A stretch of DNA of 64,000 nt, from contig CBDFJG010000003.1 of the NCBI GenBank assembly GCA_965248445.1, forward strand, positions 800,001 to 864,000, read 5' to 3'. Made by a program: the position numbers and the translations under genes. The notes below the pieces were generated by a model. It was given only the letters and a program-made list of their open reading frames with translations, did no database searches and was not told the DNA's origin. Positions 1-64,000 of this stretch are shown here, one piece after another. The stretch's first letter is position 1. Each line of letters begins with the position of its first letter. The DNA is from Planctomycetota bacterium. GTDB taxonomy: Bacteria > Planctomycetota > JAJSAM01 > JAJVHW01.

Positions 1-481
1 TGAGTCCCGCCTCCACGGAGATCGAGCTCTCGCGCTTGAATGCGGCGAGCACGAAAAACGAGACGGTGACGACCTCGAGCGCGACGAACAACGACATGAA
101 GTCGTTCACGCTCGCGCAGAACATCATGCCGACCATCGCGAGGAGGCCGAGCGTGTAGAACTCGCCCTGCCCGCGCGGCAGATCCCGCACGTACTCGCGT
201 GACATCAGGAACACGAGGAACGCAGCGACCGCGAACGCGCGCTTGAACCAGAGCGCGAGCGGGTCGAGCACGAACGAGCCGCCCAGCGCCGACATCCCCT
301 CTCCGGAGGCTGCGTCGGCGATTGCCGGGATGAACGTCGAGAGGAACACGATGACAGTCGCGGCGACCGCGGCGCCCCAGAGCACCGTCTTGCGCTCCCG
401 CGGCAGCCAGAGGTCCCAGAGCATGACCCCGAGCGCCAGGGCGCACGCGAGGATCTCGGGGAGGAGCAGCTGGAGATTCAC
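1..481 (-). CDS. nuoN: NADH-quinone oxidoreductase subunit N (5' part; runs off window edge)
   Basis: GTG at 481, just after the nuoM stop. Translates to (M)NLQLLLPEI...GEFYTLGLLAMVGMMFCASVNDFMSLFVALEVVTVSFFVLAAF, typical of NuoN. Position after nuoM fits. Confidence 0.93.
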   Translation of the reverse strand, partial: MNLQLLLPEILACALALGVMLWDLWLPRERKTVLWGAAVAATVIVFLSTFIPAIADAASGEGMSALGGSFVLDPLALWFKRAFAVAAFLVFLMSREYVRDLPRGQGEFYTLGLLAMVGMMFCASVNDFMSLFVALEVVTVSFFVLAAFKRESSISVEAGL

Positions 482-482
482 G

Positions 483-2062
483 TCAGCGCTCCCTCTCCGC
501 GCGCCCCGACTCCCGTTCGGCACGCGCCTGCTGCGCCTTGGCGATCTTCTCCACGATCGGCGTGATGGCCGGCTCGATCATTCGCGTGATCGGCCGCGGC
601 CAGAAGCCGAAGAAGAGCAGCACCACCAGAAGGATGACGAACGGCGCGCGCTGGAAGATGCCGCGAGCGTCCTCGAGCTTGTCCCACTTCTCGTTGCGCG
701 GGCCGAAGAACACGTCGCGCAGCGCCCGCAGGAGGTACACGGCCGTGATCACGACCCCGAACACGGCGATCACCGCGTGCCACTCGTACCCGGCCTGCCA
801 GGCACCGACCATGACCATGAACTCGCTCACGAAGTTGGCGAAGCCGGGCACGCCGGCGCTCGCCATCGTCGCGAGCGCGAAGCACGTGGCCACCCACGGC
901 ATCTGGTGTGCCAGCCCGCCGAGGTCCGAGATCTTGCGCGTGTGCGTCTGGTCGTAGAAGAAGCCAATCAGCCCGAAGCAAAGGGCCGTCATGACACCGT
1001 GCGCGAACATCAGGAACACCGCGCCGGAGACGCCAATCACCGTCACGGAGGCGATGCCGAGCAGCGTGTATCCCATGTGCGACGACGACGAGAAGCCGAT
1101 GACGTACTTGATGTCCTTCTGCGCCATCGCCACGTAGCCGCCGTACACGATGTTCGCGAGGGCGATCAGCGCGACCCAGGGGAGCCAGGTCACGGCGCCG
1201 TCGGGCAGCGTCGGGAACGCCACGCGGAGGATCGCGAACGAGCCCAGCTTCATGAGCACGCCGGCGTGCATCATCGAACCGGCGGCCGGCGCGGCGGCGT
1301 GGCCGATGGGACTCCACGTGTGCAGCGGCCACATCGGGATGATGGCCGCGAACCCGACGAACAGGAATGCGAACGCCGTGTTCTGGAAGCCGAGCGTGAA
1401 GAAACCGGCGTCCGACGCCGCGATGACGTGATCCAGGTTGAACGACGGAAGCGCGGCCGGGTCGAGTGACTGCCGGTACTCCCACGTCTTGAAGTACAGG
1501 AGCAGCAGGCCGATGAGCGCGACCAGCGCGCCAGCCGTCAGGTAGAGCGTCAGCTTCATCGCCGCGTACTCGCGGTCCTTCGGGCTGCCCCACACGCCGA
1601 TCAGCAGGTACATCGGCACGACGGCCAGCTCGAACGCGAAGTACATGAAGAATAGATCGCGCACGATGAACACGCCGAACACGCCGGTGCCGAGCGCCAG
1701 GAACAGGATGAAGAACTCCTTCACGCGATCGCGGATGGCGTGGCTGCTCACCAGCACGCCCGTGAACATCACGATCGAGTTGAGGAGCACCATCGCGACG
1801 CCGATGCCGTCGATGCCGACCGCCCACGTGATCCCGATGCTCTCGACCCACGGCCGCACCGCGACTCCGGCGGTGTACTCCGCGAGCGCCGCCTCGCCGT
1901 TCGTCCCGAGGGCCATGTTGAAGAAGTACGCGGCGATGCCGAGACAGGCGGCGCCGGCGAGCGCCGCGACCGCCTTGATGGCCTTGTCCTGCTCGGCGGG
2001 GAGGAGCACCACGACGACCGTGGCGACCATTGGGATGACGACCAGCAGTGTGAGCAGGTCCA

Positions 2063-2063
<1 letters not shown>
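483..2063 (-). CDS. nuoM: NADH-quinone oxidoreductase subunit M
   Basis: 526 aa polytopic membrane protein; motifs GIDGI, FELAVVPMYLLIGVWG, WPLHTW, KLG; operon order. Confidence 0.97.
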
Positions 2064-4065
<2,002 letters not shown>

Positions 4066-4066
<1 letters not shown>

Positions 4067-4386
4067 CAGCCCCGCAACTCCGTCGCGTCATCGAGGGACA
4101 CGCCGCCCTTGACGCGGTTCAGCGCGATGATGATCGCCAGCGCGACAGCGGCCTCGGCGGCCGCCACGGCGATGATGAAGAACACGAACACCTGGCCCTG
4201 CAGGTTGCCGTGGTGCCGGCTGAACGCGACGAACGCGAGGTTCGCGCCGTTCAGCATCAGCTCGAGGCTCATCAGGATGATGACCGTGTTCCGCCGCGTG
4301 ACGACGCCGAACAGTCCCGTCGCGAAGATGAGCGCCGAGAGAACGATGTAGTGCGCGGTGGTGATCTCGGCGAGGAGGAGGCTCAT
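4066..4386 (-). CDS. nuoK: NADH-quinone oxidoreductase subunit K
   Basis: 106 aa; motifs LELMLNGANL and AAAEAAVALA. Confidence 0.97.
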
Positions 4387-4913
4387 ACCAGCTTCCTCTT
4401 GGTCAGGACCACGGCGCCGAGGATCGCCACGAGCAGCAGTACCGACGCCAGCTCGAACGGCAGGAGGTGCGCGTTGAAGAGCTGGTCCGCGATCGGGAGG
4501 ACGGCGCCCTCGAGCAGCTTCTCGCCGCCGGTGCGCGCAAGGATCGACGCCTCGTCACCGCCTTCGGTCCAGAGCACCCCGCCCGTGACGGTGGCCACGA
4601 TGAGCGCGACGAAGAGAACGCCGGCCGCCATGCCAAGAGACACCTGCGTGAGCTTGTCGATCCGCATCAGCCCGCTCGGAGTCAGGTTCAGCAGCATGAT
4701 CACGAACAGGAACAGGATCATGATCGCGCCGGCGTAGACGAGGATCTGGATGATGCCGATGAAGCCGGCGTCCATGCCCAGGAAGAGCACGGACATGCCG
4801 CCGAACGCGGCGACGAGCCAGAGCACGCTCGCCACCGCATTGCGGCGCGAGACGGCCATCATCCCGCCCGTCAGCGCAAGCGCTCCCCCCAACCAGAACG
4901 TCCAAGGATCCAA
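4383..4913 (-). CDS. nuoJ: NADH-quinone oxidoreductase subunit J
   Basis: QILVYAGAIMILFLFVIMLL and LPFELASVLLLVA. Start re-picked at TTG 4913 after a purine-rich RBS; GTG 4946 is an alternative. Confidence 0.95.
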   Translation of the reverse strand: MDPWTFWLGGALALTGGMMAVSRRNAVASVLWLVAAFGGMSVLFLGMDAGFIGIIQILVYAGAIMILFLFVIMLLNLTPSGLMRIDKLTQVSLGMAAGVLFVALIVATVTGGVLWTEGGDEASILARTGGEKLLEGAVLPIADQLFNAHLLPFELASVLLLVAILGAVVLTKRKLV

Positions 4914-4984
4914 CTCTTCGTCTTCCTTCGCGGTCTCCCGCTTCACCCGCGCCCCGATGCCCTCGGGGGCTGCCTCTTCGCGGC

Positions 4985-5539
4985 CTAGGTCAGGCCCTGT
5001 TCCTCTTGCTCGCGCTCGAGCTTCTCCCACTTGCGTGTGGCGTTGCGCACCCCTCCGTCCGGACCGAGCGTCTTGCCGATCTCGTAGAGCTTCTCCATGT
5101 CGAAGATCATCTCCTCGCGGGTCTGGCCGCAGATCTCGTACTCCTTCGACATGAAGATCGCTTCCTCGGGGCACACCTCTTCGCAGTAGCCGCAGAAGAT
5201 GCACCGGAGCATGTCGATGTCGAACACCTCGGCAGCCTTCTCGACGACGCCGTCGATCTGCTTCGGGATGATCGAGATCGCGCGCGGCGGGCAGACGTAC
5301 TCGCAGAGCGAGCAGGCGACGCACTTCTCGCGGTCGGCGTGGTCCTTCACGAGGACCGGCACGCCGCGATAGAACGACGGCAGCGTCCACTTCTCCTCCG
5401 GGTACTGCATGGTGGTCTTCTCGTGATGACCCGTGCCGAGCAGGTGGGCCATCGTGTGCTTCATGCCCATCAGGATCGCGGGCAGATAGAGCCGCTCCGA
5501 GAGCGTCAATTCGCGACGTTCGACCTTCACGTACGCCAT
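4985..5539 (-). CDS. nuoI: NADH-quinone oxidoreductase subunit I
   Basis: Two CxxCxxCxxxCP motifs (CVACSLCEYVCP, CIFCGYCEEVCP) and QYPEE. ATG 5539 overlaps the nuoH stop. Confidence 0.97.
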   Translation of the reverse strand: MAYVKVERRELTLSERLYLPAILMGMKHTMAHLLGTGHHEKTTMQYPEEKWTLPSFYRGVPVLVKDHADREKCVACSLCEYVCPPRAISIIPKQIDGVVEKAAEVFDIDMLRCIFCGYCEEVCPEEAIFMSKEYEICGQTREEMIFDMEKLYEIGKTLGPDGGVRNATRKWEKLEREQEEQGLT

Positions 5540-6708
5540 TACGCCATCCCCCGAACGAGCGCCACGCCGATCACAGTGAGCAACACCCACGCCAGCGTCA
5601 GCGGGAACAGCCGCTTCCATCCCAGCGTCATCAGCTGGTCGTAGCGGAAGCGCGGCAGCGTCCACCTCACCCAGATGAAGAAGAAGAGGAGGGCGAACAA
5701 CTTCGCGCCGAAGATCGCGGCGTGGAGGTGCATCTCCACGAGCGATGCCCAGTTGTACCAAGTGGGGTGCTCGGCGCCGTACGAGACGACCCAGTCGCTC
5801 ATCAGGTTCTCGAGGCCGAACAGCGTCCAGCCGCCCAGGTACATGACGATGAACAGCGACGAGATCGCGACCATCGCCGCGTACTCACCGAGGAAGAACA
5901 GCGCGAACTTCATCGAGGAGTACTCGGCGTGATACCCGGCAGCGAGTTCGGACTCGGCCTCCGGCATGTCGAACGGGTGACGGTTGGTCTCTGCGAACCC
6001 GGCGATCATGAAGACCAGCGCGCCGATCGGCTGCTTGAAGATGTTCCAGTCGAAGAACGTCGTCCACTCGCCGACCATTCGCGCGTTCTCACCGCTCCCG
6101 ACGAACCAGCCGTCGGTTTGCATGGCCACTACGTCGGTCAGACGCAGCGTGCCGGCGATGATGAACACACCGAGCGCCGACAGACCGAGCGCGATCTCGT
6201 ACGAGATCATCTGTGCGGTCGCGCGCACGGCGCCCAGCAACGGGAACTTGCTGTTGCTCGCCCAGCCGCCGAGCGAGATGGAGTACACGTGCAGTGAGCT
6301 GAACGCGAAGCACGCGAGAAACGCGGTGTCCACGTTGGAGATCCACAGGTTCTTCCCGAACGGGATGAACGCGAGCACCACCATCGGCGGGATGACCGCG
6401 AGGGCCGGCGCCAGCAGGAAGATCGGCTTGTTGACGTGCCCCGGCAGCACGTCCTCCTTGAAGATGAACTTCGCGAGGTCGGCGAACGATTGGAGGATTC
6501 CGAACGGACCCACTCGGTTGGGTCCCAGCCGATCCTGAATGAACGCGGCGCCACGGCGCTCGAGCCAGACGAGGCCCGAGACCATCAGCGGCACCACGTT
6601 GCCGATCGTCAGGACGAGGATCAGCGACCGCACGACGGGGTTCTCGGCGAGCCACTCGGAGAGCGACGCGAACATGCCCGCGGACTCGGCGGCGAACAGC
6701 GCGTTCAC
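5539..6708 (-). CDS. nuoH: NADH-quinone oxidoreductase subunit H
   Basis: Motifs QDRLGPNRVGP, AETNRHPFDMPEAESEL, RWTLPRFRYDQLM. GTG 6708 overlaps the nuoG stop. Confidence 0.97.
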   Translation of the reverse strand: MNALFAAESAGMFASLSEWLAENPVVRSLILVLTIGNVVPLMVSGLVWLERRGAAFIQDRLGPNRVGPFGILQSFADLAKFIFKEDVLPGHVNKPIFLLAPALAVIPPMVVLAFIPFGKNLWISNVDTAFLACFAFSSLHVYSISLGGWASNSKFPLLGAVRATAQMISYEIALGLSALGVFIIAGTLRLTDVVAMQTDGWFVGSGENARMVGEWTTFFDWNIFKQPIGALVFMIAGFAETNRHPFDMPEAESELAAGYHAEYSSMKFALFFLGEYAAMVAISSLFIVMYLGGWTLFGLENLMSDWVVSYGAEHPTWYNWASLVEMHLHAAIFGAKLFALLFFFIWVRWTLPRFRYDQLMTLGWKRLFPLTLAWVLLTVIGVALVRGMA

Positions 6709-8306
6709 GCGATGCCCCCGTCGGTGGAGACCGGCGCGGGAACAGGTGCGGGGAGCTGCTTGCCCAGTGGTCCCAGGCGGCCGAGCGTCATGCCGGCGAA
6801 CGCGGGAACGTCGTCCCCCATCGCTTGCAGGACGGCGTCGGCCGACCGTGGCGGATCTTCGCCCGTCAGCCGCGCGAGCAGCGAGCCGAGGATGCGCCAG
6901 TCCGGGCGCGCGTCGCCCGGCGGCGTCACGACGGGCTGGATGCGCTGCGCACGGCCGTCCACGTTGGTGAACGAGCCGTCCTTCTCGAACGCGGTCAGAC
7001 CCGGCAGCACGACGGTCGCCGCCTTCTGGATCGTCTCCGTCTCGTGGAAGTCGGTCACCAGCACGAAGTCCATCGCCGCGAGCGCCTGCACCGCGGCGGG
7101 ATCGTCGTCCATGTCCTCGCCGCAGAGGAACACCGCCTTGAAGCCGCCGCCGGCCAGCGCGCCGAGACCGCGGCCGCCGTCCTGCGGCGCGATCCCCATC
7201 AGCTTCGCACCCGCTGTGTTCGGGTTGCCGTCGCCGGTGCGCAGGATGTCGTCGGAGGGCCACGCGCGCGGCTTCGTGTCGCGATGCGGCGTCCCGAGTT
7301 CGTCGAGGATCCGGCGGCTGAGCCACAACTCCTCGTTCGTGAGGCGCGCCGACACGATCGCGAGCAGGTCGGCACCCGCCGCTCGCAGGCCGTCGGCGGC
7401 CGCGGCGAACGCCTCGTCCCACGTCGTCTCGACGAGTTCGCCGTCCTTGCGCACCATCGGCGCACCAAGACGATCGTCCGCCTCGACGTACTTGAAGTTC
7501 AGGCGTCCCGCGTCGCACATCCACCACTGGTTGACGTCCGCGTTCTCCGCAGGCACGAGACGCAGGATGCGGTTCCAGCGCGTCCCGGCGGTGACGTTGC
7601 AGCCACGCGAGCACGACGGGCACACGGTGCGCTTCTGGTCGATGAACCAGACGCGGCTCTTGAAGCGGAAGTCCGTCGACGTGAGAGCCCCGACCGGGCA
7701 GATGTCGATGGTGTTCATCTGGTAGGGGTTCTTCATCTCGTCACCGCGGGCCACGGCGATCTCGTTGCGGTCGCCACGATTCACGACGTCAAGCTCGTCC
7801 TCGCCCGCGATCTCCTCGCAGAACCGGACGCAGCGCGTGCAGAGGATGCAGCGCTCCGCGTCGAACATCACCTTGTCGGAGAACTCCACGTTCTTGGGCT
7901 TGTGGACCTTCGGGAAGTCGAAGCGCGAGCCGTCGGTTCCGAACTCGAAGCTGTACTCCTGCAGCTTGCACTCGCCGGCCTGGTCGCAGATCGGGCAGTC
8001 GAGCGGGTGGTTGATGAGCAGGAGTTCCATCACGTCCTGGCGTGCCTGCTTCGCCGGGTCGGACTGCGTCCACACCTGCATGCCCTCGCTGACGGGCAGG
8101 TTGCACGAGATCACGGTTTGGCGACCGCGGCCCGTGTCGACCTCGACCATGCAGATGCGGCAATTGCCGGCGACGGTCAGGCCCGGGTGCCAGCAGTAGT
8201 GCGGCACGTCGCCGCCCATCTCGCGCACGGCCTCGATGACGAGCGTACCCTTCGCGACCTCGACCTCGCGGCCGTCGACGATCAGCTTGACGGTGCCGTC
8301 GGACAT
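6705..8306 (-). CDS. nuoG: NADH-quinone oxidoreductase subunit G (short form, 533 aa)
   Basis: Fe-S motifs CWHPGL..GNCRIC, HPLDCPICDQAGECKLQ, CILCTRCVRFC..CPVGAL, CPSCSRGC..C. Confidence 0.95.
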   Translation of the reverse strand: MSDGTVKLIVDGREVEVAKGTLVIEAVREMGGDVPHYCWHPGLTVAGNCRICMVEVDTGRGRQTVISCNLPVSEGMQVWTQSDPAKQARQDVMELLLINHPLDCPICDQAGECKLQEYSFEFGTDGSRFDFPKVHKPKNVEFSDKVMFDAERCILCTRCVRFCEEIAGEDELDVVNRGDRNEIAVARGDEMKNPYQMNTIDICPVGALTSTDFRFKSRVWFIDQKRTVCPSCSRGCNVTAGTRWNRILRLVPAENADVNQWWMCDAGRLNFKYVEADDRLGAPMVRKDGELVETTWDEAFAAAADGLRAAGADLLAIVSARLTNEELWLSRRILDELGTPHRDTKPRAWPSDDILRTGDGNPNTAGAKLMGIAPQDGGRGLGALAGGGFKAVFLCGEDMDDDPAAVQALAAMDFVLVTDFHETETIQKAATVVLPGLTAFEKDGSFTNVDGRAQRIQPVVTPPGDARPDWRILGSLLARLTGEDPPRSADAVLQAMGDDVPAFAGMTLGRLGPLGKQLPAPVPAPVSTDGGIA

Positions 8307-9622
8307 CAGACCTCCACCGCCTCACGCCGTTCGCGCTGCGCCTTCCACACCGGTGAACCGCCGTTCGCGACCGCCTGCACGAAGTCATCGCGAAAGTGCT
8401 CCAGAAACGACTTGGTCGGCATGACGGCGGAGTCGGCCAGGAAACAGATCGTCTTGCCGGCTTGCGCGCCGCCGATCGTGTCGGCGACGCGGTCGAGCAG
8501 ATCGATGTCGCTGTCCTTGCCCTCACCCTTCCAGATGCGCTCCACGAGTTTCTCCAGCCAGCCCGTGCCCTCCCGGCACGGCGTGCACTGGCCGCAACTC
8601 TCGTGGTGGTAGAACTGCATCAGGTTGAGCAGCGCGTCCACCATGCAAGTGGTGTCGTCCATCACGATGACCCCCGCGGCGCCCGCGAGACTCCCCGCGT
8701 CCTTGACCGCGCCGTACGTGAACGGCACGTCGATGGCCGACGCCGGCATCACGGGGACCGACGAACCGCCGGGGATGACGGCCTTGAGCGCGCGGCCCTT
8801 CCACACGCCACCAGCGTGTTCGTCGATCAAGTCGCGGATGGTCGTCTTCGCCGGGTCGATCTCGACGTGGCACGGGTTCTCGACGTGTCCGCTGATGCCG
8901 ACAAGACGGGTGCCGGTCGTGTCCTCGTCGCCGATCGCCTTGAAGCCCTCGACGCCGAGTTCGATGATCGGCGGCACGCAGGCGAGCGTCTCGACGTTGT
9001 TGATGATCGTCGGACAGCGCCAGAGGCCCTCGACCGCCGGGAACGGCGGCTTGATCTTCGGATACCCGCGTCCGCCTTCGAGCGATGAGAGGAGTCCCGT
9101 CTCCTCTCCGCAGATGTACGCGCCCGCGCCCGGGTGGACCCAGACGTCGCACCGCCAGCCGGAACCCATGACGTTCGCACCGACGTGGCCGCTCTCGCGC
9201 GCCTCGACGAGCGCCGCCTCGAGCGCCTCGATCGAATGCGGGTACTCGCCGCGCACGTAGATGAACGCGGCCTCTGCACCGATCGCCTTGCAGGCGATCA
9301 GGCAGCCCTCGATCAGCAGGTGCGGCACGCGTTCCATGATCTGCCGGTCCTTGAAGCACCCCGGCTCGGACTCGTCGGCGTTGCACGCGAGGTAGGCCGG
9401 CTTGCCAGTGCCCTTCGGGACGAAGCTCCACTTGCGCCCTGCCGGGAAGCCCGCGCCGCCGCGGCCGCGCACGCCGGCCTGCAGGACCTGCTGCGTGATC
9501 GCGTCCGGCTCCATGCCGAGCGCCCGGCGCAGCGCGCCGTACCCGCCGTGCGACGCGTACTGCTCGAGGGTCTCGCGTGACCCGATCGGCGGCGCGTGCT
9601 GCATGAGGAGCGAGTGAATCAC
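8306..9622 (-). CDS. nuoF: NADH-quinone oxidoreductase subunit F
   Basis: Motifs GRGGAGFP, NADESEPG, GAGAYICGEET, ESCGQCTPCREG. Confidence 0.98.
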   Translation of the reverse strand: MIHSLLMQHAPPIGSRETLEQYASHGGYGALRRALGMEPDAITQQVLQAGVRGRGGAGFPAGRKWSFVPKGTGKPAYLACNADESEPGCFKDRQIMERVPHLLIEGCLIACKAIGAEAAFIYVRGEYPHSIEALEAALVEARESGHVGANVMGSGWRCDVWVHPGAGAYICGEETGLLSSLEGGRGYPKIKPPFPAVEGLWRCPTIINNVETLACVPPIIELGVEGFKAIGDEDTTGTRLVGISGHVENPCHVEIDPAKTTIRDLIDEHAGGVWKGRALKAVIPGGSSVPVMPASAIDVPFTYGAVKDAGSLAGAAGVIVMDDTTCMVDALLNLMQFYHHESCGQCTPCREGTGWLEKLVERIWKGEGKDSDIDLLDRVADTIGGAQAGKTICFLADSAVMPTKSFLEHFRDDFVQAVANGGSPVWKAQRERREAVEV

Positions 9623-10182
9623 TTGGCCCCTCCCACCCCGACACGATGCCCCTCGAGCGCCTCGATCGCTTGCGCCGAGTCAACGGGGCCGTGACGCGCG
9701 AACTGCTCGCCGGAGAGAACGAGAATGCACGGAGCCATGTCGCAGAGGCCGAGGCACTCCGCCGGCTCGATCGTGAACTCGCCGTCCTCCGTCGTGCCGC
9801 CCAACTCGATGCCGTAGCGGTCCTCGAGCGCGTCGATCACCTCCTGCGCGCCGCGCAGCCGGCACGAGAGTGTCTTGCACACCATGACCACCGACCGGCC
9901 GATCGGCCCGTCGCGGAACATGGTGTAGAAGGTGATCACGCCCTCGACGTGCGCTCGTGGGACACGCAGGTACTCCGCGACGTCCTCGATCGAGCTCGGC
10001 GTCAGCCATCCCCGCGCGTTCTGCACGACCCAGAGGACCGGAAGCATCGCCGCCGCGCGCTCCGGGTAACGCCTCACGATCGGATCGAGGCGTGCACGCA
10101 GACTCTCGAACGACGCCTTCGCGTCGGCGGCGGCACACTCCTCGGCGGAGGGCGGGGCGGCGTGGATGCCGGCGCCGCTCAC
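9619..10182 (-). CDS. nuoE: NADH-quinone oxidoreductase subunit E
   Basis: TFYTMF plus [2Fe-2S] motifs CKTLSC and ECLGLC. GTG 10182 overlaps the nuoD stop. Confidence 0.95.
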   Translation of the reverse strand: MSGAGIHAAPPSAEECAAADAKASFESLRARLDPIVRRYPERAAAMLPVLWVVQNARGWLTPSSIEDVAEYLRVPRAHVEGVITFYTMFRDGPIGRSVVMVCKTLSCRLRGAQEVIDALEDRYGIELGGTTEDGEFTIEPAECLGLCDMAPCILVLSGEQFARHGPVDSAQAIEALEGHRVGVGGAK

Positions 10183-11441
10183 CGGTCGCACTCCCCCATC
10201 ACGAAGTCGAGGCTGCCGAGGATCGCAACGGTGTCGGCCACCATCGCGTTCTTGAACACGTGCGGAATCACCGAGAGGTTCACGAACGACGGCGCCCGCA
10301 TGCGCAGGCGGAACGGGCGCCCGGTTCCGTCGGTCTTCACGTAGAAGCCGAGCTCGCCCTTCGGGTTCTCGAAGCCGAAGTACCGCTCGCCCGGCGGAAG
10401 CGCCGGCCCCTCCGTCACGACCATGAACTGGTGGATCAGTTCCTCCATGCTCGTGAGGACCTTCGTCTTGTCGGGCAGCGTGATCTTGAAGTTCTCGACG
10501 GAAATCGGCCCGCCGGGCAGCCCCTCGATCGCCTGTTCGAGGATGCGCGCGCTCTCCTTGATCTCGCCGATCCGGCAGAGGTACCGGTCGTAGGCGTCGC
10601 CGTGTTCGCCGACCGGCACGTCGAACTCGTAGTTCTCGTAGCCGAGGTACGGCTGCTCCTTGCGCAGGTCCCACTCGACGCCCGACGCGCGGAGACACGG
10701 CCCGGTCAGGCCGTACGACATGGCGATGTCCTTCGGGAGGACGCCCACGCCGACGAGCCGGTCCACCCAGATGCGGTTCCTTGTGAGGAGGTTCTCGACG
10801 TCCTCCTTCACGCGCTTCGGAATCTCGCGTGCGAAGCGCAGCACCGCGTCGGCCCAGCCTTCCGGTAAATTGCGCGCCAGTCCGCCGACTCGCGTGTAGC
10901 TCACGGTGAAGCGGGCGCCGGTGAGCGACTCCATGAAGTCGTAGATGCGCTCGCGTTCGCGGAAGCAGTACAGGAAGACGGTCATGGCCCCGACGTCCAT
11001 GGCGAATGCGCCGAGTCCGAGCAGGTGCGCGCTGATGCGGCCTAGTTCGCAGCAGATCACGCGGATGGCCTGGCCGCGCGGCGGGAGCACGATCCCGTTC
11101 ACCGACTCGATCCCCATCGCCACCGCGATGTTGTTGGAGATGGGCGCGAGATAGTCCATCCGGTCCGTGTAGGGGATGAACTTGTTGTAGCCGTACGTCT
11201 CCGCAATCTTCTCCATGCCGCGGTGCAGGTAGCCGAGGTCCGGTTCGGCCCTCACGATGCGCTCGCCGTCGAGGTCGAGGACGATGCGCAGCACGCCGTG
11301 CGTCGAGGGGTGTGACGGCCCCATGTTCAGCGTCATGTACTCGCCGTCGGGATCGTGGCGCAGCGCCGTCGAGCCGGCATCCGCAGGAGTCAGCGTGTGC
11401 GCCAGCGGATTGTCGTCCACCGTCGGGCGTGAGGTCGCCAC
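10179..11441 (-). CDS. nuoD: NADH-quinone oxidoreductase subunit D
   Basis: NMGPSHPSTHGVLR, GYLHRGMEK, C-terminal GECDR. GTG 11441 preceded by GGAGGAG. Confidence 0.98.
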   Translation of the reverse strand: MATSRPTVDDNPLAHTLTPADAGSTALRHDPDGEYMTLNMGPSHPSTHGVLRIVLDLDGERIVRAEPDLGYLHRGMEKIAETYGYNKFIPYTDRMDYLAPISNNIAVAMGIESVNGIVLPPRGQAIRVICCELGRISAHLLGLGAFAMDVGAMTVFLYCFRERERIYDFMESLTGARFTVSYTRVGGLARNLPEGWADAVLRFAREIPKRVKEDVENLLTRNRIWVDRLVGVGVLPKDIAMSYGLTGPCLRASGVEWDLRKEQPYLGYENYEFDVPVGEHGDAYDRYLCRIGEIKESARILEQAIEGLPGGPISVENFKITLPDKTKVLTSMEELIHQFMVVTEGPALPPGERYFGFENPKGELGFYVKTDGTGRPFRLRMRAPSFVNLSVIPHVFKNAMVADTVAILGSLDFVMGECDR

Positions 11442-11443
11442 GG

Positions 11444-12001
11444 TTACTCCTCCACTCTCTGCGCGCGGGCGATGCACCACTCGGCCCACTCGCGGTCGCT
11501 CATGCGGCCTTCCATCGGGAAGTCCTTGCGCAGGGGGAAGTCCTGGAAGATCTCCGGCATCATGATTCGCGTGAGGTTCGGGTGACCGCGGAACTCGATG
11601 CCGAACATGTCGTAGCACTCGCGCTCGAGCCAGTTGGCCGTTGCGTAGACGCCGGCGAGGCTCGGCGCCCAGATGTCCTCCTCGGGCACCTTGACCTTGA
11701 GCACCAGTTCCTGCCGCAGGCTCATGCTGCGCAGCACGTAGATCGCGCGGAAGCGCGGCTCCTCGCCGTAGTGGTCCAGCCCGGTCACGTCGATGAGGAA
11801 GTCGAAGCGGAGCGAAGGCTCGTCACGGAGGAACGCGATCATGTCGAGCAGCGGCTCACGGGACGATAGTTCGACGCGCCATTGGCCGGCGTTCTCAACC
11901 GCCTCGTCAACGGCGTCCGGCCACCGCTTCCGCAGTGCGCGAACGGCAGCCGATTCCGTGGACGCGTCGGAAACAGCGGGAGAAGAAACGCCGTCGGTCA
12001 C
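11444..12001 (-). CDS. nuoC: NADH-quinone oxidoreductase subunit C
   Basis: Motifs ANWLERECYDMFGI..GHPNLTRI and PLRKDFP. Confidence 0.96.
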   Translation of the reverse strand: MTDGVSSPAVSDASTESAAVRALRKRWPDAVDEAVENAGQWRVELSSREPLLDMIAFLRDEPSLRFDFLIDVTGLDHYGEEPRFRAIYVLRSMSLRQELVLKVKVPEEDIWAPSLAGVYATANWLERECYDMFGIEFRGHPNLTRIMMPEIFQDFPLRKDFPMEGRMSDREWAEWCIARAQRVEE

Positions 12002-12009
12002 GTGGTGCT

Positions 12010-12552
12010 CTAGTCCTTCTTCTCACCGCCGACGATGGCGGTGACACCGAGGCCCTTGTGGGCGCGCTCTTCGCTGATCGTCTTCTGCAGCTGGATGATC
12101 GCGTTCAGCACCATCTCCGGACGCGGCGGGCACCCGGGGATGTAGTAGTCCACCGGCACGACGTGGTCGATCCCCTGCATCACCGGGTAGCTGCGGAACA
12201 TGCCGCCGGTGGAGGCGCAGGCACCCATGGCCATGACCCACTTCGGCTCGGCCATCTGGTCGTACAAGCGACGGCACGCCTCGCCCATCTTGTAGGTCAG
12301 CGTCCCGGCCACGAGCATCAGGTCGGCCTGTTTCGGGGAGAAGCGCGCCACCTCGGCGCCGAAGCGCGCCATGTCGAAGCGCGACGCCGCGGTGGCCATG
12401 AACTCGATCGCGCAGCACGACAGCCCGAGGGGCAGCGGCCAGATCGAGTTGCGGCGGGCCCAGTTGATCACCGAATCGACGCGGGTGAGGAGGGCCCCGC
12501 CCTCTTCCTGGGACTCGCCTACGTGGAGCGCGGTCAGTTTTCTTTGTGCCAT
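12010..12552 (-). CDS. nuoB: NADH-quinone oxidoreductase subunit B
   Basis: Motifs GLSCCAIEFM, MGACASTGG, PGCPPRPE. ATG 12552 overlaps the nuoA end. Confidence 0.97.
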   Translation of the reverse strand: MAQRKLTALHVGESQEEGGALLTRVDSVINWARRNSIWPLPLGLSCCAIEFMATAASRFDMARFGAEVARFSPKQADLMLVAGTLTYKMGEACRRLYDQMAEPKWVMAMGACASTGGMFRSYPVMQGIDHVVPVDYYIPGCPPRPEMVLNAIIQLQKTISEERAHKGLGVTAIVGGEKKD

Positions 12553-12938
12553 TCCAGCACCCCTTTCTTCACGACATACACCCAGCCGAGGAAGAGCACG
12601 AGCACGAACGCCGCAGCCTCGGCCATCAGGAGCCCGCTGCCCGGGAAGCTCGCCCGGTCGGTGCCGACGTTGCCGAACGAGACCGCCCACGGGTACATGA
12701 ACACGACCTCGACGTCGAACAGGATGAAGAGCATCGCGACGATGTAGAACTTCACGCTGAATCGTGCGTGCGCCTCGGTCTTGATGGGCATGCCGCACTC
12801 GTACGGCGTGTTTTTCACCCGGTTCTGCCGGCCGCGCTGCCCCAGGATCGCCGAGACGCCGAGCGAGCCCACGGCGAAGAGGACGCCGAAGAGCGCCATC
12901 AGGAGCACCGGCAGGTAGGGGTGAGTCTGCGCTGGCAT
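12534..12938 (-). CDS. nuoA: NADH-quinone oxidoreductase subunit A
   Basis: Motifs PYECG, LFILFDVEVVFMYPWA, KKGVLEW. Confidence 0.97.
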   Translation of the reverse strand: MPAQTHPYLPVLLMALFGVLFAVGSLGVSAILGQRGRQNRVKNTPYECGMPIKTEAHARFSVKFYIVAMLFILFDVEVVFMYPWAVSFGNVGTDRASFPGSGLLMAEAAAFVLVLFLGWVYVVKKGVLEWHKEN

Positions 12939-13541
12939 GAGGCTGGACCCGGCCGGCCCGATCGCTGACGGTCAGGAGCCGCGGCCTTCGCCGCGCAGAG
13001 GGCCGTCGCCGCCCGCGCGCGCGAAGGGTGTGGGCGAACCGTAAGTAGGAAGCGGCAGGCGGCCAAGCACATTTCGCCGGGTCGCGGAGCCTCCGGGGGA
13101 GCAGCTCCGAGGGGCGAGCTAGCCGACGCTCGGAGAGCGCTCTACAGGCACGTTGTCGGCTTCGGCGAGTGGGACCCGCGGCGGCGCCTCGGCTGCTTCG
13201 CGGGCGTCGTCGATGAGCTGACCGGCGCGGTCGAATCGAGCGCCGGGTCGAGGCGAGCGTCGCCCGCCGTGTCGGTGGACGGGAGCCGCTGCGCGAGTCG
13301 CATTCGCGGCGGCCCGGACGCCGCCCGGGGCCCCGACCACACATGGCTCCCGGGGGCGCCGGCTGCACCACAGTCTTCGGGTCTCCACGAAGGCCGCCTT
13401 AGGCTCGCCTCGGGAGGATTCGACGTTTCTCGACGTGAGAGTGCGTCCGCGGCTCGCCGCGTCTCAATCCGGGAATCCGGAGGACAGATTTCTTCTCCCG
13501 GTAGCGCGTGTGACCGCGGTCGTCGCGTCGCGACGGGGAGG

Positions 13542-16376
13542 TCAGGCAGCCTTTTTGGCGGCCGGTTTCTTCGGCTTCGGCACGTTGACACCGATCGCTC
13601 GGAGCTCGTTCTCGATGCGCTTGACCTCGGCCACCGCCGCCTTCCGCTCCCGCTCGACTCGTTGTCGGTCTTCGGGCCGGGCGAAGCGGGCCGTCTCGAG
13701 AGTCCGCTTCAGCCCGTCGGCGCGAGCGCGCGCGGTCTCTAGCCGCCCGATGATCAAGAGGCCCTGCACGGCGAGGACGGTCACGGGACGTCGGTCGGTC
13801 ACGGCCTTGTTCCGGACGGCCCGGAGGGCGCGTGAGATCGCGCCGCGCGTGCCCCGCCAGGGCTCGCGGGCGTGGGCGGCGACCAGCACGGGAACCGTCG
13901 AGGGGTCCGCCAGCGTGGCCAGCGAGCGCGCCGCCTGCGTGCGGAGTCCCCGCCTGGCATCCGCGAGGAACGGCAGCACGACGTCAACCGCGCCCTCACG
14001 GTCCTTCCCGAGCCTGCCGAGAGCAGCCACGGCGGCAGCGCGCGCGTCCGGCGGCGCGCCCGGGGCCGCGTAGCCGGCGGCGATGTCGAACCCGCGGGGG
14101 TCGCCGAGGGTCGCGAGGCCGCGGAGTGCTGCGCTCCTCACGAACCCGCGCCATCCCGGGCGATCGAGCGCCGCGACCATCACGTCGAACACGCCGTCGC
14201 CCTTGAGCCGAGACAGCGACGTGAGCGCTGCGGCCCTCACGAGGTCGTTCGGGTCCGCCGCACGGCGGACGAGTTCCTGCCGGACGTCATCCGACTCCTT
14301 GAACGCGCGCAGCCGCTCCAGCACGCGGAGCCGGACACGCAGGTCCGGGTCGTCGCGCAGCACGGACAACAGCAGAGCGGCATTCTCGGCGCTCGCGGGT
14401 CGCCACAACGAGTTCACCGCAGCCAGGCGCAGGTGATGCGACGCGTCCTCGCGCACGATGCGCACAAGAGTGTCTCGAGCGGCGCGCTTCACGTCCTCGG
14501 TCGCCTTCTTGTCGTTCAGCCGGGACGATATCTTGCGGATGGCGTCGAGGCGTTCCGCGGTCGAAGGCGCGGTGCGCAGCAACCGGTCCCACTCGTCCGG
14601 CCGGCGCTCGACGTCCACTTTCGCGAGCAGGCCACGAGCCGGGTCGAAGCGCACGGTGTCGGGCGGACCGGCGAGCGAGATGCGGAACTCGTGACTCCGC
14701 TCCGTGAGCGCGAACCGGCGGCGAACGGTGGGCGCGCCGGCGCGGTCCACCTCGACGTCGAGTGGCAGCCGGTACGCGGCCGGCGTGCCGTCCTTCGCAT
14801 CGTGCGCCTGCTCCGCGCGCACGACGACCTGGCGCGTTCCCGCATCCCATGACCAAGAGAGCTTCAGGTGAGGCCGGCCGGGCACGCGGAACCACTGGTC
14901 GAAGAACCATGACAGGTCCGCTCCATACGCAGCTGAAGCGGACCTCTCGAAGTCCTCGGTCGTCACCGGGCCGCCCGCGTGGTCGGCGACGTAGCGGCGC
15001 ACGATCGCCTTGAACTTCTCGGTCCCCACCTCGACGCGCAGTGCGTGCAGACGTGCGGCCCCGCCGCCGTACGCATGGCCATCGAAGAAGAGGTCGAACG
15101 GCTTGGCGTAGACGTCGGAGACGACCGGGCGGCGCGACCTGACCGCGGCACCGGCCGCGCCCGCCATCGTGCCGCGCATCCCCACGAGGAAGTCGTCGGT
15201 GCCGCCGTCGTGCTCGCGCCAGAGATGGGTGAAGTACGTGGCAAAGCCCTCGTTCAGCCAAACGTGAGACCAGTGCTTGCAGGTCATCAGGTCGCCGAAC
15301 CACTGGTGCGCGCCCTCGTGAGCAACCAGGCTGTGGCTCGTCCTGGACGGCTCCCACTCCGGTGGGTGAATGGTCCCGCTCGTCAGCGTCGTAGCGCTGA
15401 TGTTCTCCATGCCGCCGAACATGAACTCGCGGACGCAGCACTGCGCGTACTTGGCGTACGGGTACGGCCGTCCCGTGTAGTCGCCGAAGAACTCGAGAAT
15501 GCGCTGAGTGTTGCGCAGCGAGTACGCGACGTGCTCCGTGTCGCGCGCCGAGACCCAGTACTCGAGAGGGACGGCCCCGTCCTCAGCCGTGATCTCGTAC
15601 TCCCCCGCCACGAACGTGGTCAGGTAGGTCACGTGGGCGTTGTCCATCCTGTAGTGCCACGTGCGGCGTGCGCCGGGCAGGTCCTCGACGTCGGTGCGCA
15701 CTCCCGCCGCGGACACGGACATGTGGTCGGGCACCGTCACGTGGATCGCGTGCGTCGCGACGTCGTCGGGGAAGTCGTGGCACGGCATCCAGTGACGCGT
15801 GTCCTCGCACTCGCCTTGTGTGAACGCCTGAAGAGGAGCGTCGGGGTGCGCAGCCGTGGACGAGTTGAAGTACACACCCGCCGTGGGCCGCGCCGCGTAC
15901 CTGATCGAGTAGCGCCGTTCCGTCCCCGCTCTCGATCCGCCGGGCAGCGGGATGGCCAGCACGCGCCCGTCGTAGTCGAACGGCACGGCCGCACCTTGTC
16001 CGTTCGTGACGGTACGCACGTCGAGTTCGACCGCGTCGAGCAAGAGCGCGTGGTGTCCGTCGGCCGCATCGGTGATGTCGATGGTGACCCTGCCGCCAAG
16101 CGCCTCGAGGTCGAAGTCGAGTTCGACGGCGATGTCGTCGTTCGTCACGTCGAAGCCCCAGACGGGCTGCGGATGGGCGACCTTCTTCGGCGCGACGGGG
16201 TCCTCGGGCAGACGGTCGTCGAACGGGCGCGCAGGGTCCGGCTGGACTCGTTGCAGCAACAGCGGCTCCGGCATGGGACCGCGGAACACGGGAAGTGCCT
16301 CCGGGGCGGCCGCCGCGCAGGCGCCCGTGACCGCGAGGCAGACGGCGAGACTCAGGATCGGCGGAGTGGGTCTCAC
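13542..16376 (-). CDS. Secreted M1-family aminopeptidase with C-terminal HEAT repeats and coiled coil
   Basis: Signal-peptide-like N-terminus from GTG 16376; GGMEN; HEGAHQWFGD...WLNEGFA (HEXXH-X18-E); HEAT-like repeats (VRAAALTSL, VRSAALRGL); Lys-rich tail. Confidence 0.9.
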   Translation of the reverse strand: MRPTPPILSLAVCLAVTGACAAAAPEALPVFRGPMPEPLLLQRVQPDPARPFDDRLPEDPVAPKKVAHPQPVWGFDVTNDDIAVELDFDLEALGGRVTIDITDAADGHHALLLDAVELDVRTVTNGQGAAVPFDYDGRVLAIPLPGGSRAGTERRYSIRYAARPTAGVYFNSSTAAHPDAPLQAFTQGECEDTRHWMPCHDFPDDVATHAIHVTVPDHMSVSAAGVRTDVEDLPGARRTWHYRMDNAHVTYLTTFVAGEYEITAEDGAVPLEYWVSARDTEHVAYSLRNTQRILEFFGDYTGRPYPYAKYAQCCVREFMFGGMENISATTLTSGTIHPPEWEPSRTSHSLVAHEGAHQWFGDLMTCKHWSHVWLNEGFATYFTHLWREHDGGTDDFLVGMRGTMAGAAGAAVRSRRPVVSDVYAKPFDLFFDGHAYGGGAARLHALRVEVGTEKFKAIVRRYVADHAGGPVTTEDFERSASAAYGADLSWFFDQWFRVPGRPHLKLSWSWDAGTRQVVVRAEQAHDAKDGTPAAYRLPLDVEVDRAGAPTVRRRFALTERSHEFRISLAGPPDTVRFDPARGLLAKVDVERRPDEWDRLLRTAPSTAERLDAIRKISSRLNDKKATEDVKRAARDTLVRIVREDASHHLRLAAVNSLWRPASAENAALLLSVLRDDPDLRVRLRVLERLRAFKESDDVRQELVRRAADPNDLVRAAALTSLSRLKGDGVFDVMVAALDRPGWRGFVRSAALRGLATLGDPRGFDIAAGYAAPGAPPDARAAAVAALGRLGKDREGAVDVVLPFLADARRGLRTQAARSLATLADPSTVPVLVAAHAREPWRGTRGAISRALRAVRNKAVTDRRPVTVLAVQGLLIIGRLETARARADGLKRTLETARFARPEDRQRVERERKAAVAEVKRIENELRAIGVNVPKPKKPAAKKAA

Positions 16377-17227
16377 CCGAAGGTCTCGTCGCTCGTGAGC
16401 CGTGCGGACACGTCGGCGGCCAACGGCCGCGCCTCGGGCTCCTTGGCCAGCGTGTCGCGAAGCAGCCGCGCGACGCCTCTCGGGCAGCGCGGATCCACCG
16501 CACGCGCGTCGGGGACGCTCTTCTCCAGATGTCCGACGAGCACGTCGAGGAGCGTCGCCCCGACAAAGGGGGCCCGTCCGGTCAGCGTCCTGAACAGCAC
16601 GCAGCCGAACGAGTAGATGTCCGCAGGCGTTCCGGGGGTCTGTCCACGCACCTGTTCCGGCGCGATGCTGTGCGCGGTGCCGAGCACGGTCCCGGTGCGG
16701 GTCAGACGGTCGGAATCGGAGAGACGCGCCAAGCCGAAGTCGAACAGACGCGCGCGCGCCGGCGTCCCGGAGGCGATCAAGATGTTCTGTCCGGAGAGGT
16801 CGCGATGGACGACGCCCGCCTCGTGCGCCGCCGCCAGTGCGTCCGCGACTCCGGCCAGCAGACGGCACGCATCCCGGGCGTATTCGTCGTAGCCCGGCGC
16901 GCCCTTGTCCGGGCGGGTCGCGAGCGCCCACTCGGTCAGCAGCCTCCCGTCGAGCAACTCCATCGCGATCCAGGGCGTGGACTCTCCGTCCGCCTCGCGC
17001 ACGCCATGCCCCAGCACCTGCACGATGGCCGGATGCTGCGCGGCGCGGAGAGCGGCCACCTCACGGGCGAACCGTCCATCCGCGTTGTCCGACGGCGTTT
17101 TGCCGTCCAGCAGCTTGATCGCACACGCTTGGCCGGTCTCTCGGTCGCGCGCGCGGAACACGCGGGCGAACGATCCGGCACCGAGCGGCGCCAGGAGTTC
17201 GAAGCGTCCGCCCACGACCCCACCCAT
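16373..17227 (-). CDS. Stand-alone Hanks-type Ser/Thr protein kinase
   Basis: Motifs LGAGSFARV, AIK, HRDLSGQN, DFG, APE, DIYSFG; no sensor or TM domain. Confidence 0.92.
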   Translation of the reverse strand: MGGVVGGRFELLAPLGAGSFARVFRARDRETGQACAIKLLDGKTPSDNADGRFAREVAALRAAQHPAIVQVLGHGVREADGESTPWIAMELLDGRLLTEWALATRPDKGAPGYDEYARDACRLLAGVADALAAAHEAGVVHRDLSGQNILIASGTPARARLFDFGLARLSDSDRLTRTGTVLGTAHSIAPEQVRGQTPGTPADIYSFGCVLFRTLTGRAPFVGATLLDVLVGHLEKSVPDARAVDPRCPRGVARLLRDTLAKEPEARPLAADVSARLTSDETFG

Positions 17228-17264
17228 AGGCCGCGGAGTCTAGCTTGCCGGCGCTGCGAGTCCG

Positions 17265-18545
17265 CTATCGGCGCAGGAACGGTCCGGGGAACTCTCCGGG
17301 CGGGTGCGTCGCTTCGCGCGCAGCCTTGCGCAGGCGGGCGGCCTCCGCCTCGCGTCCGGCGTCGCCGGCCGCGAGGGCGTCCACGAAAAGAACGTCGTTC
17401 GTCCGCCCGGCCAGAGTCGCGTAGGCCACGCCCCAGTCGGCCCCGCCGCGCCCCAACAGGCGCGCAGCCATGGCGCGGACGAACGATGGCGCCTCTGCGT
17501 CTGCCAGCGCCGTCAGTTCCTTCCGCGCCTTCTCCGCATCCCCGGACTCGCGGTGGAGCAGGGCACGCGCGAACGCCATCTGCCGCGAGACGGCGGGCGG
17601 AAGGCTCGCAGCTTCCGTGCGGTCAAGGGCCGTCAGCGCCGCGCTCGCGTTCCGGGTCCCCGCGTGCGCCATCGCCAGGGCAAACGCCGCGCGCGCGGAC
17701 GTCCGGCCCTTCCCGGCCCAGCGCGTGGCCGCGGTGACAGCGCGCTCGTAGTCGCCGCAACGCAACAAGGACTCGGTGGCTTCTCGGACGATGTTGCGGC
17801 CGATGGGATCGAGCGGTGCGCCCTGCGCCGCCAGCAACAGGTCAGCGCCGGCCTCATCGAACTTCCCGAGTCGCTCCTTCGCCAGGCCGCGCACGAGCGC
17901 TACATCCGGGTACTGCTGCTCCACGGGGGCAACGAGCTCGAGCGCCTCGCGCGGATCGCGGGCGACGATGGTCGCCGCCAGTCCCGTGCGCGCGTCGATG
18001 GAGTTGGGATCGACCAGGACCGCGTGACGAAGTGTCGTCTCGGCGTCCGCCGTTCGGCCGAGGGCGCGCAGCGCGGCGCCGTGACCCAGGAGCGTGTCCA
18101 GTTCGTCCGGCCAGTGGCGCCGCGCGCGCATGTAGAGCACTTCGGCTTCCTTCGCGCGCCCGGCGGCGAGCAGTTCACCGGCCGCGTCACGCGCGATGAC
18201 GGGAGTCTCCTGGTCGAGCATCGCCGCGCGCAACAGGCTGTCGAGCGCTTCGACGTGGCGACCCGACTGCCGGTGCAGGATGCCCAGCGCGTGGTGCACA
18301 GCGGCCGCCTCCGGCTCCTCGGCGATCAGCTCCCGGAAGATCGTCTCCGCCGCCGCGTCGTCGCCCCGGTCGAACAGCCGCTGCGCCTCGCGGAATCGCT
18401 TCACGTAGCGATCGATGCGGAGCAGCTCGACGGGCGACGGAGGGGCGTCGTCAGTCCCGTCGCCGGGCACCGCGAGCAGCACAAGACACGCCGCCAGGGC
18501 AGCCGCGATGGGCAGGACGACGTACAGGCGTGCGCGTTTGGCCAC
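17265..18545 (-). CDS. Membrane-anchored/secreted TPR repeat protein
   Basis: N-terminal hydrophobic segment followed by several TPR-like helical repeats (e.g. AAVHHALGILHRQSGRHVEALDSL). Confidence 0.8.
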   Translation of the reverse strand: MAKRARLYVVLPIAAALAACLVLLAVPGDGTDDAPPSPVELLRIDRYVKRFREAQRLFDRGDDAAAETIFRELIAEEPEAAAVHHALGILHRQSGRHVEALDSLLRAAMLDQETPVIARDAAGELLAAGRAKEAEVLYMRARRHWPDELDTLLGHGAALRALGRTADAETTLRHAVLVDPNSIDARTGLAATIVARDPREALELVAPVEQQYPDVALVRGLAKERLGKFDEAGADLLLAAQGAPLDPIGRNIVREATESLLRCGDYERAVTAATRWAGKGRTSARAAFALAMAHAGTRNASAALTALDRTEAASLPPAVSRQMAFARALLHRESGDAEKARKELTALADAEAPSFVRAMAARLLGRGGADWGVAYATLAGRTNDVLFVDALAAGDAGREAEAARLRKAAREATHPPGEFPGPFLRR

Positions 18546-18631
18546 GGATTGGGTCCCGGCGGCCTCCTCGGGGAACTACGCTCCCACCCTCGGCGCCGCC
18601 ACTCTCGGGATCGGCTGCCCGCGAGGGACAC

Positions 18632-21600
18632 ATGAACCTGAACGCTCTAATTCCGGGCACGGCCGTCGTCCTGGCGCTCCTCGCAGCGACCGCACGGGCA
18701 GGCCCGGAGATCCGCTCCCACGACCTCCAGCTGACCCTGGATCCGTCCTCGGGCAGGCTCGACGGCACGGACACGGTCGCTGTCGCGAGGGATGGCGGGG
18801 GCAAACTCCGCTTCTCGCTGAACGCGGCCCTCACCATCTCGGAGGCGCTCGTCGACGGCCGCAAGGCCCTCGGGCTCGAGAAGGTCGAGGACGACGGCTG
18901 GCGGGCGGAGTGGCAGATCGACGTGCCGGCCGGTCCGGGTGCGATGGGAGCGATGCGACTGCGTTACTCCGGCCGGATCCAGGACGACGTCGAGAAGAGC
19001 GAGACGCTTGGATTCGTGGTCGGCGACAGCTGCCGCGGTGTCGTGTTCGACCAGGGGGTCTACCTCTCGGGCGGCTCGTATTACTACCCCGACGACGGCG
19101 GCGTCGCGCGCTTCGACGTTCGTGTCAGCATCCCCGCCCCCTACCTCGCGATCTCGCAGGGCACATTGGTCGAGCGAACGTCCGTCGGGACGAGCGACGT
19201 GTCACGCTGGCGCGGCAAGGTCACCGCGGATTCACTGGCCGTCGTCGCGGGACGGCTGAAGTACTTCGAGCGCAAGGGGAAGCGCGTCACCGTCGGCGCC
19301 TATCTCTCGGACGCCAACGCCGCGGGTGCCGAGATCCTGCTGGACGCGGCGGAGCGCGAGATCGCCACGTACTCCGAGCTTCTCGGTGCTTACGCCTTCG
19401 ACCGGTTCGACGTCGTGGAGAACTTCTTCTCCTCCGGCTACGGCTTCCCCGAATTCACGCTTCTGGGCCAGCACGTGGTCGCGCGCATGGTCATGGAGTC
19501 GCAACGGTCCGGGCGCATCCCCCCGGGCTACCTAGACCACGAGATCGTGCACTGCTGGTGGGGCAACCTCGTGTACCCCGACTACGACGCGGGCAACTGG
19601 TGCGAGGGGCTGACGAGCTACTGCTCGAACTACCTCGCAAAGGAGCGCGAGAGCCCGGCGGCGGCGCGCACGCACCGCGAACGCAGTTCCGTGCGGTTCT
19701 CAACCCGGGTGACCGCGGACCGCGACTACCCCGTGCGTTCGTTCACGGGCAAGGTCGAGGACTTCGACAACGAGATCGGCTACACGAAGTGCTCGATGAC
19801 CTTCCACATGCTGCGTCGCGAGATCGGCGACAAGGCGTTCTGGAGCACCCTACGACGGGTAACGAAGGACCACGCAGGCAAGCGCGTCTCGTGGGCGGTC
19901 TGGCAAGCGGAGTTCGAGAAGACCAGCGGCCGCAACCTGGGCGAGTTCTTCGCACAGTGGCTGGACCGCACCGGGGCGCCGCTGCTGGGCCTCGGTGATA
20001 CGCGCGTCGAGTCGAAGGACGGACGAACGCGCGTGATCGGGACTATCCAGCAACACCTCGCGCCGGACGAGAAGCCATGGAAGCTCACCGTCCCCCTCGT
20101 CGTGGAACTGCTCGACGGTCAGGAGGAGTTCGAGGTCGTCCTGAACGGCGCGTCGGCGGACTTCTCCGTGCTCGTGCCGTCGCTCCCGCTAGCCGTGCAC
20201 GTGGACCCGGAGCACCACGTATTCCGACGTCTGGCGCCCGCCGAGATCCCGGCCTGCCTCTCCGCCACGTTGGAGCGTCCGCACACGATGGTCGTGTATC
20301 CCGACGACGACTCCGCGCTGCGCGCGGTAGCCGAGCGCGCGCGGTCCAAGGGCGCAACCGTCATTTCCGCGTCGGAGGCGCCGAAGACGGTCCCGAAGGG
20401 AGTCAGCCTCCTGATCCTCGGAGACACCGAGCGCGTGCCCCTGCTGGCGGCGTTGCGGGCGCCGCTGAAGTCTCACTTCCCCGGGCGCGGTGACGGCGAA
20501 GACGTGACCATCCTCGCGACGTCGCGCAGCCCCGCTGACCGCAACGAGTTCGTGACGACGTTCGTCGGGACACCCGAGGCACTCGCCGGACGCGCGCGCG
20601 CGATCTTCTACTACCAGTTCGACGGACGCATCGTGTTCGCCGGACGCCGGCCCCGTGAGCGCGAGACGGTACCCGGCGTCAGTCTCACGCGCAAGCGCGT
20701 GCTCCCCGACGTGCGCGCCGATCCGCTGCGGGTCGAGCGCCACTTGAAGGCGCTTACAGCGAAGGACATCGAGGGGCGCCTCGCGGGCACCGCCGCTGAG
20801 AAGGCGGCGCGGCGGATCGTGGCGACGGCCTTGCGCGAAGCGGGACTCGCAGTGTCGGAACAGAAGTTCTCGTTCAAGGTGCGTCGCACACACGCAGAGA
20901 GTGAACTCCTGGTCGGCGGCGAACGGGTCGCCGACGCACACCCGCTCGTTGCGTCTCCAACGACCGAGCCGGACGGCGTGACGGCAGCCGGGTTCGCCAG
21001 TGATCCGTCCGACGACCTGACCGGGCTCGCCCTCGTGGTAGACGTCCCGGCGCAGAGCGATGACCCGCTCGGGTTCGTGCGCGGTGTCGCCGAACTCGCC
21101 AAGGCCGGAGGGGCCGTGGCGGTGTTGGTGCGTGTGCCCGAAGAGGGCGCCGCGCGGGTGGCCGAGCTGTACGAGACGCCGGAGGCACTGCACCCGGCCG
21201 TGCGCGCGCGGTTGGACGCGACGAAAGCGCGCGGCGGATCCGGGGACCACCTCATGCGCGCGGCCGGTACGGCGGCCCGAAACGGGTACCGGGTCGACCT
21301 GCCGCTCCCCGCGTTCGCCGTGCCGGCCGATACCGCGCTGGACGGGACGCTGACCCTCATCGTCAAGTGGAACGAAGTCGTCATCGAGAGCGCGAACGTC
21401 GTCGGGCGCTTGCAGGGCGGCGGAGGCCGCGGCCGGGCGATCCTCCTTGGCGCGCACGTCGATCACCTCGGTACCGGCTTCCCCGGTGCGGACGACGATG
21501 CGTCCGGACTGGCCGCGCTCATCGAGGCAGCGAACGTCCTCGCCGCACATCAGGACCGGCTGTCGCGGGACGTGCTGTTCGTCGCGTTCGGGGCCGAGGA

Positions 21601-22009
21601 GTGGGGCCTGCGCGGCAGTCGTCACTACATGAACAGCTTGAACGCCGACTATCCGGTGGAGCCACGCGTGTCGGTCGCGCTGACGGCGGACACGATCGGG
21701 CACGCGGCGGTCACCGACGTCTCGATCGTCGGCATCTCCAAGCACCCGCGACTCGCGCGCGTCGTCGCCGCCGCACTCGAGCAGTCGTCGTTCACGGTCG
21801 GCAAGGACATCGACCGCTTCGCGTTCGCGCACGGCAGCGACCACTACTCATTCCACGAACAAGGTGTGCCGGCGGTCGATCTCTGGTCGGGCGACTACCA
21901 GGTCATGCACACGAAACGGGACACGCTCGACATCGTGGACCCGAAGAAGATCGCCCGCATCGGCCGGGCCATGGCGCTGGCCGCGCTCGCGCTGTCGAAC
22001 TCGTACTGA
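18632..22009 (+). CDS. Secreted M1-like + M28 fusion zinc peptidase
   Basis: ATG 18632 with signal peptide. N-domain: GYGFP..HEIVHCWWGN...WCEG. C-domain: GAHVDH, GADDDASG, AEEWG, SDH, HT..D. Confidence 0.88.
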   Translation: MNLNALIPGTAVVLALLAATARAGPEIRSHDLQLTLDPSSGRLDGTDTVAVARDGGGKLRFSLNAALTISEALVDGRKALGLEKVEDDGWRAEWQIDVPAGPGAMGAMRLRYSGRIQDDVEKSETLGFVVGDSCRGVVFDQGVYLSGGSYYYPDDGGVARFDVRVSIPAPYLAISQGTLVERTSVGTSDVSRWRGKVTADSLAVVAGRLKYFERKGKRVTVGAYLSDANAAGAEILLDAAEREIATYSELLGAYAFDRFDVVENFFSSGYGFPEFTLLGQHVVARMVMESQRSGRIPPGYLDHEIVHCWWGNLVYPDYDAGNWCEGLTSYCSNYLAKERESPAAARTHRERSSVRFSTRVTADRDYPVRSFTGKVEDFDNEIGYTKCSMTFHMLRREIGDKAFWSTLRRVTKDHAGKRVSWAVWQAEFEKTSGRNLGEFFAQWLDRTGAPLLGLGDTRVESKDGRTRVIGTIQQHLAPDEKPWKLTVPLVVELLDGQEEFEVVLNGASADFSVLVPSLPLAVHVDPEHHVFRRLAPAEIPACLSATLERPHTMVVYPDDDSALRAVAERARSKGATVISASEAPKTVPKGVSLLILGDTERVPLLAALRAPLKSHFPGRGDGEDVTILATSRSPADRNEFVTTFVGTPEALAGRARAIFYYQFDGRIVFAGRRPRERETVPGVSLTRKRVLPDVRADPLRVERHLKALTAKDIEGRLAGTAAEKAARRIVATALREAGLAVSEQKFSFKVRRTHAESELLVGGERVADAHPLVASPTTEPDGVTAAGFASDPSDDLTGLALVVDVPAQSDDPLGFVRGVAELAKAGGAVAVLVRVPEEGAARVAELYETPEALHPAVRARLDATKARGGSGDHLMRAAGTAARNGYRVDLPLPAFAVPADTALDGTLTLIVKWNEVVIESANVVGRLQGGGGRGRAILLGAHVDHLGTGFPGADDDASGLAALIEAANVLAAHQDRLSRDVLFVAFGAEEWGLRGSRHYMNSLNADYPVEPRVSVALTADTIGHAAVTDVSIVGISKHPRLARVVAAALEQSSFTVGKDIDRFAFAHGSDHYSFHEQGVPAVDLWSGDYQVMHTKRDTLDIVDPKKIARIGRAMALAALALSNSY

Positions 22010-22022
22010 CTGGCGTCGGGCA

Positions 22023-22046
22023 CGCGGATCGCAAACGCGATCCGCG
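22023..22046. terminator. Hairpin just after the peptidase stop, in a convergent intergenic region
   Basis: Perfect 10-bp stem CGCGGATCGC-aaac-GCGATCCGCG; no strong U-tract. Confidence 0.5.
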
Positions 22047-22236
22047 CGCCGTCCTGGTCAGTTTGTATCCCTCCTACGCGACCTCCGGTCGCTACGGACG
22101 GCTGCGGTCACGCCGGTTGGTCCGGGGGGGCCACCGAAGCGACGAGTCGACATGCGTCGATGCGCCGACGGCGCCGCACGGGGTCGTTCTGCGCGGTCCC
22201 CGCCGGCACCAGGGTCCGAGGCGTCCGCGTCGCGCG

Positions 22237-23193
22237 TCAGTCGTCGGCGTCGTTGCCGCCGGTCATCAGGTCGAGCTGCTGTTGCAGGGTCTCGGCGTCG
22301 GGGTGGTGCGCGATGCCGTCCTGGAGGACCGCCTTCGCCTTCTCCACGTTGCCCTTCGCTCGGTACAGCTCGGCGAGTTCGAGGTACGTGCCCGCGTGCT
22401 TCGCGTCCGGCGTGACGCTCTGCTGCATCTCGCGCAGCTTCTCGTAGCGCTCGATCGCCTCCTGGCCCTTCTTGGGGAACATCGGGGGCCACTGGCTCAG
22501 CGAGAACGCGAGCGAGCGCTGCGCGTCCCAGTTCGTGGGATGTCGTTCGATGATGTCGCGGTAGACCTGCTCACCCTTCGCCGCCCAGGCCCCGCGCTCC
22601 GGGCCGAACGGGACACTCAGCAGCTTGGCGGTGTAGGCCTCGGCCAGCCGGAACGCAGACTCCGGGTCGTCGGGGTTCTCCTCGGCGGCCTTCTCGAACT
22701 CCGGGATGAGGTCATCGACCACTTCCGTCTCGCGGGCGAGCCGCCAGAACTCCACCCGATCGTCGTCGTCGCCCTCGCCGCTCACGATCTTGTCGCGCAG
22801 CGCATCGAACTTCGCGCGCAGCTCTTCCTTCGTCGGCGCGCCGATGTTCACGCCTCGGCCACCGCCATCGCCCCTGCGGACGCCCCGGCCCTCGAGAGCC
22901 GCCTTCTCGGCCGCTTCCACGCGCTCGATCAGCTCGCGCACCTTGTCGCGTAGCTGCCGCTCCTCTTCGCGCACGCGACCGATCTGCTTGTTGGCGTGCT
23001 GCACACCGTCCTGCAGACCGCGCACCTGCTCGCCCAAGGAGCCGATGCTCTCGTTGTCCAGGCCGGCCGTGTCCTCGAGGCCGTTGAGCGCATCGGTCGC
23101 GTCGGAGCGCGCCCACATGGAGAAGACGAGCGCGGCCCCCCCGAGCAGCAAGCCCGCGAGTCCGAACACGACCCCGACAGTGCCTTCCTTCAT
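22237..23193 (-). CDS. Membrane-anchored coiled-coil/TPR protein
   Basis: ATG 23193 overlaps the mrp stop (ATGA); N-terminal TM helix, coiled coil, C-terminal TPR-like helices. Confidence 0.75.
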   Translation of the reverse strand: MKEGTVGVVFGLAGLLLGGAALVFSMWARSDATDALNGLEDTAGLDNESIGSLGEQVRGLQDGVQHANKQIGRVREEERQLRDKVRELIERVEAAEKAALEGRGVRRGDGGGRGVNIGAPTKEELRAKFDALRDKIVSGEGDDDDRVEFWRLARETEVVDDLIPEFEKAAEENPDDPESAFRLAEAYTAKLLSVPFGPERGAWAAKGEQVYRDIIERHPTNWDAQRSLAFSLSQWPPMFPKKGQEAIERYEKLREMQQSVTPDAKHAGTYLELAELYRAKGNVEKAKAVLQDGIAHHPDAETLQQQLDLMTGGNDADD

Positions 23194-24251
23194 ACCTCCA
23201 CCTTTCCGAGGCGCCCGACCTGGCTGACCTTGCCCGCTAGGAGACGCGCCGTCTTGCAGAACGCCTCGGCCACCGCGCTGTCCGGATGACTGACGACGAC
23301 CGGTGTGCCGGCGTCGCCGCCCGCTCGCACCGTCGTGTCGATGGGGATCGCCCCCAAGAAGGGCCAACCGTGTTCTTCCGCCGCGGTTCGACCGCCGCCC
23401 TCGTCGAAGATCGCCGTGGCCGTGCTGCAGCAAGGGCAGATGAACGTGCTCATGTTCTCGATCACGCCCAGGATCGGGACGTTGACCCTGTCGAACATGT
23501 TCGCACCCTTTACCACGTCGGCCAGGGCCACTGCCTGCGGGGTCGTGACCATGACCGCGCCGGTGAGGGGGAAGATCTGCGTCAGGGACAGTTGCACGTC
23601 CCCCGTCCCGGGCGGCAGGTCCACGACCAGGTAGTCGAGCTCGCCCCAGTCCACGTCCTCGAAGAACTGTGTCAGCGCCTTGTGCAGCATCGGTCCGCGC
23701 CACACGACCGCCTGGCCCTCCGGAACGAGGTAGCCCATCGAGAGCAGCTTCAGCCCCTGCGCTTCGACGGGATGAATGCGCCCCTCCACTACCTCGGGCT
23801 TGCGTCCGACGGTTCCGGTCATCATCGGGCCGCTCGGTCCGTAGATATCCACGTCCATCAGCCCGACCGAGGCACCGTCCTGCGCCAGCGCGACGGCGAG
23901 GTTCACCGCGACCGTCGACTTGCCGACGCCGCCCTTGCCGGATGCGATCGCGAGCACGTTCTTGATGCCTGGAGCCCGCGCCGCATCCGGACCGCGGGAC
24001 GAAGCGACCTGCGCGCTCCAGTTGATCTCGACGGGCTCGACGATCCCGAGTGGCGCGACGGCGGCTTGCACGTCGGCCGCGATCGTCTCCTTCATCGGGC
24101 AGGCCGGAGTCGTGAGCTCGATGTCGAGGAACAGCTTGGGTCCCCCGAACTCAACTCCCTTGACCATCCCCAGAGAGACGATGTCGCGGTGCAGTTCCGG
24201 GTCCTGCACCTGCTTCAGTGCCTCGAGGATCGATTCCTTGGTCGCGGGCAT
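23190..24251 (-). CDS. mrp: Mrp/NBP35 (ApbC) Fe-S cluster carrier ATPase
   Basis: N-terminal DUF59-like DPEL..CP; GKGGVGKST; DLPPGTGD; ENMS..CPCC. Confidence 0.95.
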   Translation of the reverse strand: MPATKESILEALKQVQDPELHRDIVSLGMVKGVEFGGPKLFLDIELTTPACPMKETIAADVQAAVAPLGIVEPVEINWSAQVASSRGPDAARAPGIKNVLAIASGKGGVGKSTVAVNLAVALAQDGASVGLMDVDIYGPSGPMMTGTVGRKPEVVEGRIHPVEAQGLKLLSMGYLVPEGQAVVWRGPMLHKALTQFFEDVDWGELDYLVVDLPPGTGDVQLSLTQIFPLTGAVMVTTPQAVALADVVKGANMFDRVNVPILGVIENMSTFICPCCSTATAIFDEGGGRTAAEEHGWPFLGAIPIDTTVRAGGDAGTPVVVSHPDSAVAEAFCKTARLLAGKVSQVGRLGKVEV

Positions 24252-24346
24252 GGCGTTACCTCCGGCGGGGAGCATACGCAGCCGCGTGGTTTTCCCTCAC
24301 GAGACAGGGCGCGCCGTCACGAGACAGGACAGAAAAGTCGCAGCAG

Positions 24347-27300
24347 CTAGAGGCCGAGCGACAAGACGAACCAGTCTGCCACGTCGCCCTCGGGCAGCCT
24401 GCCGGCAGCCTTCACCGCCTTCTTGACGGTCTTGGCGATCTTCTTCGAAGAGGCTTCGGTGCGCTGGGCGAAGCGCAGCGCCAGGAGCGCCTTGCCGAGC
24501 TTCTTCCGCGTCTTCGCATCGGACACCGCCGACGGCAGAGCCGCCAGCATCTCGGCGGTGCTGCCCGGCTCCTCCGGCACCACGAACGGATCCGGATCCT
24601 GAGGAATGACGCCCGCCGCGAGGTCGCTGACCAAAGCGGTCATCTTCCATACCAGCGGGCCGTCGCTGATCCCCGCGTCTCGGAACGCCGCCTGCACCTT
24701 GCGCAGACGCTTGACGGCCTTGTTGCGCTTCTTCGTCTTGCCGCTCTGCACGTCCTCCCACGCCTTCAGGATCCCGCGGATCGCCTTCTTCTCGACCTTC
24801 GGTGCGAGATCCGCGTCGCCCAGCGCGTCCGGCAGGACGTCGTCCATCGACGGCGTCACCGCGGTCAGCAGCGCCGTGCGCACGGTCGCGTCATCGTCAT
24901 CGCTGACGGTCACTTCCAGCACGCCGTCGAGGCGTCGATCCGCCGGCCAACTGACGGCCGTTCCGCTACCGGATGCGACGGCCGTCGTGCCGTCCAGCAC
25001 ACGCCAGTCAAGCGTGAGCGCCGCCTGGTCGACAGGCGATGGGTCCGTCGCCGACACATCGAGCGAGAGGACGTGCCCGACGTCCACCGTCAGCGCGCCC
25101 GGGAGCGTGAACTCCGGCGGTGCGTTCAGCACGCCGATGATGCGGCTGGCGAGATCGGATCCTCCGTCGCCGTCGTCAACGGTCAGCGTGGCGAAGTACG
25201 CGCCGTCTTGTTGATACGTGTGCGTGACGTCGATCGCGTCGGAGGACATGCCGTCGCCGAAGTCCCACTCGATCGTGAGCACGTCGTCGCCCGGATCGAA
25301 CGCGGTTCCGTCGAACGAAACGGCATCACCCTCGGTCGCTGTCGCGTCCCCACCAGCGTCCACCGTCGGGGCGACGTTGGCGACGGTCACGACCAGCGTG
25401 TCGGCGGCGGTCTGCTCCGCCGCGTCGGTGACCGTCAACGTGACCGTGTACTGGCCCTCGTCTCCAAAGACGTGGGAAGGCGTGCTCCCGCCCGCGAACT
25501 GCCCGTCTCCGAAGCTCCACACGTGGGTGATCCCGGCGTCGAGATCGCTGCTGCTGGTTCCGTCGAATTGAACCGTGTCGCCCTCGTTCACGGAGCGGTC
25601 CTGCCCCGCCGCGGCGACAGGCGGGGCATCGAGGACGGTTACCTGGGTCGAGTTCGATCCGGTGTTGCCGACGTGATCCGTCACGCGAAGCGTCACGGTG
25701 TGCACGCCCACCGCGAAGTCGACCGACGGTGTGGCTCCGCTCGCGTCGTCGAACCCGCCGTCGTCGTCGGCGTCCCATGCGTACTCGGTCAGCGGCTGCC
25801 CCGACGAGTCACTGCTGCCCGAGCCGTCGAGGTCGACGGACGTGCCGTCGACCGTGGTCTGGGTCGTGACGATCGGAGCGCCGGGCACGGCGAACGGCGC
25901 CGTAGCGTCGACGTCCACGTCGATCTGCAACTCGACGGCGGCGAACGACTCGCCGAACGAACTGCTGGTCGCGTTCACCTTGAGCGTGTCCGTGCGCGTG
26001 TCGCTGACCGGGATCACGTCCCAGGACGCCGTGCGCGCTGCGCCGCCGCCGCTGGTCGGCTCGGTGTCGCCGACGGTCTGCGCCGCCGTCTCACCGGGCG
26101 CGAGAGTCCAGCCGGTGGGCAGCCCCAACACGAGCGACGGTGCGAACGCCGTCAATCCGCCGTCGTTCTCGAGCGACACGGACACGGTCACCTGTCCGCC
26201 ACCCTGTGCGACGGACGGCGTGCTCGCGTCCGCGAGCTGCAGATCCGGGCCTGTGACCGCCGTCAGCGTCCCGGCCGACGCCACGGCGTAGTCGAGCGTC
26301 GTCTGACCCGAGGGGAAACTTCCGGCGCGCTTGACCTTCACGACTCCGGTCGAAAGGGCGGACGTCGCCTTCACCTGTTCAACGTTGTTCACGGTGCTCG
26401 CGCTGCTGCTGTCCTGCGTGCCGTCGCCGCCGTCGTACAGGCGCAGATCAACGTCGATGAGAGACTTGGCCGATCCCGTCAGCGAGGTCCGCGACGACGC
26501 GAATGCGGCGCTGCGGTTCCACACCACGGTCGAGCGGTCTCCCGCGGTCACTCCGGACAGCGTGAAGAAGACGTAGTCGTCACCGCTGCTCGTGAGCGTC
26601 CCGGTCTCGATGTAGTCGCGATCGGTGTAGGCCTGCGCAAGATCCATGGCACCGAAGCCCCACGTCGACCCCGGTGTCGTGGGACCGGTGACGAGTTCCG
26701 CACCGAGTTGATCAGAAGCGCCTTCACGGCCTCCGGCTGCCACGCCGCGTTGTAGTCGAGAAGCAGCGCCATCGCGCCCGCGACGTGCGGCGTCGCCATG
26801 GAGGTGCCGTTCGAGGACCGGAAGTCGTTGGCGGTCTCCCAGATCCAGCTGGCGGACTGGATGCTCACGCCGGGAGCCGAGAGATCGGGCTTCCGGCGGC
26901 CGTCTGACGTGTTGCCGCGGCTGGAGAAGCTCGCGATCGCGTCGTCGCTGCCCGACGTCGTGTTGCGGTCGTTGAACGCGCCCACCGTCACGATGTTGAA
27001 CGCGTCCCCGGGCAGGCCGATGGTCCCGGAGTTCGGGCCGGAGTTGCCGGCCGCGATCGCCACGGACATGCCCGACACCTCGACGGCCGCGTCGAAGTAG
27101 ACGCTGAATCCGGAGTTGCCGTTCGACGTGCCGCCACCGCCGAAGCTCCCGTTGAAGACGGTCGCACCGTTCGTGATGGCCCAGTCAGTGGCCGCCGCAA
27201 TGTCGGGCCCAGTGCCCGATCCCTGGTTGCTGGTCGTCCGATAGAAGCACTTGGCGTTCAGGACACCCGTGCCCGGCGCCACGCCGCCGTATGTCGAGTC

Positions 27301-28221
27301 CTGGCTCGCAACAGTGCCGCAGAGGTGCGTGCCGTGTCCGTGGAGGTCGTCGGTGCTGGACGCGTTGTCGTTGAAGTTGCTCTGCACCGCGGCGATGGCG
27401 AGCTGGACGGTGCTCGCGGTGACGACGTTGCCGCCACCCCCGAGCGAGAACGCCGGATGCGAGGTGTCTATCCCGGTGTCCCCGATCGCCACGCTCTGAC
27501 CGGATCCGTTGTAGCCGGGAGAGGTGAAGCTGCTGGCGCCGATCGCGCCGACCGACTTGTCCATCGAGACCGTGAGAGTCGGTGATGCGTCCACGCGTCC
27601 GATCGTGGGGAACGCCGCGACGAGCGCCGGGAGATCGGCGGGACGCACGCGGGCGAAGACCGAGTTCAACACGTTGGACGAGCCGAGGACGCTTCCGGAC
27701 GGCAACGACTCCACGTAACGGCGGAGCGGGTCCTGGAGCCGCTCGCAGCGCGGCGCCGCCGCCTCGAGAATCTCAGATCGCATCTCGCGCACCAGGCGCA
27801 CCGTCTCGTCGCGCGAACTGCGAAGAACCGCCCGTTCCTCCGGATAGAGCAGCGCGACCTCGCGCTCCATGAGTCCGGCGACGCCGAGTTCGATCCGGTC
27901 TTCGCGCGACGGGAGCAACGTGCGGATGCGCGCCAGGGCGGCGCGGGCGGGCGCCCGTACTTCGTCGATGCGAGCCGTGTAGTCGGCTCGCAACGCCGGT
28001 GCGGCCGCGACGGCGGGCTGCTCCGAGAAGATGATCCAGACGTCCACCGCCTCGGCCGGCGATTCCGTGATGCTCGCCACGAGTTCGGGCGCCAGTCGCT
28101 CATCGAACGGTCCGAGTTCCTCGGCAGTGCCAATGGAAGACGCGGTGGAGGACGCGAGGCAGCACGCTGCGAGAACCGCGGCCAGGAGCGAGATCCGGAT
28201 TGTGCGTCGCGTACGGCGCAT
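24347..28221 (-). pseudogene. S8 subtilase with NEW3-like and PKD domains, split by a 1-nt frameshift near 26681 (pseudogene or sequencing error)
   Basis: ORF 26548-28221 has a signal peptide and the D/H/S triad (DTGID, HGTH, GTSMATP). ORF 24347-26743 continues with the expected WGFG motif and PKD repeats (WSFGDG, WDFGDG). Adding one base joins them into about 1291 aa. Confidence 0.85.
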
Positions 28222-28351
28222 GGCCGACCTCCCCCCTGGTCCTCTCTCGACGCCGCGTTCTCAGCCGCGGGGCGCCGGCGGGGCCCTGGTCAGTCAGGAT
28301 ACCCCGCAATCGGACGCACGGCCACCCACCCAGCCGCGGCGCTGGTTCAGG

Positions 28352-29569
28352 CTAGAGAACCCGAGCCAGGACGATCACGTTGACGTTCTTCGTTTTGCCG
28401 TTCTCCGCGACCACCTTGCCCGTGGCGCGCAGCCGGATGGTCTCTCCGCGCACGGTCGTGAACGCGAGAACCTCGATCGTGACTGCCGCGGGTATTCGCG
28501 TCGTGTCGTAGACCTTGCCCTTGTTCGTCACGACGGAGAACAGCTTGCCGTCCGCTCCGCCGTTCGTGAGGGGATCGGCAACCGTGAACCCCGTGCCGAC
28601 CGAGTCCGGGAACTCGATCGTCATGTCGACCTTGGCTCCGAAGAACCGTTTCGAGACGCCGCCGCGGAAGATCTCGACGCGGCCGTTCTGGATGAAGGCC
28701 GTCGCGAGATCAATCTGGTTCTTCGGCGGCGGAGGCGGCTTCGGCGGCGGCTTGTCGGGAGTCGGGATGACGGGGATCGTCACGGCCACGTCGTCGATGT
28801 CGATGAGCGGCGTGTGCACGTCGGCGACCGCGTGGAACCCATCCTGATCGACGGGCCCCGTCATCTCGACCGACCAGCCCTTGCCCTTGACGCGGAGCGT
28901 GCCCGTGGTGACGCCGCTCGCGTCGGTGCGCATCTTCCCCTTCACCTTGCCCTTGCCGAGGGCATCGCCTCCCCAGATCTGGAGCGTCGCTTCGGACGGG
29001 CGGGCGCGGCCGGCCTCCTGCACCTTGGCCGCCTTGATCCGTCCCCGCTTGTTCTGCGCGAGTCGCATGAACAGCACGAACGTGTCCGGTGCCGACGACG
29101 GAGGCGTGCGCCCCAGCGTGAGCGGGCCGCTGCTCGACTCCGTCCCGCCACCGAAGCCGATCTCGCGCGTGTGCGTCCCGTCGATCCCGAGCCCGTTCTC
29201 GGCGACGACGCCGTCGAACGTGAAGCCGGGGGTCGCGATGGAGACGCGCGTGCGGCCGGTCGCCTCGTCGATGCCCCACGTGCCCGTCGCCGTGTAGATG
29301 AAGTTGCCGACCTGGCCGGCGGTGCCGCCCCCGGAGAGCTTCCCGGGACCGTCGAACGCCAGGAGGAGGTTGGCGTTGAACTCGCCGACGTCGTAGCCGT
29401 AGCGGCCTTCGATCGTCGCGACCCCCACCTCCATGTCGAGCAGGTACTCACCGTCCACGGACCAGTCGGGCACGCGCCTCGCGCCGAGTCCGTCGGCGGC
29501 AGGGAGCACGAGGACACCCGCCACGAGCAGCAGCTGGGCGGCGAGGGCAGGGAGTGGGCGTCGAGGCAT
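28352..29569 (-). CDS. Secreted hypothetical beta-rich protein
   Basis: Signal peptide MPRRPLPALAAQLLLVAG; Gly/Thr-rich beta segments, Lys-rich middle, Pro linker. No family recognised. Confidence 0.7.
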   Translation of the reverse strand: MPRRPLPALAAQLLLVAGVLVLPAADGLGARRVPDWSVDGEYLLDMEVGVATIEGRYGYDVGEFNANLLLAFDGPGKLSGGGTAGQVGNFIYTATGTWGIDEATGRTRVSIATPGFTFDGVVAENGLGIDGTHTREIGFGGGTESSSGPLTLGRTPPSSAPDTFVLFMRLAQNKRGRIKAAKVQEAGRARPSEATLQIWGGDALGKGKVKGKMRTDASGVTTGTLRVKGKGWSVEMTGPVDQDGFHAVADVHTPLIDIDDVAVTIPVIPTPDKPPPKPPPPPKNQIDLATAFIQNGRVEIFRGGVSKRFFGAKVDMTIEFPDSVGTGFTVADPLTNGGADGKLFSVVTNKGKVYDTTRIPAAVTIEVLAFTTVRGETIRLRATGKVVAENGKTKNVNVIVLARVL

Positions 29570-29655
29570 CCACCCGAGTCTACGAGCCGATGCAGCCTGC
29601 GTTACGGAAGCCTCCCGCTCCCGCCTCTGACAGGCTGCTCGGGTAGAGTGCTCGG

Positions 29656-30075
29656 GTGAGCGGCCCACAGGACTCCGAGCCCCCGATCGCCGAAGGCAGC
29701 AGGCGGCGTGCGGAGCGCGCTCTCCGCCGAATCTGGAAGGACATGGTCGGGCAGCTCGTCGACGAGTGCGTCGAGAACGAGCCGAGCCTCTCGGGCCAGG
29801 GCTTCTCGTACGCCTACCAGGCCATCGAGGACCGCTTCGCGCAGCGGATCTTCCTCGCGGGCCAGATGATCGGAGCCGTGCAGAACGCAGCGCCCCGCGC
29901 GCCGCAGCCGCCCCCGGACTTCCGCGTGGTGCGCGTCGAGGGCGCGCTCGACGAGCTCGACGAGCGCATCAATGAGAAGCTCCGCGACCTGCCGGGACAC
30001 GCGGTCCACGGGCTTCAGATCGCCTCGGACGACGACGAGACGTGGCACGCGTTCCTGACCGTCTCGACGGATTGA
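29656..30075 (+). CDS. Hypothetical protein (139 aa)
   Basis: Protein-like composition; stop overlaps the start of the next gene (TTGA). Confidence 0.65.
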   Translation: MSGPQDSEPPIAEGSRRRAERALRRIWKDMVGQLVDECVENEPSLSGQGFSYAYQAIEDRFAQRIFLAGQMIGAVQNAAPRAPQPPPDFRVVRVEGALDELDERINEKLRDLPGHAVHGLQIASDDDETWHAFLTVSTD

Positions 30076-31997
30076 CCGCAGCGCCGCAGCGCAGCGGCCG
30101 CCGGGATCTCGCCGTCCTCGGCGTCGCGTTCGGGGTTCCTCTGCTCGTGCTCTCGGTCGAGCGTGCGCTACTCCATGGAGCGCACGGGCCGGAGACGGAA
30201 CTCGGCCCGCTGCTCGGCGCGTTCGTGCACGGCCTCCGCTTCGACGCCGCGGGCGTCGCCTACCCGTTCGCCATCGCGCTGATCGTAGCCACCGTTGCCG
30301 CGCTCCGCGGCCGCCGGCGCATCGAGCGCGCCGCACTCGCCGCAGTCACGCTCTGGACAGGTGTCGTCGTCAGCTTCGAGCTGCCGTTCTTCGCGGAGTT
30401 CCGCTCGCGCCTCGACGGGACAGCCCTCGAGTATCTGGACGACCTCGGCACCGTGATCGGGACGACCGACTGGCGCATGCGGCTGTCATTCGCCGTTGCG
30501 CTGCTGGCCACCGGACTGGTGACGCGCTTCGCGGCGCGCCGGCTGCGCCGCACGATCGAGAAGACAAGTCTCCCGACACGCGCGCTGTGGGCACGCGGGA
30601 TCGCGGTGATCCTCGTCGCGGTCTTCATCCGCGGCGGCATCGATCGCCCGCTGCGTCCCGCGGACGCGGCCGCCTCCACCCATCACCTGACGCAGCTCAC
30701 GCTCTCCGGACCGTGGACGATCCTGCGCAGCGCGTACGAACGCAGCAAGGACGGCGGCGACCTCGACTACGGCGTGGGCGACGAGGACGCCGCACTCGCG
30801 TTGATCCGTACCGCGCTGTTCCCGGGCAGCCCGTTCGTGCGGGACGACCGCCCCATGCTGCGGCAGGTCGGCATCCCGGGCAAGCAGAGGCGCAGCGCGA
30901 TCGTCGTCGTCCTCGAGTCGTTCGCCGCCCAGCACGTGGGGGCGCTGGGTGCGGCCAAGTCGTGGACGCCCCAGCTCGACGCGCTGATCGCGGAGCGCGG
31001 AGACCTCTACACACGCTGCCTGGCCAACGGACCGACCACCAACCGCGCGCTGCCGGCGCTGCTGGCCGGCATTCCGAGCACCCTGCGGCACGGCGCGCTG
31101 ACCAAGTCGCTCGACGGACAGCGTGAGTTGCTGACCATCGGCCGCGTGCTCGGCGAGCAGGGCTGGCGCACCGCGTTCCTGACCGGCGGTGCGGCGTCCT
31201 GGGAGAACCTCGGCGGCTGGTGCAAGGGCCAGGGATTCGCGGAAGTCGTGGACCGCGACGCGTTCCCCGTGTCGGAGCGGCTGTCGGTGTGGGGCGTGGC
31301 GGACGGTCCCCTCTTCCGCAAGGCGCTCGCGCTCTGCGACGGGAGCGCTGCCGGCGGCACGCCGTTCTGCGTCGTCGTGCTGACCGGCAGCAATCACCCG
31401 CCGTATGCAGTCCCAGAGGCCTACCGACCGGACGTGCGAGTCGCCCGCGAGCGCGCGATGCGGTACGCCGACGACGCTGCCGCGGAGTTCGTCCGCACGG
31501 TACTCGCGCGCAACTGGGCGGCCACGACCGACGTCTACCTCGTCGGAGATCACGGAGTCACCTCCGCGCCTCGCGCGGTGATCGACCCCGAACGGCACCA
31601 CGTCCTGCTGTGGACCACGCGGGGCGGCGACGAGGCCGCCACGACTCACGATGCCGTCGTCTCCCACGTCGACGTGCCGGCGACGCTCCTGCGCATGTGC
31701 GGGTACCAGGGCGAGTTCGCCGGCTGGGGAGCAGGACTCGGCAGCGAGCACGGCGCACCCGCGGTCCTCGGGTCACGGGGCGGCGCGCGCGTGCTGGCGA
31801 CGGTGCGGGGCGACATCTGGCTCGTGGACCACCTGGACGGACCGACCGAGGCCTTCCGGTGGGACGCGCGCAGCGGGCTGGTCACGCCGCTCCTGCGGGC
31901 GGATCCGGTCCCCTCCGTGCGTCGGACAACGCAGCACGGCCGCGCACTCCTGCACCTCGCCGACCGCGCCCTCCGCGAGGGCCGGGCCGGCCGCTGA
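30072..31997 (+). CDS. LTA-synthase/OpgB-like membrane sulfatase-superfamily protein
   Basis: About 5 N-terminal TM helices (HGLRFD motif), VLESF, catalytic-Thr region NGPTTNRAL, NHPPY, GDHG. Confidence 0.88.
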   Translation: MTAAPQRSGRRDLAVLGVAFGVPLLVLSVERALLHGAHGPETELGPLLGAFVHGLRFDAAGVAYPFAIALIVATVAALRGRRRIERAALAAVTLWTGVVVSFELPFFAEFRSRLDGTALEYLDDLGTVIGTTDWRMRLSFAVALLATGLVTRFAARRLRRTIEKTSLPTRALWARGIAVILVAVFIRGGIDRPLRPADAAASTHHLTQLTLSGPWTILRSAYERSKDGGDLDYGVGDEDAALALIRTALFPGSPFVRDDRPMLRQVGIPGKQRRSAIVVVLESFAAQHVGALGAAKSWTPQLDALIAERGDLYTRCLANGPTTNRALPALLAGIPSTLRHGALTKSLDGQRELLTIGRVLGEQGWRTAFLTGGAASWENLGGWCKGQGFAEVVDRDAFPVSERLSVWGVADGPLFRKALALCDGSAAGGTPFCVVVLTGSNHPPYAVPEAYRPDVRVARERAMRYADDAAAEFVRTVLARNWAATTDVYLVGDHGVTSAPRAVIDPERHHVLLWTTRGGDEAATTHDAVVSHVDVPATLLRMCGYQGEFAGWGAGLGSEHGAPAVLGSRGGARVLATVRGDIWLVDHLDGPTEAFRWDARSGLVTPLLRADPVPSVRRTTQHGRALLHLADRALREGRAGR

Positions 31998-32047
31998 CGC
32001 CCCATTGGTCGTCACCCGACGGCCTGACCCAGGTGCGCGCGCCCGGA

Positions 32048-32944
32048 TCAGGTGCCGTCGCCGACGGGCGCCAGTTCGCGGAGCGTTCCGAGGATGGACG
32101 GGACGTCGCGGTGGGTTCGGTCGAACTCGAGCACCTTCACGGTGAGGAGTCCGAACGGCGCTTCCGGGCAGCACTTCTCGAGGACGTGGGACAATCGGTG
32201 GCCCACGGCCCAAGCAGCGCCGGGATGCGTGCGCGGCATCACCAGCGCGATGTGGCTCGGTCCGATGGAGAAGACGGCGTCGGTCGCGCGCACGACCTGC
32301 GGAGCGATGTTCGCCACGCACTCGGCCAAGAGACCCGCCGACGTGCCCTCCCCGCCCGAGCTGAACAGTGAGACGACGCTGAGATGACTCGCGTCCCGGC
32401 CGGCGAGATTCAGCTCGGTCCGTAGGGCTGACTCGAACGCGTTCAGTCCACGCACGCGTACTCGTTCCGCCGGCGGGCGCGCCGAACCGGTACCGAGCGG
32501 CCGCAACTCCTGAGAGCGAAAGTGCTCCTCGATCCGGGCCAGCAACGACCCGACGTCGGGGACGCCGACGTCAACCGGGATCACGTCGATCTTGCACGGT
32601 CCGATCTCCGCGACCGGGCGGTGGTTCGCGCGCTGCTCGAGCCGGTGGCGCACCACGTGGCCGACCTCTGTACCAGTGGCGGGGAGAACCGCGATGTAGC
32701 AGCCGCGCAGGCCGTAGTGGTACACGCCGTCCGAGATCCGCACCGACCTCGCGAAGTGGTCCGACACCTGTCGATCGAGCCGCTGCTGCGCGCCCTCCGC
32801 CTCGCCGTCCCAGACGATGAAGTGCAGCGCGATCACGCAGAGCGGCAGCCCGTGCCGCGCCCCGCGCTCGTACTCGTAGCGCAGCCGCTCGCTCAGCTCA
32901 TCCGGTGAGAGGATCTCCCGCCGGGGTCGTTCCGTGTCCGTCAT
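32048..32944 (-). CDS. Tandem degenerate GGDEF-like domain protein
   Basis: Two repeats of L..E..R..R...LS/CV....VRxxD...G.....V(L/M)P.T; GGDEF signature replaced by YGLRG and IGPSH. Confidence 0.7.
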   Translation of the reverse strand: MTDTERPRREILSPDELSERLRYEYERGARHGLPLCVIALHFIVWDGEAEGAQQRLDRQVSDHFARSVRISDGVYHYGLRGCYIAVLPATGTEVGHVVRHRLEQRANHRPVAEIGPCKIDVIPVDVGVPDVGSLLARIEEHFRSQELRPLGTGSARPPAERVRVRGLNAFESALRTELNLAGRDASHLSVVSLFSSGGEGTSAGLLAECVANIAPQVVRATDAVFSIGPSHIALVMPRTHPGAAWAVGHRLSHVLEKCCPEAPFGLLTVKVLEFDRTHRDVPSILGTLRELAPVGDGT

Positions 32945-33027
32945 CCGTCGCCCGCTCCAGGGGGCCAGCGGTTCGAATATCGACGGTCAGCGGCGTTTCT
33001 GAACCCCCCTGAGCCGCACAGGCTCGC

Positions 33028-36000
33028 CTAGGCGTCGTCCTCGGGCTTCTTCTTCCGCGGGCGGCGGAAGCGTTCGAGGGCCTGGCTGATCGCGCCGACG
33101 CGCTCCCACACCGCCTTGCTGACGGTCAGGTTGTGGTTCAGGGAGCGGAGCACCGGGAGAAGGCCGACCTCGATGACCTCGGCCTGGCGGGCGGCGAGGT
33201 ACTTGAAGTCGGGATCAGCGCCTGCCGGAGCAGCGGCGTCGCTCTGTGCACGCGCTGGCGAGGCTGACTCGGCGGCGCGGGACTCGGCGAGCGCGGCGAG
33301 GTTGTCCTCGAGGCGCGTCAGGTACGGCGCGAGTGCCTGGGCGAGGCCGGCGCCCGCGTCCCCGTTGCTGTCGGCTGCGACGAGCGCCTCGCGCAGCGCC
33401 TCGCGCTCGCGATCCTGATGATCGTCGCGGGCGGCTTGCGCCTCGATCACATGCGTCTCGTGCTCGGCGGTGAGCGTGGTCGCCGTGCGCAACGCGTCGC
33501 CGATCCCCCCCATCCGCTCGGAGATGTCCATGAGCTGCGCGGTGACGCGCATGACCGGATCGTCCTCGTCGCCGCCCATCATCTGGCGGCGGCGGAACGC
33601 GTCCCGGATCTCGGTCCAACGGGCGGACTGCTCGTCCGTCATTCGCTCCCGCAGCTCTGCGAACTTGAGGAGGTTGTGCTCGGCGCCGCTGGTCAGCGTC
33701 TGCGACTCGCCCAGGTAGTGGTCCTCGATCAGCACCTCGAGTTCGTCGTCGTTCATGACGGCGACGATCTTCTCGGCCAGCTTGTTCATGTTGCGGTAGC
33801 TGCCCTGCAGCTGGAACCGGGGCTCCGTGCGGAACGCGTCGTCGGTGGACGCGGATCGGATGTACTCGCGGTTCACCGCGAGTAGGACCTCCTGCACGCG
33901 CAGGACCTTGCCGAGCACGCTCACGATCTCGTCCAGCTCGACCTGCGAGAAGTCGGCCGAGAGCTCCGAGGTCTGGACCTGCTCCCCGCGCGCCATCCGC
34001 ACGAGAGGGTGGATGTCCTTGTGGCCGCGGTTCGCAACCGTCTGCAAGACGGCGTTCGACGTGAGCGCGTTCTCGATGTACGACATCGCGAACAGCTCGT
34101 CCTTGCCGGAGAGCACGTCGCCCAGGTTGTAGACGTCGGCGCGGTTCGCCAGCATGTCCGGCACCTGGAACCGCTCGCCGGACTCCGTGTAGGGATTGCC
34201 GGCCATGCAAACGACGAACTTCTTGCCGCGCAGATCGTACGTCCGCGTGCGTCCGTTCCACACGCCCTCGACCCTGCGCGTGGCGTCGCAGAGCGAGATG
34301 AACTTCTGCAGGAACTCCGAGTGCGTGTGCTGGATGTCGTCGATGTAGAGCAGCACGTTGTTGCCCATCTCGAACGCGAGGTTGACCTTGTCGATCTCCT
34401 GGCGCGCGGTGGCGTTCGGCGCCTCGTCCGGATCGAGCGAGCGCACGTCGTGACCGAGTGCCGGGCCGTTGATCTTCATGAAGACGAGACCCAGGCGGTT
34501 GGCGATGTACTCCATGAGAGTCGTCTTGCCATAGCCCGGAGGTGATATCAGCATCAGCAGGCCCATCAGGTCCGTGCGCTTCGCGGCGCCGCGTGCGCCC
34601 AGCTGCTTCGCCAGGTTGTCGCCGATCACCGGCAGGTAGACCTCGTCGATGAGCCGGTTGCGTACGAACGCGCTCATCACACGCGGCAGGTACTCCTCGA
34701 TGCGCAGCCTGTTCCGCTCTCGCTCGAGCAGGTCGTGCCGCATCTGCTGGTACGTCCTGAACCCCGGCACCCGCTCGTGCGCGAAGCGCGCGAGGCGCGC
34801 CAGGTACTCGTCGAGCCGCAGTTCCATCTTGCGGCCGGAGATCCGCCCGTGCTGGCCCAGCAGTCCGTCGATCTCGACGGTGGCCGCCGCGCTTGTGATG
34901 TCGCGACGCAGTTGCTCCGCGGTCAGGAGCAAGACAACGGCCTCGGGAACGAGGTGCGCGATCGCTGCGCCGTCGTCGCGGGTCGCAAGCCAGGCGGTCA
35001 GCCATGCGTCGGCGACGGCGTACTGCTCGCCCACGGCGCCGCCCAGCGCGCCGAGGTCCTGCTCCAGAGCGCGCAGCTGCTTGCGGCGCTTCAGGTCCTT
35101 CTTGAATGCGTCGGAGAGCGCGACTGACTCGCTGCTCGCGATGAAGCGGCCCGGGTCTCCGCCGAGCTCCTCGAAGAGGTAGCGCCCCGCGAGTCGCGCG
35201 TCACCGTCGGTGAGCGGCAAGCCGTGCACGTCATGGAAGGTGCGAATGCGATTCGTCAGATCCTCCTCGAGAGCGTCCACGGCGCCCGCGCGGTGCAGAG
35301 CCTCGCTCAGGCGGAACAGGCTGCTCGCCCGGCGGGTCAGCCGATCTCGGGCGTCGACATCGTCGAAGCGCGCCCAGAAGAGGCAGGCCGCGGCGCGCGC
35401 CGCCGGCGCAAAGCGCAGCATTCCCGCAGTCTGGTAGACACCGAAGACCGCCTTGAGAACGAGCGTCGCATCGGCGTCGTGTACCCCGCGTTCGTAGCCC
35501 TCGTCGTAGCGCTCGGCGGAGAACTCACGCACGAGTGCGAGCAGCGCATCGGCATCCAGCGCCGCCTCGGCCAGCCGCGATGCGGAGAGGCCGCCTTCGT
35601 TCCGCTCCGCGGCCCGCAGCATGCAGTACGCCAGATACTCGCCGCGGTAGACGTCGGAGGTCTCGGAGACGACGGCCTGCTCCCAGTACTCGCGCGTGGC
35701 ATCGAACGCCTCGTCGCGCACCGCCTCGCGGAAGTCCGTACCGCTGAGGTGCACTGCGAGCCCTTCGTCGTGCGGGACCAGCGTGAGATCCAGCGGCTGT
35801 GTGTTCACGCTGAAGCGGTGCTTGCCGAGGCGGATGACCGTCGCGCCGTCCTCGAAGATGTCGATGCGGTCGCGCATCGCCCGGACGGCGTCCTCGCGCG
35901 TCGACTTCAGCCGCGACTCGACTTCGTCGGCGCGGACGGAGTCGTCGAGGCCGCTCAGCTGCTCGGCCAGGTCACGCACCTTGAGGACCATCGCGTCGGA

Positions 36001-38421
36001 CGCGAAGTACGCGTGCAGCTCATCGAGGGTCTGCATCCCGGCGGCGCGGCGCGTCACGCCGGAGAGGATGCGATCGACTGCGCGCATCATCCCGATCGCC
36101 CGCCGCTGGCGCTGGTCGAGCAGGCGCTGCTTCTTGCCCTCGAGGGCCTCGTAGATCTCCTCGCGCTTCGTGGTGAGCTGTTCCACGAAGTCCTCGAGCT
36201 CACCGAAGCGGCCCTCGAGCTCTTCGACGTGGAGCATCAGCTTGGAGAGTTGCTCGTCACACCGCTCGGGGGTGTCCGCGAGCGCGACGGCCCCGGAAAC
36301 GGACTGCGAGAGGAGTGCATACTGCGCGGCGAACTCAGCGACGCCCTCCTTCGACATCAGCTCCTTGCGACGGGCTGCGACGAGCGCGCGGGTCCGGTTG
36401 AGCCCCCCCATCACCTCGCTGATCCGTTCGAGGATCCCCGTGCGGATCGTGGCGTCGTCGATCTTCAAGCTGCCCACGACGTCGGTGAGGAGCTCGAGCC
36501 CGTCGCCAATCGCCGTCAGATTCTCCGAGAGCGGCTTGGCGTCCGCGGTCTTCGCGACCGCCTGGATCGACGACTCCACCGCGGCGACGCGGTCGTGGTA
36601 CGGCGCCAGCGCGCCGGCTCCCTGCAGGAACTCGACCGTGCGCTCAGAAACGCGATCGCGGTGCCCGACGACCGTCTCTTCTAGCGCGGTGATCCGCTCG
36701 CCGTCCGCGTAACGCATCTCACGGAGCGACACGAGGCGCCCCCGCTCGGTACGGAGGCCCGCCAGCGCGCCCACGAAGTCGTCGACGCTCTTCCAGTGGT
36801 CCGGGCGCAGTGTGGCTACCAGTTGCCTGACCCCGGCATCCGCTTCGGCGACCGCTCTCCGCGCCTGTGCGCGCAGCTCCTGCACCTTCTCGAACTCGTC
36901 GATGATCAGCTCGGATGCCGCTAGCACTTCCTGCAGCGTGCTCAGCAGGTCGCCGACCTCTGCGTCGCCGAGCCAGTGGTACGTGTCGATGACCTTCGAC
37001 GTGACACCGATCAGCTCCTCGTACATCTCGCGGCTCGGCGTCTGCTCGTCAGTCATGCGCCGGATCGAAAGCGCATCGCTGATGCCGCGCACGAGGTCTG
37101 CGTTCCCGAGGCGCTCGAGGTGCGAGTCGCCGGCCGGCGCGGCGGCGTGGAAGACATCGCTGGTGAACGGCGTCTGCCAGATCTGCATTGCGTGCACGCG
37201 TGTCGGTTCGTCGCCGGCGCTACGGAAGACGATCATCTTGCCGTCGTCGAACACGCTCTGCCCGTGGCCGCGGATCGGGGTCTCGACCTCTTTGCGGATC
37301 AGGTTGTAGGGCAGCAGCACGTACTCGCCCTCGACCTGGCGGTGGAAGATGTACAGGACGTCCTCGCCGTTCGGTGAGCGGATGGCGCGCTCGAACTGCA
37401 TGCTCTGCACGTCGGCGGCGAACGTGCGTGTCTCGCCGCGGCGCAGGTAGTAACCGCCGGGGTAGATGATCCCGTGATCCTCGGGCAACTGCACGCAGGC
37501 GTGCCCGATCTGGTCGATCCGCTCGACCTTCTTCGTGATCGTGTTGAAGACGAGATACCGCCACGTCTCTTCACGGAACGGCAGGACCTTGATCAGGATC
37601 AGGGAGCCGAGCTTCGCGTAGTGGACCGACGCGTCGTCGAGCGCCTGAGTCCCGTCCAGCACCGGCTCGCGGTACACGCCCAGTCCGTCGAGCGTGTTGT
37701 CCTCGACCTTCACGGTCAGGTCGCCGCCGACCGTCTCGACGAAGACCTCATCCAGGATCGAGACGTGCGGGTGCTCTCCGGACACGTGGTCGTCGCGCGT
37801 CGTCTCGATCCACTCGAAGTCGTGCGTCGCCGGGAAGACGTGGTCGCGGTCGCCCTGGTTGTCGAGGTATGTGAGAGTGCCGTCGGCGTCGATGGACCAG
37901 CGGAACGCCTTGAGATCGACCAGTGTCCGTCCGACCTGGAACACGGCCAGCAGCCTGCCGTTCACTCGGCGCAGCGAGAGCAGCCGCGTGTCCTTGTAGT
38001 AGTCGTAGAGCTCGCGGAAGTCCTTGCGGAATCTCGGGTCCGCCAGGAAGTCGGCGGGATCACCCGCGGGCACCTCGACCAGGCCGAGGCGATCGCCGTC
38101 GCGGGAGAGGCGGCGCAGTGTGAACACGTCCTCGAGGCGCGTCTCGCGGCGCAGCCCGATGAACACGTTGTATCCGAAGACCAGCAGGTCCCCGACTGCG
38201 ACGATGTCGCGCGCGATGCAGTTGTTCTCGGTCCGGATTCGTTCGCTGCCGACGACCTCGAGGCGCGCCCCGCCGAACAGCGCGACGCGCGCGGCGTTCA
38301 GCGCCTCGGCCTTCCGCGACAGCTCCCGGCCGTGGCCGAGGAGCCGGTCGCGGATGACCTCGTACGCACCCTGTTCGATCCCGGCAGGTTCCGGTTCAGA
38401 GGGCGAGGCGGCGTCCGCCAT
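33028..38421 (-). CDS. Large AAA ATPase of the 'DNA repair ATPase' (DUF3686-type) family
   Basis: 1797 aa; N-terminal GAYEVIRDRL, long coiled coils, Walker A PPGYGKT, Walker B LLYIDD, AGNPY; typical neighbour of flotillin genes. Confidence 0.88.
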   Translation of the reverse strand: MADAASPSEPEPAGIEQGAYEVIRDRLLGHGRELSRKAEALNAARVALFGGARLEVVGSERIRTENNCIARDIVAVGDLLVFGYNVFIGLRRETRLEDVFTLRRLSRDGDRLGLVEVPAGDPADFLADPRFRKDFRELYDYYKDTRLLSLRRVNGRLLAVFQVGRTLVDLKAFRWSIDADGTLTYLDNQGDRDHVFPATHDFEWIETTRDDHVSGEHPHVSILDEVFVETVGGDLTVKVEDNTLDGLGVYREPVLDGTQALDDASVHYAKLGSLILIKVLPFREETWRYLVFNTITKKVERIDQIGHACVQLPEDHGIIYPGGYYLRRGETRTFAADVQSMQFERAIRSPNGEDVLYIFHRQVEGEYVLLPYNLIRKEVETPIRGHGQSVFDDGKMIVFRSAGDEPTRVHAMQIWQTPFTSDVFHAAAPAGDSHLERLGNADLVRGISDALSIRRMTDEQTPSREMYEELIGVTSKVIDTYHWLGDAEVGDLLSTLQEVLAASELIIDEFEKVQELRAQARRAVAEADAGVRQLVATLRPDHWKSVDDFVGALAGLRTERGRLVSLREMRYADGERITALEETVVGHRDRVSERTVEFLQGAGALAPYHDRVAAVESSIQAVAKTADAKPLSENLTAIGDGLELLTDVVGSLKIDDATIRTGILERISEVMGGLNRTRALVAARRKELMSKEGVAEFAAQYALLSQSVSGAVALADTPERCDEQLSKLMLHVEELEGRFGELEDFVEQLTTKREEIYEALEGKKQRLLDQRQRRAIGMMRAVDRILSGVTRRAAGMQTLDELHAYFASDAMVLKVRDLAEQLSGLDDSVRADEVESRLKSTREDAVRAMRDRIDIFEDGATVIRLGKHRFSVNTQPLDLTLVPHDEGLAVHLSGTDFREAVRDEAFDATREYWEQAVVSETSDVYRGEYLAYCMLRAAERNEGGLSASRLAEAALDADALLALVREFSAERYDEGYERGVHDADATLVLKAVFGVYQTAGMLRFAPAARAAACLFWARFDDVDARDRLTRRASSLFRLSEALHRAGAVDALEEDLTNRIRTFHDVHGLPLTDGDARLAGRYLFEELGGDPGRFIASSESVALSDAFKKDLKRRKQLRALEQDLGALGGAVGEQYAVADAWLTAWLATRDDGAAIAHLVPEAVVLLLTAEQLRRDITSAAATVEIDGLLGQHGRISGRKMELRLDEYLARLARFAHERVPGFRTYQQMRHDLLERERNRLRIEEYLPRVMSAFVRNRLIDEVYLPVIGDNLAKQLGARGAAKRTDLMGLLMLISPPGYGKTTLMEYIANRLGLVFMKINGPALGHDVRSLDPDEAPNATARQEIDKVNLAFEMGNNVLLYIDDIQHTHSEFLQKFISLCDATRRVEGVWNGRTRTYDLRGKKFVVCMAGNPYTESGERFQVPDMLANRADVYNLGDVLSGKDELFAMSYIENALTSNAVLQTVANRGHKDIHPLVRMARGEQVQTSELSADFSQVELDEIVSVLGKVLRVQEVLLAVNREYIRSASTDDAFRTEPRFQLQGSYRNMNKLAEKIVAVMNDDELEVLIEDHYLGESQTLTSGAEHNLLKFAELRERMTDEQSARWTEIRDAFRRRQMMGGDEDDPVMRVTAQLMDISERMGGIGDALRTATTLTAEHETHVIEAQAARDDHQDREREALREALVAADSNGDAGAGLAQALAPYLTRLEDNLAALAESRAAESASPARAQSDAAAPAGADPDFKYLAARQAEVIEVGLLPVLRSLNHNLTVSKAVWERVGAISQALERFRRPRKKKPEDDA

Positions 38422-38442
38422 CGGCGTTCTCCCGCTCCCCGC

Positions 38443-40431
38443 CTAGGACCCGCGTCCGTCGGTCAGTCCGAGCTCCTTCGCGCGTTCGACGAGCGCCCCG
38501 AGCTTCTCCCGTGTCCCCTTGTCCGCGCCGGCCATCATCTTGGTGATGAGCGCGGCGATGGACAGGTTGCGCAGGTCGCCCGAGGAGATCCCCGAGATCA
38601 GCCGCTGCGCGTCGTCGGGGAGGCTGCGCTTGCCGTCGATGTAGTCGCCGAGCAACGCACGCCCCGTGTCGCTGTTCTGCGCCATCTCGTCGAGCGCCTT
38701 GCCGCCGGACACGGCGCCGAGGATGCGGTCGAAAAACTGGCCCTCGCCGCCGATGATGTCGATGTCCGCGCTCTCGAACGCCTTGCCGAGCGTCTCGGCC
38801 TGCGCCTCGGCGATCTTGCGGTTCGCATCGATCGCGGCGATCTCGACGTCCTTCTCCTTCTCGAGCTGGATGCGGAACTCCTCGTGCTCGCGGCCCACGC
38901 CGTCGAGCTTCTTCATCGCGTCGGCCTTCTCGGTGAGACCCGCCGCTTCTGCGGTGAGCTTCGCCTCGATGGCGATGGCTTCTGCGCGACCGGTCTTCTC
39001 GGTGGCGACGGCGTCCGCCTCGCGCACCTCGACGATCGCCAGTCCGGACGCGGCCTCTTCGGCCCGCACGCCCTCGGCGAGGCGGATCTTCGCCTGCGCC
39101 TCCTTCTCGGAGGCCTGCAGTTCGGCGTCAGCCAGCACGATGCGCTTCGTCGCATCGTGCCGGGCGGCCTGCTCGCTGGCGTCGGCGGCCCGGACCTCCT
39201 GGACGAGTTTCTCCTGCGCCGCGGCCTGGGCGCCGATCACGACCGCTTCCTTCAGCCGCTTCGCCTCTTCGACGACCCGCACTTCCTTGATCGCCTCCTC
39301 CTCCACGGCGACGGCCCGTTCGACCTCGACGCGCTGGCGGATGACGTCCTGGATCTCCTTGCGCTCCACCTCGAGCGCCTTCTCCTTGAAGATCCGCTCG
39401 AGTTCAACCGCCTTCTCGCGGGAGATCGCCTCGAGGTCGCGGTCACGCTGCACCCGCTCGATCTCGATGCCGATCACGCGCTCGCGGTTCTTCTCGGCGA
39501 CCTCGATCTGCCGGTGCTTGTTCTGGTCCTGAACGCCGAGATCCTCGGCGGTCTTGATCTGCGCCGTCTCGGCCTTCAGATGCTCCTCGGCCTCCACGCG
39601 GGAGGTCTCCGCGGCCTCACGCGCCTGGACGGTCTTGATCTCGCGCTGCTGCTTGGCGAGCGCCTCCGCCTGGTTGCGTTCGAGCTCGTACACGGCTTCC
39701 GCGCGCTCGACGTCCTGCTTCTTGATCTGCTTGATCTCGTTGTTCGTGAACAGGTTCGTCGAGATGTGCTCGCGCGTGGTGAGGTCGGTGATCTTCCGGA
39801 TGCCCTCGGCATCGAGGATGTTGTCACGGTCGAGCATCTCCAGCGGGGTCTGCTCGAGGTAGTCGATCGCGGCGTCGTCGAGCACGTACCCGTTCAGGTC
39901 GCGTCCGATGATCTCGATGATCTGGTCGCGGAACTCGTCGCGCCGGGTGTAGAGATCCACGAACTGCAGTTGCTTGCCGACGGTCTTCAGTGCCTCGGAG
40001 AACTTCGCGATGAAGAGGTCTTCGAGAGTCTTCTGGTCCGAAGCACGCTTGCAACCGATCGACTGCGCGACCTTGAGGACGTCCTCGGTGGTCTTGTTGA
40101 CCCGCACGAAGAATGTGACCTTGATGTCAGCGCGGATGTTGTCCTCGCAGATCAGGCCTTCCTTGCCGCGACGGTCGAGTTCCATCGTCTTGACCGAGAT
40201 GTCCATGACCTCGGCACGGTGGAAGACGGGCAGCACGTAGCGCCCGGTGAACGTCACGTCCGGCTCTTGCTTCATCGTGTTCACGATGAGCGCCTTGCCC
40301 TGGTCCACCTTCCGGTAGATGCGGGTGAAGAACACCATGAAGGCGAGCAACAGGAAGAAGAAGCCGACGACGACCGCGCCGATCGTCATCAGAGTTCCCA
40401 TGTCAGCAGCCAGCAGGTTCAGGGTTTCCAT
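38443..40431 (-). CDS. SPFH/flotillin-family protein (YqiK-like)
   Basis: N-terminal TM, SPFH domain (GLICEDNIRAD, KFSEALK, LDAEGIRKIT), long AE-rich coiled coil. Confidence 0.92.
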   Translation of the reverse strand: METLNLLAADMGTLMTIGAVVVGFFFLLLAFMVFFTRIYRKVDQGKALIVNTMKQEPDVTFTGRYVLPVFHRAEVMDISVKTMELDRRGKEGLICEDNIRADIKVTFFVRVNKTTEDVLKVAQSIGCKRASDQKTLEDLFIAKFSEALKTVGKQLQFVDLYTRRDEFRDQIIEIIGRDLNGYVLDDAAIDYLEQTPLEMLDRDNILDAEGIRKITDLTTREHISTNLFTNNEIKQIKKQDVERAEAVYELERNQAEALAKQQREIKTVQAREAAETSRVEAEEHLKAETAQIKTAEDLGVQDQNKHRQIEVAEKNRERVIGIEIERVQRDRDLEAISREKAVELERIFKEKALEVERKEIQDVIRQRVEVERAVAVEEEAIKEVRVVEEAKRLKEAVVIGAQAAAQEKLVQEVRAADASEQAARHDATKRIVLADAELQASEKEAQAKIRLAEGVRAEEAASGLAIVEVREADAVATEKTGRAEAIAIEAKLTAEAAGLTEKADAMKKLDGVGREHEEFRIQLEKEKDVEIAAIDANRKIAEAQAETLGKAFESADIDIIGGEGQFFDRILGAVSGGKALDEMAQNSDTGRALLGDYIDGKRSLPDDAQRLISGISSGDLRNLSIAALITKMMAGADKGTREKLGALVERAKELGLTDGRGS

Positions 40432-40463
40432 GTTCCTCTTTCTCCTCGGGACCGGTCAGGTCC

Positions 40464-41177
40464 CTAGACGTCCTCTCCGAGCTCTTCAGCCGGCGCGATG
40501 TGAAATACCTCGTCGTCCGCGTCGTAGTCGCTGACGACGGCAGTCGATCCCCGTGCCAGATCGTTCTTCCGGGAACAGCGCACCTGCACGAGGTGAGGTG
40601 CGCCACCCGTGCCGACTTCGGCCTGGCCGAAGGTGGCGGTGACTCGTTGTGTGGTGATCGTGCACATGCGCCCGATCAGCTCCCGGCGGCGTTCCGCCAG
40701 GTGCGGTGTGAACAGCTTGCGCAGGGGGCGCACACACACGGCCGCCGGAGGGACGGCGAGCGCAAGCGCGCCGACGCCGACCGCGATGGCGACCGGGATC
40801 TGCAGGCCCGTGCCGACTCGCGGCAGGATCCAGCCGCTGCTGAGCGCCGAGAACCCCCAGCTGAACAGCACCAGCAGACTGAACGCAATCGAGACCGGCA
40901 CTCCCGCGAGGCCGAGCGCGCTGAGCATCCCGCCGTGATGGCCGCCGCCGTCGTGATCGTGGTCCAAGTCTGCGTCGGCGTCGATGTCCACGTCGATGTG
41001 GCCGTGGCCGTGCGGGATGTGCGCGCCGTCCACGTCCAAGTCCAGGTCCACGTCGTGGTGGCTGAAGATGTCGACGGCGCCCAGGAAGCCAAGGCACCAG
41101 TACAGGATCACGATGCCGAGCAGGACCGTGTAGACCACCGTCGGGATGGTCGTGATCGTGTCGAGAAAGGTGCCCAT
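40464..41177 (-). CDS. YqiJ/DUF1449-like membrane protein (NfeD-type OB fold) with His/Asp-rich loop
   Basis: TM helices, Asp/His-rich linker, GVP motif, C-terminal G.AEV OB-fold-like segment; directly upstream of the flotillin gene. Confidence 0.85.
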   Translation of the reverse strand: MGTFLDTITTIPTVVYTVLLGIVILYWCLGFLGAVDIFSHHDVDLDLDVDGAHIPHGHGHIDVDIDADADLDHDHDGGGHHGGMLSALGLAGVPVSIAFSLLVLFSWGFSALSSGWILPRVGTGLQIPVAIAVGVGALALAVPPAAVCVRPLRKLFTPHLAERRRELIGRMCTITTQRVTATFGQAEVGTGGAPHLVQVRCSRKNDLARGSTAVVSDYDADDEVFHIAPAEELGEDV

Positions 41178-41488
41178 CTTCCCGCCGCTTCGTAGCCGAA
41201 CGGATCGCCCCGAGCACTGCGTCTGCAGCGTGAGAACGACCCCACCTCATCGGGCAGGCGCACGTGTGTCGCGCAACCTCCCGTCCCGGTGTTCAGCCTA
41301 CCAAGCAGCCTCCTCCCAGGTCGCGCCCCGTCTCCTGCACACTGCAGGTGCGTCGCAACCTCTCTACTCGCTGTAACCGCGCCCATATGCCCGGGTTCGG
41401 CGCGCTGCCGGCGAATCCGGGCCCGCCGCCGGGAGGAGCCTGGGCGGCGCGTGGCGTGTCGACGAATGCGACGGTTGCGCCCGCGCCG

Positions 41489-42421
41489 CTAGAAGCGGTG
41501 CACGACGACGAAGCTCCAGAAGAACTTCTCGTCACCGTCGCGTGTCTCGCCGAACGAGACGGCGATCAGGGTCAGCCCGGCGTTCGTGGAGCCCGCGACG
41601 GCGAACCCGCCGTTGAACTTGAACGCGCCCTTGAAGCTGCTGTTCTCAATCCGCATCTCGTCGTACATCGGACCGGTGTGCACCCGCAGGCCCTTCTCGA
41701 AGTGCGACGTCATGACGTCGATGTCGTCCTCGCCGTCCACGGTCGTCACCCGCACCGCGGCCTGGAAGGTGCATCCCCGCACGGCCACCTCGTCCGCTCC
41801 GTCGCCGGTGTTCAGACTGATGGAAGCGAGGTGCGTGGCACCGTTCTGGGCCAACTCGACCCGGTCGTCGCCGGAACCCGTGCGGATCCGCGTGCGCGCA
41901 TCGAGCGTGGAGGCCGCGATGCGCACGCTGTCGCTGCCGTCGCGCGCGAGGATCGTGAGTCGGCTCCTGAAGCGGGTGGCAGCGTCCACGTCGATCTCGT
42001 CGTCGCCCACGCCGGCGTCGATGCGCACCCGCGAGCGGAACACGCAGGTGTACAGGGTCAACCGGTCGTCACCGGTACCGAGGTCGATCGTGACGCCACG
42101 CCGCACCCGGACCGCGCCGAGGGCGACCACGTCGTCTCCGTGGCCCGCATCGATCTGCAGCTTGCGCACGCGGGGGAGTTCGACCACCAGCTGGCCGTTC
42201 ACGGTCGTCTCGTTGCGGCCCGTGATGATCAGGGTTCCGCCGTCGCCACGCTCGAGCGCGACGTCGTTTGCGGAGTCGTCGCCGAGGATTCGCACGAGCC
42301 CGCGGTCGCCGGCCTCGACCTGCACGTCGCCTCCGGCGAACGCGGGCGCAGCGAGGGCTAGAACGGTGGCGGGCAGAAGGGCGGCGAGCAGGTGGCGGCC
42401 GAAGAGTCTGACGGGGCGCAT
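41489..42421 (-). CDS. Secreted beta-solenoid repeat protein
   Basis: Signal peptide; about 8 repeats of ~22 aa with core I(D/R)xGxGDD. Confidence 0.8.
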   Translation of the reverse strand: MRPVRLFGRHLLAALLPATVLALAAPAFAGGDVQVEAGDRGLVRILGDDSANDVALERGDGGTLIITGRNETTVNGQLVVELPRVRKLQIDAGHGDDVVALGAVRVRRGVTIDLGTGDDRLTLYTCVFRSRVRIDAGVGDDEIDVDAATRFRSRLTILARDGSDSVRIAASTLDARTRIRTGSGDDRVELAQNGATHLASISLNTGDGADEVAVRGCTFQAAVRVTTVDGEDDIDVMTSHFEKGLRVHTGPMYDEMRIENSSFKGAFKFNGGFAVAGSTNAGLTLIAVSFGETRDGDEKFFWSFVVVHRF

Positions 42422-42486
42422 CTCGCCCCGATCCTAACAGGAACCGCTCGAGGGTCCGGGAGCGGCGCCTGACTACGGAGCCGTAG

Positions 42487-42522
42487 CGGTCATGCCGCAG
42501 TACTGCGCCGTCGGCGTGACCG
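42487..42522. terminator. Stem-loop downstream of the small membrane protein gene
   Basis: CGGTCATGCCG...CGGCGTGACCG, an 11-bp stem with one non-Watson-Crick pair. Confidence 0.35.
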
Positions 42523-42544
42523 ATTGCCTCCCTCGATCGAGAGT

Positions 42545-42811
42545 CTACGCGTCCGTGCGGCGGCCCTTGCGGAACAGGCCCGCCACGAGGAACACGACTG
42601 CGGTGACGGCGGCGATCATCCCGTACTCCGTCAAGAGCGCCGCTACGTCATGATTCGCGACCGCGTAGGTGCGCGTGAATGGAAGCCCGCGATCCAGGAA
42701 CTCGGCGTAGCGGCAGACGTCATTCGTGTACTGGGCGACCGGCGGCACCATCGACGTGTGGAGGACGCCAACCGCGCCCGCGATGAGCACAACACGCTGC
42801 GGCTTGGTCAT
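42545..42811 (-). CDS. Small two-TM hypothetical membrane protein
   Basis: MTKPQRVVLIAG...PP...LLTEYGMIAAVTAVVFLV; GGAG-like RBS upstream. Confidence 0.6.
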   Translation of the reverse strand: MTKPQRVVLIAGAVGVLHTSMVPPVAQYTNDVCRYAEFLDRGLPFTRTYAVANHDVAALLTEYGMIAAVTAVVFLVAGLFRKGRRTDA

Positions 42812-42830
42812 GTGCGACCCCTCCCCCATC

Positions 42831-43991
42831 TCACTCACCTTCCAGGAACCAGGAGACATCCGTTCGCAGCCACGCCGCGACGCGCTCAGCCGCGATCCCG
42901 TGCGCGCGTCCGTTGGGGTGGTGATCCACCTCGTGCACGCGCAGTTCCCGCCAGTCGATTCCCTTGAACGCATCCGCCAGGTCCAGCACCGGCAGCCCGG
43001 CCTCTCGCGCCAGGCGCGACCACGTGTCGTGTGAACTCTGCAACGGATACACGCCGCCGGCTCGGGGCATCATCAGCGGGAAGAGCACGATCGCCACGTC
43101 GTCCGTGCCGCTCTCCGCGAGCTCTTCGAACGCCGACCGCGCGGCGGCGATCCCCTCGGGATTGACTCCCGGATCGTGCGCGTCCCGGTACGCCGCGAGC
43201 GTCTCGTCGGTGACCCGGCGCATCCGCCGCGCCGACACCGCCGCAGACGCCAGCGCCGAGGCGCGCGCCCACCAGGGGCGTGCGTCCTTTCCGTGGACGT
43301 ACTCGGGGACGACCACGATCAGGTCGTACACCTTGTCCATGCGCGCCTCGAGCGAGGGGCCGAGCGGCATGTCGTTCACGATCACCACCACCAGCGTCTT
43401 CGACGAATGGAACCGGTCGCGGATGAGGTCCGCGTTCTCGACGTGTCCGTCGATGTTCGCTCCCGGGCGGCCGCAGTTGACGACCTCGTGACCGTCGCCG
43501 AGGAGAGCCTGCAGATGGGCGCTGAGCGTGCCGCCCCGCTGCACCCCGTTCCCGAACACGAACGAGTCCCCCACGACGGCGATGCGCTGCACACCGGCGG
43601 CCGGATAGGCCGAGGGCGCCTCTCCGCGGAGACCCTCCATCGGCACGGCGTAGTCCACGCACCAGGGCGTCTCGTCGAGTCTGTCGAGCGGGATCTCCTC
43701 GGGTTTGTCGAGCCAGCGGAACAGCCGGTGCTGCCCGGCGACGACCGGCGGAACCGGGCCGAACGCGCCGTCCGGATTGGTCGGGAAGCACTGATAGCGG
43801 ACCGTGGGATCCGTCGTATCCAGGAGCATCCGTGAGCCAATCGCCGGAGCGCCGAGACCCCGCCCCACGCGGAACACGACCTCCGCGACGAGGAGCGCCG
43901 CGATCAGCCCCCCCAGGACGGCGGCCACGCGGAACCCGCGCCTCGGTTTCGGCGTGTCCGCGTCGTCCGTCCGGCCGGGGTCGCTGCTCAC
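42831..43991 (-). CDS. SGNH/GDSL hydrolase with N-terminal TM anchor
   Basis: Motifs VGDSFVFG, N.G.PG, ND, DHHPN; start approximate. Confidence 0.88.
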   Translation of the reverse strand: MSSDPGRTDDADTPKPRRGFRVAAVLGGLIAALLVAEVVFRVGRGLGAPAIGSRMLLDTTDPTVRYQCFPTNPDGAFGPVPPVVAGQHRLFRWLDKPEEIPLDRLDETPWCVDYAVPMEGLRGEAPSAYPAAGVQRIAVVGDSFVFGNGVQRGGTLSAHLQALLGDGHEVVNCGRPGANIDGHVENADLIRDRFHSSKTLVVVIVNDMPLGPSLEARMDKVYDLIVVVPEYVHGKDARPWWARASALASAAVSARRMRRVTDETLAAYRDAHDPGVNPEGIAAARSAFEELAESGTDDVAIVLFPLMMPRAGGVYPLQSSHDTWSRLAREAGLPVLDLADAFKGIDWRELRVHEVDHHPNGRAHGIAAERVAAWLRTDVSWFLEGE

Positions 43992-44007
43992 GACGGCACA
44001 GGGTAGG

Positions 44008-47000
44008 TCAGCGCCGCGGCACGTCGAGCTGGAAGGACGCGAACTTCGGGTCGGGACCCCACGTCGCAATCCCGATGCGCGTCTGGCCCGCGATGGGCCG
44101 CACGGGGACGCGATCCAGCACGAGCGCCGTGCCGAGCCACACCGTCAAGCGGCGGTCGTGGTAGGTCAGCACCAGCTTCCGCGTCTCGGCCTCCGCGAGG
44201 TCCACCGGCGGGCACTGGTGGAACAGGCGCTGGTAGCGCTCGAGTTCGGCGCGCAGCACCTTCTTGCCGCCGGAGTGCAGGATCAGGTTCCAGCCGGAGA
44301 GGCCGTCGGTGCCGCCGTCGCCCTGGAACGTCACGAGCATCTTGGGCGCCTTGTCGATCGGCAGGACGAGGTCCATCGTCAGCCGGAACTCGTCGACGTC
44401 CTTGGTGAACTTGTCCTTGAGCCACATCAGGTTCGAGGGGTTGTCCTTCGTCACGCCCGGACGGACCGTGTACTTGCGCCACGCGACCCTCTTGTCCGTG
44501 GCGGCGCCGGAGAGCAGCTTGTTCATCACGACGAAGCGGCCGGCCGCGACGTCGAGCTTCGAGGTGAACGACTTCTGCCGAAAGTCGTGCTTCGTGACCG
44601 GTTTCCACCGCTTCGGCGGATCCGGATGGAGCGGCACGGCCGGCGCCGCGTCGTCACTTGCGAGGGCGGGCAGCGGGCTGCCGTCCGGCTTGCACACCGC
44701 GACGCTGAATCCCGCGACACCGCCACCGTTCCTGACCCTGACGAGGATGCGGTTACGCCCTGCACGCAGCGTCCACGGCAGCCGCAGTCCGTCGGCGACC
44801 ATCTTGTGCGGTCCCCGCCACCCGGCGCCGCGGCTCGAGTTGGTCCCCGGCCAGCGCAAGCCCTCGACCAGGTCGCCGTTCACGTAGAGCGTGACGTCGT
44901 CGTCCCCGCGCACGTGGAACGCAACGGGTGTCTCTTCTGGCACCGTCACGTGCGTCAGACCGTAGCTCGCCGTGTGATCCATGTACGCGTACTTGACGTC
45001 GACCCACCCGGTCGAGCGGACGGACACTGGACCCGGGTCGGTCACCTTGCGCCACTTGCAGATGTTGCCCTTGCCGGGGTACTCCGCCGCGAAGTCGATC
45101 TCGTCCTGCGGCGGGAAGATGCACGCGCCTGGATCGGTACCCTTCGTCGCGAACGGCCCGATCACGCGCCAATCGAAAAGGACGCCGAGCTCATCGCGGG
45201 CGATCGTGCGCGCCGCCTCGTGCTCCTCGCGCTCCGCTGCCTCGATCACCCGCCGCATGACAAGGTCGCGCTTCAGCGGCGAGTTCTCGAAGCCCTGCAC
45301 GTCCTCCTCGGCCCACCTCACTGCCCGGTCACCGTCCGCGAACGCACTCATCTCGAGCCGGACAGCCTCCCGGTCGCTCTCGACCAGGGGCAGGCGGAAC
45401 CTCACCAGGTCGTCGAAGGCGGCCTCGCCGAAGTGCCGCATCAGGTAGAAGGCCACCGCCCGCGCCACGTACGTCGTGCGGCCGTCGCGAACCGGAGCGT
45501 CCCGGTAGTCGCGGAAGAACCCGCGCAGCGGCTTCCAGTCGTGCCCGCTCTTCCGCTTTGCGTAGGTCCGGACGAAGTGCAGGAAGAAGCCGGCGCTCGG
45601 GCCGTAGTTCGGGATGCGCCAATACGCCAGATCTCGCGCGACGTAGTCCTTCTCGAAGTCGGACAGGTTCTTGTCGAAGCCGTGCAGGCTGTCCGAGGTC
45701 TGCCCAAGCGCCTCGAACGCGAAGACGGCCCCGACGTTGGCGAGTCCCTCGCGCCATCCGCCGAGAACCGGTTTGGTGTCGTCGATGCAGTGCGTCAGTT
45801 CGTGGTAGAGCAGGCCGGTGTCGAGACGGGAGCCGCGCCGCTCGGGATCCGCGTTCCCGATGTTGATCTGCTTCCCGCCGCCGGTCCCGCCGCTGAACTC
45901 CCACAGCTCCTTGAAGTACACGGTCACGCGGTCTCCGGCCGGGTTCGGGACGCGTCCGAACAGGTCGGTCAGGAACACGTACGCGACGTCGAAGCGGCGC
46001 TTCGAGACGGCGGAGATGCTCTCGATCAGCGCGCGCGGCCCGATCAGAATGAACTCCTGCATGGGCAGCGTCGCCGTGCGGCCCCACGCCGGGTTGTCGA
46101 CGACACCGCTCACGAGCGCCGCCTGATCCGGCGGCACGTCGGCGACCCACGTCTTGTCCAGGGTGGTCAGCAACTCCTCGGACTCGTCCCGCAGGTCCTT
46201 CTTCTCGCAGAAGCGGAGTTCCTGGAGCGCGCGGCGGGCGGGGGCGTAGCGCTTCTTCGTCAACCAGCCGCGCGCCGTGTCGAGGAGCTTCCGCGACTGG
46301 CCGCGCTTCTCGACGGCCGCATCCGCCTCGCTGATCTCCTCCTCGGTGATCTGCAACAGAAGCGTCTCACGGACGTCCCACTTGTCCTTCTCGGCTCGCG
46401 CCGCCGCGTTCACAGCGCCGAGCACGGCCTTGTCGGCCTCCTCCTGCAACGAGCCGCCGATCGCGTCGATGATCGCGAGCGACGCGTGGTACTGCTTGCG
46501 GTCGAAGAACCGGCCGGACATCTGGCGCATGTAGCGGCGCTTCTCGTCGGCGATGCGTGCGTCCACGATGCGTTGCTCGACCACCGAGACCGGTGGCGGC
46601 GCGAAGTCCCCCAGCGCAAGCATCGCGTCGCGGAAGAGGTACTTCTCCCCGTCCTCGACCGCGCGGCGGACACCCGCAGTGAGCGCGCGCCAGGCCATGC
46701 CCTTCTGCCCCGCCGTGGCAAGTCGCGATGCGGCGTCCAGAACCTCTTGCGCGCCTCCCTTCGACACAGCGTCGAGCGGAGGCAGGTCGATCAGCGCGAC
46801 TGCCGCGAACCCCGACCTGTCCGGGAAGCCGTTCTGCGGCGGCTGCACCTTGCGCGTCTCCGGGTCCTGGAACCCGAGGTGCACCGTCAACTGTCGCGGC
46901 GGCTCGATCGCATCGCCGAGCGGCAGCGGCACCGGCACGGTGTAGGTGACCTTGGTCCCCTTCTTCCATGTGCGGGTCGGCGGCTCCGGTCCGTGGTCGA

Positions 47001-47238
47001 GAGTCAGCAGCCGCTTGCCGCGATGCCGCGCCCGCAGCGCGACTGTGTACGCCGCCGCGACGTCCTCGAGGGGCGTGAACTCGAGAGTCAGCGTCGCCTG
47101 CGCCGTCGTCGCCGCGTCGCCGTCGTCCACCAGCACCCGCACGTCGATGGGCGCGGCCTCGTCCTGCGCCGAGGCGGCCAGGGGGCAACCGGCCGCAGCG
47201 ACCAAGAAGAGCGCGAGTCCGAGTCTGCAGCGGAACAC
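44008..47238 (-). CDS. Large secreted multidomain protein with HEXXH metallopeptidase motif and jelly-roll domains
   Basis: Signal peptide from GTG 47238; YHELTH...REG; W.VIGPF...GDDDVTLYVNG...L.AG.N.ILV beta-sandwich motif. Confidence 0.75.
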   Translation of the reverse strand: MFRCRLGLALFLVAAAGCPLAASAQDEAAPIDVRVLVDDGDAATTAQATLTLEFTPLEDVAAAYTVALRARHRGKRLLTLDHGPEPPTRTWKKGTKVTYTVPVPLPLGDAIEPPRQLTVHLGFQDPETRKVQPPQNGFPDRSGFAAVALIDLPPLDAVSKGGAQEVLDAASRLATAGQKGMAWRALTAGVRRAVEDGEKYLFRDAMLALGDFAPPPVSVVEQRIVDARIADEKRRYMRQMSGRFFDRKQYHASLAIIDAIGGSLQEEADKAVLGAVNAAARAEKDKWDVRETLLLQITEEEISEADAAVEKRGQSRKLLDTARGWLTKKRYAPARRALQELRFCEKKDLRDESEELLTTLDKTWVADVPPDQAALVSGVVDNPAWGRTATLPMQEFILIGPRALIESISAVSKRRFDVAYVFLTDLFGRVPNPAGDRVTVYFKELWEFSGGTGGGKQINIGNADPERRGSRLDTGLLYHELTHCIDDTKPVLGGWREGLANVGAVFAFEALGQTSDSLHGFDKNLSDFEKDYVARDLAYWRIPNYGPSAGFFLHFVRTYAKRKSGHDWKPLRGFFRDYRDAPVRDGRTTYVARAVAFYLMRHFGEAAFDDLVRFRLPLVESDREAVRLEMSAFADGDRAVRWAEEDVQGFENSPLKRDLVMRRVIEAAEREEHEAARTIARDELGVLFDWRVIGPFATKGTDPGACIFPPQDEIDFAAEYPGKGNICKWRKVTDPGPVSVRSTGWVDVKYAYMDHTASYGLTHVTVPEETPVAFHVRGDDDVTLYVNGDLVEGLRWPGTNSSRGAGWRGPHKMVADGLRLPWTLRAGRNRILVRVRNGGGVAGFSVAVCKPDGSPLPALASDDAAPAVPLHPDPPKRWKPVTKHDFRQKSFTSKLDVAAGRFVVMNKLLSGAATDKRVAWRKYTVRPGVTKDNPSNLMWLKDKFTKDVDEFRLTMDLVLPIDKAPKMLVTFQGDGGTDGLSGWNLILHSGGKKVLRAELERYQRLFHQCPPVDLAEAETRKLVLTYHDRRLTVWLGTALVLDRVPVRPIAGQTRIGIATWGPDPKFASFQLDVPRR

Positions 47239-47367
47239 AGCCGGACGGTAACACCCGGGCGCGTCCCGAAGCGACCGTGCGCCGGGACGCACCCGACCCT
47301 TCAAATTGAGGACGGTTCCCGCTATCTATGAGGCGGGGCTGCTGGTCGCACCTGGCGAGGAGGGAGC

Positions 47368-49242
47368 ATGCGGGGAACGACGAAGTTCGCGGCACTGGCC
47401 GCACTGATTCTGGTTGCGACGTCTGCGCCGACGGGCACGGCGGCGACGACACAAACGTACGAGGACGGCGACTTCGCCCCGGCCGACTGGGATTCCGTGC
47501 CCGTCGGCCCAGCGGGGGGCGCCACGTCCCTGGCGCGCCAGCCGAACGGCGGGGTTCCCGGAGCGTACGCGGAAGTGACGACGACAGCCGCTGCCGGTGC
47601 AGCCGCGCTGTGGGGCTTTCACATCAACACCACCGCCGTGTACGACACCAGCACACTCGGCGGGATCGACACGGTGAACTACTCCGAGAGTTCGCGTTCC
47701 TCAGGCGGAGTCATTCAGGGAATCCACCCGGCGTTGCGTCAGGCCGGGAAGCTCTACGCCCACATCACCGCCCTGATCACGACGGCCAATCCAGCGGCCT
47801 GGGAGCGGAACGACGTGTTCGGCATGAGCGAGGCCAGCTTCCGAACGCAGGCATCGAGCTCGGACCACCCCGATTTTTCCCCCACCGGCGGCCCGATCGA
47901 ATTCGGGTTCATGCGGGCGGTGTCCGCAGAACTCGATCGCAAGGGCCACATCGACAACTGGAAGGTCACCGTCAACCCGCCGCCCGGCGTCAATCTCCCC
48001 CCCGAGATCCGCGCCGAGTCACACACGACGATTCAGTTCTCGGCGGCAGGCGGTGGCGGCACGGATGTCACAGATCAGGTCGTGAGCCATGCGCCGGCCG
48101 ACGTGACGGATCTGTCCGAAGCCTCCGGCTCGGCGGGCGACAACTCCAACGTCGTGAACGGCGGATCCCAGGCGCGCGCCGGGCTTGCAGGCGGACTGGG
48201 CGCGCGCAGCGGGGCATCCACCGGCATCGGCGCCGGGTTCGTCGAGTCGATTCGATCGACGTCCCTCGCGAGCCACCGCCGCGTGTTCTACGCCGAGTGG
48301 AACGGCAGCGGTCCGCCTCCCACCAACTTGCAACTGAGCCTCACCGTCGGTGCGCACGGCACACTGGGACTTCGCGACCTGGGGTTCGACAATCCCTCGC
48401 CTCCTGCGGCGGACGACGTCTTCGCGAAGGGACGGGCGCGCGTCAGGCTCATCACCACCTCGAACGGCACGAGCACCCCGTTCGACGAGAGTGTCACGCT
48501 GTTGTTCGGCTCGACCAGCGCCACGCCCCTCTGGACCGCCCATGTGTCGCCGGGGGCCGACGCCCAAGGTCGTCCGATCACGACCCTCTCGTACAACAAC
48601 ACCTTCCCCGGACTCCTCTCCGTGCCCCACTCCGAGGAGTTCGCGATCGAGTACCTGCTCGAGACCGAGGCGTTCGTCGCCGCGCGTGCGCCACAGTGGG
48701 GAGCGTTCGCTGATTTTTCCGACACGCTGACGCTTGTCGTCGCCACGGACACCGCCGACATGGAACTCGTGGAGGTGTTCCCCGACCTGGACCCGACCGA
48801 GCCCACCGCCGTGACGGGCAAGCGATTGACGAAGCTCGCCAAGTTCTTCAAGGAGAAGAAGAAGGACGAGACGGCGGAGCTGCTGCTCGGCGACGGCACG
48901 TGGGCGCTCCTGGTCGACCGCAGGCGGCGACTGGCCGGCACATTCACGGTGAAGGACAAGCGCGGCAACAAGCTCTTGCTGACGCTCGACGACGCGTCGC
49001 TGGAGACGCTGCTGGGCGGCCTTGGGTTCATCACCCCGGGAGAATCCGAGAACCTCGGATTCCTCGCGGTCGCGCTGAAAGCCGGCAAGGTGCCGAAACT
49101 GCTCGTCGCGAAGAACCGCAAGGGCACGAAGGTCAAGGTCAAGGTGAAGATCAAGCTCGCCGTCACGAGCGAGGACGTCACCAAGAACGGGGTGTACTCG
49201 CTGTCGTTGAAGGGCGCGCTCCCAGCACTACCGGCGGAGTGA
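47368..49242 (+). CDS. Secreted hypothetical protein with basic C-terminal domain
   Basis: RBS GGAG, signal peptide, acidic beta-rich body, Lys-rich last ~140 aa. Confidence 0.8.
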   Translation: MRGTTKFAALAALILVATSAPTGTAATTQTYEDGDFAPADWDSVPVGPAGGATSLARQPNGGVPGAYAEVTTTAAAGAAALWGFHINTTAVYDTSTLGGIDTVNYSESSRSSGGVIQGIHPALRQAGKLYAHITALITTANPAAWERNDVFGMSEASFRTQASSSDHPDFSPTGGPIEFGFMRAVSAELDRKGHIDNWKVTVNPPPGVNLPPEIRAESHTTIQFSAAGGGGTDVTDQVVSHAPADVTDLSEASGSAGDNSNVVNGGSQARAGLAGGLGARSGASTGIGAGFVESIRSTSLASHRRVFYAEWNGSGPPPTNLQLSLTVGAHGTLGLRDLGFDNPSPPAADDVFAKGRARVRLITTSNGTSTPFDESVTLLFGSTSATPLWTAHVSPGADAQGRPITTLSYNNTFPGLLSVPHSEEFAIEYLLETEAFVAARAPQWGAFADFSDTLTLVVATDTADMELVEVFPDLDPTEPTAVTGKRLTKLAKFFKEKKKDETAELLLGDGTWALLVDRRRRLAGTFTVKDKRGNKLLLTLDDASLETLLGGLGFITPGESENLGFLAVALKAGKVPKLLVAKNRKGTKVKVKVKIKLAVTSEDVTKNGVYSLSLKGALPALPAE

Positions 49243-49272
49243 CGGACGGCGCCGCAACGTCAGGCGAGAAGT

Positions 49273-49308
49273 GCTGTGAGCACGCGGCGCGAACCGCGTG
49301 CTCACAGC
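49273..49308. terminator. Probable bidirectional terminator hairpin
   Basis: Perfect 15-bp stem GCTGTGAGCACGCGG-cgcgaa-CCGCGTGCTCACAGC between convergent genes. Confidence 0.65.
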
Positions 49309-49328
49309 TGGGGTCGATCGATGCGCGG

Positions 49329-49757
49329 CTAGTTCGACTGAGGCGCGAGACCGCGCTCGGCGTACAGCTCGCTCTCGGCGCGCCCCCAGTCGGCGCGGGC
49401 GTTGCCCGCACGGCGGCCGCCGTCGATCCAGAGCTGGTGCGCGCGAGCGCGAATCTCGCTCGCGCTGGGAGGCAGAGCGACGGCTTTCTTCGCCGCCTTC
49501 TTGACCGTGGGGGCCTTCTTGATCGTGGCGGCTCTCTTGACCTCGGTGGTGCGGGCGGTCTTGCGCTTCGGCGCCGCCGTCTTCTTCGTCGTGCTCGCCC
49601 TGCGCGCAGCCGGCGACGCCTTCTTGGCGGCCGTCGCCTTCTTCGCGGGAGCTACCTTCTTCGCGGTGACGCGCTTGGCCTTGGGCTTCGCCGCGAGGCC
49701 GCGCTTCGCGGTGCTCTTCGAGTTCTTCTTCGTCGGGTTCTTCTTCTCTGGCGCCAT
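49329..49757 (-). CDS. Histone-H1-like Lys/Ala-rich protein with C-terminal DUF2934-like domain
   Basis: ATG 49757 after GAGGAG; repeated AKK/KKA; C-terminal EIRARAHQLW..GG...G....DW..AE.EL. Confidence 0.8.
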   Translation of the reverse strand: MAPEKKNPTKKNSKSTAKRGLAAKPKAKRVTAKKVAPAKKATAAKKASPAARRASTTKKTAAPKRKTARTTEVKRAATIKKAPTVKKAAKKAVALPPSASEIRARAHQLWIDGGRRAGNARADWGRAESELYAERGLAPQSN

Positions 49758-49985
49758 TTCACTCTCTCCTCGGTCGCTTCCGGCGACCTTCAGCTTGGTT
49801 ACGACCTCGTGGGATTGCGCACCACCGGAAGTGCGCAGAATTGAATGTCTCGCAGGGTCCCGGGAAGGACTTCCGGGGACGCGCCCGCGACAACCCCGCA
49901 TTGGATCGCACCGCACGGTGGACGCTCAGCAAACCCTGCGCGAAATGGTGGGGAATTCGCGGATTCCTGCCGCCCCCGCACGCCG

Positions 49986-51206
49986 TCAGCCAGCGTGGAG
50001 CTGCAGGTCGCGGACGATGATCTCTGACATCTCGAGGCAGGTCCCGAGGTGCGGGTGGCGGACCACGAGATAGCCGTCGGAGAGCAGGGTCGCACGCCAG
50101 TTCCGGCGGGGTGCCCCGACGGGCAGCAGCTCGAGGGAGCAGATGTGCTCGCCGAAGCGGGCGAGCACGCTCGAGAGCCCCTCGATGCGCTGGATCCGCC
50201 CCTCGCCGTGGGCTCGCTTCACGATCTGGCAGACGTTCCAGCGGCGCTCGACCGGCTGGCTGATGCGGCCGTGGCAGACCGCCTCGGCCCACGCCGTGAA
50301 TCCGTCGAAGTCACATGAGTAGTTCATGATGTCCACGGACCGCGCGCCGGGCGGACGGCAGCCGATCTCGCCGAACACGGCCTCGCCGGAGGGCTTCAGG
50401 AACCACTCCATGTGCGTGAATCCGTCTCGATAGCCGAGCGCTTCGAGCACGCCGAGGCCGAGGTCCAAGCCTGGCCGCAGGGGTCCCGCGCCGGGCTCGC
50501 GCAGCGCGACCATGCGCGGACTCACCCACTCGTGGGAGCGCGCGATCAGTGGCCGAGGCAGGTACCAGGTCATGTTGTGGTACAGCGGGCGGCCGTCGGC
50601 GCAGATCGTGTCGAACGTGTACTCCTCGCCGTCGATGAACTCCTCGACGCTCACCTCGGGCACGTGCTGGGTCATCTTCAGCACACGTTCGAGATCGTCG
50701 GGCCCGTCCACGCGGTGCGTGTCGGCGGATCCGGCGCCGGCGATCGGCTTCACGATCAGCGGGTAGCCGATCTCCTCGGCGCCGGCGCGCACCTCTGCCT
50801 GCGTGACGGCACGGCGGTGGCGCGGCGTCCGGAGTCCCGCCTCGTCCAGCACGCGCTTCATGACTTCCTTGTCTCGGAAGGGAATCGTCTGCTCGTAGCT
50901 CATGCCCGGCAGCCCGAGCGCGTCGCGAAGTCGCGCGGCCAGGAACATGCCCGGCTCCCAGAGGCACTCGACGCGGTCGATGCCGCGGGCGCCAGGCCAG
51001 CTGCGCACGGTGTCGACCATCGACTCCTCGTCCCACAGGTTGCCCACCTGCCGGTAGTCGGCCAGCGAGTCGCGCGCCATCTCGGGCAGCGCACCCGCCG
51101 GTGAATCGCCTACGCCGACGACCTCCGCACCGACCGCGGCGAGCCCGCGGCAGAAGAACGGCATCTCGGAGGGGTAGCCCGGGGAGATGAACAAGACGCG
51201 CATCAC
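49986..51206 (-). CDS. ATP-grasp ligase (paralogue A)
   Basis: Motifs RDKEVMK, GYPLIVKPIAGAGS, EEFIDGEE, HMEWF, EIGCRPPG. Confidence 0.92.
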   Translation of the reverse strand: MMRVLFISPGYPSEMPFFCRGLAAVGAEVVGVGDSPAGALPEMARDSLADYRQVGNLWDEESMVDTVRSWPGARGIDRVECLWEPGMFLAARLRDALGLPGMSYEQTIPFRDKEVMKRVLDEAGLRTPRHRRAVTQAEVRAGAEEIGYPLIVKPIAGAGSADTHRVDGPDDLERVLKMTQHVPEVSVEEFIDGEEYTFDTICADGRPLYHNMTWYLPRPLIARSHEWVSPRMVALREPGAGPLRPGLDLGLGVLEALGYRDGFTHMEWFLKPSGEAVFGEIGCRPPGARSVDIMNYSCDFDGFTAWAEAVCHGRISQPVERRWNVCQIVKRAHGEGRIQRIEGLSSVLARFGEHICSLELLPVGAPRRNWRATLLSDGYLVVRHPHLGTCLEMSEIIVRDLQLHAG

Positions 51207-52432
51207 ACGACCTCCACCTGTATGCGGGACACCAGGCGGCCGAGCGCCTCGTGGACGACCGCGGTCTCGGGGTGGCGCACGATCGCGAAGCCCTCGCCCT
51301 CGTACGCCGTGGTGGTCGGTTGTCCGGGCACCGGCAGCCGGGCTTCCACGACGTCCACGCCGAGGTCAGCCAGGCCTCGCTGCGCGTCCTCTAGGCCGTG
51401 GAGCGCCTTCACCCGGCCGCTGCCCTGCCCCCGGAAGAACGCCGCGCCGGTCGAGTAGCGCCGCTCGGGCGTCTGGAATGACCCGTGCACGACCACCCGG
51501 GCCCATGCGGAGAAGAGGTCGAACTCGTTGGCGTAGGAGTGGAGCGGCACGAGCTGTGCGCCCGGCGGCCGCATGGCGATCTCGGAGATCGCGAGCGACC
51601 CGTCCGGCCGCCGGAACCACTCCATGTGCGTGATCCCGGTGTCCATGCCGAGCGCCGCAAGCGCGCGCGCAGCGGCCGACCGGATGTCGTCGTACCGGGG
51701 ATGCTCGACCTCGCGCGGGACGAGCACGCACCACTGGATCCACGGGTTCTCGACCACTTGCAACGGCGTCGGTAGATAATGGCTGAGACCGTGCCACACG
51801 TGGCGGCCGCCGATCGATAGGGTCTCGAACGAGTACTCGTCGCCCTGCACGAACTCCTCGAGCAGCGCGTCGCGGCCGGGGGCCGGGCGCAACACGCGCA
51901 GCGCATCCGCAAGCTCCGCTTCGTTCTGCGCGCGGAACGTCGCCTTGGCGCCCGCGCCGGCGGGCGGTTTGACGACGAGCGGGAACCCGACCTCGCGCGC
52001 GAACGCGAGCGCCTCCTCCGCCGAGGACGCGCTGCGGTGCCGCGCGCACGGCAGGCCGGCCTGCTCGAAGACGGTCTTCATGCGCGCCTTGTCGCGGAAG
52101 TTCGCCGCCACTTCCGGGGACGCGCCGGGGATGCCGAGAGCGGCCCGCACCTCGGCGATCGCTTCCTGGAGTTGCTCGAGGGTCGCGAGCAGGCGCTGCG
52201 GCGGCCCGCCCATCTTGCGCGCGATCGCACGCACGCCGTCCGCCAGGGTCTGAGCGTCGAACGCGCTCTCCACCTGGTGGTGCGCGACGAGGCGGGACCG
52301 CAGGTCCTCCGGGAGCCTCTCGGCCGGCTGCATCGCCACGACGCCGAGCCGGACTCCAGGTACCGCAGCCACGGCCCTCACGAAGCGCAGCGAGATGCGC
52401 ACCGCGAAAGGCAGGACGAAAACGACGTTCAC
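51203..52432 (-). CDS. ATP-grasp ligase (paralogue B)
   Basis: Motifs RDKARMK, GFPLVVKPPAGAGA, EEFVQGDE, HMEWF, EIAMRPPG; GTG 52432. Confidence 0.92.
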   Translation of the reverse strand: MNVVFVLPFAVRISLRFVRAVAAVPGVRLGVVAMQPAERLPEDLRSRLVAHHQVESAFDAQTLADGVRAIARKMGGPPQRLLATLEQLQEAIAEVRAALGIPGASPEVAANFRDKARMKTVFEQAGLPCARHRSASSAEEALAFAREVGFPLVVKPPAGAGAKATFRAQNEAELADALRVLRPAPGRDALLEEFVQGDEYSFETLSIGGRHVWHGLSHYLPTPLQVVENPWIQWCVLVPREVEHPRYDDIRSAAARALAALGMDTGITHMEWFRRPDGSLAISEIAMRPPGAQLVPLHSYANEFDLFSAWARVVVHGSFQTPERRYSTGAAFFRGQGSGRVKALHGLEDAQRGLADLGVDVVEARLPVPGQPTTTAYEGEGFAIVRHPETAVVHEALGRLVSRIQVEVV

Positions 52433-52584
52433 CGAGTCCAAGCGCCCCCTCCAAGCTACCGCTGCGCCATCGGGAAGCACTTTTCCCGGGCGTGCGGGGC
52501 CGAATCCAGCCCAGACTAGCGCCGCCCACGACCCGCGCCACTATCGGCGCGGGCGGAGGCACCGGGAGGCGAGCGCGTAGGACC

Positions 52585-53856
52585 ATGCACGGAGTGGTGA
52601 CGGTGATCCTGGGGGGCGGGCGCGGATCGCGCCTGCAGCCGCTAACCGCCGAGCGTGCCAAGCCCGCCGTGCCGTTCGGCGGGAAGTTCCGGCTGATCGA
52701 CATTCCGATCAGCAACAGCCTCCACGCCGGAATCTCGCGCATCTACGTCCTCACGCAGTACGCGAGCGCCACACTTCACAGCCACATCTCGGGCACGTAT
52801 CGCTTCGACCACTTCGGCAGCGGCGCCGTCGAGATCCTCGCGGCCGAGGAGAGCCTGACGAGCCGCGAGTGGTATCAGGGGACCGCGGACGCCGTCCGCC
52901 AGAACCTTCGCTACATCACCGACCGCCGGCCGGACGAAGTGCTGATCCTCTCGGGCGACCAGCTCTACCTGATGGACGTGCGCGCGATGGTCCAGCGACA
53001 CCGCGACCTCGCTGCCGACTTCTCCATCGCGGTGAAACCGGTCGCGCGGAGCATCGCTCACGGTCTCGGCATCATGCGCGTGGACGAGACGGGACGGATC
53101 GTTGCATTCGTAGAGAAGCCCACGGACGAGAGCGTGCTCGACGAGTTCGAGCTTCCCGACGCCGTGCTGGAGAAGCTCGGCATCCCGCCGCAGCGCGGTC
53201 TCGTGCTGGCGAGCATGGGGATCTATCTGTTCCGCGCTGGCGTGCTCTGCAACCTGCTCGCAAATCCGGGCGTCGACTTCGGCAAGGAGATCATCCCGGC
53301 CGCGCTCGCGGAGCATCGCGTGCAGGCGTTCGCACACACCGGCTACTGGGAGGACATCGGGACGATCGGGGCGTTCCACCGCGCGAGCATCGCGCTGACG
53401 CGCCCGCTACCGCCACTCAACCTGTACAGCCGCGACCGGCCGATCTACACGAACCCGCGCTTCCTGCCCGGCACCAAGATCAACAGCTGCACCGTCAAAC
53501 AGTCGATCCTGTGCGAGGGGAGCATCCTGACGGACAGCACGATCCGCCACTCGATCGTGGGCATCCGTGCGCTCGTGCGCGAGGGCGCGGTCATCGAGAA
53601 CTCGGTCGTGATGGGAGCTCGCTTCTACGAGCCAGAAACCGATCCCCCGCCCGGCGTCGTCGCCCAGGGGATCGGGAAGAACTGCGTCATCCGCAAGGCG
53701 ATCATCGACCTCGACGCGCGCATCGGCGACGGCGTGAAGCTGGTCAACGAGGCCGGCGTGCTGGAAGCCGACGCCGAGGACAGCTCGTGGTGCATCCGCG
53801 AGGGCGTGATCGTCGTGCCCCGCGCGGCCACGATCGCGCCGGGGACCGTGGTCTAG
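52585..53856 (+). CDS. glgC: Glucose-1-phosphate adenylyltransferase
   Basis: Motifs GGGRGSRL..LT..RAKPAV, WYQGTADAV, EKP, DFGKEIIP; C-terminal beta-helix. Confidence 0.97.
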   Translation: MHGVVTVILGGGRGSRLQPLTAERAKPAVPFGGKFRLIDIPISNSLHAGISRIYVLTQYASATLHSHISGTYRFDHFGSGAVEILAAEESLTSREWYQGTADAVRQNLRYITDRRPDEVLILSGDQLYLMDVRAMVQRHRDLAADFSIAVKPVARSIAHGLGIMRVDETGRIVAFVEKPTDESVLDEFELPDAVLEKLGIPPQRGLVLASMGIYLFRAGVLCNLLANPGVDFGKEIIPAALAEHRVQAFAHTGYWEDIGTIGAFHRASIALTRPLPPLNLYSRDRPIYTNPRFLPGTKINSCTVKQSILCEGSILTDSTIRHSIVGIRALVREGAVIENSVVMGARFYEPETDPPPGVVAQGIGKNCVIRKAIIDLDARIGDGVKLVNEAGVLEADAEDSSWCIREGVIVVPRAATIAPGTVV

Positions 53857-53861
53857 CTCCC

Positions 53862-55304
53862 ATGCGCGTCGCGATGACGTCGGCAGAGGTTGCGCCGTTC
53901 GCAAAAACCGGCGGGCTGGGTGACGTCGCCGTATCGCTCGGCCGCTACCTGCACGAGCATGGACACGAAGCCCGGCTGTTCCTGCCACTGTACGGCAATC
54001 TACGGACCGGCCGCGACACGCTGGTGCCCGTCGAGTTCATGCAGGGCATCCCGATCCGGCTGGGCGCGCGCGAGTTCACGATCTCGCTCTTCACGGCACC
54101 CGTGCCCGGCACGTCGTTCTGGGTGTACTTCATCTCGTGCCCCCCGCTCTACGCGCGGCGCTCGATCTATTGCATGGACGGCGACGAGCACCTGCGCTTC
54201 GGGTTGCTGTCGGTCGCGACGCTCGTCGCCTGTCAGCGCATGGCGTTCGCGCCTGACATCGTGCACGTACACGACTGGCACACCGCCCTGACGCCGCTGT
54301 TCCTGCGCACGCACTTCGAGTGGGACCAGCTGTTCGCGAACACGAAGACCGTCCTGACGCTGCACAACCTGGCGTATCAGGGGATGTTTCCCGCAGACGT
54401 CCTGCCGGAGCTCGGCTTGCAGGAGTTCGCCGGCAAGTTCGAGATGCAGGATCTCGCCGCGGGGCGCGTCGGCTTCATGAAGACAGGCATCCTGTACGCG
54501 GATGCCGTGACGGCCGTCAGCGAGACGTACGCCCGCGAGATCCGCCGGCCCGAGCACGGCCTGGGCCTGGACGGGCTGCTGCGTGCGCGCGCTGCGTCGG
54601 TGCACGGGATCACGAACGGCGTGGATTACTCGGTGTGGTCGCCCGAGAAGGACGAGCTGATCCCGCATCGGTTCTCCGCGGACGACCTCTCGGGCAAGGC
54701 GAAGTGCAAGCGGCACCTGGTCGAGACGCTCGGCATGAAGTACGACAAGGATGCGCCCGTCGTGGGGATCGTGTCGCGGCTGACGTCCCAGAAGGGCTTC
54801 GAACTCACGGTCGACGCGCTGCCGATCATGCTGCGCGATAGCCCGGCCCAGCTCGTCGTGCTCGGATCGGGTGAGCCGAAGCTCGAGCAGTTCTTCGCCG
54901 CGCTAGAGCGCCGCTTCCCGGAGAAGGCGCGGTTCATCAACCGCTACGACAACGAGGCCGCCCACCTGATCGAGGCCGGCGCCGACATGTTCCTGATGCC
55001 GTCGCTGTTCGAGCCGTGCGGGCTGAACCAGATGTACAGCCTGCGCTACGGCACCGTCCCCATCGTGCGCCGGACCGGCGGCCTGGCCGACACCGTGGAC
55101 CTGTACGACCCCGAGACGGGAGAGGGCACGGGCTTCGTCTTCGACCACTTCACGAAGGCCGGCTTCAGCTGGGCCCTCGACCAGGCGTTCACGGTCTGGG
55201 AGGACAAGAAAGCGTGGCGCCGCCTGCAGAGGAACGGCATGGCGCGCGACTTCTCCTGGGACCGCCAGGTCACGAAGTACGTCGCGCTCTACGAGTCGCT
55301 GTGA
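53862..55304 (+). CDS. glgA: Glycogen synthase (GT5)
   Basis: Motifs KTGGLGDV, HDWH, HNLAYQG, SRL..QKG, PSLFEPCGLNQ. Confidence 0.97.
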   Translation: MRVAMTSAEVAPFAKTGGLGDVAVSLGRYLHEHGHEARLFLPLYGNLRTGRDTLVPVEFMQGIPIRLGAREFTISLFTAPVPGTSFWVYFISCPPLYARRSIYCMDGDEHLRFGLLSVATLVACQRMAFAPDIVHVHDWHTALTPLFLRTHFEWDQLFANTKTVLTLHNLAYQGMFPADVLPELGLQEFAGKFEMQDLAAGRVGFMKTGILYADAVTAVSETYAREIRRPEHGLGLDGLLRARAASVHGITNGVDYSVWSPEKDELIPHRFSADDLSGKAKCKRHLVETLGMKYDKDAPVVGIVSRLTSQKGFELTVDALPIMLRDSPAQLVVLGSGEPKLEQFFAALERRFPEKARFINRYDNEAAHLIEAGADMFLMPSLFEPCGLNQMYSLRYGTVPIVRRTGGLADTVDLYDPETGEGTGFVFDHFTKAGFSWALDQAFTVWEDKKAWRRLQRNGMARDFSWDRQVTKYVALYESL

Positions 55305-55570
55305 AGGCTGCGGCGCTGCCGCTTCTCCTCGCCACGCTGACGAGCTGCGCCTCTCTCGAACCGCTGCGCCCCATCGAACCCCGCGCACGCGACTCGCTGC
55401 CGACACAGGCTCTCAAGGGGATCGCCTACGTGCCGGCGGCGCTCGTTCTCGGGACCGGCGTGCTCGCGGCGGACATCGCCTGCGGCGTGGCCCGCCAACG
55501 AGCCGAGGAGGTCGCCGTCGACGAGGAGCTCGGACGGCCGGAGCGCGACATGCGGCGGCAGATCTACTGA
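55301..55570 (+). CDS. Small putative lipoprotein
   Basis: GTG overlaps the glgA stop; (M)KAAALPLLLATLTS-C lipobox-like; second hydrophobic segment. Confidence 0.55.
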   Translation: MKAAALPLLLATLTSCASLEPLRPIEPRARDSLPTQALKGIAYVPAALVLGTGVLAADIACGVARQRAEEVAVDEELGRPERDMRRQIY

Positions 55571-55580
55571 CCTGCGCCCT

Positions 55581-56339
55581 CTAGCACAGCTTCTTGAGGT
55601 ACTTCGGGAGCATCTCGCGCCACGTCGGCCAGTTGTGGTCGTAGTCCTTGCCCCACTGATCGACGCGGTTGGGGATGCCGCGGCTGCCGAGGACCTTGGC
55701 CAGGCGCCACGACTGGGCCGGCTCTTCCCACGGACCGTCGCCGGTCGGCAGGTACGCGGTGCGCGTGCGCAACAGCTTCAGCTGCTCGGACTCGTCGTCC
55801 AGTCGCGGGAGGAAGTGCATCGGCGACGAGAGGCAGAAGTCCATCGGATACGGCGGTTCGAGCCACTTCGTCATGTCGTACGTGCCGCTCATCCCGATCG
55901 CGGCCTTGAAGACGTCGGGGTGCTTGCAGAGCGCGGCGACTGCGTTGAACGCGCCGATGGACGCGCCCGCCGTGATGATCTCGATGTCCGGGCTCTCGCA
56001 GTCGTGCCGGATCCAGGGGACCAGCTCGTGCCGGATGAACCGGTCGAAACGGGCCTGCGCCGCGGCGTAGCTCGCGGTCGTGCGCCCCTCCGCCGACATC
56101 GCGCGGCCGCCGATCGAGTCGCACGAGTAGACCTTGATGCGGCCCGCGTCGAGCAGCGGACGCAGCACGTAGATCATCTTGAAGCGCTCTTGCTCCTCAC
56201 CGTCGCCACCGGCCGTCGGGAAGAGCAGCACGGGCGTGCCCATGTGGCCCCACCGCGCGCACAGCACCTCTTCGCCCGCGTGCTGCGACTGCATGCGAAC
56301 GGTTGTCTTCCTGTCTCTGTTCGTGTCCGTGCCCGTCAC
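55581..56339 (-). CDS. Alpha/beta-hydrolase (putative esterase)
   Basis: Motifs WGHMGTPVLLFPT, nucleophile elbow GASIG, SGTYD, HNWPTW. Confidence 0.88.
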   Translation of the reverse strand: MTGTDTNRDRKTTVRMQSQHAGEEVLCARWGHMGTPVLLFPTAGGDGEEQERFKMIYVLRPLLDAGRIKVYSCDSIGGRAMSAEGRTTASYAAAQARFDRFIRHELVPWIRHDCESPDIEIITAGASIGAFNAVAALCKHPDVFKAAIGMSGTYDMTKWLEPPYPMDFCLSSPMHFLPRLDDESEQLKLLRTRTAYLPTGDGPWEEPAQSWRLAKVLGSRGIPNRVDQWGKDYDHNWPTWREMLPKYLKKLC

Positions 56340-57580
56340 GTCTGTGCCTCCTCGTCCCGCCAACGCTGAATCGCCTGCCAGAACTTCTCGGTGAACTCGT
56401 CGATCTCGTGCGCCGGGTAGAGCGACTCGACTTTCGCGCGCACGAATCCGTGCGCCTCGTCGCCGCCGAAGAACTCCCACGCGACCTCGTCCAGGTCGCC
56501 GAGATGCTCTCCGCAGAACTCCTCGAAGCGCGCTGTGTCCAGCCGTTCGTCGGCGATGCCCGCGTACCCGCTGAGCCGCTCGCGGTACGACAGCCCCTCC
56601 TCGGCGGCGATCTCGTAGTACGCACCCCAGTCGAGGTTCTTCCGCATCTCGCGCCCGGTGGCCGCCACGAAAATCGACCAGCGGAGCTTCGCGAGAACGA
56701 GCCATGGGAAGTGGTAGTGGAGCGACGTGACCTGGGAGTCGGGACACGCGTTCGCGAAATCGATCGGGTGGAACACTCCGTCCTGCCGGAGCATCTCGCA
56801 GGAGTTGAAGTCCCAGCCGAAGAAGCTGTTGATCGTCAACGTCATGTCGCGCAGTAGCGAGAGCTCGTCGCCGGTGACGTCCGGCGCCTCCTCGCAGTAC
56901 CGTCCGTGCAGCGGCGCTGACGGGTCGTACTTCACTGCACGCACCTGTGGGCCGACGCCGACACACCGCACGAACAGATCGTGCGGGAGCACGGCCTTCT
57001 GCAGGAACATCAGCCGCTTGCCGCTCTTCTCGTACGCAGCGCGCAACTGCTCTTCGTCGTCGATGCGCGTGACACCGACCCATGCGCCGCCGTCATACGG
57101 CTTCATGAACAACGGATAGCCGATCTCGCTTCCTACTTCGCCGATGTCGAAGAGCTTCGCGTAGCGCTTCAGCGTGACCTCGAGATCGGGGGTCGACCAG
57201 TCGTACTCCTTCGGCGGCACCAACCACGTCTCGGGGACGGGCATGCCGAGGCGCATCATCGCCGCGTACGTGGTCTGCTTCTCCATCGACTGGATCGACC
57301 ACGGGTTGTTCAGGACGTACAGGTCGTCGACGAGGATCGCCTTCTTGATCCACTCGCGCGAGAGGTGGTACCAGTGCGTGACGCGGTCGAGCACGACGTC
57401 GTAGCGCGACGGCGCGCTCAGGTCGAACGGATCGATCTGCATACGCGAAGCCGCCAGACGCACGGTGTCGCCGCCGATCCGGATGCGCGGATCCAGACGT
57501 TTCAAGATGGTCTCGTAGCACGCCGGCCAACAGAGGTCGGCTCCCAGAGAGAGACCGATTCTCTTCGTGATCTCCGCCAT
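56336..57580 (-). CDS. RimK/glutathione-synthetase-like ATP-grasp ligase
   Basis: Motifs LNNP, P.TWLVPPK, GYPLFMKPYDGGAW, FNSCEM, IDFAN..PD. Confidence 0.88.
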   Translation of the reverse strand: MAEITKRIGLSLGADLCWPACYETILKRLDPRIRIGGDTVRLAASRMQIDPFDLSAPSRYDVVLDRVTHWYHLSREWIKKAILVDDLYVLNNPWSIQSMEKQTTYAAMMRLGMPVPETWLVPPKEYDWSTPDLEVTLKRYAKLFDIGEVGSEIGYPLFMKPYDGGAWVGVTRIDDEEQLRAAYEKSGKRLMFLQKAVLPHDLFVRCVGVGPQVRAVKYDPSAPLHGRYCEEAPDVTGDELSLLRDMTLTINSFFGWDFNSCEMLRQDGVFHPIDFANACPDSQVTSLHYHFPWLVLAKLRWSIFVAATGREMRKNLDWGAYYEIAAEEGLSYRERLSGYAGIADERLDTARFEEFCGEHLGDLDEVAWEFFGGDEAHGFVRAKVESLYPAHEIDEFTEKFWQAIQRWRDEEAQT

Positions 57581-57643
57581 GAACGCGCTCCATCCCGGCA
57601 GGGCATCCGCCGACACTTCGGCGCGCTCTCGGCGGGGAATCCC

Positions 57644-58783
57644 CTATTCGTACACGAGTCCGAGCGGCCCTGGGAAAAGCCAACTGAGGGACTCCCGAAG
57701 GCGGTCCCGCCAGTTCTCCCAGTTGTGCCCGTCGCGGGACTCACGGTAGCGGACTCGCATGCCGCTTTGCGCCAACGGCGTCTGGAGCGCACGGTTATCC
57801 GCGATCAGGGACTCGTAGCGGCCGCAGGTGACGAAGACCCGCTCCGCCACGGCGGCGGGATTCTCGCGGTACGCGTTCACGAACTCGACCACCGGCCCGA
57901 GGGCCGGGTGGAACTCTTCGTAGCCCGTGTCGTTGAAGCGGAACGAGCCTGACTGGAGGAGCAGCTTCCCGAACGTCCCCGGGTGCTTCCAGGCCGTCCA
58001 CAGGGCGGCGACCGCCCCGAGGCTGGCTCCCATCAATCCACGGTCGGACGGGTCATCGAGAAGCGGTAGCTGTGAGCTCAGTCCTGGCAGCAGTTCCTCG
58101 GCCACGAAGCGGGCGTGGTCGTCGCTCGCGGTGTAGTCGGTGAAGCGGTCGGGGGACTGGCTGAGGGCGACCACCAGCGGAGGGATCTCGTACCGGTGGA
58201 TCAGGTTGTCCAGCACAGTCTCGAGGTCGCAGTACTTCCGGTAGTCCTCGCCGTCGAAGGCGACCAGGAGCGGGTACCGGCGGGTCTTCTGGAGCCGGGC
58301 CGGCAGGTAGACGCGCACCTCGACGTCGGCGTCGTGGGTGTCGGAACGGACCGTCATCGTCTCGAGCGTGCCCCGCCGCGCCTCGGAGTCGGGCAGGGTC
58401 CAGTCCGGCCGCTGGTAGCCCTCGCCGTAGCACACGGAGTTCAGGCCGTAGGGATCGCGCGCCGTGTTCGGGTTCAGCGGATCCAGCGTCAGGCGGGGGT
58501 GGCTCCCCGCGTGCACCTCGAGCTTGTACTCGATGCGAGAACCCGGCGGGATCTCCATGGTCAGGAACCAGAGGTCGGTGCCTTCGATACGCAGGAACGG
58601 CTGCAGGCTCGGGAAGCCCATGATGAAGTGCCGCAGGCGCACGTCGTCGGCCTCGCCACGGTACAGGTACGTCACCGAGTGCCCCTCGACGAGCGGACAC
58701 GCGATGCGCCCGAGGAACGCGTCGACAGCAGCGGCGTCCGGAGCCGCGTCGCCCTCCATCAGCCGGTGAATCGCGAGGCTCAC
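57644..58783 (-). CDS. Fes-like esterase with N-terminal E-set/CBM48-like domain
   Basis: N-terminal VTYLYRG...LW......G..IEYKL....DPLNP; C-terminal VYLP, GASLG, GHNW..W. Confidence 0.88.
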   Translation of the reverse strand: MSLAIHRLMEGDAAPDAAAVDAFLGRIACPLVEGHSVTYLYRGEADDVRLRHFIMGFPSLQPFLRIEGTDLWFLTMEIPPGSRIEYKLEVHAGSHPRLTLDPLNPNTARDPYGLNSVCYGEGYQRPDWTLPDSEARRGTLETMTVRSDTHDADVEVRVYLPARLQKTRRYPLLVAFDGEDYRKYCDLETVLDNLIHRYEIPPLVVALSQSPDRFTDYTASDDHARFVAEELLPGLSSQLPLLDDPSDRGLMGASLGAVAALWTAWKHPGTFGKLLLQSGSFRFNDTGYEEFHPALGPVVEFVNAYRENPAAVAERVFVTCGRYESLIADNRALQTPLAQSGMRVRYRESRDGHNWENWRDRLRESLSWLFPGPLGLVYE

Positions 58784-59751
58784 GGCGTGCCTCCGGCGAC
58801 GCCTTTCACTTCGGTCAGCTCCGTCACGCGGCCATCGGTGCGCAGGCGGCGGGCGCCGTCCCCGAAGAGCGTCCAACCCTCGCCCGTGCCGCCCCAGATC
58901 AGCCCGGACGCGTCGTCGAGCGCAACGCACGTCCGGGGTGCGAAGCGGCGCGCGAACAGCGCGACGCTCTCCCGGTCGTCGAGCCGCATGCGACGCGAAG
59001 CGTGGGGAAGCGCGACCACGCGGGGGCAGAGCCCCAGCCCGCTCTCGAGGGTCAGCGGGAGGCCGGGACCCTGCGGGGCGTTCTCGTGGTAGATGACGAT
59101 TTGCTTGCATGCGCACATCGCGCCGGCCGACCAGGCGAACAGTGGTCGCTCGCCGATCTGGGCCGCGATGTCGAACAGCCTGAGCCGGTTGCGCAGCACC
59201 GCCACGTGTCCTCCGGCGAACGCCACCGAACGGCAGTCCGCCAGGAGCTCGGAAACCCGCCCCCGCTGGACCACCACGCTTTCCCGCTCCGCCGGACGGA
59301 CGGCGTCCTCGAACTCGGCGTGGAGCTCCTCGGCACGGGTGAGGGCGCCGGCGTCGAGGTGCCGCACCTGCTCGAGCGCTTCCTCACGAGCCTGCTCGTC
59401 GAGGTCCTGCATGAGAGGGTCCGAGGACGGTCCCGGGAGGCGTCGAAGAGCATCCACCAGGTGGCCCAGCCTCTCTCGGTAGAGCTCCCGGGCGTGCCGG
59501 AGGCGGACGCGGCGCCGCCTCCAGGCTTCGAGAAACTCCGGGTCTCGTTCGAAGATCTGCTCCGTCCGCGCGTGGAGGCGTAAGTTGACGATCTCGTGCC
59601 CGAGGTGCGAGGACAGCTCGTCGATCTCGTCCTCGCGCTCCTCCCAACCGGCGGTGACCGCCGCAACCGGGCCCTCCGCTGCGACATGCCGGAAGGCCTG
59701 CGCCAATGTGGGCTGGTATCGCTGCGGTCCGAGGAGTACGACGGGGGGCAT
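58780..59751 (-). CDS. Peptidase S51-like (class I glutamine amidotransferase-like fold) protein with helical insertion
   Basis: Motifs VTAGW, AGGH, nucleophile WSAGAM, LPH. ATG 59751; stop overlaps the esterase start. Confidence 0.75.
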   Translation of the reverse strand: MPPVVLLGPQRYQPTLAQAFRHVAAEGPVAAVTAGWEEREDEIDELSSHLGHEIVNLRLHARTEQIFERDPEFLEAWRRRRVRLRHARELYRERLGHLVDALRRLPGPSSDPLMQDLDEQAREEALEQVRHLDAGALTRAEELHAEFEDAVRPAERESVVVQRGRVSELLADCRSVAFAGGHVAVLRNRLRLFDIAAQIGERPLFAWSAGAMCACKQIVIYHENAPQGPGLPLTLESGLGLCPRVVALPHASRRMRLDDRESVALFARRFAPRTCVALDDASGLIWGGTGEGWTLFGDGARRLRTDGRVTELTEVKGVAGGTP

Positions 59752-59805
59752 CGCCGGGCATCGTAGCGACGCGTTCGCCGGAGAGTGCGCGCAAGGAGAG
59801 CGAAC

Positions 59806-61026
59806 ATGCATGTGATCTTCATCGAGCCCCGTTTCCCCGTGAACCAGCGCGAATTCGTGCGCGGACTCCGCGAAGCCGGAGCCGTGGTCACGGGCATCGG
59901 AGAGTCGCCCCTGGGGGCGATGGACCCCGAACTGAAGAGCTGGATGGTCGGCTACGAGCAGGTGCCGTCCGTGTGCCACGAGGAGTCGCTGCTGGAGGCC
60001 GTGCGCACCGTGCAGAAGCGCGGGTGGGTGGACCGGCTGGAGACGACGGTCGAAGCGCACATCCTGCCGGCGGCCAAGGTGCGCGAGGCGTGCGGAATCC
60101 CGGGAACGTCGGTCCGCACCGCTTTCCTCTGCCGCGACAAACCCGCGATGAAGGACGCGCTGCGTGAGGCGGGAGTGCCGACCGCGCAGTCGATCGGGAG
60201 TGACTCGCAAGACGACATTCGCGCGTTCGTCAAGCAAGTCGGCTACCCGGTGATCGTAAAGCCGCGGGGCGCCGCAGGCGCCGCGGGAACGTACCGGGCA
60301 GACGACGACGACGAGCTGTCGCGCGTTCTGACCGAGTGCGGAGTCGGGAAGGGCGCTGACGTCGCCGTCGAGGAGTTCGTGGAGGGTCACGAGGGCTTCT
60401 ACGACACGCTGACGGCCGGTGGCCGCATCGTGCACGAGTTCGTCTCTCACTACTACCCAAACGTGCTGCACGCGATGCGGACGCGGTGGATCTCGCCGCA
60501 GATCATCGTGACGAACCGCGTCGAAGCCTCGAGCTACGACGAGCTCCGTCAGCTCGGCAACGAGGTGAACAAGGCGCTCGGGATCGAGACGTCGGCGACC
60601 CACATGGAGTGGTTCTACGGCCCGAAGGGACTGAAGTTCTCGGAGATTGGCTGCCGCCCCCCGGGTGTCAGCGTCTGGGACCTCTACAGCGCCGCGAACG
60701 AGTTCGACATCTACCGCGAGTGGGGCCATCTGATCGTCGACGGGGAGCCGCGGCAGCGCCGCTCACTGCGCTTCTCGACCGGGATGCTCAACCTGCGCCC
60801 GGAGGCCGACGGCACGATTGCGGGCTACGACGGACTCGAGCAGGCGATGGAGCGGCACGGGGAGTGGATACTCGACCACCACATCCCGCCGGCCGGCTCC
60901 CCCACGGCGCCGATCGCGGGCGGGTACAAGGTCAACGCCTGGATGCGACTCCGCCACTCGGACTACGACGAACTTCGCAGGATCATGACGGACATCGGCG
61001 AGACGGTGAAGGTCAGGGTGCGCTGA
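59806..61026 (+). CDS. ATP-grasp ligase (paralogue C)
   Basis: Motifs RDKPAMK, GYPVIVKPRGAAGA, EEFVEGHE, HMEWF, EIGCRPPG; RBS AAGGAG. Confidence 0.92.
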   Translation: MHVIFIEPRFPVNQREFVRGLREAGAVVTGIGESPLGAMDPELKSWMVGYEQVPSVCHEESLLEAVRTVQKRGWVDRLETTVEAHILPAAKVREACGIPGTSVRTAFLCRDKPAMKDALREAGVPTAQSIGSDSQDDIRAFVKQVGYPVIVKPRGAAGAAGTYRADDDDELSRVLTECGVGKGADVAVEEFVEGHEGFYDTLTAGGRIVHEFVSHYYPNVLHAMRTRWISPQIIVTNRVEASSYDELRQLGNEVNKALGIETSATHMEWFYGPKGLKFSEIGCRPPGVSVWDLYSAANEFDIYREWGHLIVDGEPRQRRSLRFSTGMLNLRPEADGTIAGYDGLEQAMERHGEWILDHHIPPAGSPTAPIAGGYKVNAWMRLRHSDYDELRRIMTDIGETVKVRVR

Positions 61027-61055
61027 CCGGATCTCCCGCCGCGCGATTGCACTCC

Positions 61056-63050
61056 ATGCGATTCGAACGTGATCTCTGTTTGAACCTCACCGCCGCGCTC
61101 GGCCGTCACTGGCTGGAGACCGATGGACGTGGTGCCTACGCGTCCTCGACTGTCCTCGCCGTGCCGACGTCACGCTTCCATGGCTTGCTCGTGGCGCCTT
61201 CGCAGGAGCAGCCCGAACGCCACGTGTTCGTGTCGCGCTGCGAGGAGACATTCCGCGGGGACGGGCGAGAGTTCCCGATCTCGGATGCGCAGTTCCCCGG
61301 ATCGCTGCACCCGGGCGGCCACCGTTTCCTCAACGCGTTCGACCTCGACCCGACCGCCGCGGACCCTAATCCGCGCTACACGTACCGCATAGGACACGTG
61401 GTCGTGACCCGCGAGATCCGCATGCTGCGCGACCGTCCCGTCACGCTCGTGCGGTACACGGCCACCGGACAGCGCAAGCCAATCCAGCTCGGGCTGCGGC
61501 CGTTCCTGCCGTGCCGCCGGGCCGACGCGCTCACGTGGGTCAACGACAGCGTCGACGAGGGCGTGCGGTCCGTCGAGCGGGGAATCGTGTCACGCCCGTA
61601 CGAGGCGCTGCCCGAAGTCGCTCTGACGATCTCCCGCCAGGCCGCGTTCGCACGGAGTCCGAAATGGGTACGCGGGATCGAGTACGCGGACGATCTCGCG
61701 CGCGGCTACGACGGTCACGAGGACCTGTGGTCACCCGGAGAGTGGAGCGTTCCGCTCGAGTCGGGGGAGGATGTCGTGCTCGCCCTGACCATCGGCGAAC
61801 CGGTCGGCGATCCGGGCGGGGCGTGGCGGGCCGCCGCCCAACTCGCCGAGCCCGCGGGCAACGCTGAGGGCGTGCGGGCGACGCTCGAGGCCGCCTGCGA
61901 CCACTATCTCTACCGCGACCGGGACGGGCGCCCGGGAGTCATCGCCGGCTTCCCGTGGTTCGGCGAGTGGGGCCGCGACTCTCTGATCGCGCTGCCGGGG
62001 CTCACGCTTGCCCGAGGGGAGATCAAGGCATGCGGCGACGTGCTGACGGGGATGCTGCCCTGGTTGCGCGACGGCCGTCTCCCGAATGTGTTCGGCCCCA
62101 CGCCGGAGGCCAGCGACTACAACAAGGCCGTCGATCCCGCGATGTGGTTCGGCCGCGCCGTGCGGCTCTACGCGGACGCCGGCGGCGACGAGTCGCGCGT
62201 GCGCGACGTGCTCCTGCCCGCCCTGCTGGAGATCGGCGAGGCCCACCGGGGCGCCCGCGGCGACACGCTGATGTGTGACGGTGATGGCCTCCTGTTCGCT
62301 GGATCGGCGGACGTTGCGGCCACATGGATGGACGCCGTCGTCGACAACCGCCCTGTGACGCCGCGCAACGGCGCTCAGGTCGAGGTGAACGCGCTCTGGT
62401 ACGTGCTCGCGGACACGCTCGCGAACTTGCTGGAGGGATCCCCCGCCGCGGAGTGGTCCGGCTTCCGCGATCGTCTCGGTGAGGCGTTCCTGCGCCGATT
62501 CTGGCTTGAGCGGCGCAATCGGCTCGCGGACGTCCTGACGACGACCGGCGAGGACGACAGCGTCCGGCCGAATATGGTGATCGCGGCGGCTCTCGAACCG
62601 TCGCCTCTGAGCGCGGAGCAGCGCGCGACGGTCGCCGACCTTGCCCGTGCCGAGCTGCTGACGCCGTTCGGACTGCGCACGCTCTCGCCGCGCTACCTTC
62701 ACTACCGCGGCCGCTTCGAGGGCGATCAGGTTGCGCGCGACGACGCCTACCATCAGGGCACGGTGTGGCCGTGGCTCCTGGGCTTCTTCGTCGAGGCGGA
62801 ACTGCGCGGGCTCGGCCGGTCGCCGGAACTGGTCACGCGGCTCCGCGGCCTCCTGGACGGCTTCGCGACGCACCTCGGCGAGCACGGGCTCGGCCACGTC
62901 TCGGAGGTCTTCGACGGCGATCCGCCGCACCGCCCCGGCGGCTGCTTCGCGCAGGCGTGGAGCGTGGCCGAGATCGTCAGGGCGTACAGTCTGCTGGACG
63001 CGGACACTGGGCTGCTGGACGTGGACGAAACAGGGAGCGGTGCGGCATGA
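61056..63050 (+). CDS. Glycogen debranching enzyme, amylo-alpha-1,6-glucosidase type (GDE_N + GDE_C)
   Basis: Motifs WLETDGRGAYASST, IAGFPWFGEWGRD, TWMDA, VEVNALW, AYHQGTVWPW, QAWSVAE. Confidence 0.93.
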   Translation: MRFERDLCLNLTAALGRHWLETDGRGAYASSTVLAVPTSRFHGLLVAPSQEQPERHVFVSRCEETFRGDGREFPISDAQFPGSLHPGGHRFLNAFDLDPTAADPNPRYTYRIGHVVVTREIRMLRDRPVTLVRYTATGQRKPIQLGLRPFLPCRRADALTWVNDSVDEGVRSVERGIVSRPYEALPEVALTISRQAAFARSPKWVRGIEYADDLARGYDGHEDLWSPGEWSVPLESGEDVVLALTIGEPVGDPGGAWRAAAQLAEPAGNAEGVRATLEAACDHYLYRDRDGRPGVIAGFPWFGEWGRDSLIALPGLTLARGEIKACGDVLTGMLPWLRDGRLPNVFGPTPEASDYNKAVDPAMWFGRAVRLYADAGGDESRVRDVLLPALLEIGEAHRGARGDTLMCDGDGLLFAGSADVAATWMDAVVDNRPVTPRNGAQVEVNALWYVLADTLANLLEGSPAAEWSGFRDRLGEAFLRRFWLERRNRLADVLTTTGEDDSVRPNMVIAAALEPSPLSAEQRATVADLARAELLTPFGLRTLSPRYLHYRGRFEGDQVARDDAYHQGTVWPWLLGFFVEAELRGLGRSPELVTRLRGLLDGFATHLGEHGLGHVSEVFDGDPPHRPGGCFAQAWSVAEIVRAYSLLDADTGLLDVDETGSGAA

Positions 63051-64000
63051 GGGTTCTCGTACTGGGTTGGGAGTTTCCGCCGCACATCTCGGGCGGGCTG
63101 GGGACGGCCTGCCAGGGTCTCGTGGAGGGTCTCGTCTCCAACGGCGCCGACGTCACCGTCGTCCTGCCACGCGTCCACGGCGACGAGGCTGCCGGCGACG
63201 CGCGGATCGTCGACTGCGGTGTGCCCGAGAGTCCGCACCGCGAGGTGACCCTGGACGCCGCGCTGCTGCCGTACCTGACGGCGGAGCAGTACACACGGCT
63301 CGCCGAGCGCACCGGTCGTTCAGGCGAGTTCGGCGAGGACCTGTTCGCGGAGGTCGGCCGCTACGCGCGCGCCGTTCCAGCACACGTCGAGGGAACGTAC
63401 GACGTCGTGCACGCGCACGACTGGATGACGTTTCCGGCAGGAGCAGCGACAGCCAACAAGCTGGGCATCCCGCTCGTGCTGCACGTGCACTCGTGCGAGT
63501 ACGACCGCGCAGGCGATCAGGCGCACCCGCGCATTCTCGCTGTGGAACAGAAGGGGCTGGACGCCGCGGACCGCGTGATCTGCGTGAGCCGGTACACCGC
63601 GAACCAGCTCCGCGAGCGCTACGACGTCGATGCGAACAAGGTGCGCGTCGTCCACAACGCCGTCAGCGACTCCGGGAGCCCCGTCGTGCGCAAGCCGCAG
63701 ACGCGGCTCGACGAACCGATCGTCCTGTTCATGGGCCGTGTCACCGCCCAGAAGGGGCCGACCTACTTCCTCGAGGCCGCTGCGCTGGTCGCCCGGGAGC
63801 TGCCGAGCGTGAAGTTCGTGCTGGCCGGCGGAGGCGACATGCTCTCCGCGATGATCGAACGAGCGGCCGAGCTGGGACTCGCACGGCACGTGCACTTCAC
63901 GGGGTTCCTGCGGGGCCCCGAGGTGGACCGCATGTACGACGAGGCGTCCGTGTTCGTGATGCCGTCGGTCTCCGAGCCCTTCGGCATCGCGCCACTCGAG
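63047..64000 (+). CDS. GT4 glycosyltransferase, glycogen-synthase-like (runs off window edge)
   Basis: Not in the ORF track because it has no stop inside the window. ATG 63047 overlaps the GDE stop; MRVLVLGWEFPPHISGGLGTAC, HAHDW, GRVTAQKGP, PSVSEPFGI. Confidence 0.92.
   Translation, partial: MRVLVLGWEFPPHISGGLGTACQGLVEGLVSNGADVTVVLPRVHGDEAAGDARIVDCGVPESPHREVTLDAALLPYLTAEQYTRLAERTGRSGEFGEDLFAEVGRYARAVPAHVEGTYDVVHAHDWMTFPAGAATANKLGIPLVLHVHSCEYDRAGDQAHPRILAVEQKGLDAADRVICVSRYTANQLRERYDVDANKVRVVHNAVSDSGSPVVRKPQTRLDEPIVLFMGRVTAQKGPTYFLEAAALVARELPSVKFVLAGGGDMLSAMIERAAELGLARHVHFTGFLRGPEVDRMYDEASVFVMPSVSEPFGIAPLE

Follow-up and report, generated by a model that had tools for sequence, protein, structure and literature searches.

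A conserved module of ATP-grasp ligases and hydrolases genetically coupled to the glycogen synthase GlgA in many bacterial phyla

Analysis of a 64,000-nt stretch of DNA (the window) showed that it holds, within the sole glycogen-synthesis locus of the cell, a copy of a conserved module whose seven genes encode four ATP-grasp ligases (A, B, C and D), two esterases (est1 and est2) and an S51-like protein. Across many phyla, this module is genetically coupled to the glycogen synthase GlgA. Few bacterial polymers have been studied as well as glycogen, whose pathway is regarded as complete. The conservation of the module (50-77% identity) in at least 10 phylum-level groups and its repeated integration into the glycogen synthase operon point to either an unrecognized covalent modification of glycogen or an unrecognized amino-acid-based companion compound; that is, bacterial glycogen may carry, or be paired with, such a compound. 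Either outcome would extend the known carbon and nitrogen storage of bacteria, in lineages that abound in soil and sea (Planctomycetota, Acidobacteriota, Gemmatimonadota, Myxococcota and Acidimicrobiia), and would give a function to several of the large "ATP-grasp domain-containing" and "putative esterase" families.

Gene organization of the glycogen locus

Gene models were derived from the ORF listing, third-codon-position GC and Pfam/NCBIfam scans (Table 1), and they bore out the gene order given in an earlier note on this DNA, in which glycogen genes are interleaved with the ligases and hydrolases. Ligase B overlaps the start of ligase A by 4 nt (GTGA), the S51-like gene and est2 also meet in a GTGA overlap, an ATGA overlap joins the stop of GDE to the start of the GT4 gene, and a Shine-Dalgarno sequence (AAGGAG) is located 8 nt upstream of the ATG of ligase C. 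The GT4 protein would have 428 aa if called from 62957 and about 398 aa from the ATG at 63047, which was used here. The glgA gene, located inside the module, encodes the only GT5 GlgA of this genome; its product scored above the cut-offs of NCBIfam TIGR02095, the model for ADP-glucose glycogen synthase, and of NF001899 (475 bits, cut-off 459), while cluster-linked GlgAs of other genomes score 400-560 bits. GlgC, scored on a longer ORF, reached 532 bits against NF002772 (cut-off 537). The "lipoprotein" that the note had placed after glgA turned out to be no more than an ORF of 89 codons in which LTSC resembles a lipobox; this ORF had no Pfam family match and no tblastn counterpart in 80 related loci, and its membership of the module is doubtful.

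Table 1. Genes of the glycogen locus, in window coordinates
Gene	Position	Strand	Assignment
Ligase A, 406 aa	49986..51206	-	L-amino-acid-ligase-type ATP-grasp; Pfam ATP-grasp_3/CPSase_L_D2
Ligase B, 412 aa	51203..52441	-	L-amino-acid-ligase-type ATP-grasp; Pfam ATP-grasp 51 bits
glgC, glucose-1-phosphate adenylyltransferase	52585..53856	+	NTP_transferase + LbH_GLGC
glgA, ADP-glucose glycogen synthase (GT5)	53874..55304	+	TIGR02095 536 bits (cut-off 328)
Small ORF, 89 aa, lipobox-like LTSC	55301..55570	+	Read from sequence
est1, small PF00756 serine hydrolase, 237 aa	55581..56294	-	Pfam Esterase 39.8 bits
Ligase D, 412 aa	56336..57574	-	Ddl/RimK/LysX-class ATP-grasp; weak by sequence, clear by fold
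est2, two-domain Fes-like esterase, 379 aa	57644..58783	-	PF00756 80.3 bits
S51-like / class I glutamine-amidotransferase-like protein, 323 aa	58780..59751	-	PF03575 23.3 bits
Ligase C, 406 aa	59806..61026	+	L-amino-acid-ligase-type ATP-grasp
GDE, archaeal-type glycogen debranching enzyme	61080..63050	+	GDE_N + GDE_C; PF06202 304 bits, PF12439 187 bits
GT4 glycogen-synthase-like glycosyltransferase	63047..64000	+	Pfam; runs off window

The locus extends past the window end with the GT4 gene, a GH57 gene and a gene for a 1410-aa GT3 glycogen synthase/phosphorylase fusion, followed by three further ATP-grasp genes (E, F and G). The latter have the same invariant columns (RDK, KP, EE, HxE and E..R) as A, B and C; in relatives they do not adjoin glucan genes, and they are a module separate from the A-D set.

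Recurrence of the module and its coupling to glgA

Two samples were compared, namely 80 genome loci anchored on ligase C and 80 metagenome loci anchored on ligase D. Both contained the set of A, B, C, D, S51-like, est2 and est1 genes, with at least 10 phylum-level labels, and the cultured carriers among the loci included Acidobacteria bacterium Mor1 and the genera Sandaracinus, Microlunatus and Actinoplanes. All seven genes were present in 25 of the 80 C-anchored loci (19 of the 43 loci having at least 8 kb on both sides), and the D-anchored loci repeated the order S51-like > est2 > D > est1. Orthologues of A and B occurred in 45/80 and 46/80 C-anchored loci, respectively, and B was found elsewhere in the genome in 5/5 genomes where it was not beside C. 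The identity of C across phyla was 58-77% (80 loci), and A, B and C were each conserved at 50-77%.

Of the 160 loci, 59 had a GlgA gene (at least 40% identity) no more than 10 kb from the module (35/80 C-anchored and 24/80 D-anchored), and in 36 of the 160 module genes lay on both sides of it (24 C-anchored and 12 D-anchored). In 26 of 80 loci, from seven groups, glgA was immediately upstream of C, co-directional and less than 100 nt away. The earlier description of ligase C as the first gene of a debranching operon holds for this locus, where C heads a C-GDE-GT4-GH57-GS/GP string, and for the relatives L008 and L009, C being in all three the head of tightly packed glucan genes; elsewhere C usually comes directly after glgA. 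GDE, GT4 and GH57 accompanied the module in 2-3 of 80 loci, in this lineage only. Other glycogen genes found near the module were glgC (13/80), a phosphorylase fusion (9/80), GlgB (5/80) and MalQ (3/80). The conserved partner of the module is GlgA, not GDE, GT4 or GH57, and the arrangement in the window is far beyond chance.

The coupling is not universal. No glgA was present within 10 kb in 45/80 C-anchored and 56/80 D-anchored loci, many of the contigs being short, and in the est1 > C arrangement with gammaproteobacterial labels (e.g., L066, L067 and L071) glgA lies outside the cluster. In a sample of 301 Planctomycetota genomes, for which the counts were compiled by hand, GlgA was present in 39/40 genomes whose D orthologue had at least 55% identity and in 153/243 without any D; six of 58 D-positive genomes, 59-93% complete and three of them with a distant D only, showed no GlgA.

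Chance placement of an ordinary cluster for a peptide natural product in the glycogen locus of this genome would fit the rarity of GDE, GT4 and GH57 beside the module, as well as the separate E-F-G unit, which lies away from glucan genes in relatives. Such fortuitous adjacency is very improbable and already contradicted by the synteny counts, since glgA is linked to loci of different arrangement in at least seven phylum-level groups, and this in both of the independently anchored samples, D and GlgA occur together in Planctomycetota, and the 80 loci had no recurrent genes for tailoring, resistance or export such as antibiotic clusters typically carry. The ligase neighborhoods upheld the proposal of an uncharacterized ligase/hydrolase system linked to glycogen genes: glgA linkage recurred across phyla in both C- and D-anchored loci, and literature searches found no paper describing the module.

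Ligases, esterases and the S51-like protein

All four ligases belong to the ATP-grasp superfamily, as indicated by Pfam for A, B and C and by the AF2 fold for D, and all seven proteins of the module look catalytically competent. A, B and C are ancient paralogues with 33-36% mutual identity (A/C 35%; A and B versus C 35-36%), and they are related in sequence to characterized L-amino acid ligases (A and B by identity to C). With C as the query, the PDB matches were the L-amino acid ligase 4wd3 (3.7e-15) and BacD (4e-14), and the stand-alone L-amino acid ligases (BacD/YwfE, RizA and BL00235) matched at E 4e-15 to 1e-6. These enzymes have the fold class and catalytic motifs in common with A, B and C, and the motifs RDK, K, EE, HxE and E..R are retained in A and B. 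Unlike the stand-alone ligases, A-C do not lie in antibiotic clusters and are paired with hydrolases and GlgA. The AF2 model of D (pLDDT 90.3) gave Foldseek matches to Ddl, ArgX, RimK and VanA at E ~1e-10, the ArgX structure being a complex with LysW and the RimK structure a complex with S6. D differs from the RimK, LysX-ArgX and D-Ala-D-Ala/D-Ala-D-Lac ligases, whose fold it has, by an extra helical C-terminal domain of ~120 aa and an identity of 12-17%. The mean column identity of D was 63% over 51 sequences, with K172, E274, D286 and N289 invariant, and its family cluster in the ESM Atlas has ~8,600 members. Pfam/NCBIfam scans found no recognizable carbohydrate-binding domain in any of the four ligases.

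Both esterases scored above the PF00756 cut-off of 22 bits. The GxSxG nucleophile Ser135 and His243 of est1 were invariant in 49 sequences, and Ser254 and His353 of est2 were likewise invariant. The earlier note had called est2 a CBM48-like esterase; it did align with CBM48-CE1 esterases (Z 28), but was closer to Fes (Z 34.2, rmsd 2.9 over 347 residues) and is not specifically CBM48-like, and the Pfam scan gave no PF02922 (CBM48) match at E 0.01. We know of no glucan binding by the N-domain of Fes. The two-domain build and the Ser and His of est2 are those of Fes, IroD/IroE, BesA and the CBM48-CE1 feruloyl esterases, yet siderophore or xylan genes were not recurrent in the related loci, and est2 has a VYE tail and an S51-like partner, neither of which, to our knowledge, occurs in those esterases.

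The S51-like protein scored just below the PF03575 gathering cut-off (23.9 bits), and PF03575 was found in 21-43% of the members of its own family's Atlas clusters. Its family profile matched PdxT (9e-5), peptidase E (7e-3) and cyanophycinase (E 0.73), and its Ser (WSAGAM) fell, in the alignment, on the nucleophile position of both peptidase E and PdxT. In the family, this Ser was present in 39/43 members and the expected catalytic His in 30/43, being absent in 13/43; the window copy has both, together with a ~120-aa helical hairpin insertion. The S51-like protein is a partner of est2, to which it was fused in three species (3 loci). The C-terminal tail of est2 (...PGPLxxVYE) ended in Y-E or Y-D, with the stop codon immediately after, in 56/64 copies. 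Tail and S51-like gene were both present in 90 cases, both missing in 9, discordant in 3 and 3, and not assessable in 17. Because D was kept in 7/9 modules without the tail and the S51-like gene (the other two being short loci showing no D), the tail tracks the S51-like protein and not D. The tail was retained in the fusions. It was also retained where the S51-like protein had lost its putative Ser or His, and this retention fits docking better than catalysis.

The tail could alternatively be a substrate, with the ligases and the S51-like protein writing and erasing amino acids on a protein C-terminus (that of est2 or, e.g., GlgA), after the models of RimK on S6, LysX/ArgX on LysW and tubulin tyrosine ligase. 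Tagging of this kind would control the activity of the esterase or of glycogen enzymes, or make the tail a carrier. The prevalent Y-E/Y-D end before the stop, the complexes matched by D, the co-occurrence of tail and S51-like gene and the tail-bearing fusions argue for it, and as in the RimK/LysX-ArgX systems an invariant C-terminal Glu is found on a neighboring product, est2. We nevertheless consider C-terminal tagging improbable, since D persists in modules without tail and S51-like gene, the tail outlasts the loss of the S51-like Ser or His, GlgA C-termini are not conserved, and no recurrent small LysW-like carrier ORF or LysZ/Y/J/K-type enzyme was found in the 80 loci. The tracking of the tail with the S51-like protein also sets the module apart from LysW/LysX.

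Possible products of the module

Our best guess for the product, which we hold tentatively, is short amino-acid groups ester-linked to alpha-glucan. The ligases would activate the carboxylates of amino acids as acyl-phosphates, and one of them, most likely D in view of its structural relationship to the ester-forming VanA, would form an ester to a hydroxyl, most likely on the alpha-1,4-glucan from the co-transcribed GlgA. The Lal-type enzymes would lengthen the ester-linked group to a short peptide, and the est2/S51-like pair and est1 would remove it, the esterases cleaving the ester and the S51-like protein trimming the peptide, so that glycogen would be reversibly aminoacylated or peptidylated. 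We counted for this reading the module conservation, the GlgA linkage, the co-occurrence of D and GlgA in Planctomycetota, C heading a glucan-gene string, the other glycogen genes nearby (glgC, phosphorylase fusion, GlgB and MalQ), the retained ATP-grasp motifs, the Ser and His of est1 and est2, the two-domain build that est2 has in common with CBM48+CE1 polysaccharide esterases, and the presence of VanA and Ddl among the structural matches of D. Counted against it were the ligases' want of a carbohydrate-binding domain, the known chemistry of Lal-type enzymes, which join free amino acids, the closeness of est2 to Fes, whose substrate is amino-acid esters in a small molecule and not a polysaccharide, the loci without glgA within 10 kb, the D-positive genomes without GlgA, and the fact that a shared operon can mean co-regulation rather than a common substrate. 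We know of no covalent amino-acid decoration of bacterial glycogen, and literature searches found none. It is a doubtful claim that hundreds of species in many phyla have glycogen that is not pure glucan, the four ligases being dedicated to its reversible esterification with amino acids or short peptides and a complex of the Fes-like esterase and the S51-like protein to their removal. If true, this "aminoacyl-glycogen" would store carbon and nitrogen together or form a granule with tuned charge.

A free amino-acid-based compound (short peptide or depsipeptide, oligo-ester/amide reserve or compatible solute), co-expressed with glycogen synthase only through a common storage/stress programme, is a serious possibility, and we rate a reserve of free depsipeptide or peptide almost as probable as ester-linked glucan groups. 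With four enzymes for synthesis and three for degradation, the module is composed as a reserve system would be; the closest matches of est2 are Fes, BesA and IroE, hydrolases of small-molecule amino-acid esters; peptidase E and cyanophycinase are relatives of the S51-like protein; and A, B and C are nearest to dipeptide-forming ligases. Many module loci have no adjacent glgA, and in other lineages additional enzymes of amide-bond chemistry are found repeatedly in the vicinity, namely a GCS2 ligase (5/80), a PGM1-like ATP-grasp protein (4/80) and an AstE/AspA-type deacylase (4/80). On the other side, a free compound would hardly explain glgA between module genes or within 100 nt of C at the frequencies given above, no exporter, regulator or precursor-supply gene was recurrent near the module in the 80 loci, and the cross-phylum conservation (C ~60%, D ~63%) would be unusual for small-molecule peptide pathways.

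The cyanophycin system (CphA and the S51 cyanophycinase CphB) would resemble the module in building a non-ribosomal amino-acid compound by ATP-grasp chemistry and in its storage-and-mobilization logic, and it has an S51-type serine hydrolase where the module has an S51-like gene beside the ligases. CphA, however, is a single ~870-aa protein with ATP-grasp and Mur-ligase-like domains, whereas in the module TIGR02068 covers ~90 residues at 29-40 bits (cut-off 850), and Pfam/NCBIfam scans found no Mur-ligase-like domain in any module protein. The S51-like protein is also very remote from CphB, with its insertion and the His missing in 13/43 members, and the two esterases and the GlgA coupling have no counterpart there.

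For ester-linked glucan groups, mycobacterial methylglucose lipopolysaccharide, an acylated cytoplasmic alpha-1,4-glucan, is a precedent for an ester-decorated intracellular alpha-glucan. Its acyl groups come from acyl-CoA via acyltransferases, without an ATP-grasp ligase. A GT4 glucosyltransferase and a GH57 enzyme are encoded together in its locus, as in the string downstream of C here; GT4 and GH57 accompany the module in this lineage only.

Organisation and recurrence of the ligase–hydrolase module

Since the window has a G+C content of about 69%, its genes were picked by third-position GC and then checked with Pfam and NCBIfam. These gene calls bore out the gene order claimed in the earlier note, and the "lipoprotein" of that note turned out to be merely an unconserved 89-codon ORF. 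The module comprises three L-amino-acid-ligase-type (Lal-type) ATP-grasp ligases (A, B and C), a Ddl/RimK/LysX-class ATP-grasp ligase (D), two PF00756 serine esterases (est1 and est2) and a class I glutamine-amidotransferase/S51-related protein (S51-like). The genes are closely packed, with GTGA overlaps between B and A and between the S51-like gene and est2, an ATGA overlap between the genes of the glycogen debranching enzyme (GDE) and the glycosyltransferase GT4, and a 54-nt spacer between the divergent S51-like gene and C, whose ATG is preceded by an AAGGAG site. Two large genes with strong coding signal lie just upstream of A, and no Pfam family was found for either. PADLOC matched none of 12 proteins to a defence system.

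Features in and around the locus
Feature	Location	Strand	Description
1076-aa gene	window 44008-47238	-	upstream of ligase A
555-aa gene	window 47575-49242	+	upstream of ligase A
DUF2934 protein	window 49329-49901	-	
A, B		-	both ATP-grasp
glgC, glgA, small ORF		+	
est1, D, est2, S51-like		-	
C, GDE, GT4		+	
GT3 synthase/phosphorylase fusion	L007:3474-7706		eukaryote-type GT3 glycogen synthase (PF05693) + DUF3417 + alpha-glucan phosphorylase, 1410 aa
E, F, G	L007:7737-13052 (genome C3:869737-875052)	opposite to C string	three ATP-grasp genes in a row, 5.7-11 kb past window end
IS66-family transposase	L007:15570-16514		about 2.5 kb past E-F-G
Extra amide-bond-type genes beside the module (GCS2-type ligase and others)	L078:1833-2963, L085:6282-7244, L070:14509-16422, others		
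L007 is the locus of this genome, running beyond the window; the other L-numbers are loci of the comparison sets.

With C as the query, one genome per species was searched, which gave at least 580 relatives, the best 80 of which (58-77% identical) formed a C-anchored set of loci. The closest related loci carried Planctomycetota labels, and the labels among these best 80 also included Acidobacteriota, Myxococcota, Actinomycetota, Gammaproteobacteria, Alphaproteobacteria, Gemmatimonadota, Dormibacterota, Eisenbacteria and Krumholzibacteriota. When the window's proteins were compared with the 80 loci by tblastn, A was found in 45, B in 46, D in 55, the S51-like gene in 59, est2 in 67 and est1 in 50. 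All seven module genes were present in 25 of the 80, and the complete set in 19 of the 43 loci with 8 kb or more to either side. Five genomes lacked A and B beside C; in each of them a B orthologue was located elsewhere, once adjoining glgA. The same string of S51-like, est2, D and est1 recurred in a D-anchored set of 80 metagenome contigs. These comparisons showed that four competent-looking ligases and three hydrolase-type proteins are conserved as a set; their database names are generic, e.g., "ATP-grasp domain-containing protein". A slimmer module, without the S51-like gene and with an est2 lacking its conserved C-terminal end, was found at L048, L070, L072, L084, L076, L132, L144, L165 and L170; some of these loci belong to Acidimicrobiia, some are of gammaproteobacterial type, and several are metagenome contigs without a label.

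When 1108 genes called in the 80 C-anchored loci (a filtered set) were clustered all against all, no further family recurred beside the module in more than 9 of these loci. The next commonest neighbours were glgC, a phosphorylase fusion, GlgB, MalQ, a GCS2 ligase, a PGM1-like ATP-grasp protein and an AstE/AspA-type deacylase. The GCS2-type carboxylate-amine ligase adjoins the module in 5/80 loci, from Actinomycetota and Dormibacterota; it is once fused to CBS domains, and in the Dormibacterota loci proC lies next to it. The PGM1-like protein and the deacylase occur in four loci each.

Coupling of the module to glycogen synthase

The glgA of the window encodes the sole GT5 GlgA of this genome (5.4 Mb, 92% complete). 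The earlier note had named recurrent glg linkage across phyla as a check, and such linkage was found: 35/80 C-anchored and 24/80 D-anchored loci contain a GlgA of 40% identity or more, as do 15 of the 27 D-anchored loci at least 12 kb long. It adjoins a module gene in 32 C-anchored and 24 D-anchored loci, and lies between module genes in 24 and 12, respectively. In 26/80 loci, from seven labelled groups, GlgA lies directly upstream of C and co-directional with it, the aligned ends being 2-99 nt apart. GDE, GT4 and the further glucan gene GH57 stand beside the module solely in the two or three closest loci. No convincing glucan synthase replacing GlgA was found in Actinomycetota loci, the sole exception being a GlgC-like gene beside C in L079.

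At the genome level, TIGR02095 matched in 46 of 50 module-bearing genomes, in a scan that recovered the named controls in 9/14. Among 301 sampled Planctomycetota, 58 carry D and 205 carry GlgA; GlgA is present in 52/58 D-positive versus 153/243 D-negative genomes, and in 39 of the 40 genomes whose D has at least 55% identity, figures that are descriptive, as the two tables were compared by hand and relatives are not independent. D and GlgA lie on one contig, at most 15 kb apart, in at least 15 of these 40 genomes, among the GlgA matches listed. The module is coupled to GlgA at the operon level, and it is very improbable that the two are neighbours by chance.

The hydrolase-type proteins and the est2 tail

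The GxSxG Ser and the His are retained in both est1 and est2. The structure of est2 was compared using a predicted model of a natural S51-like/est2 fusion. The best match was Fes (Z 34.2, rmsd 2.9, 347 aligned residues), ahead of the CBM48-CE1 feruloyl esterases (Z 28, rmsd 4.6-4.8, 318 aligned residues), and Foldseek agreed; the "CBM48-like esterase" of the earlier note resembles Fes more closely than the CBM48 esterases. The S51-like family profile matched PdxT (9e-5), peptidase E (7e-3) and cyanophycinase (0.73), which places the protein, by its sequence, in the class I glutamine-amidotransferase/S51 fold group. The Ser of its WSAGAM motif aligns with the nucleophile position; Ser is kept in 39/43 members and the expected His in just 30/43. 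The protein also carries a helical-hairpin insertion of about 120 residues. Residues 222-358 of the fusion model are of low confidence, and the esterase domain took up its structure matches.

S51-like and est2 form one protein of 735-748 aa in three loci of Acidimicrobiia (L038, L054 and L078); this protein has a Pro/Gly/Ala-rich linker and retains the Ser and His as well as the est2 tail. This tail ends in ...FPGPLWMVYE directly before the stop codon, and 56/64 est2 copies end in Y-E or Y-D. Among 122 est2 copies in 160 loci, with the S51-like gene scored directly upstream, the tail and the S51-like gene were both present in 90 and both absent in 9; the tail alone was present in 3 and the S51-like gene alone in 3, and 17 copies were not assessable. 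One locus scored as having the tail alone, L044, has an S51-like ORF by gene calls. D persists in seven of the nine modules lacking both, the other two being short loci, and the tail is retained where the S51-like protein has no Ser or His. We therefore read the tail as a putative docking site or handle for the S51-like partner rather than as a substrate of D, and the two proteins most likely constitute one two-part hydrolase. Co-folding of D with est2, with alignments as input, gave a score of 0.00 and a mark of 0.32, which speaks neither for nor against binding.

The conserved end of est2 bears on another reading, in which the module writes and erases groups on protein tails. Action of D on the est2 tail is not favoured, since D persists without the tail and the tail tracks the S51-like gene; the GlgA C-terminus was likewise rejected as a ligase target, GlgA C-termini being variable. 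We regard a protein-tail system as improbable.

Ligases and candidate chemistry

ATP-grasp motifs are retained in A, B and C, and the nearest solved structures to C are L-amino acid ligases (4wd3, 3.7e-15; BacD, 4e-14). D is barely recognisable by sequence yet extremely conserved (63% mean column identity); its predicted model (pLDDT 90.3, pTM 0.90) matched Ddl, VanA, ArgX/LysX, RimK and a RiPP ATP-grasp enzyme. Eight database proteins are fused, longer forms of C. P0123 (794 aa), a single sequence joining a GlgA without its last ~28 residues to a C cut at residue 296, is a probable frameshift artefact; C is joined to a PF00756 esterase in P0126 (Actinoplanes digitatis, 766 aa) and P0129 (895 aa), single sequences each. 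None of the eight serves as evidence here.

The ligases would activate amino-acid carboxylates as acyl-phosphates. At least one ester would be formed, because the module has two dedicated esterases and the relatives of D include an ester-forming ligase; the Lal-type paralogues may then extend the product to a peptide, and est1, est2 and the S51-like protein would remove the added groups. As a best guess, which the sequence does not settle against a small molecule, the glucan is tentatively proposed as the hydroxyl acceptor; a small molecule in that role seems somewhat less probable. The module lacks the CphA architecture that defines the cyanophycin system, and it does not match the LysW carrier system either; its likeness to Lal, Fes and RimK/Ddl enzymes is solely at the level of single proteins. 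A literature search, at search-result level, for gene sets combining ATP-grasp/L-amino acid ligases, an esterase and glycogen synthase found no relevant description.

The C-headed string runs on past the window through GT4 and GH57 to the GT3/phosphorylase fusion, its final gene, so that GT5 GlgA, GT4 and GT3 make three glucan-synthase-type genes at one locus. The ATP-grasp genes E, F and G also retain their motifs; E and F are PF13535-type with a 23-residue insertion, and G shares 51% identity with C. A 109-aa ORF without a family and a weakly methyltransferase-like gene come next. F-like genes or the E-F-G unit occur in 10/301 sampled Planctomycetota genomes. The trio is kept within the same family, and in four same-family genomes (13.5-20 kb stretches) no glucan genes were found within about 8-10 kb of it. 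On these results, a single system of seven ATP-grasp genes was rejected; the E-F-G unit is separate from the module. The IS66-family transposase gene beyond them may bear on how this block reached the glycogen locus of this genome.
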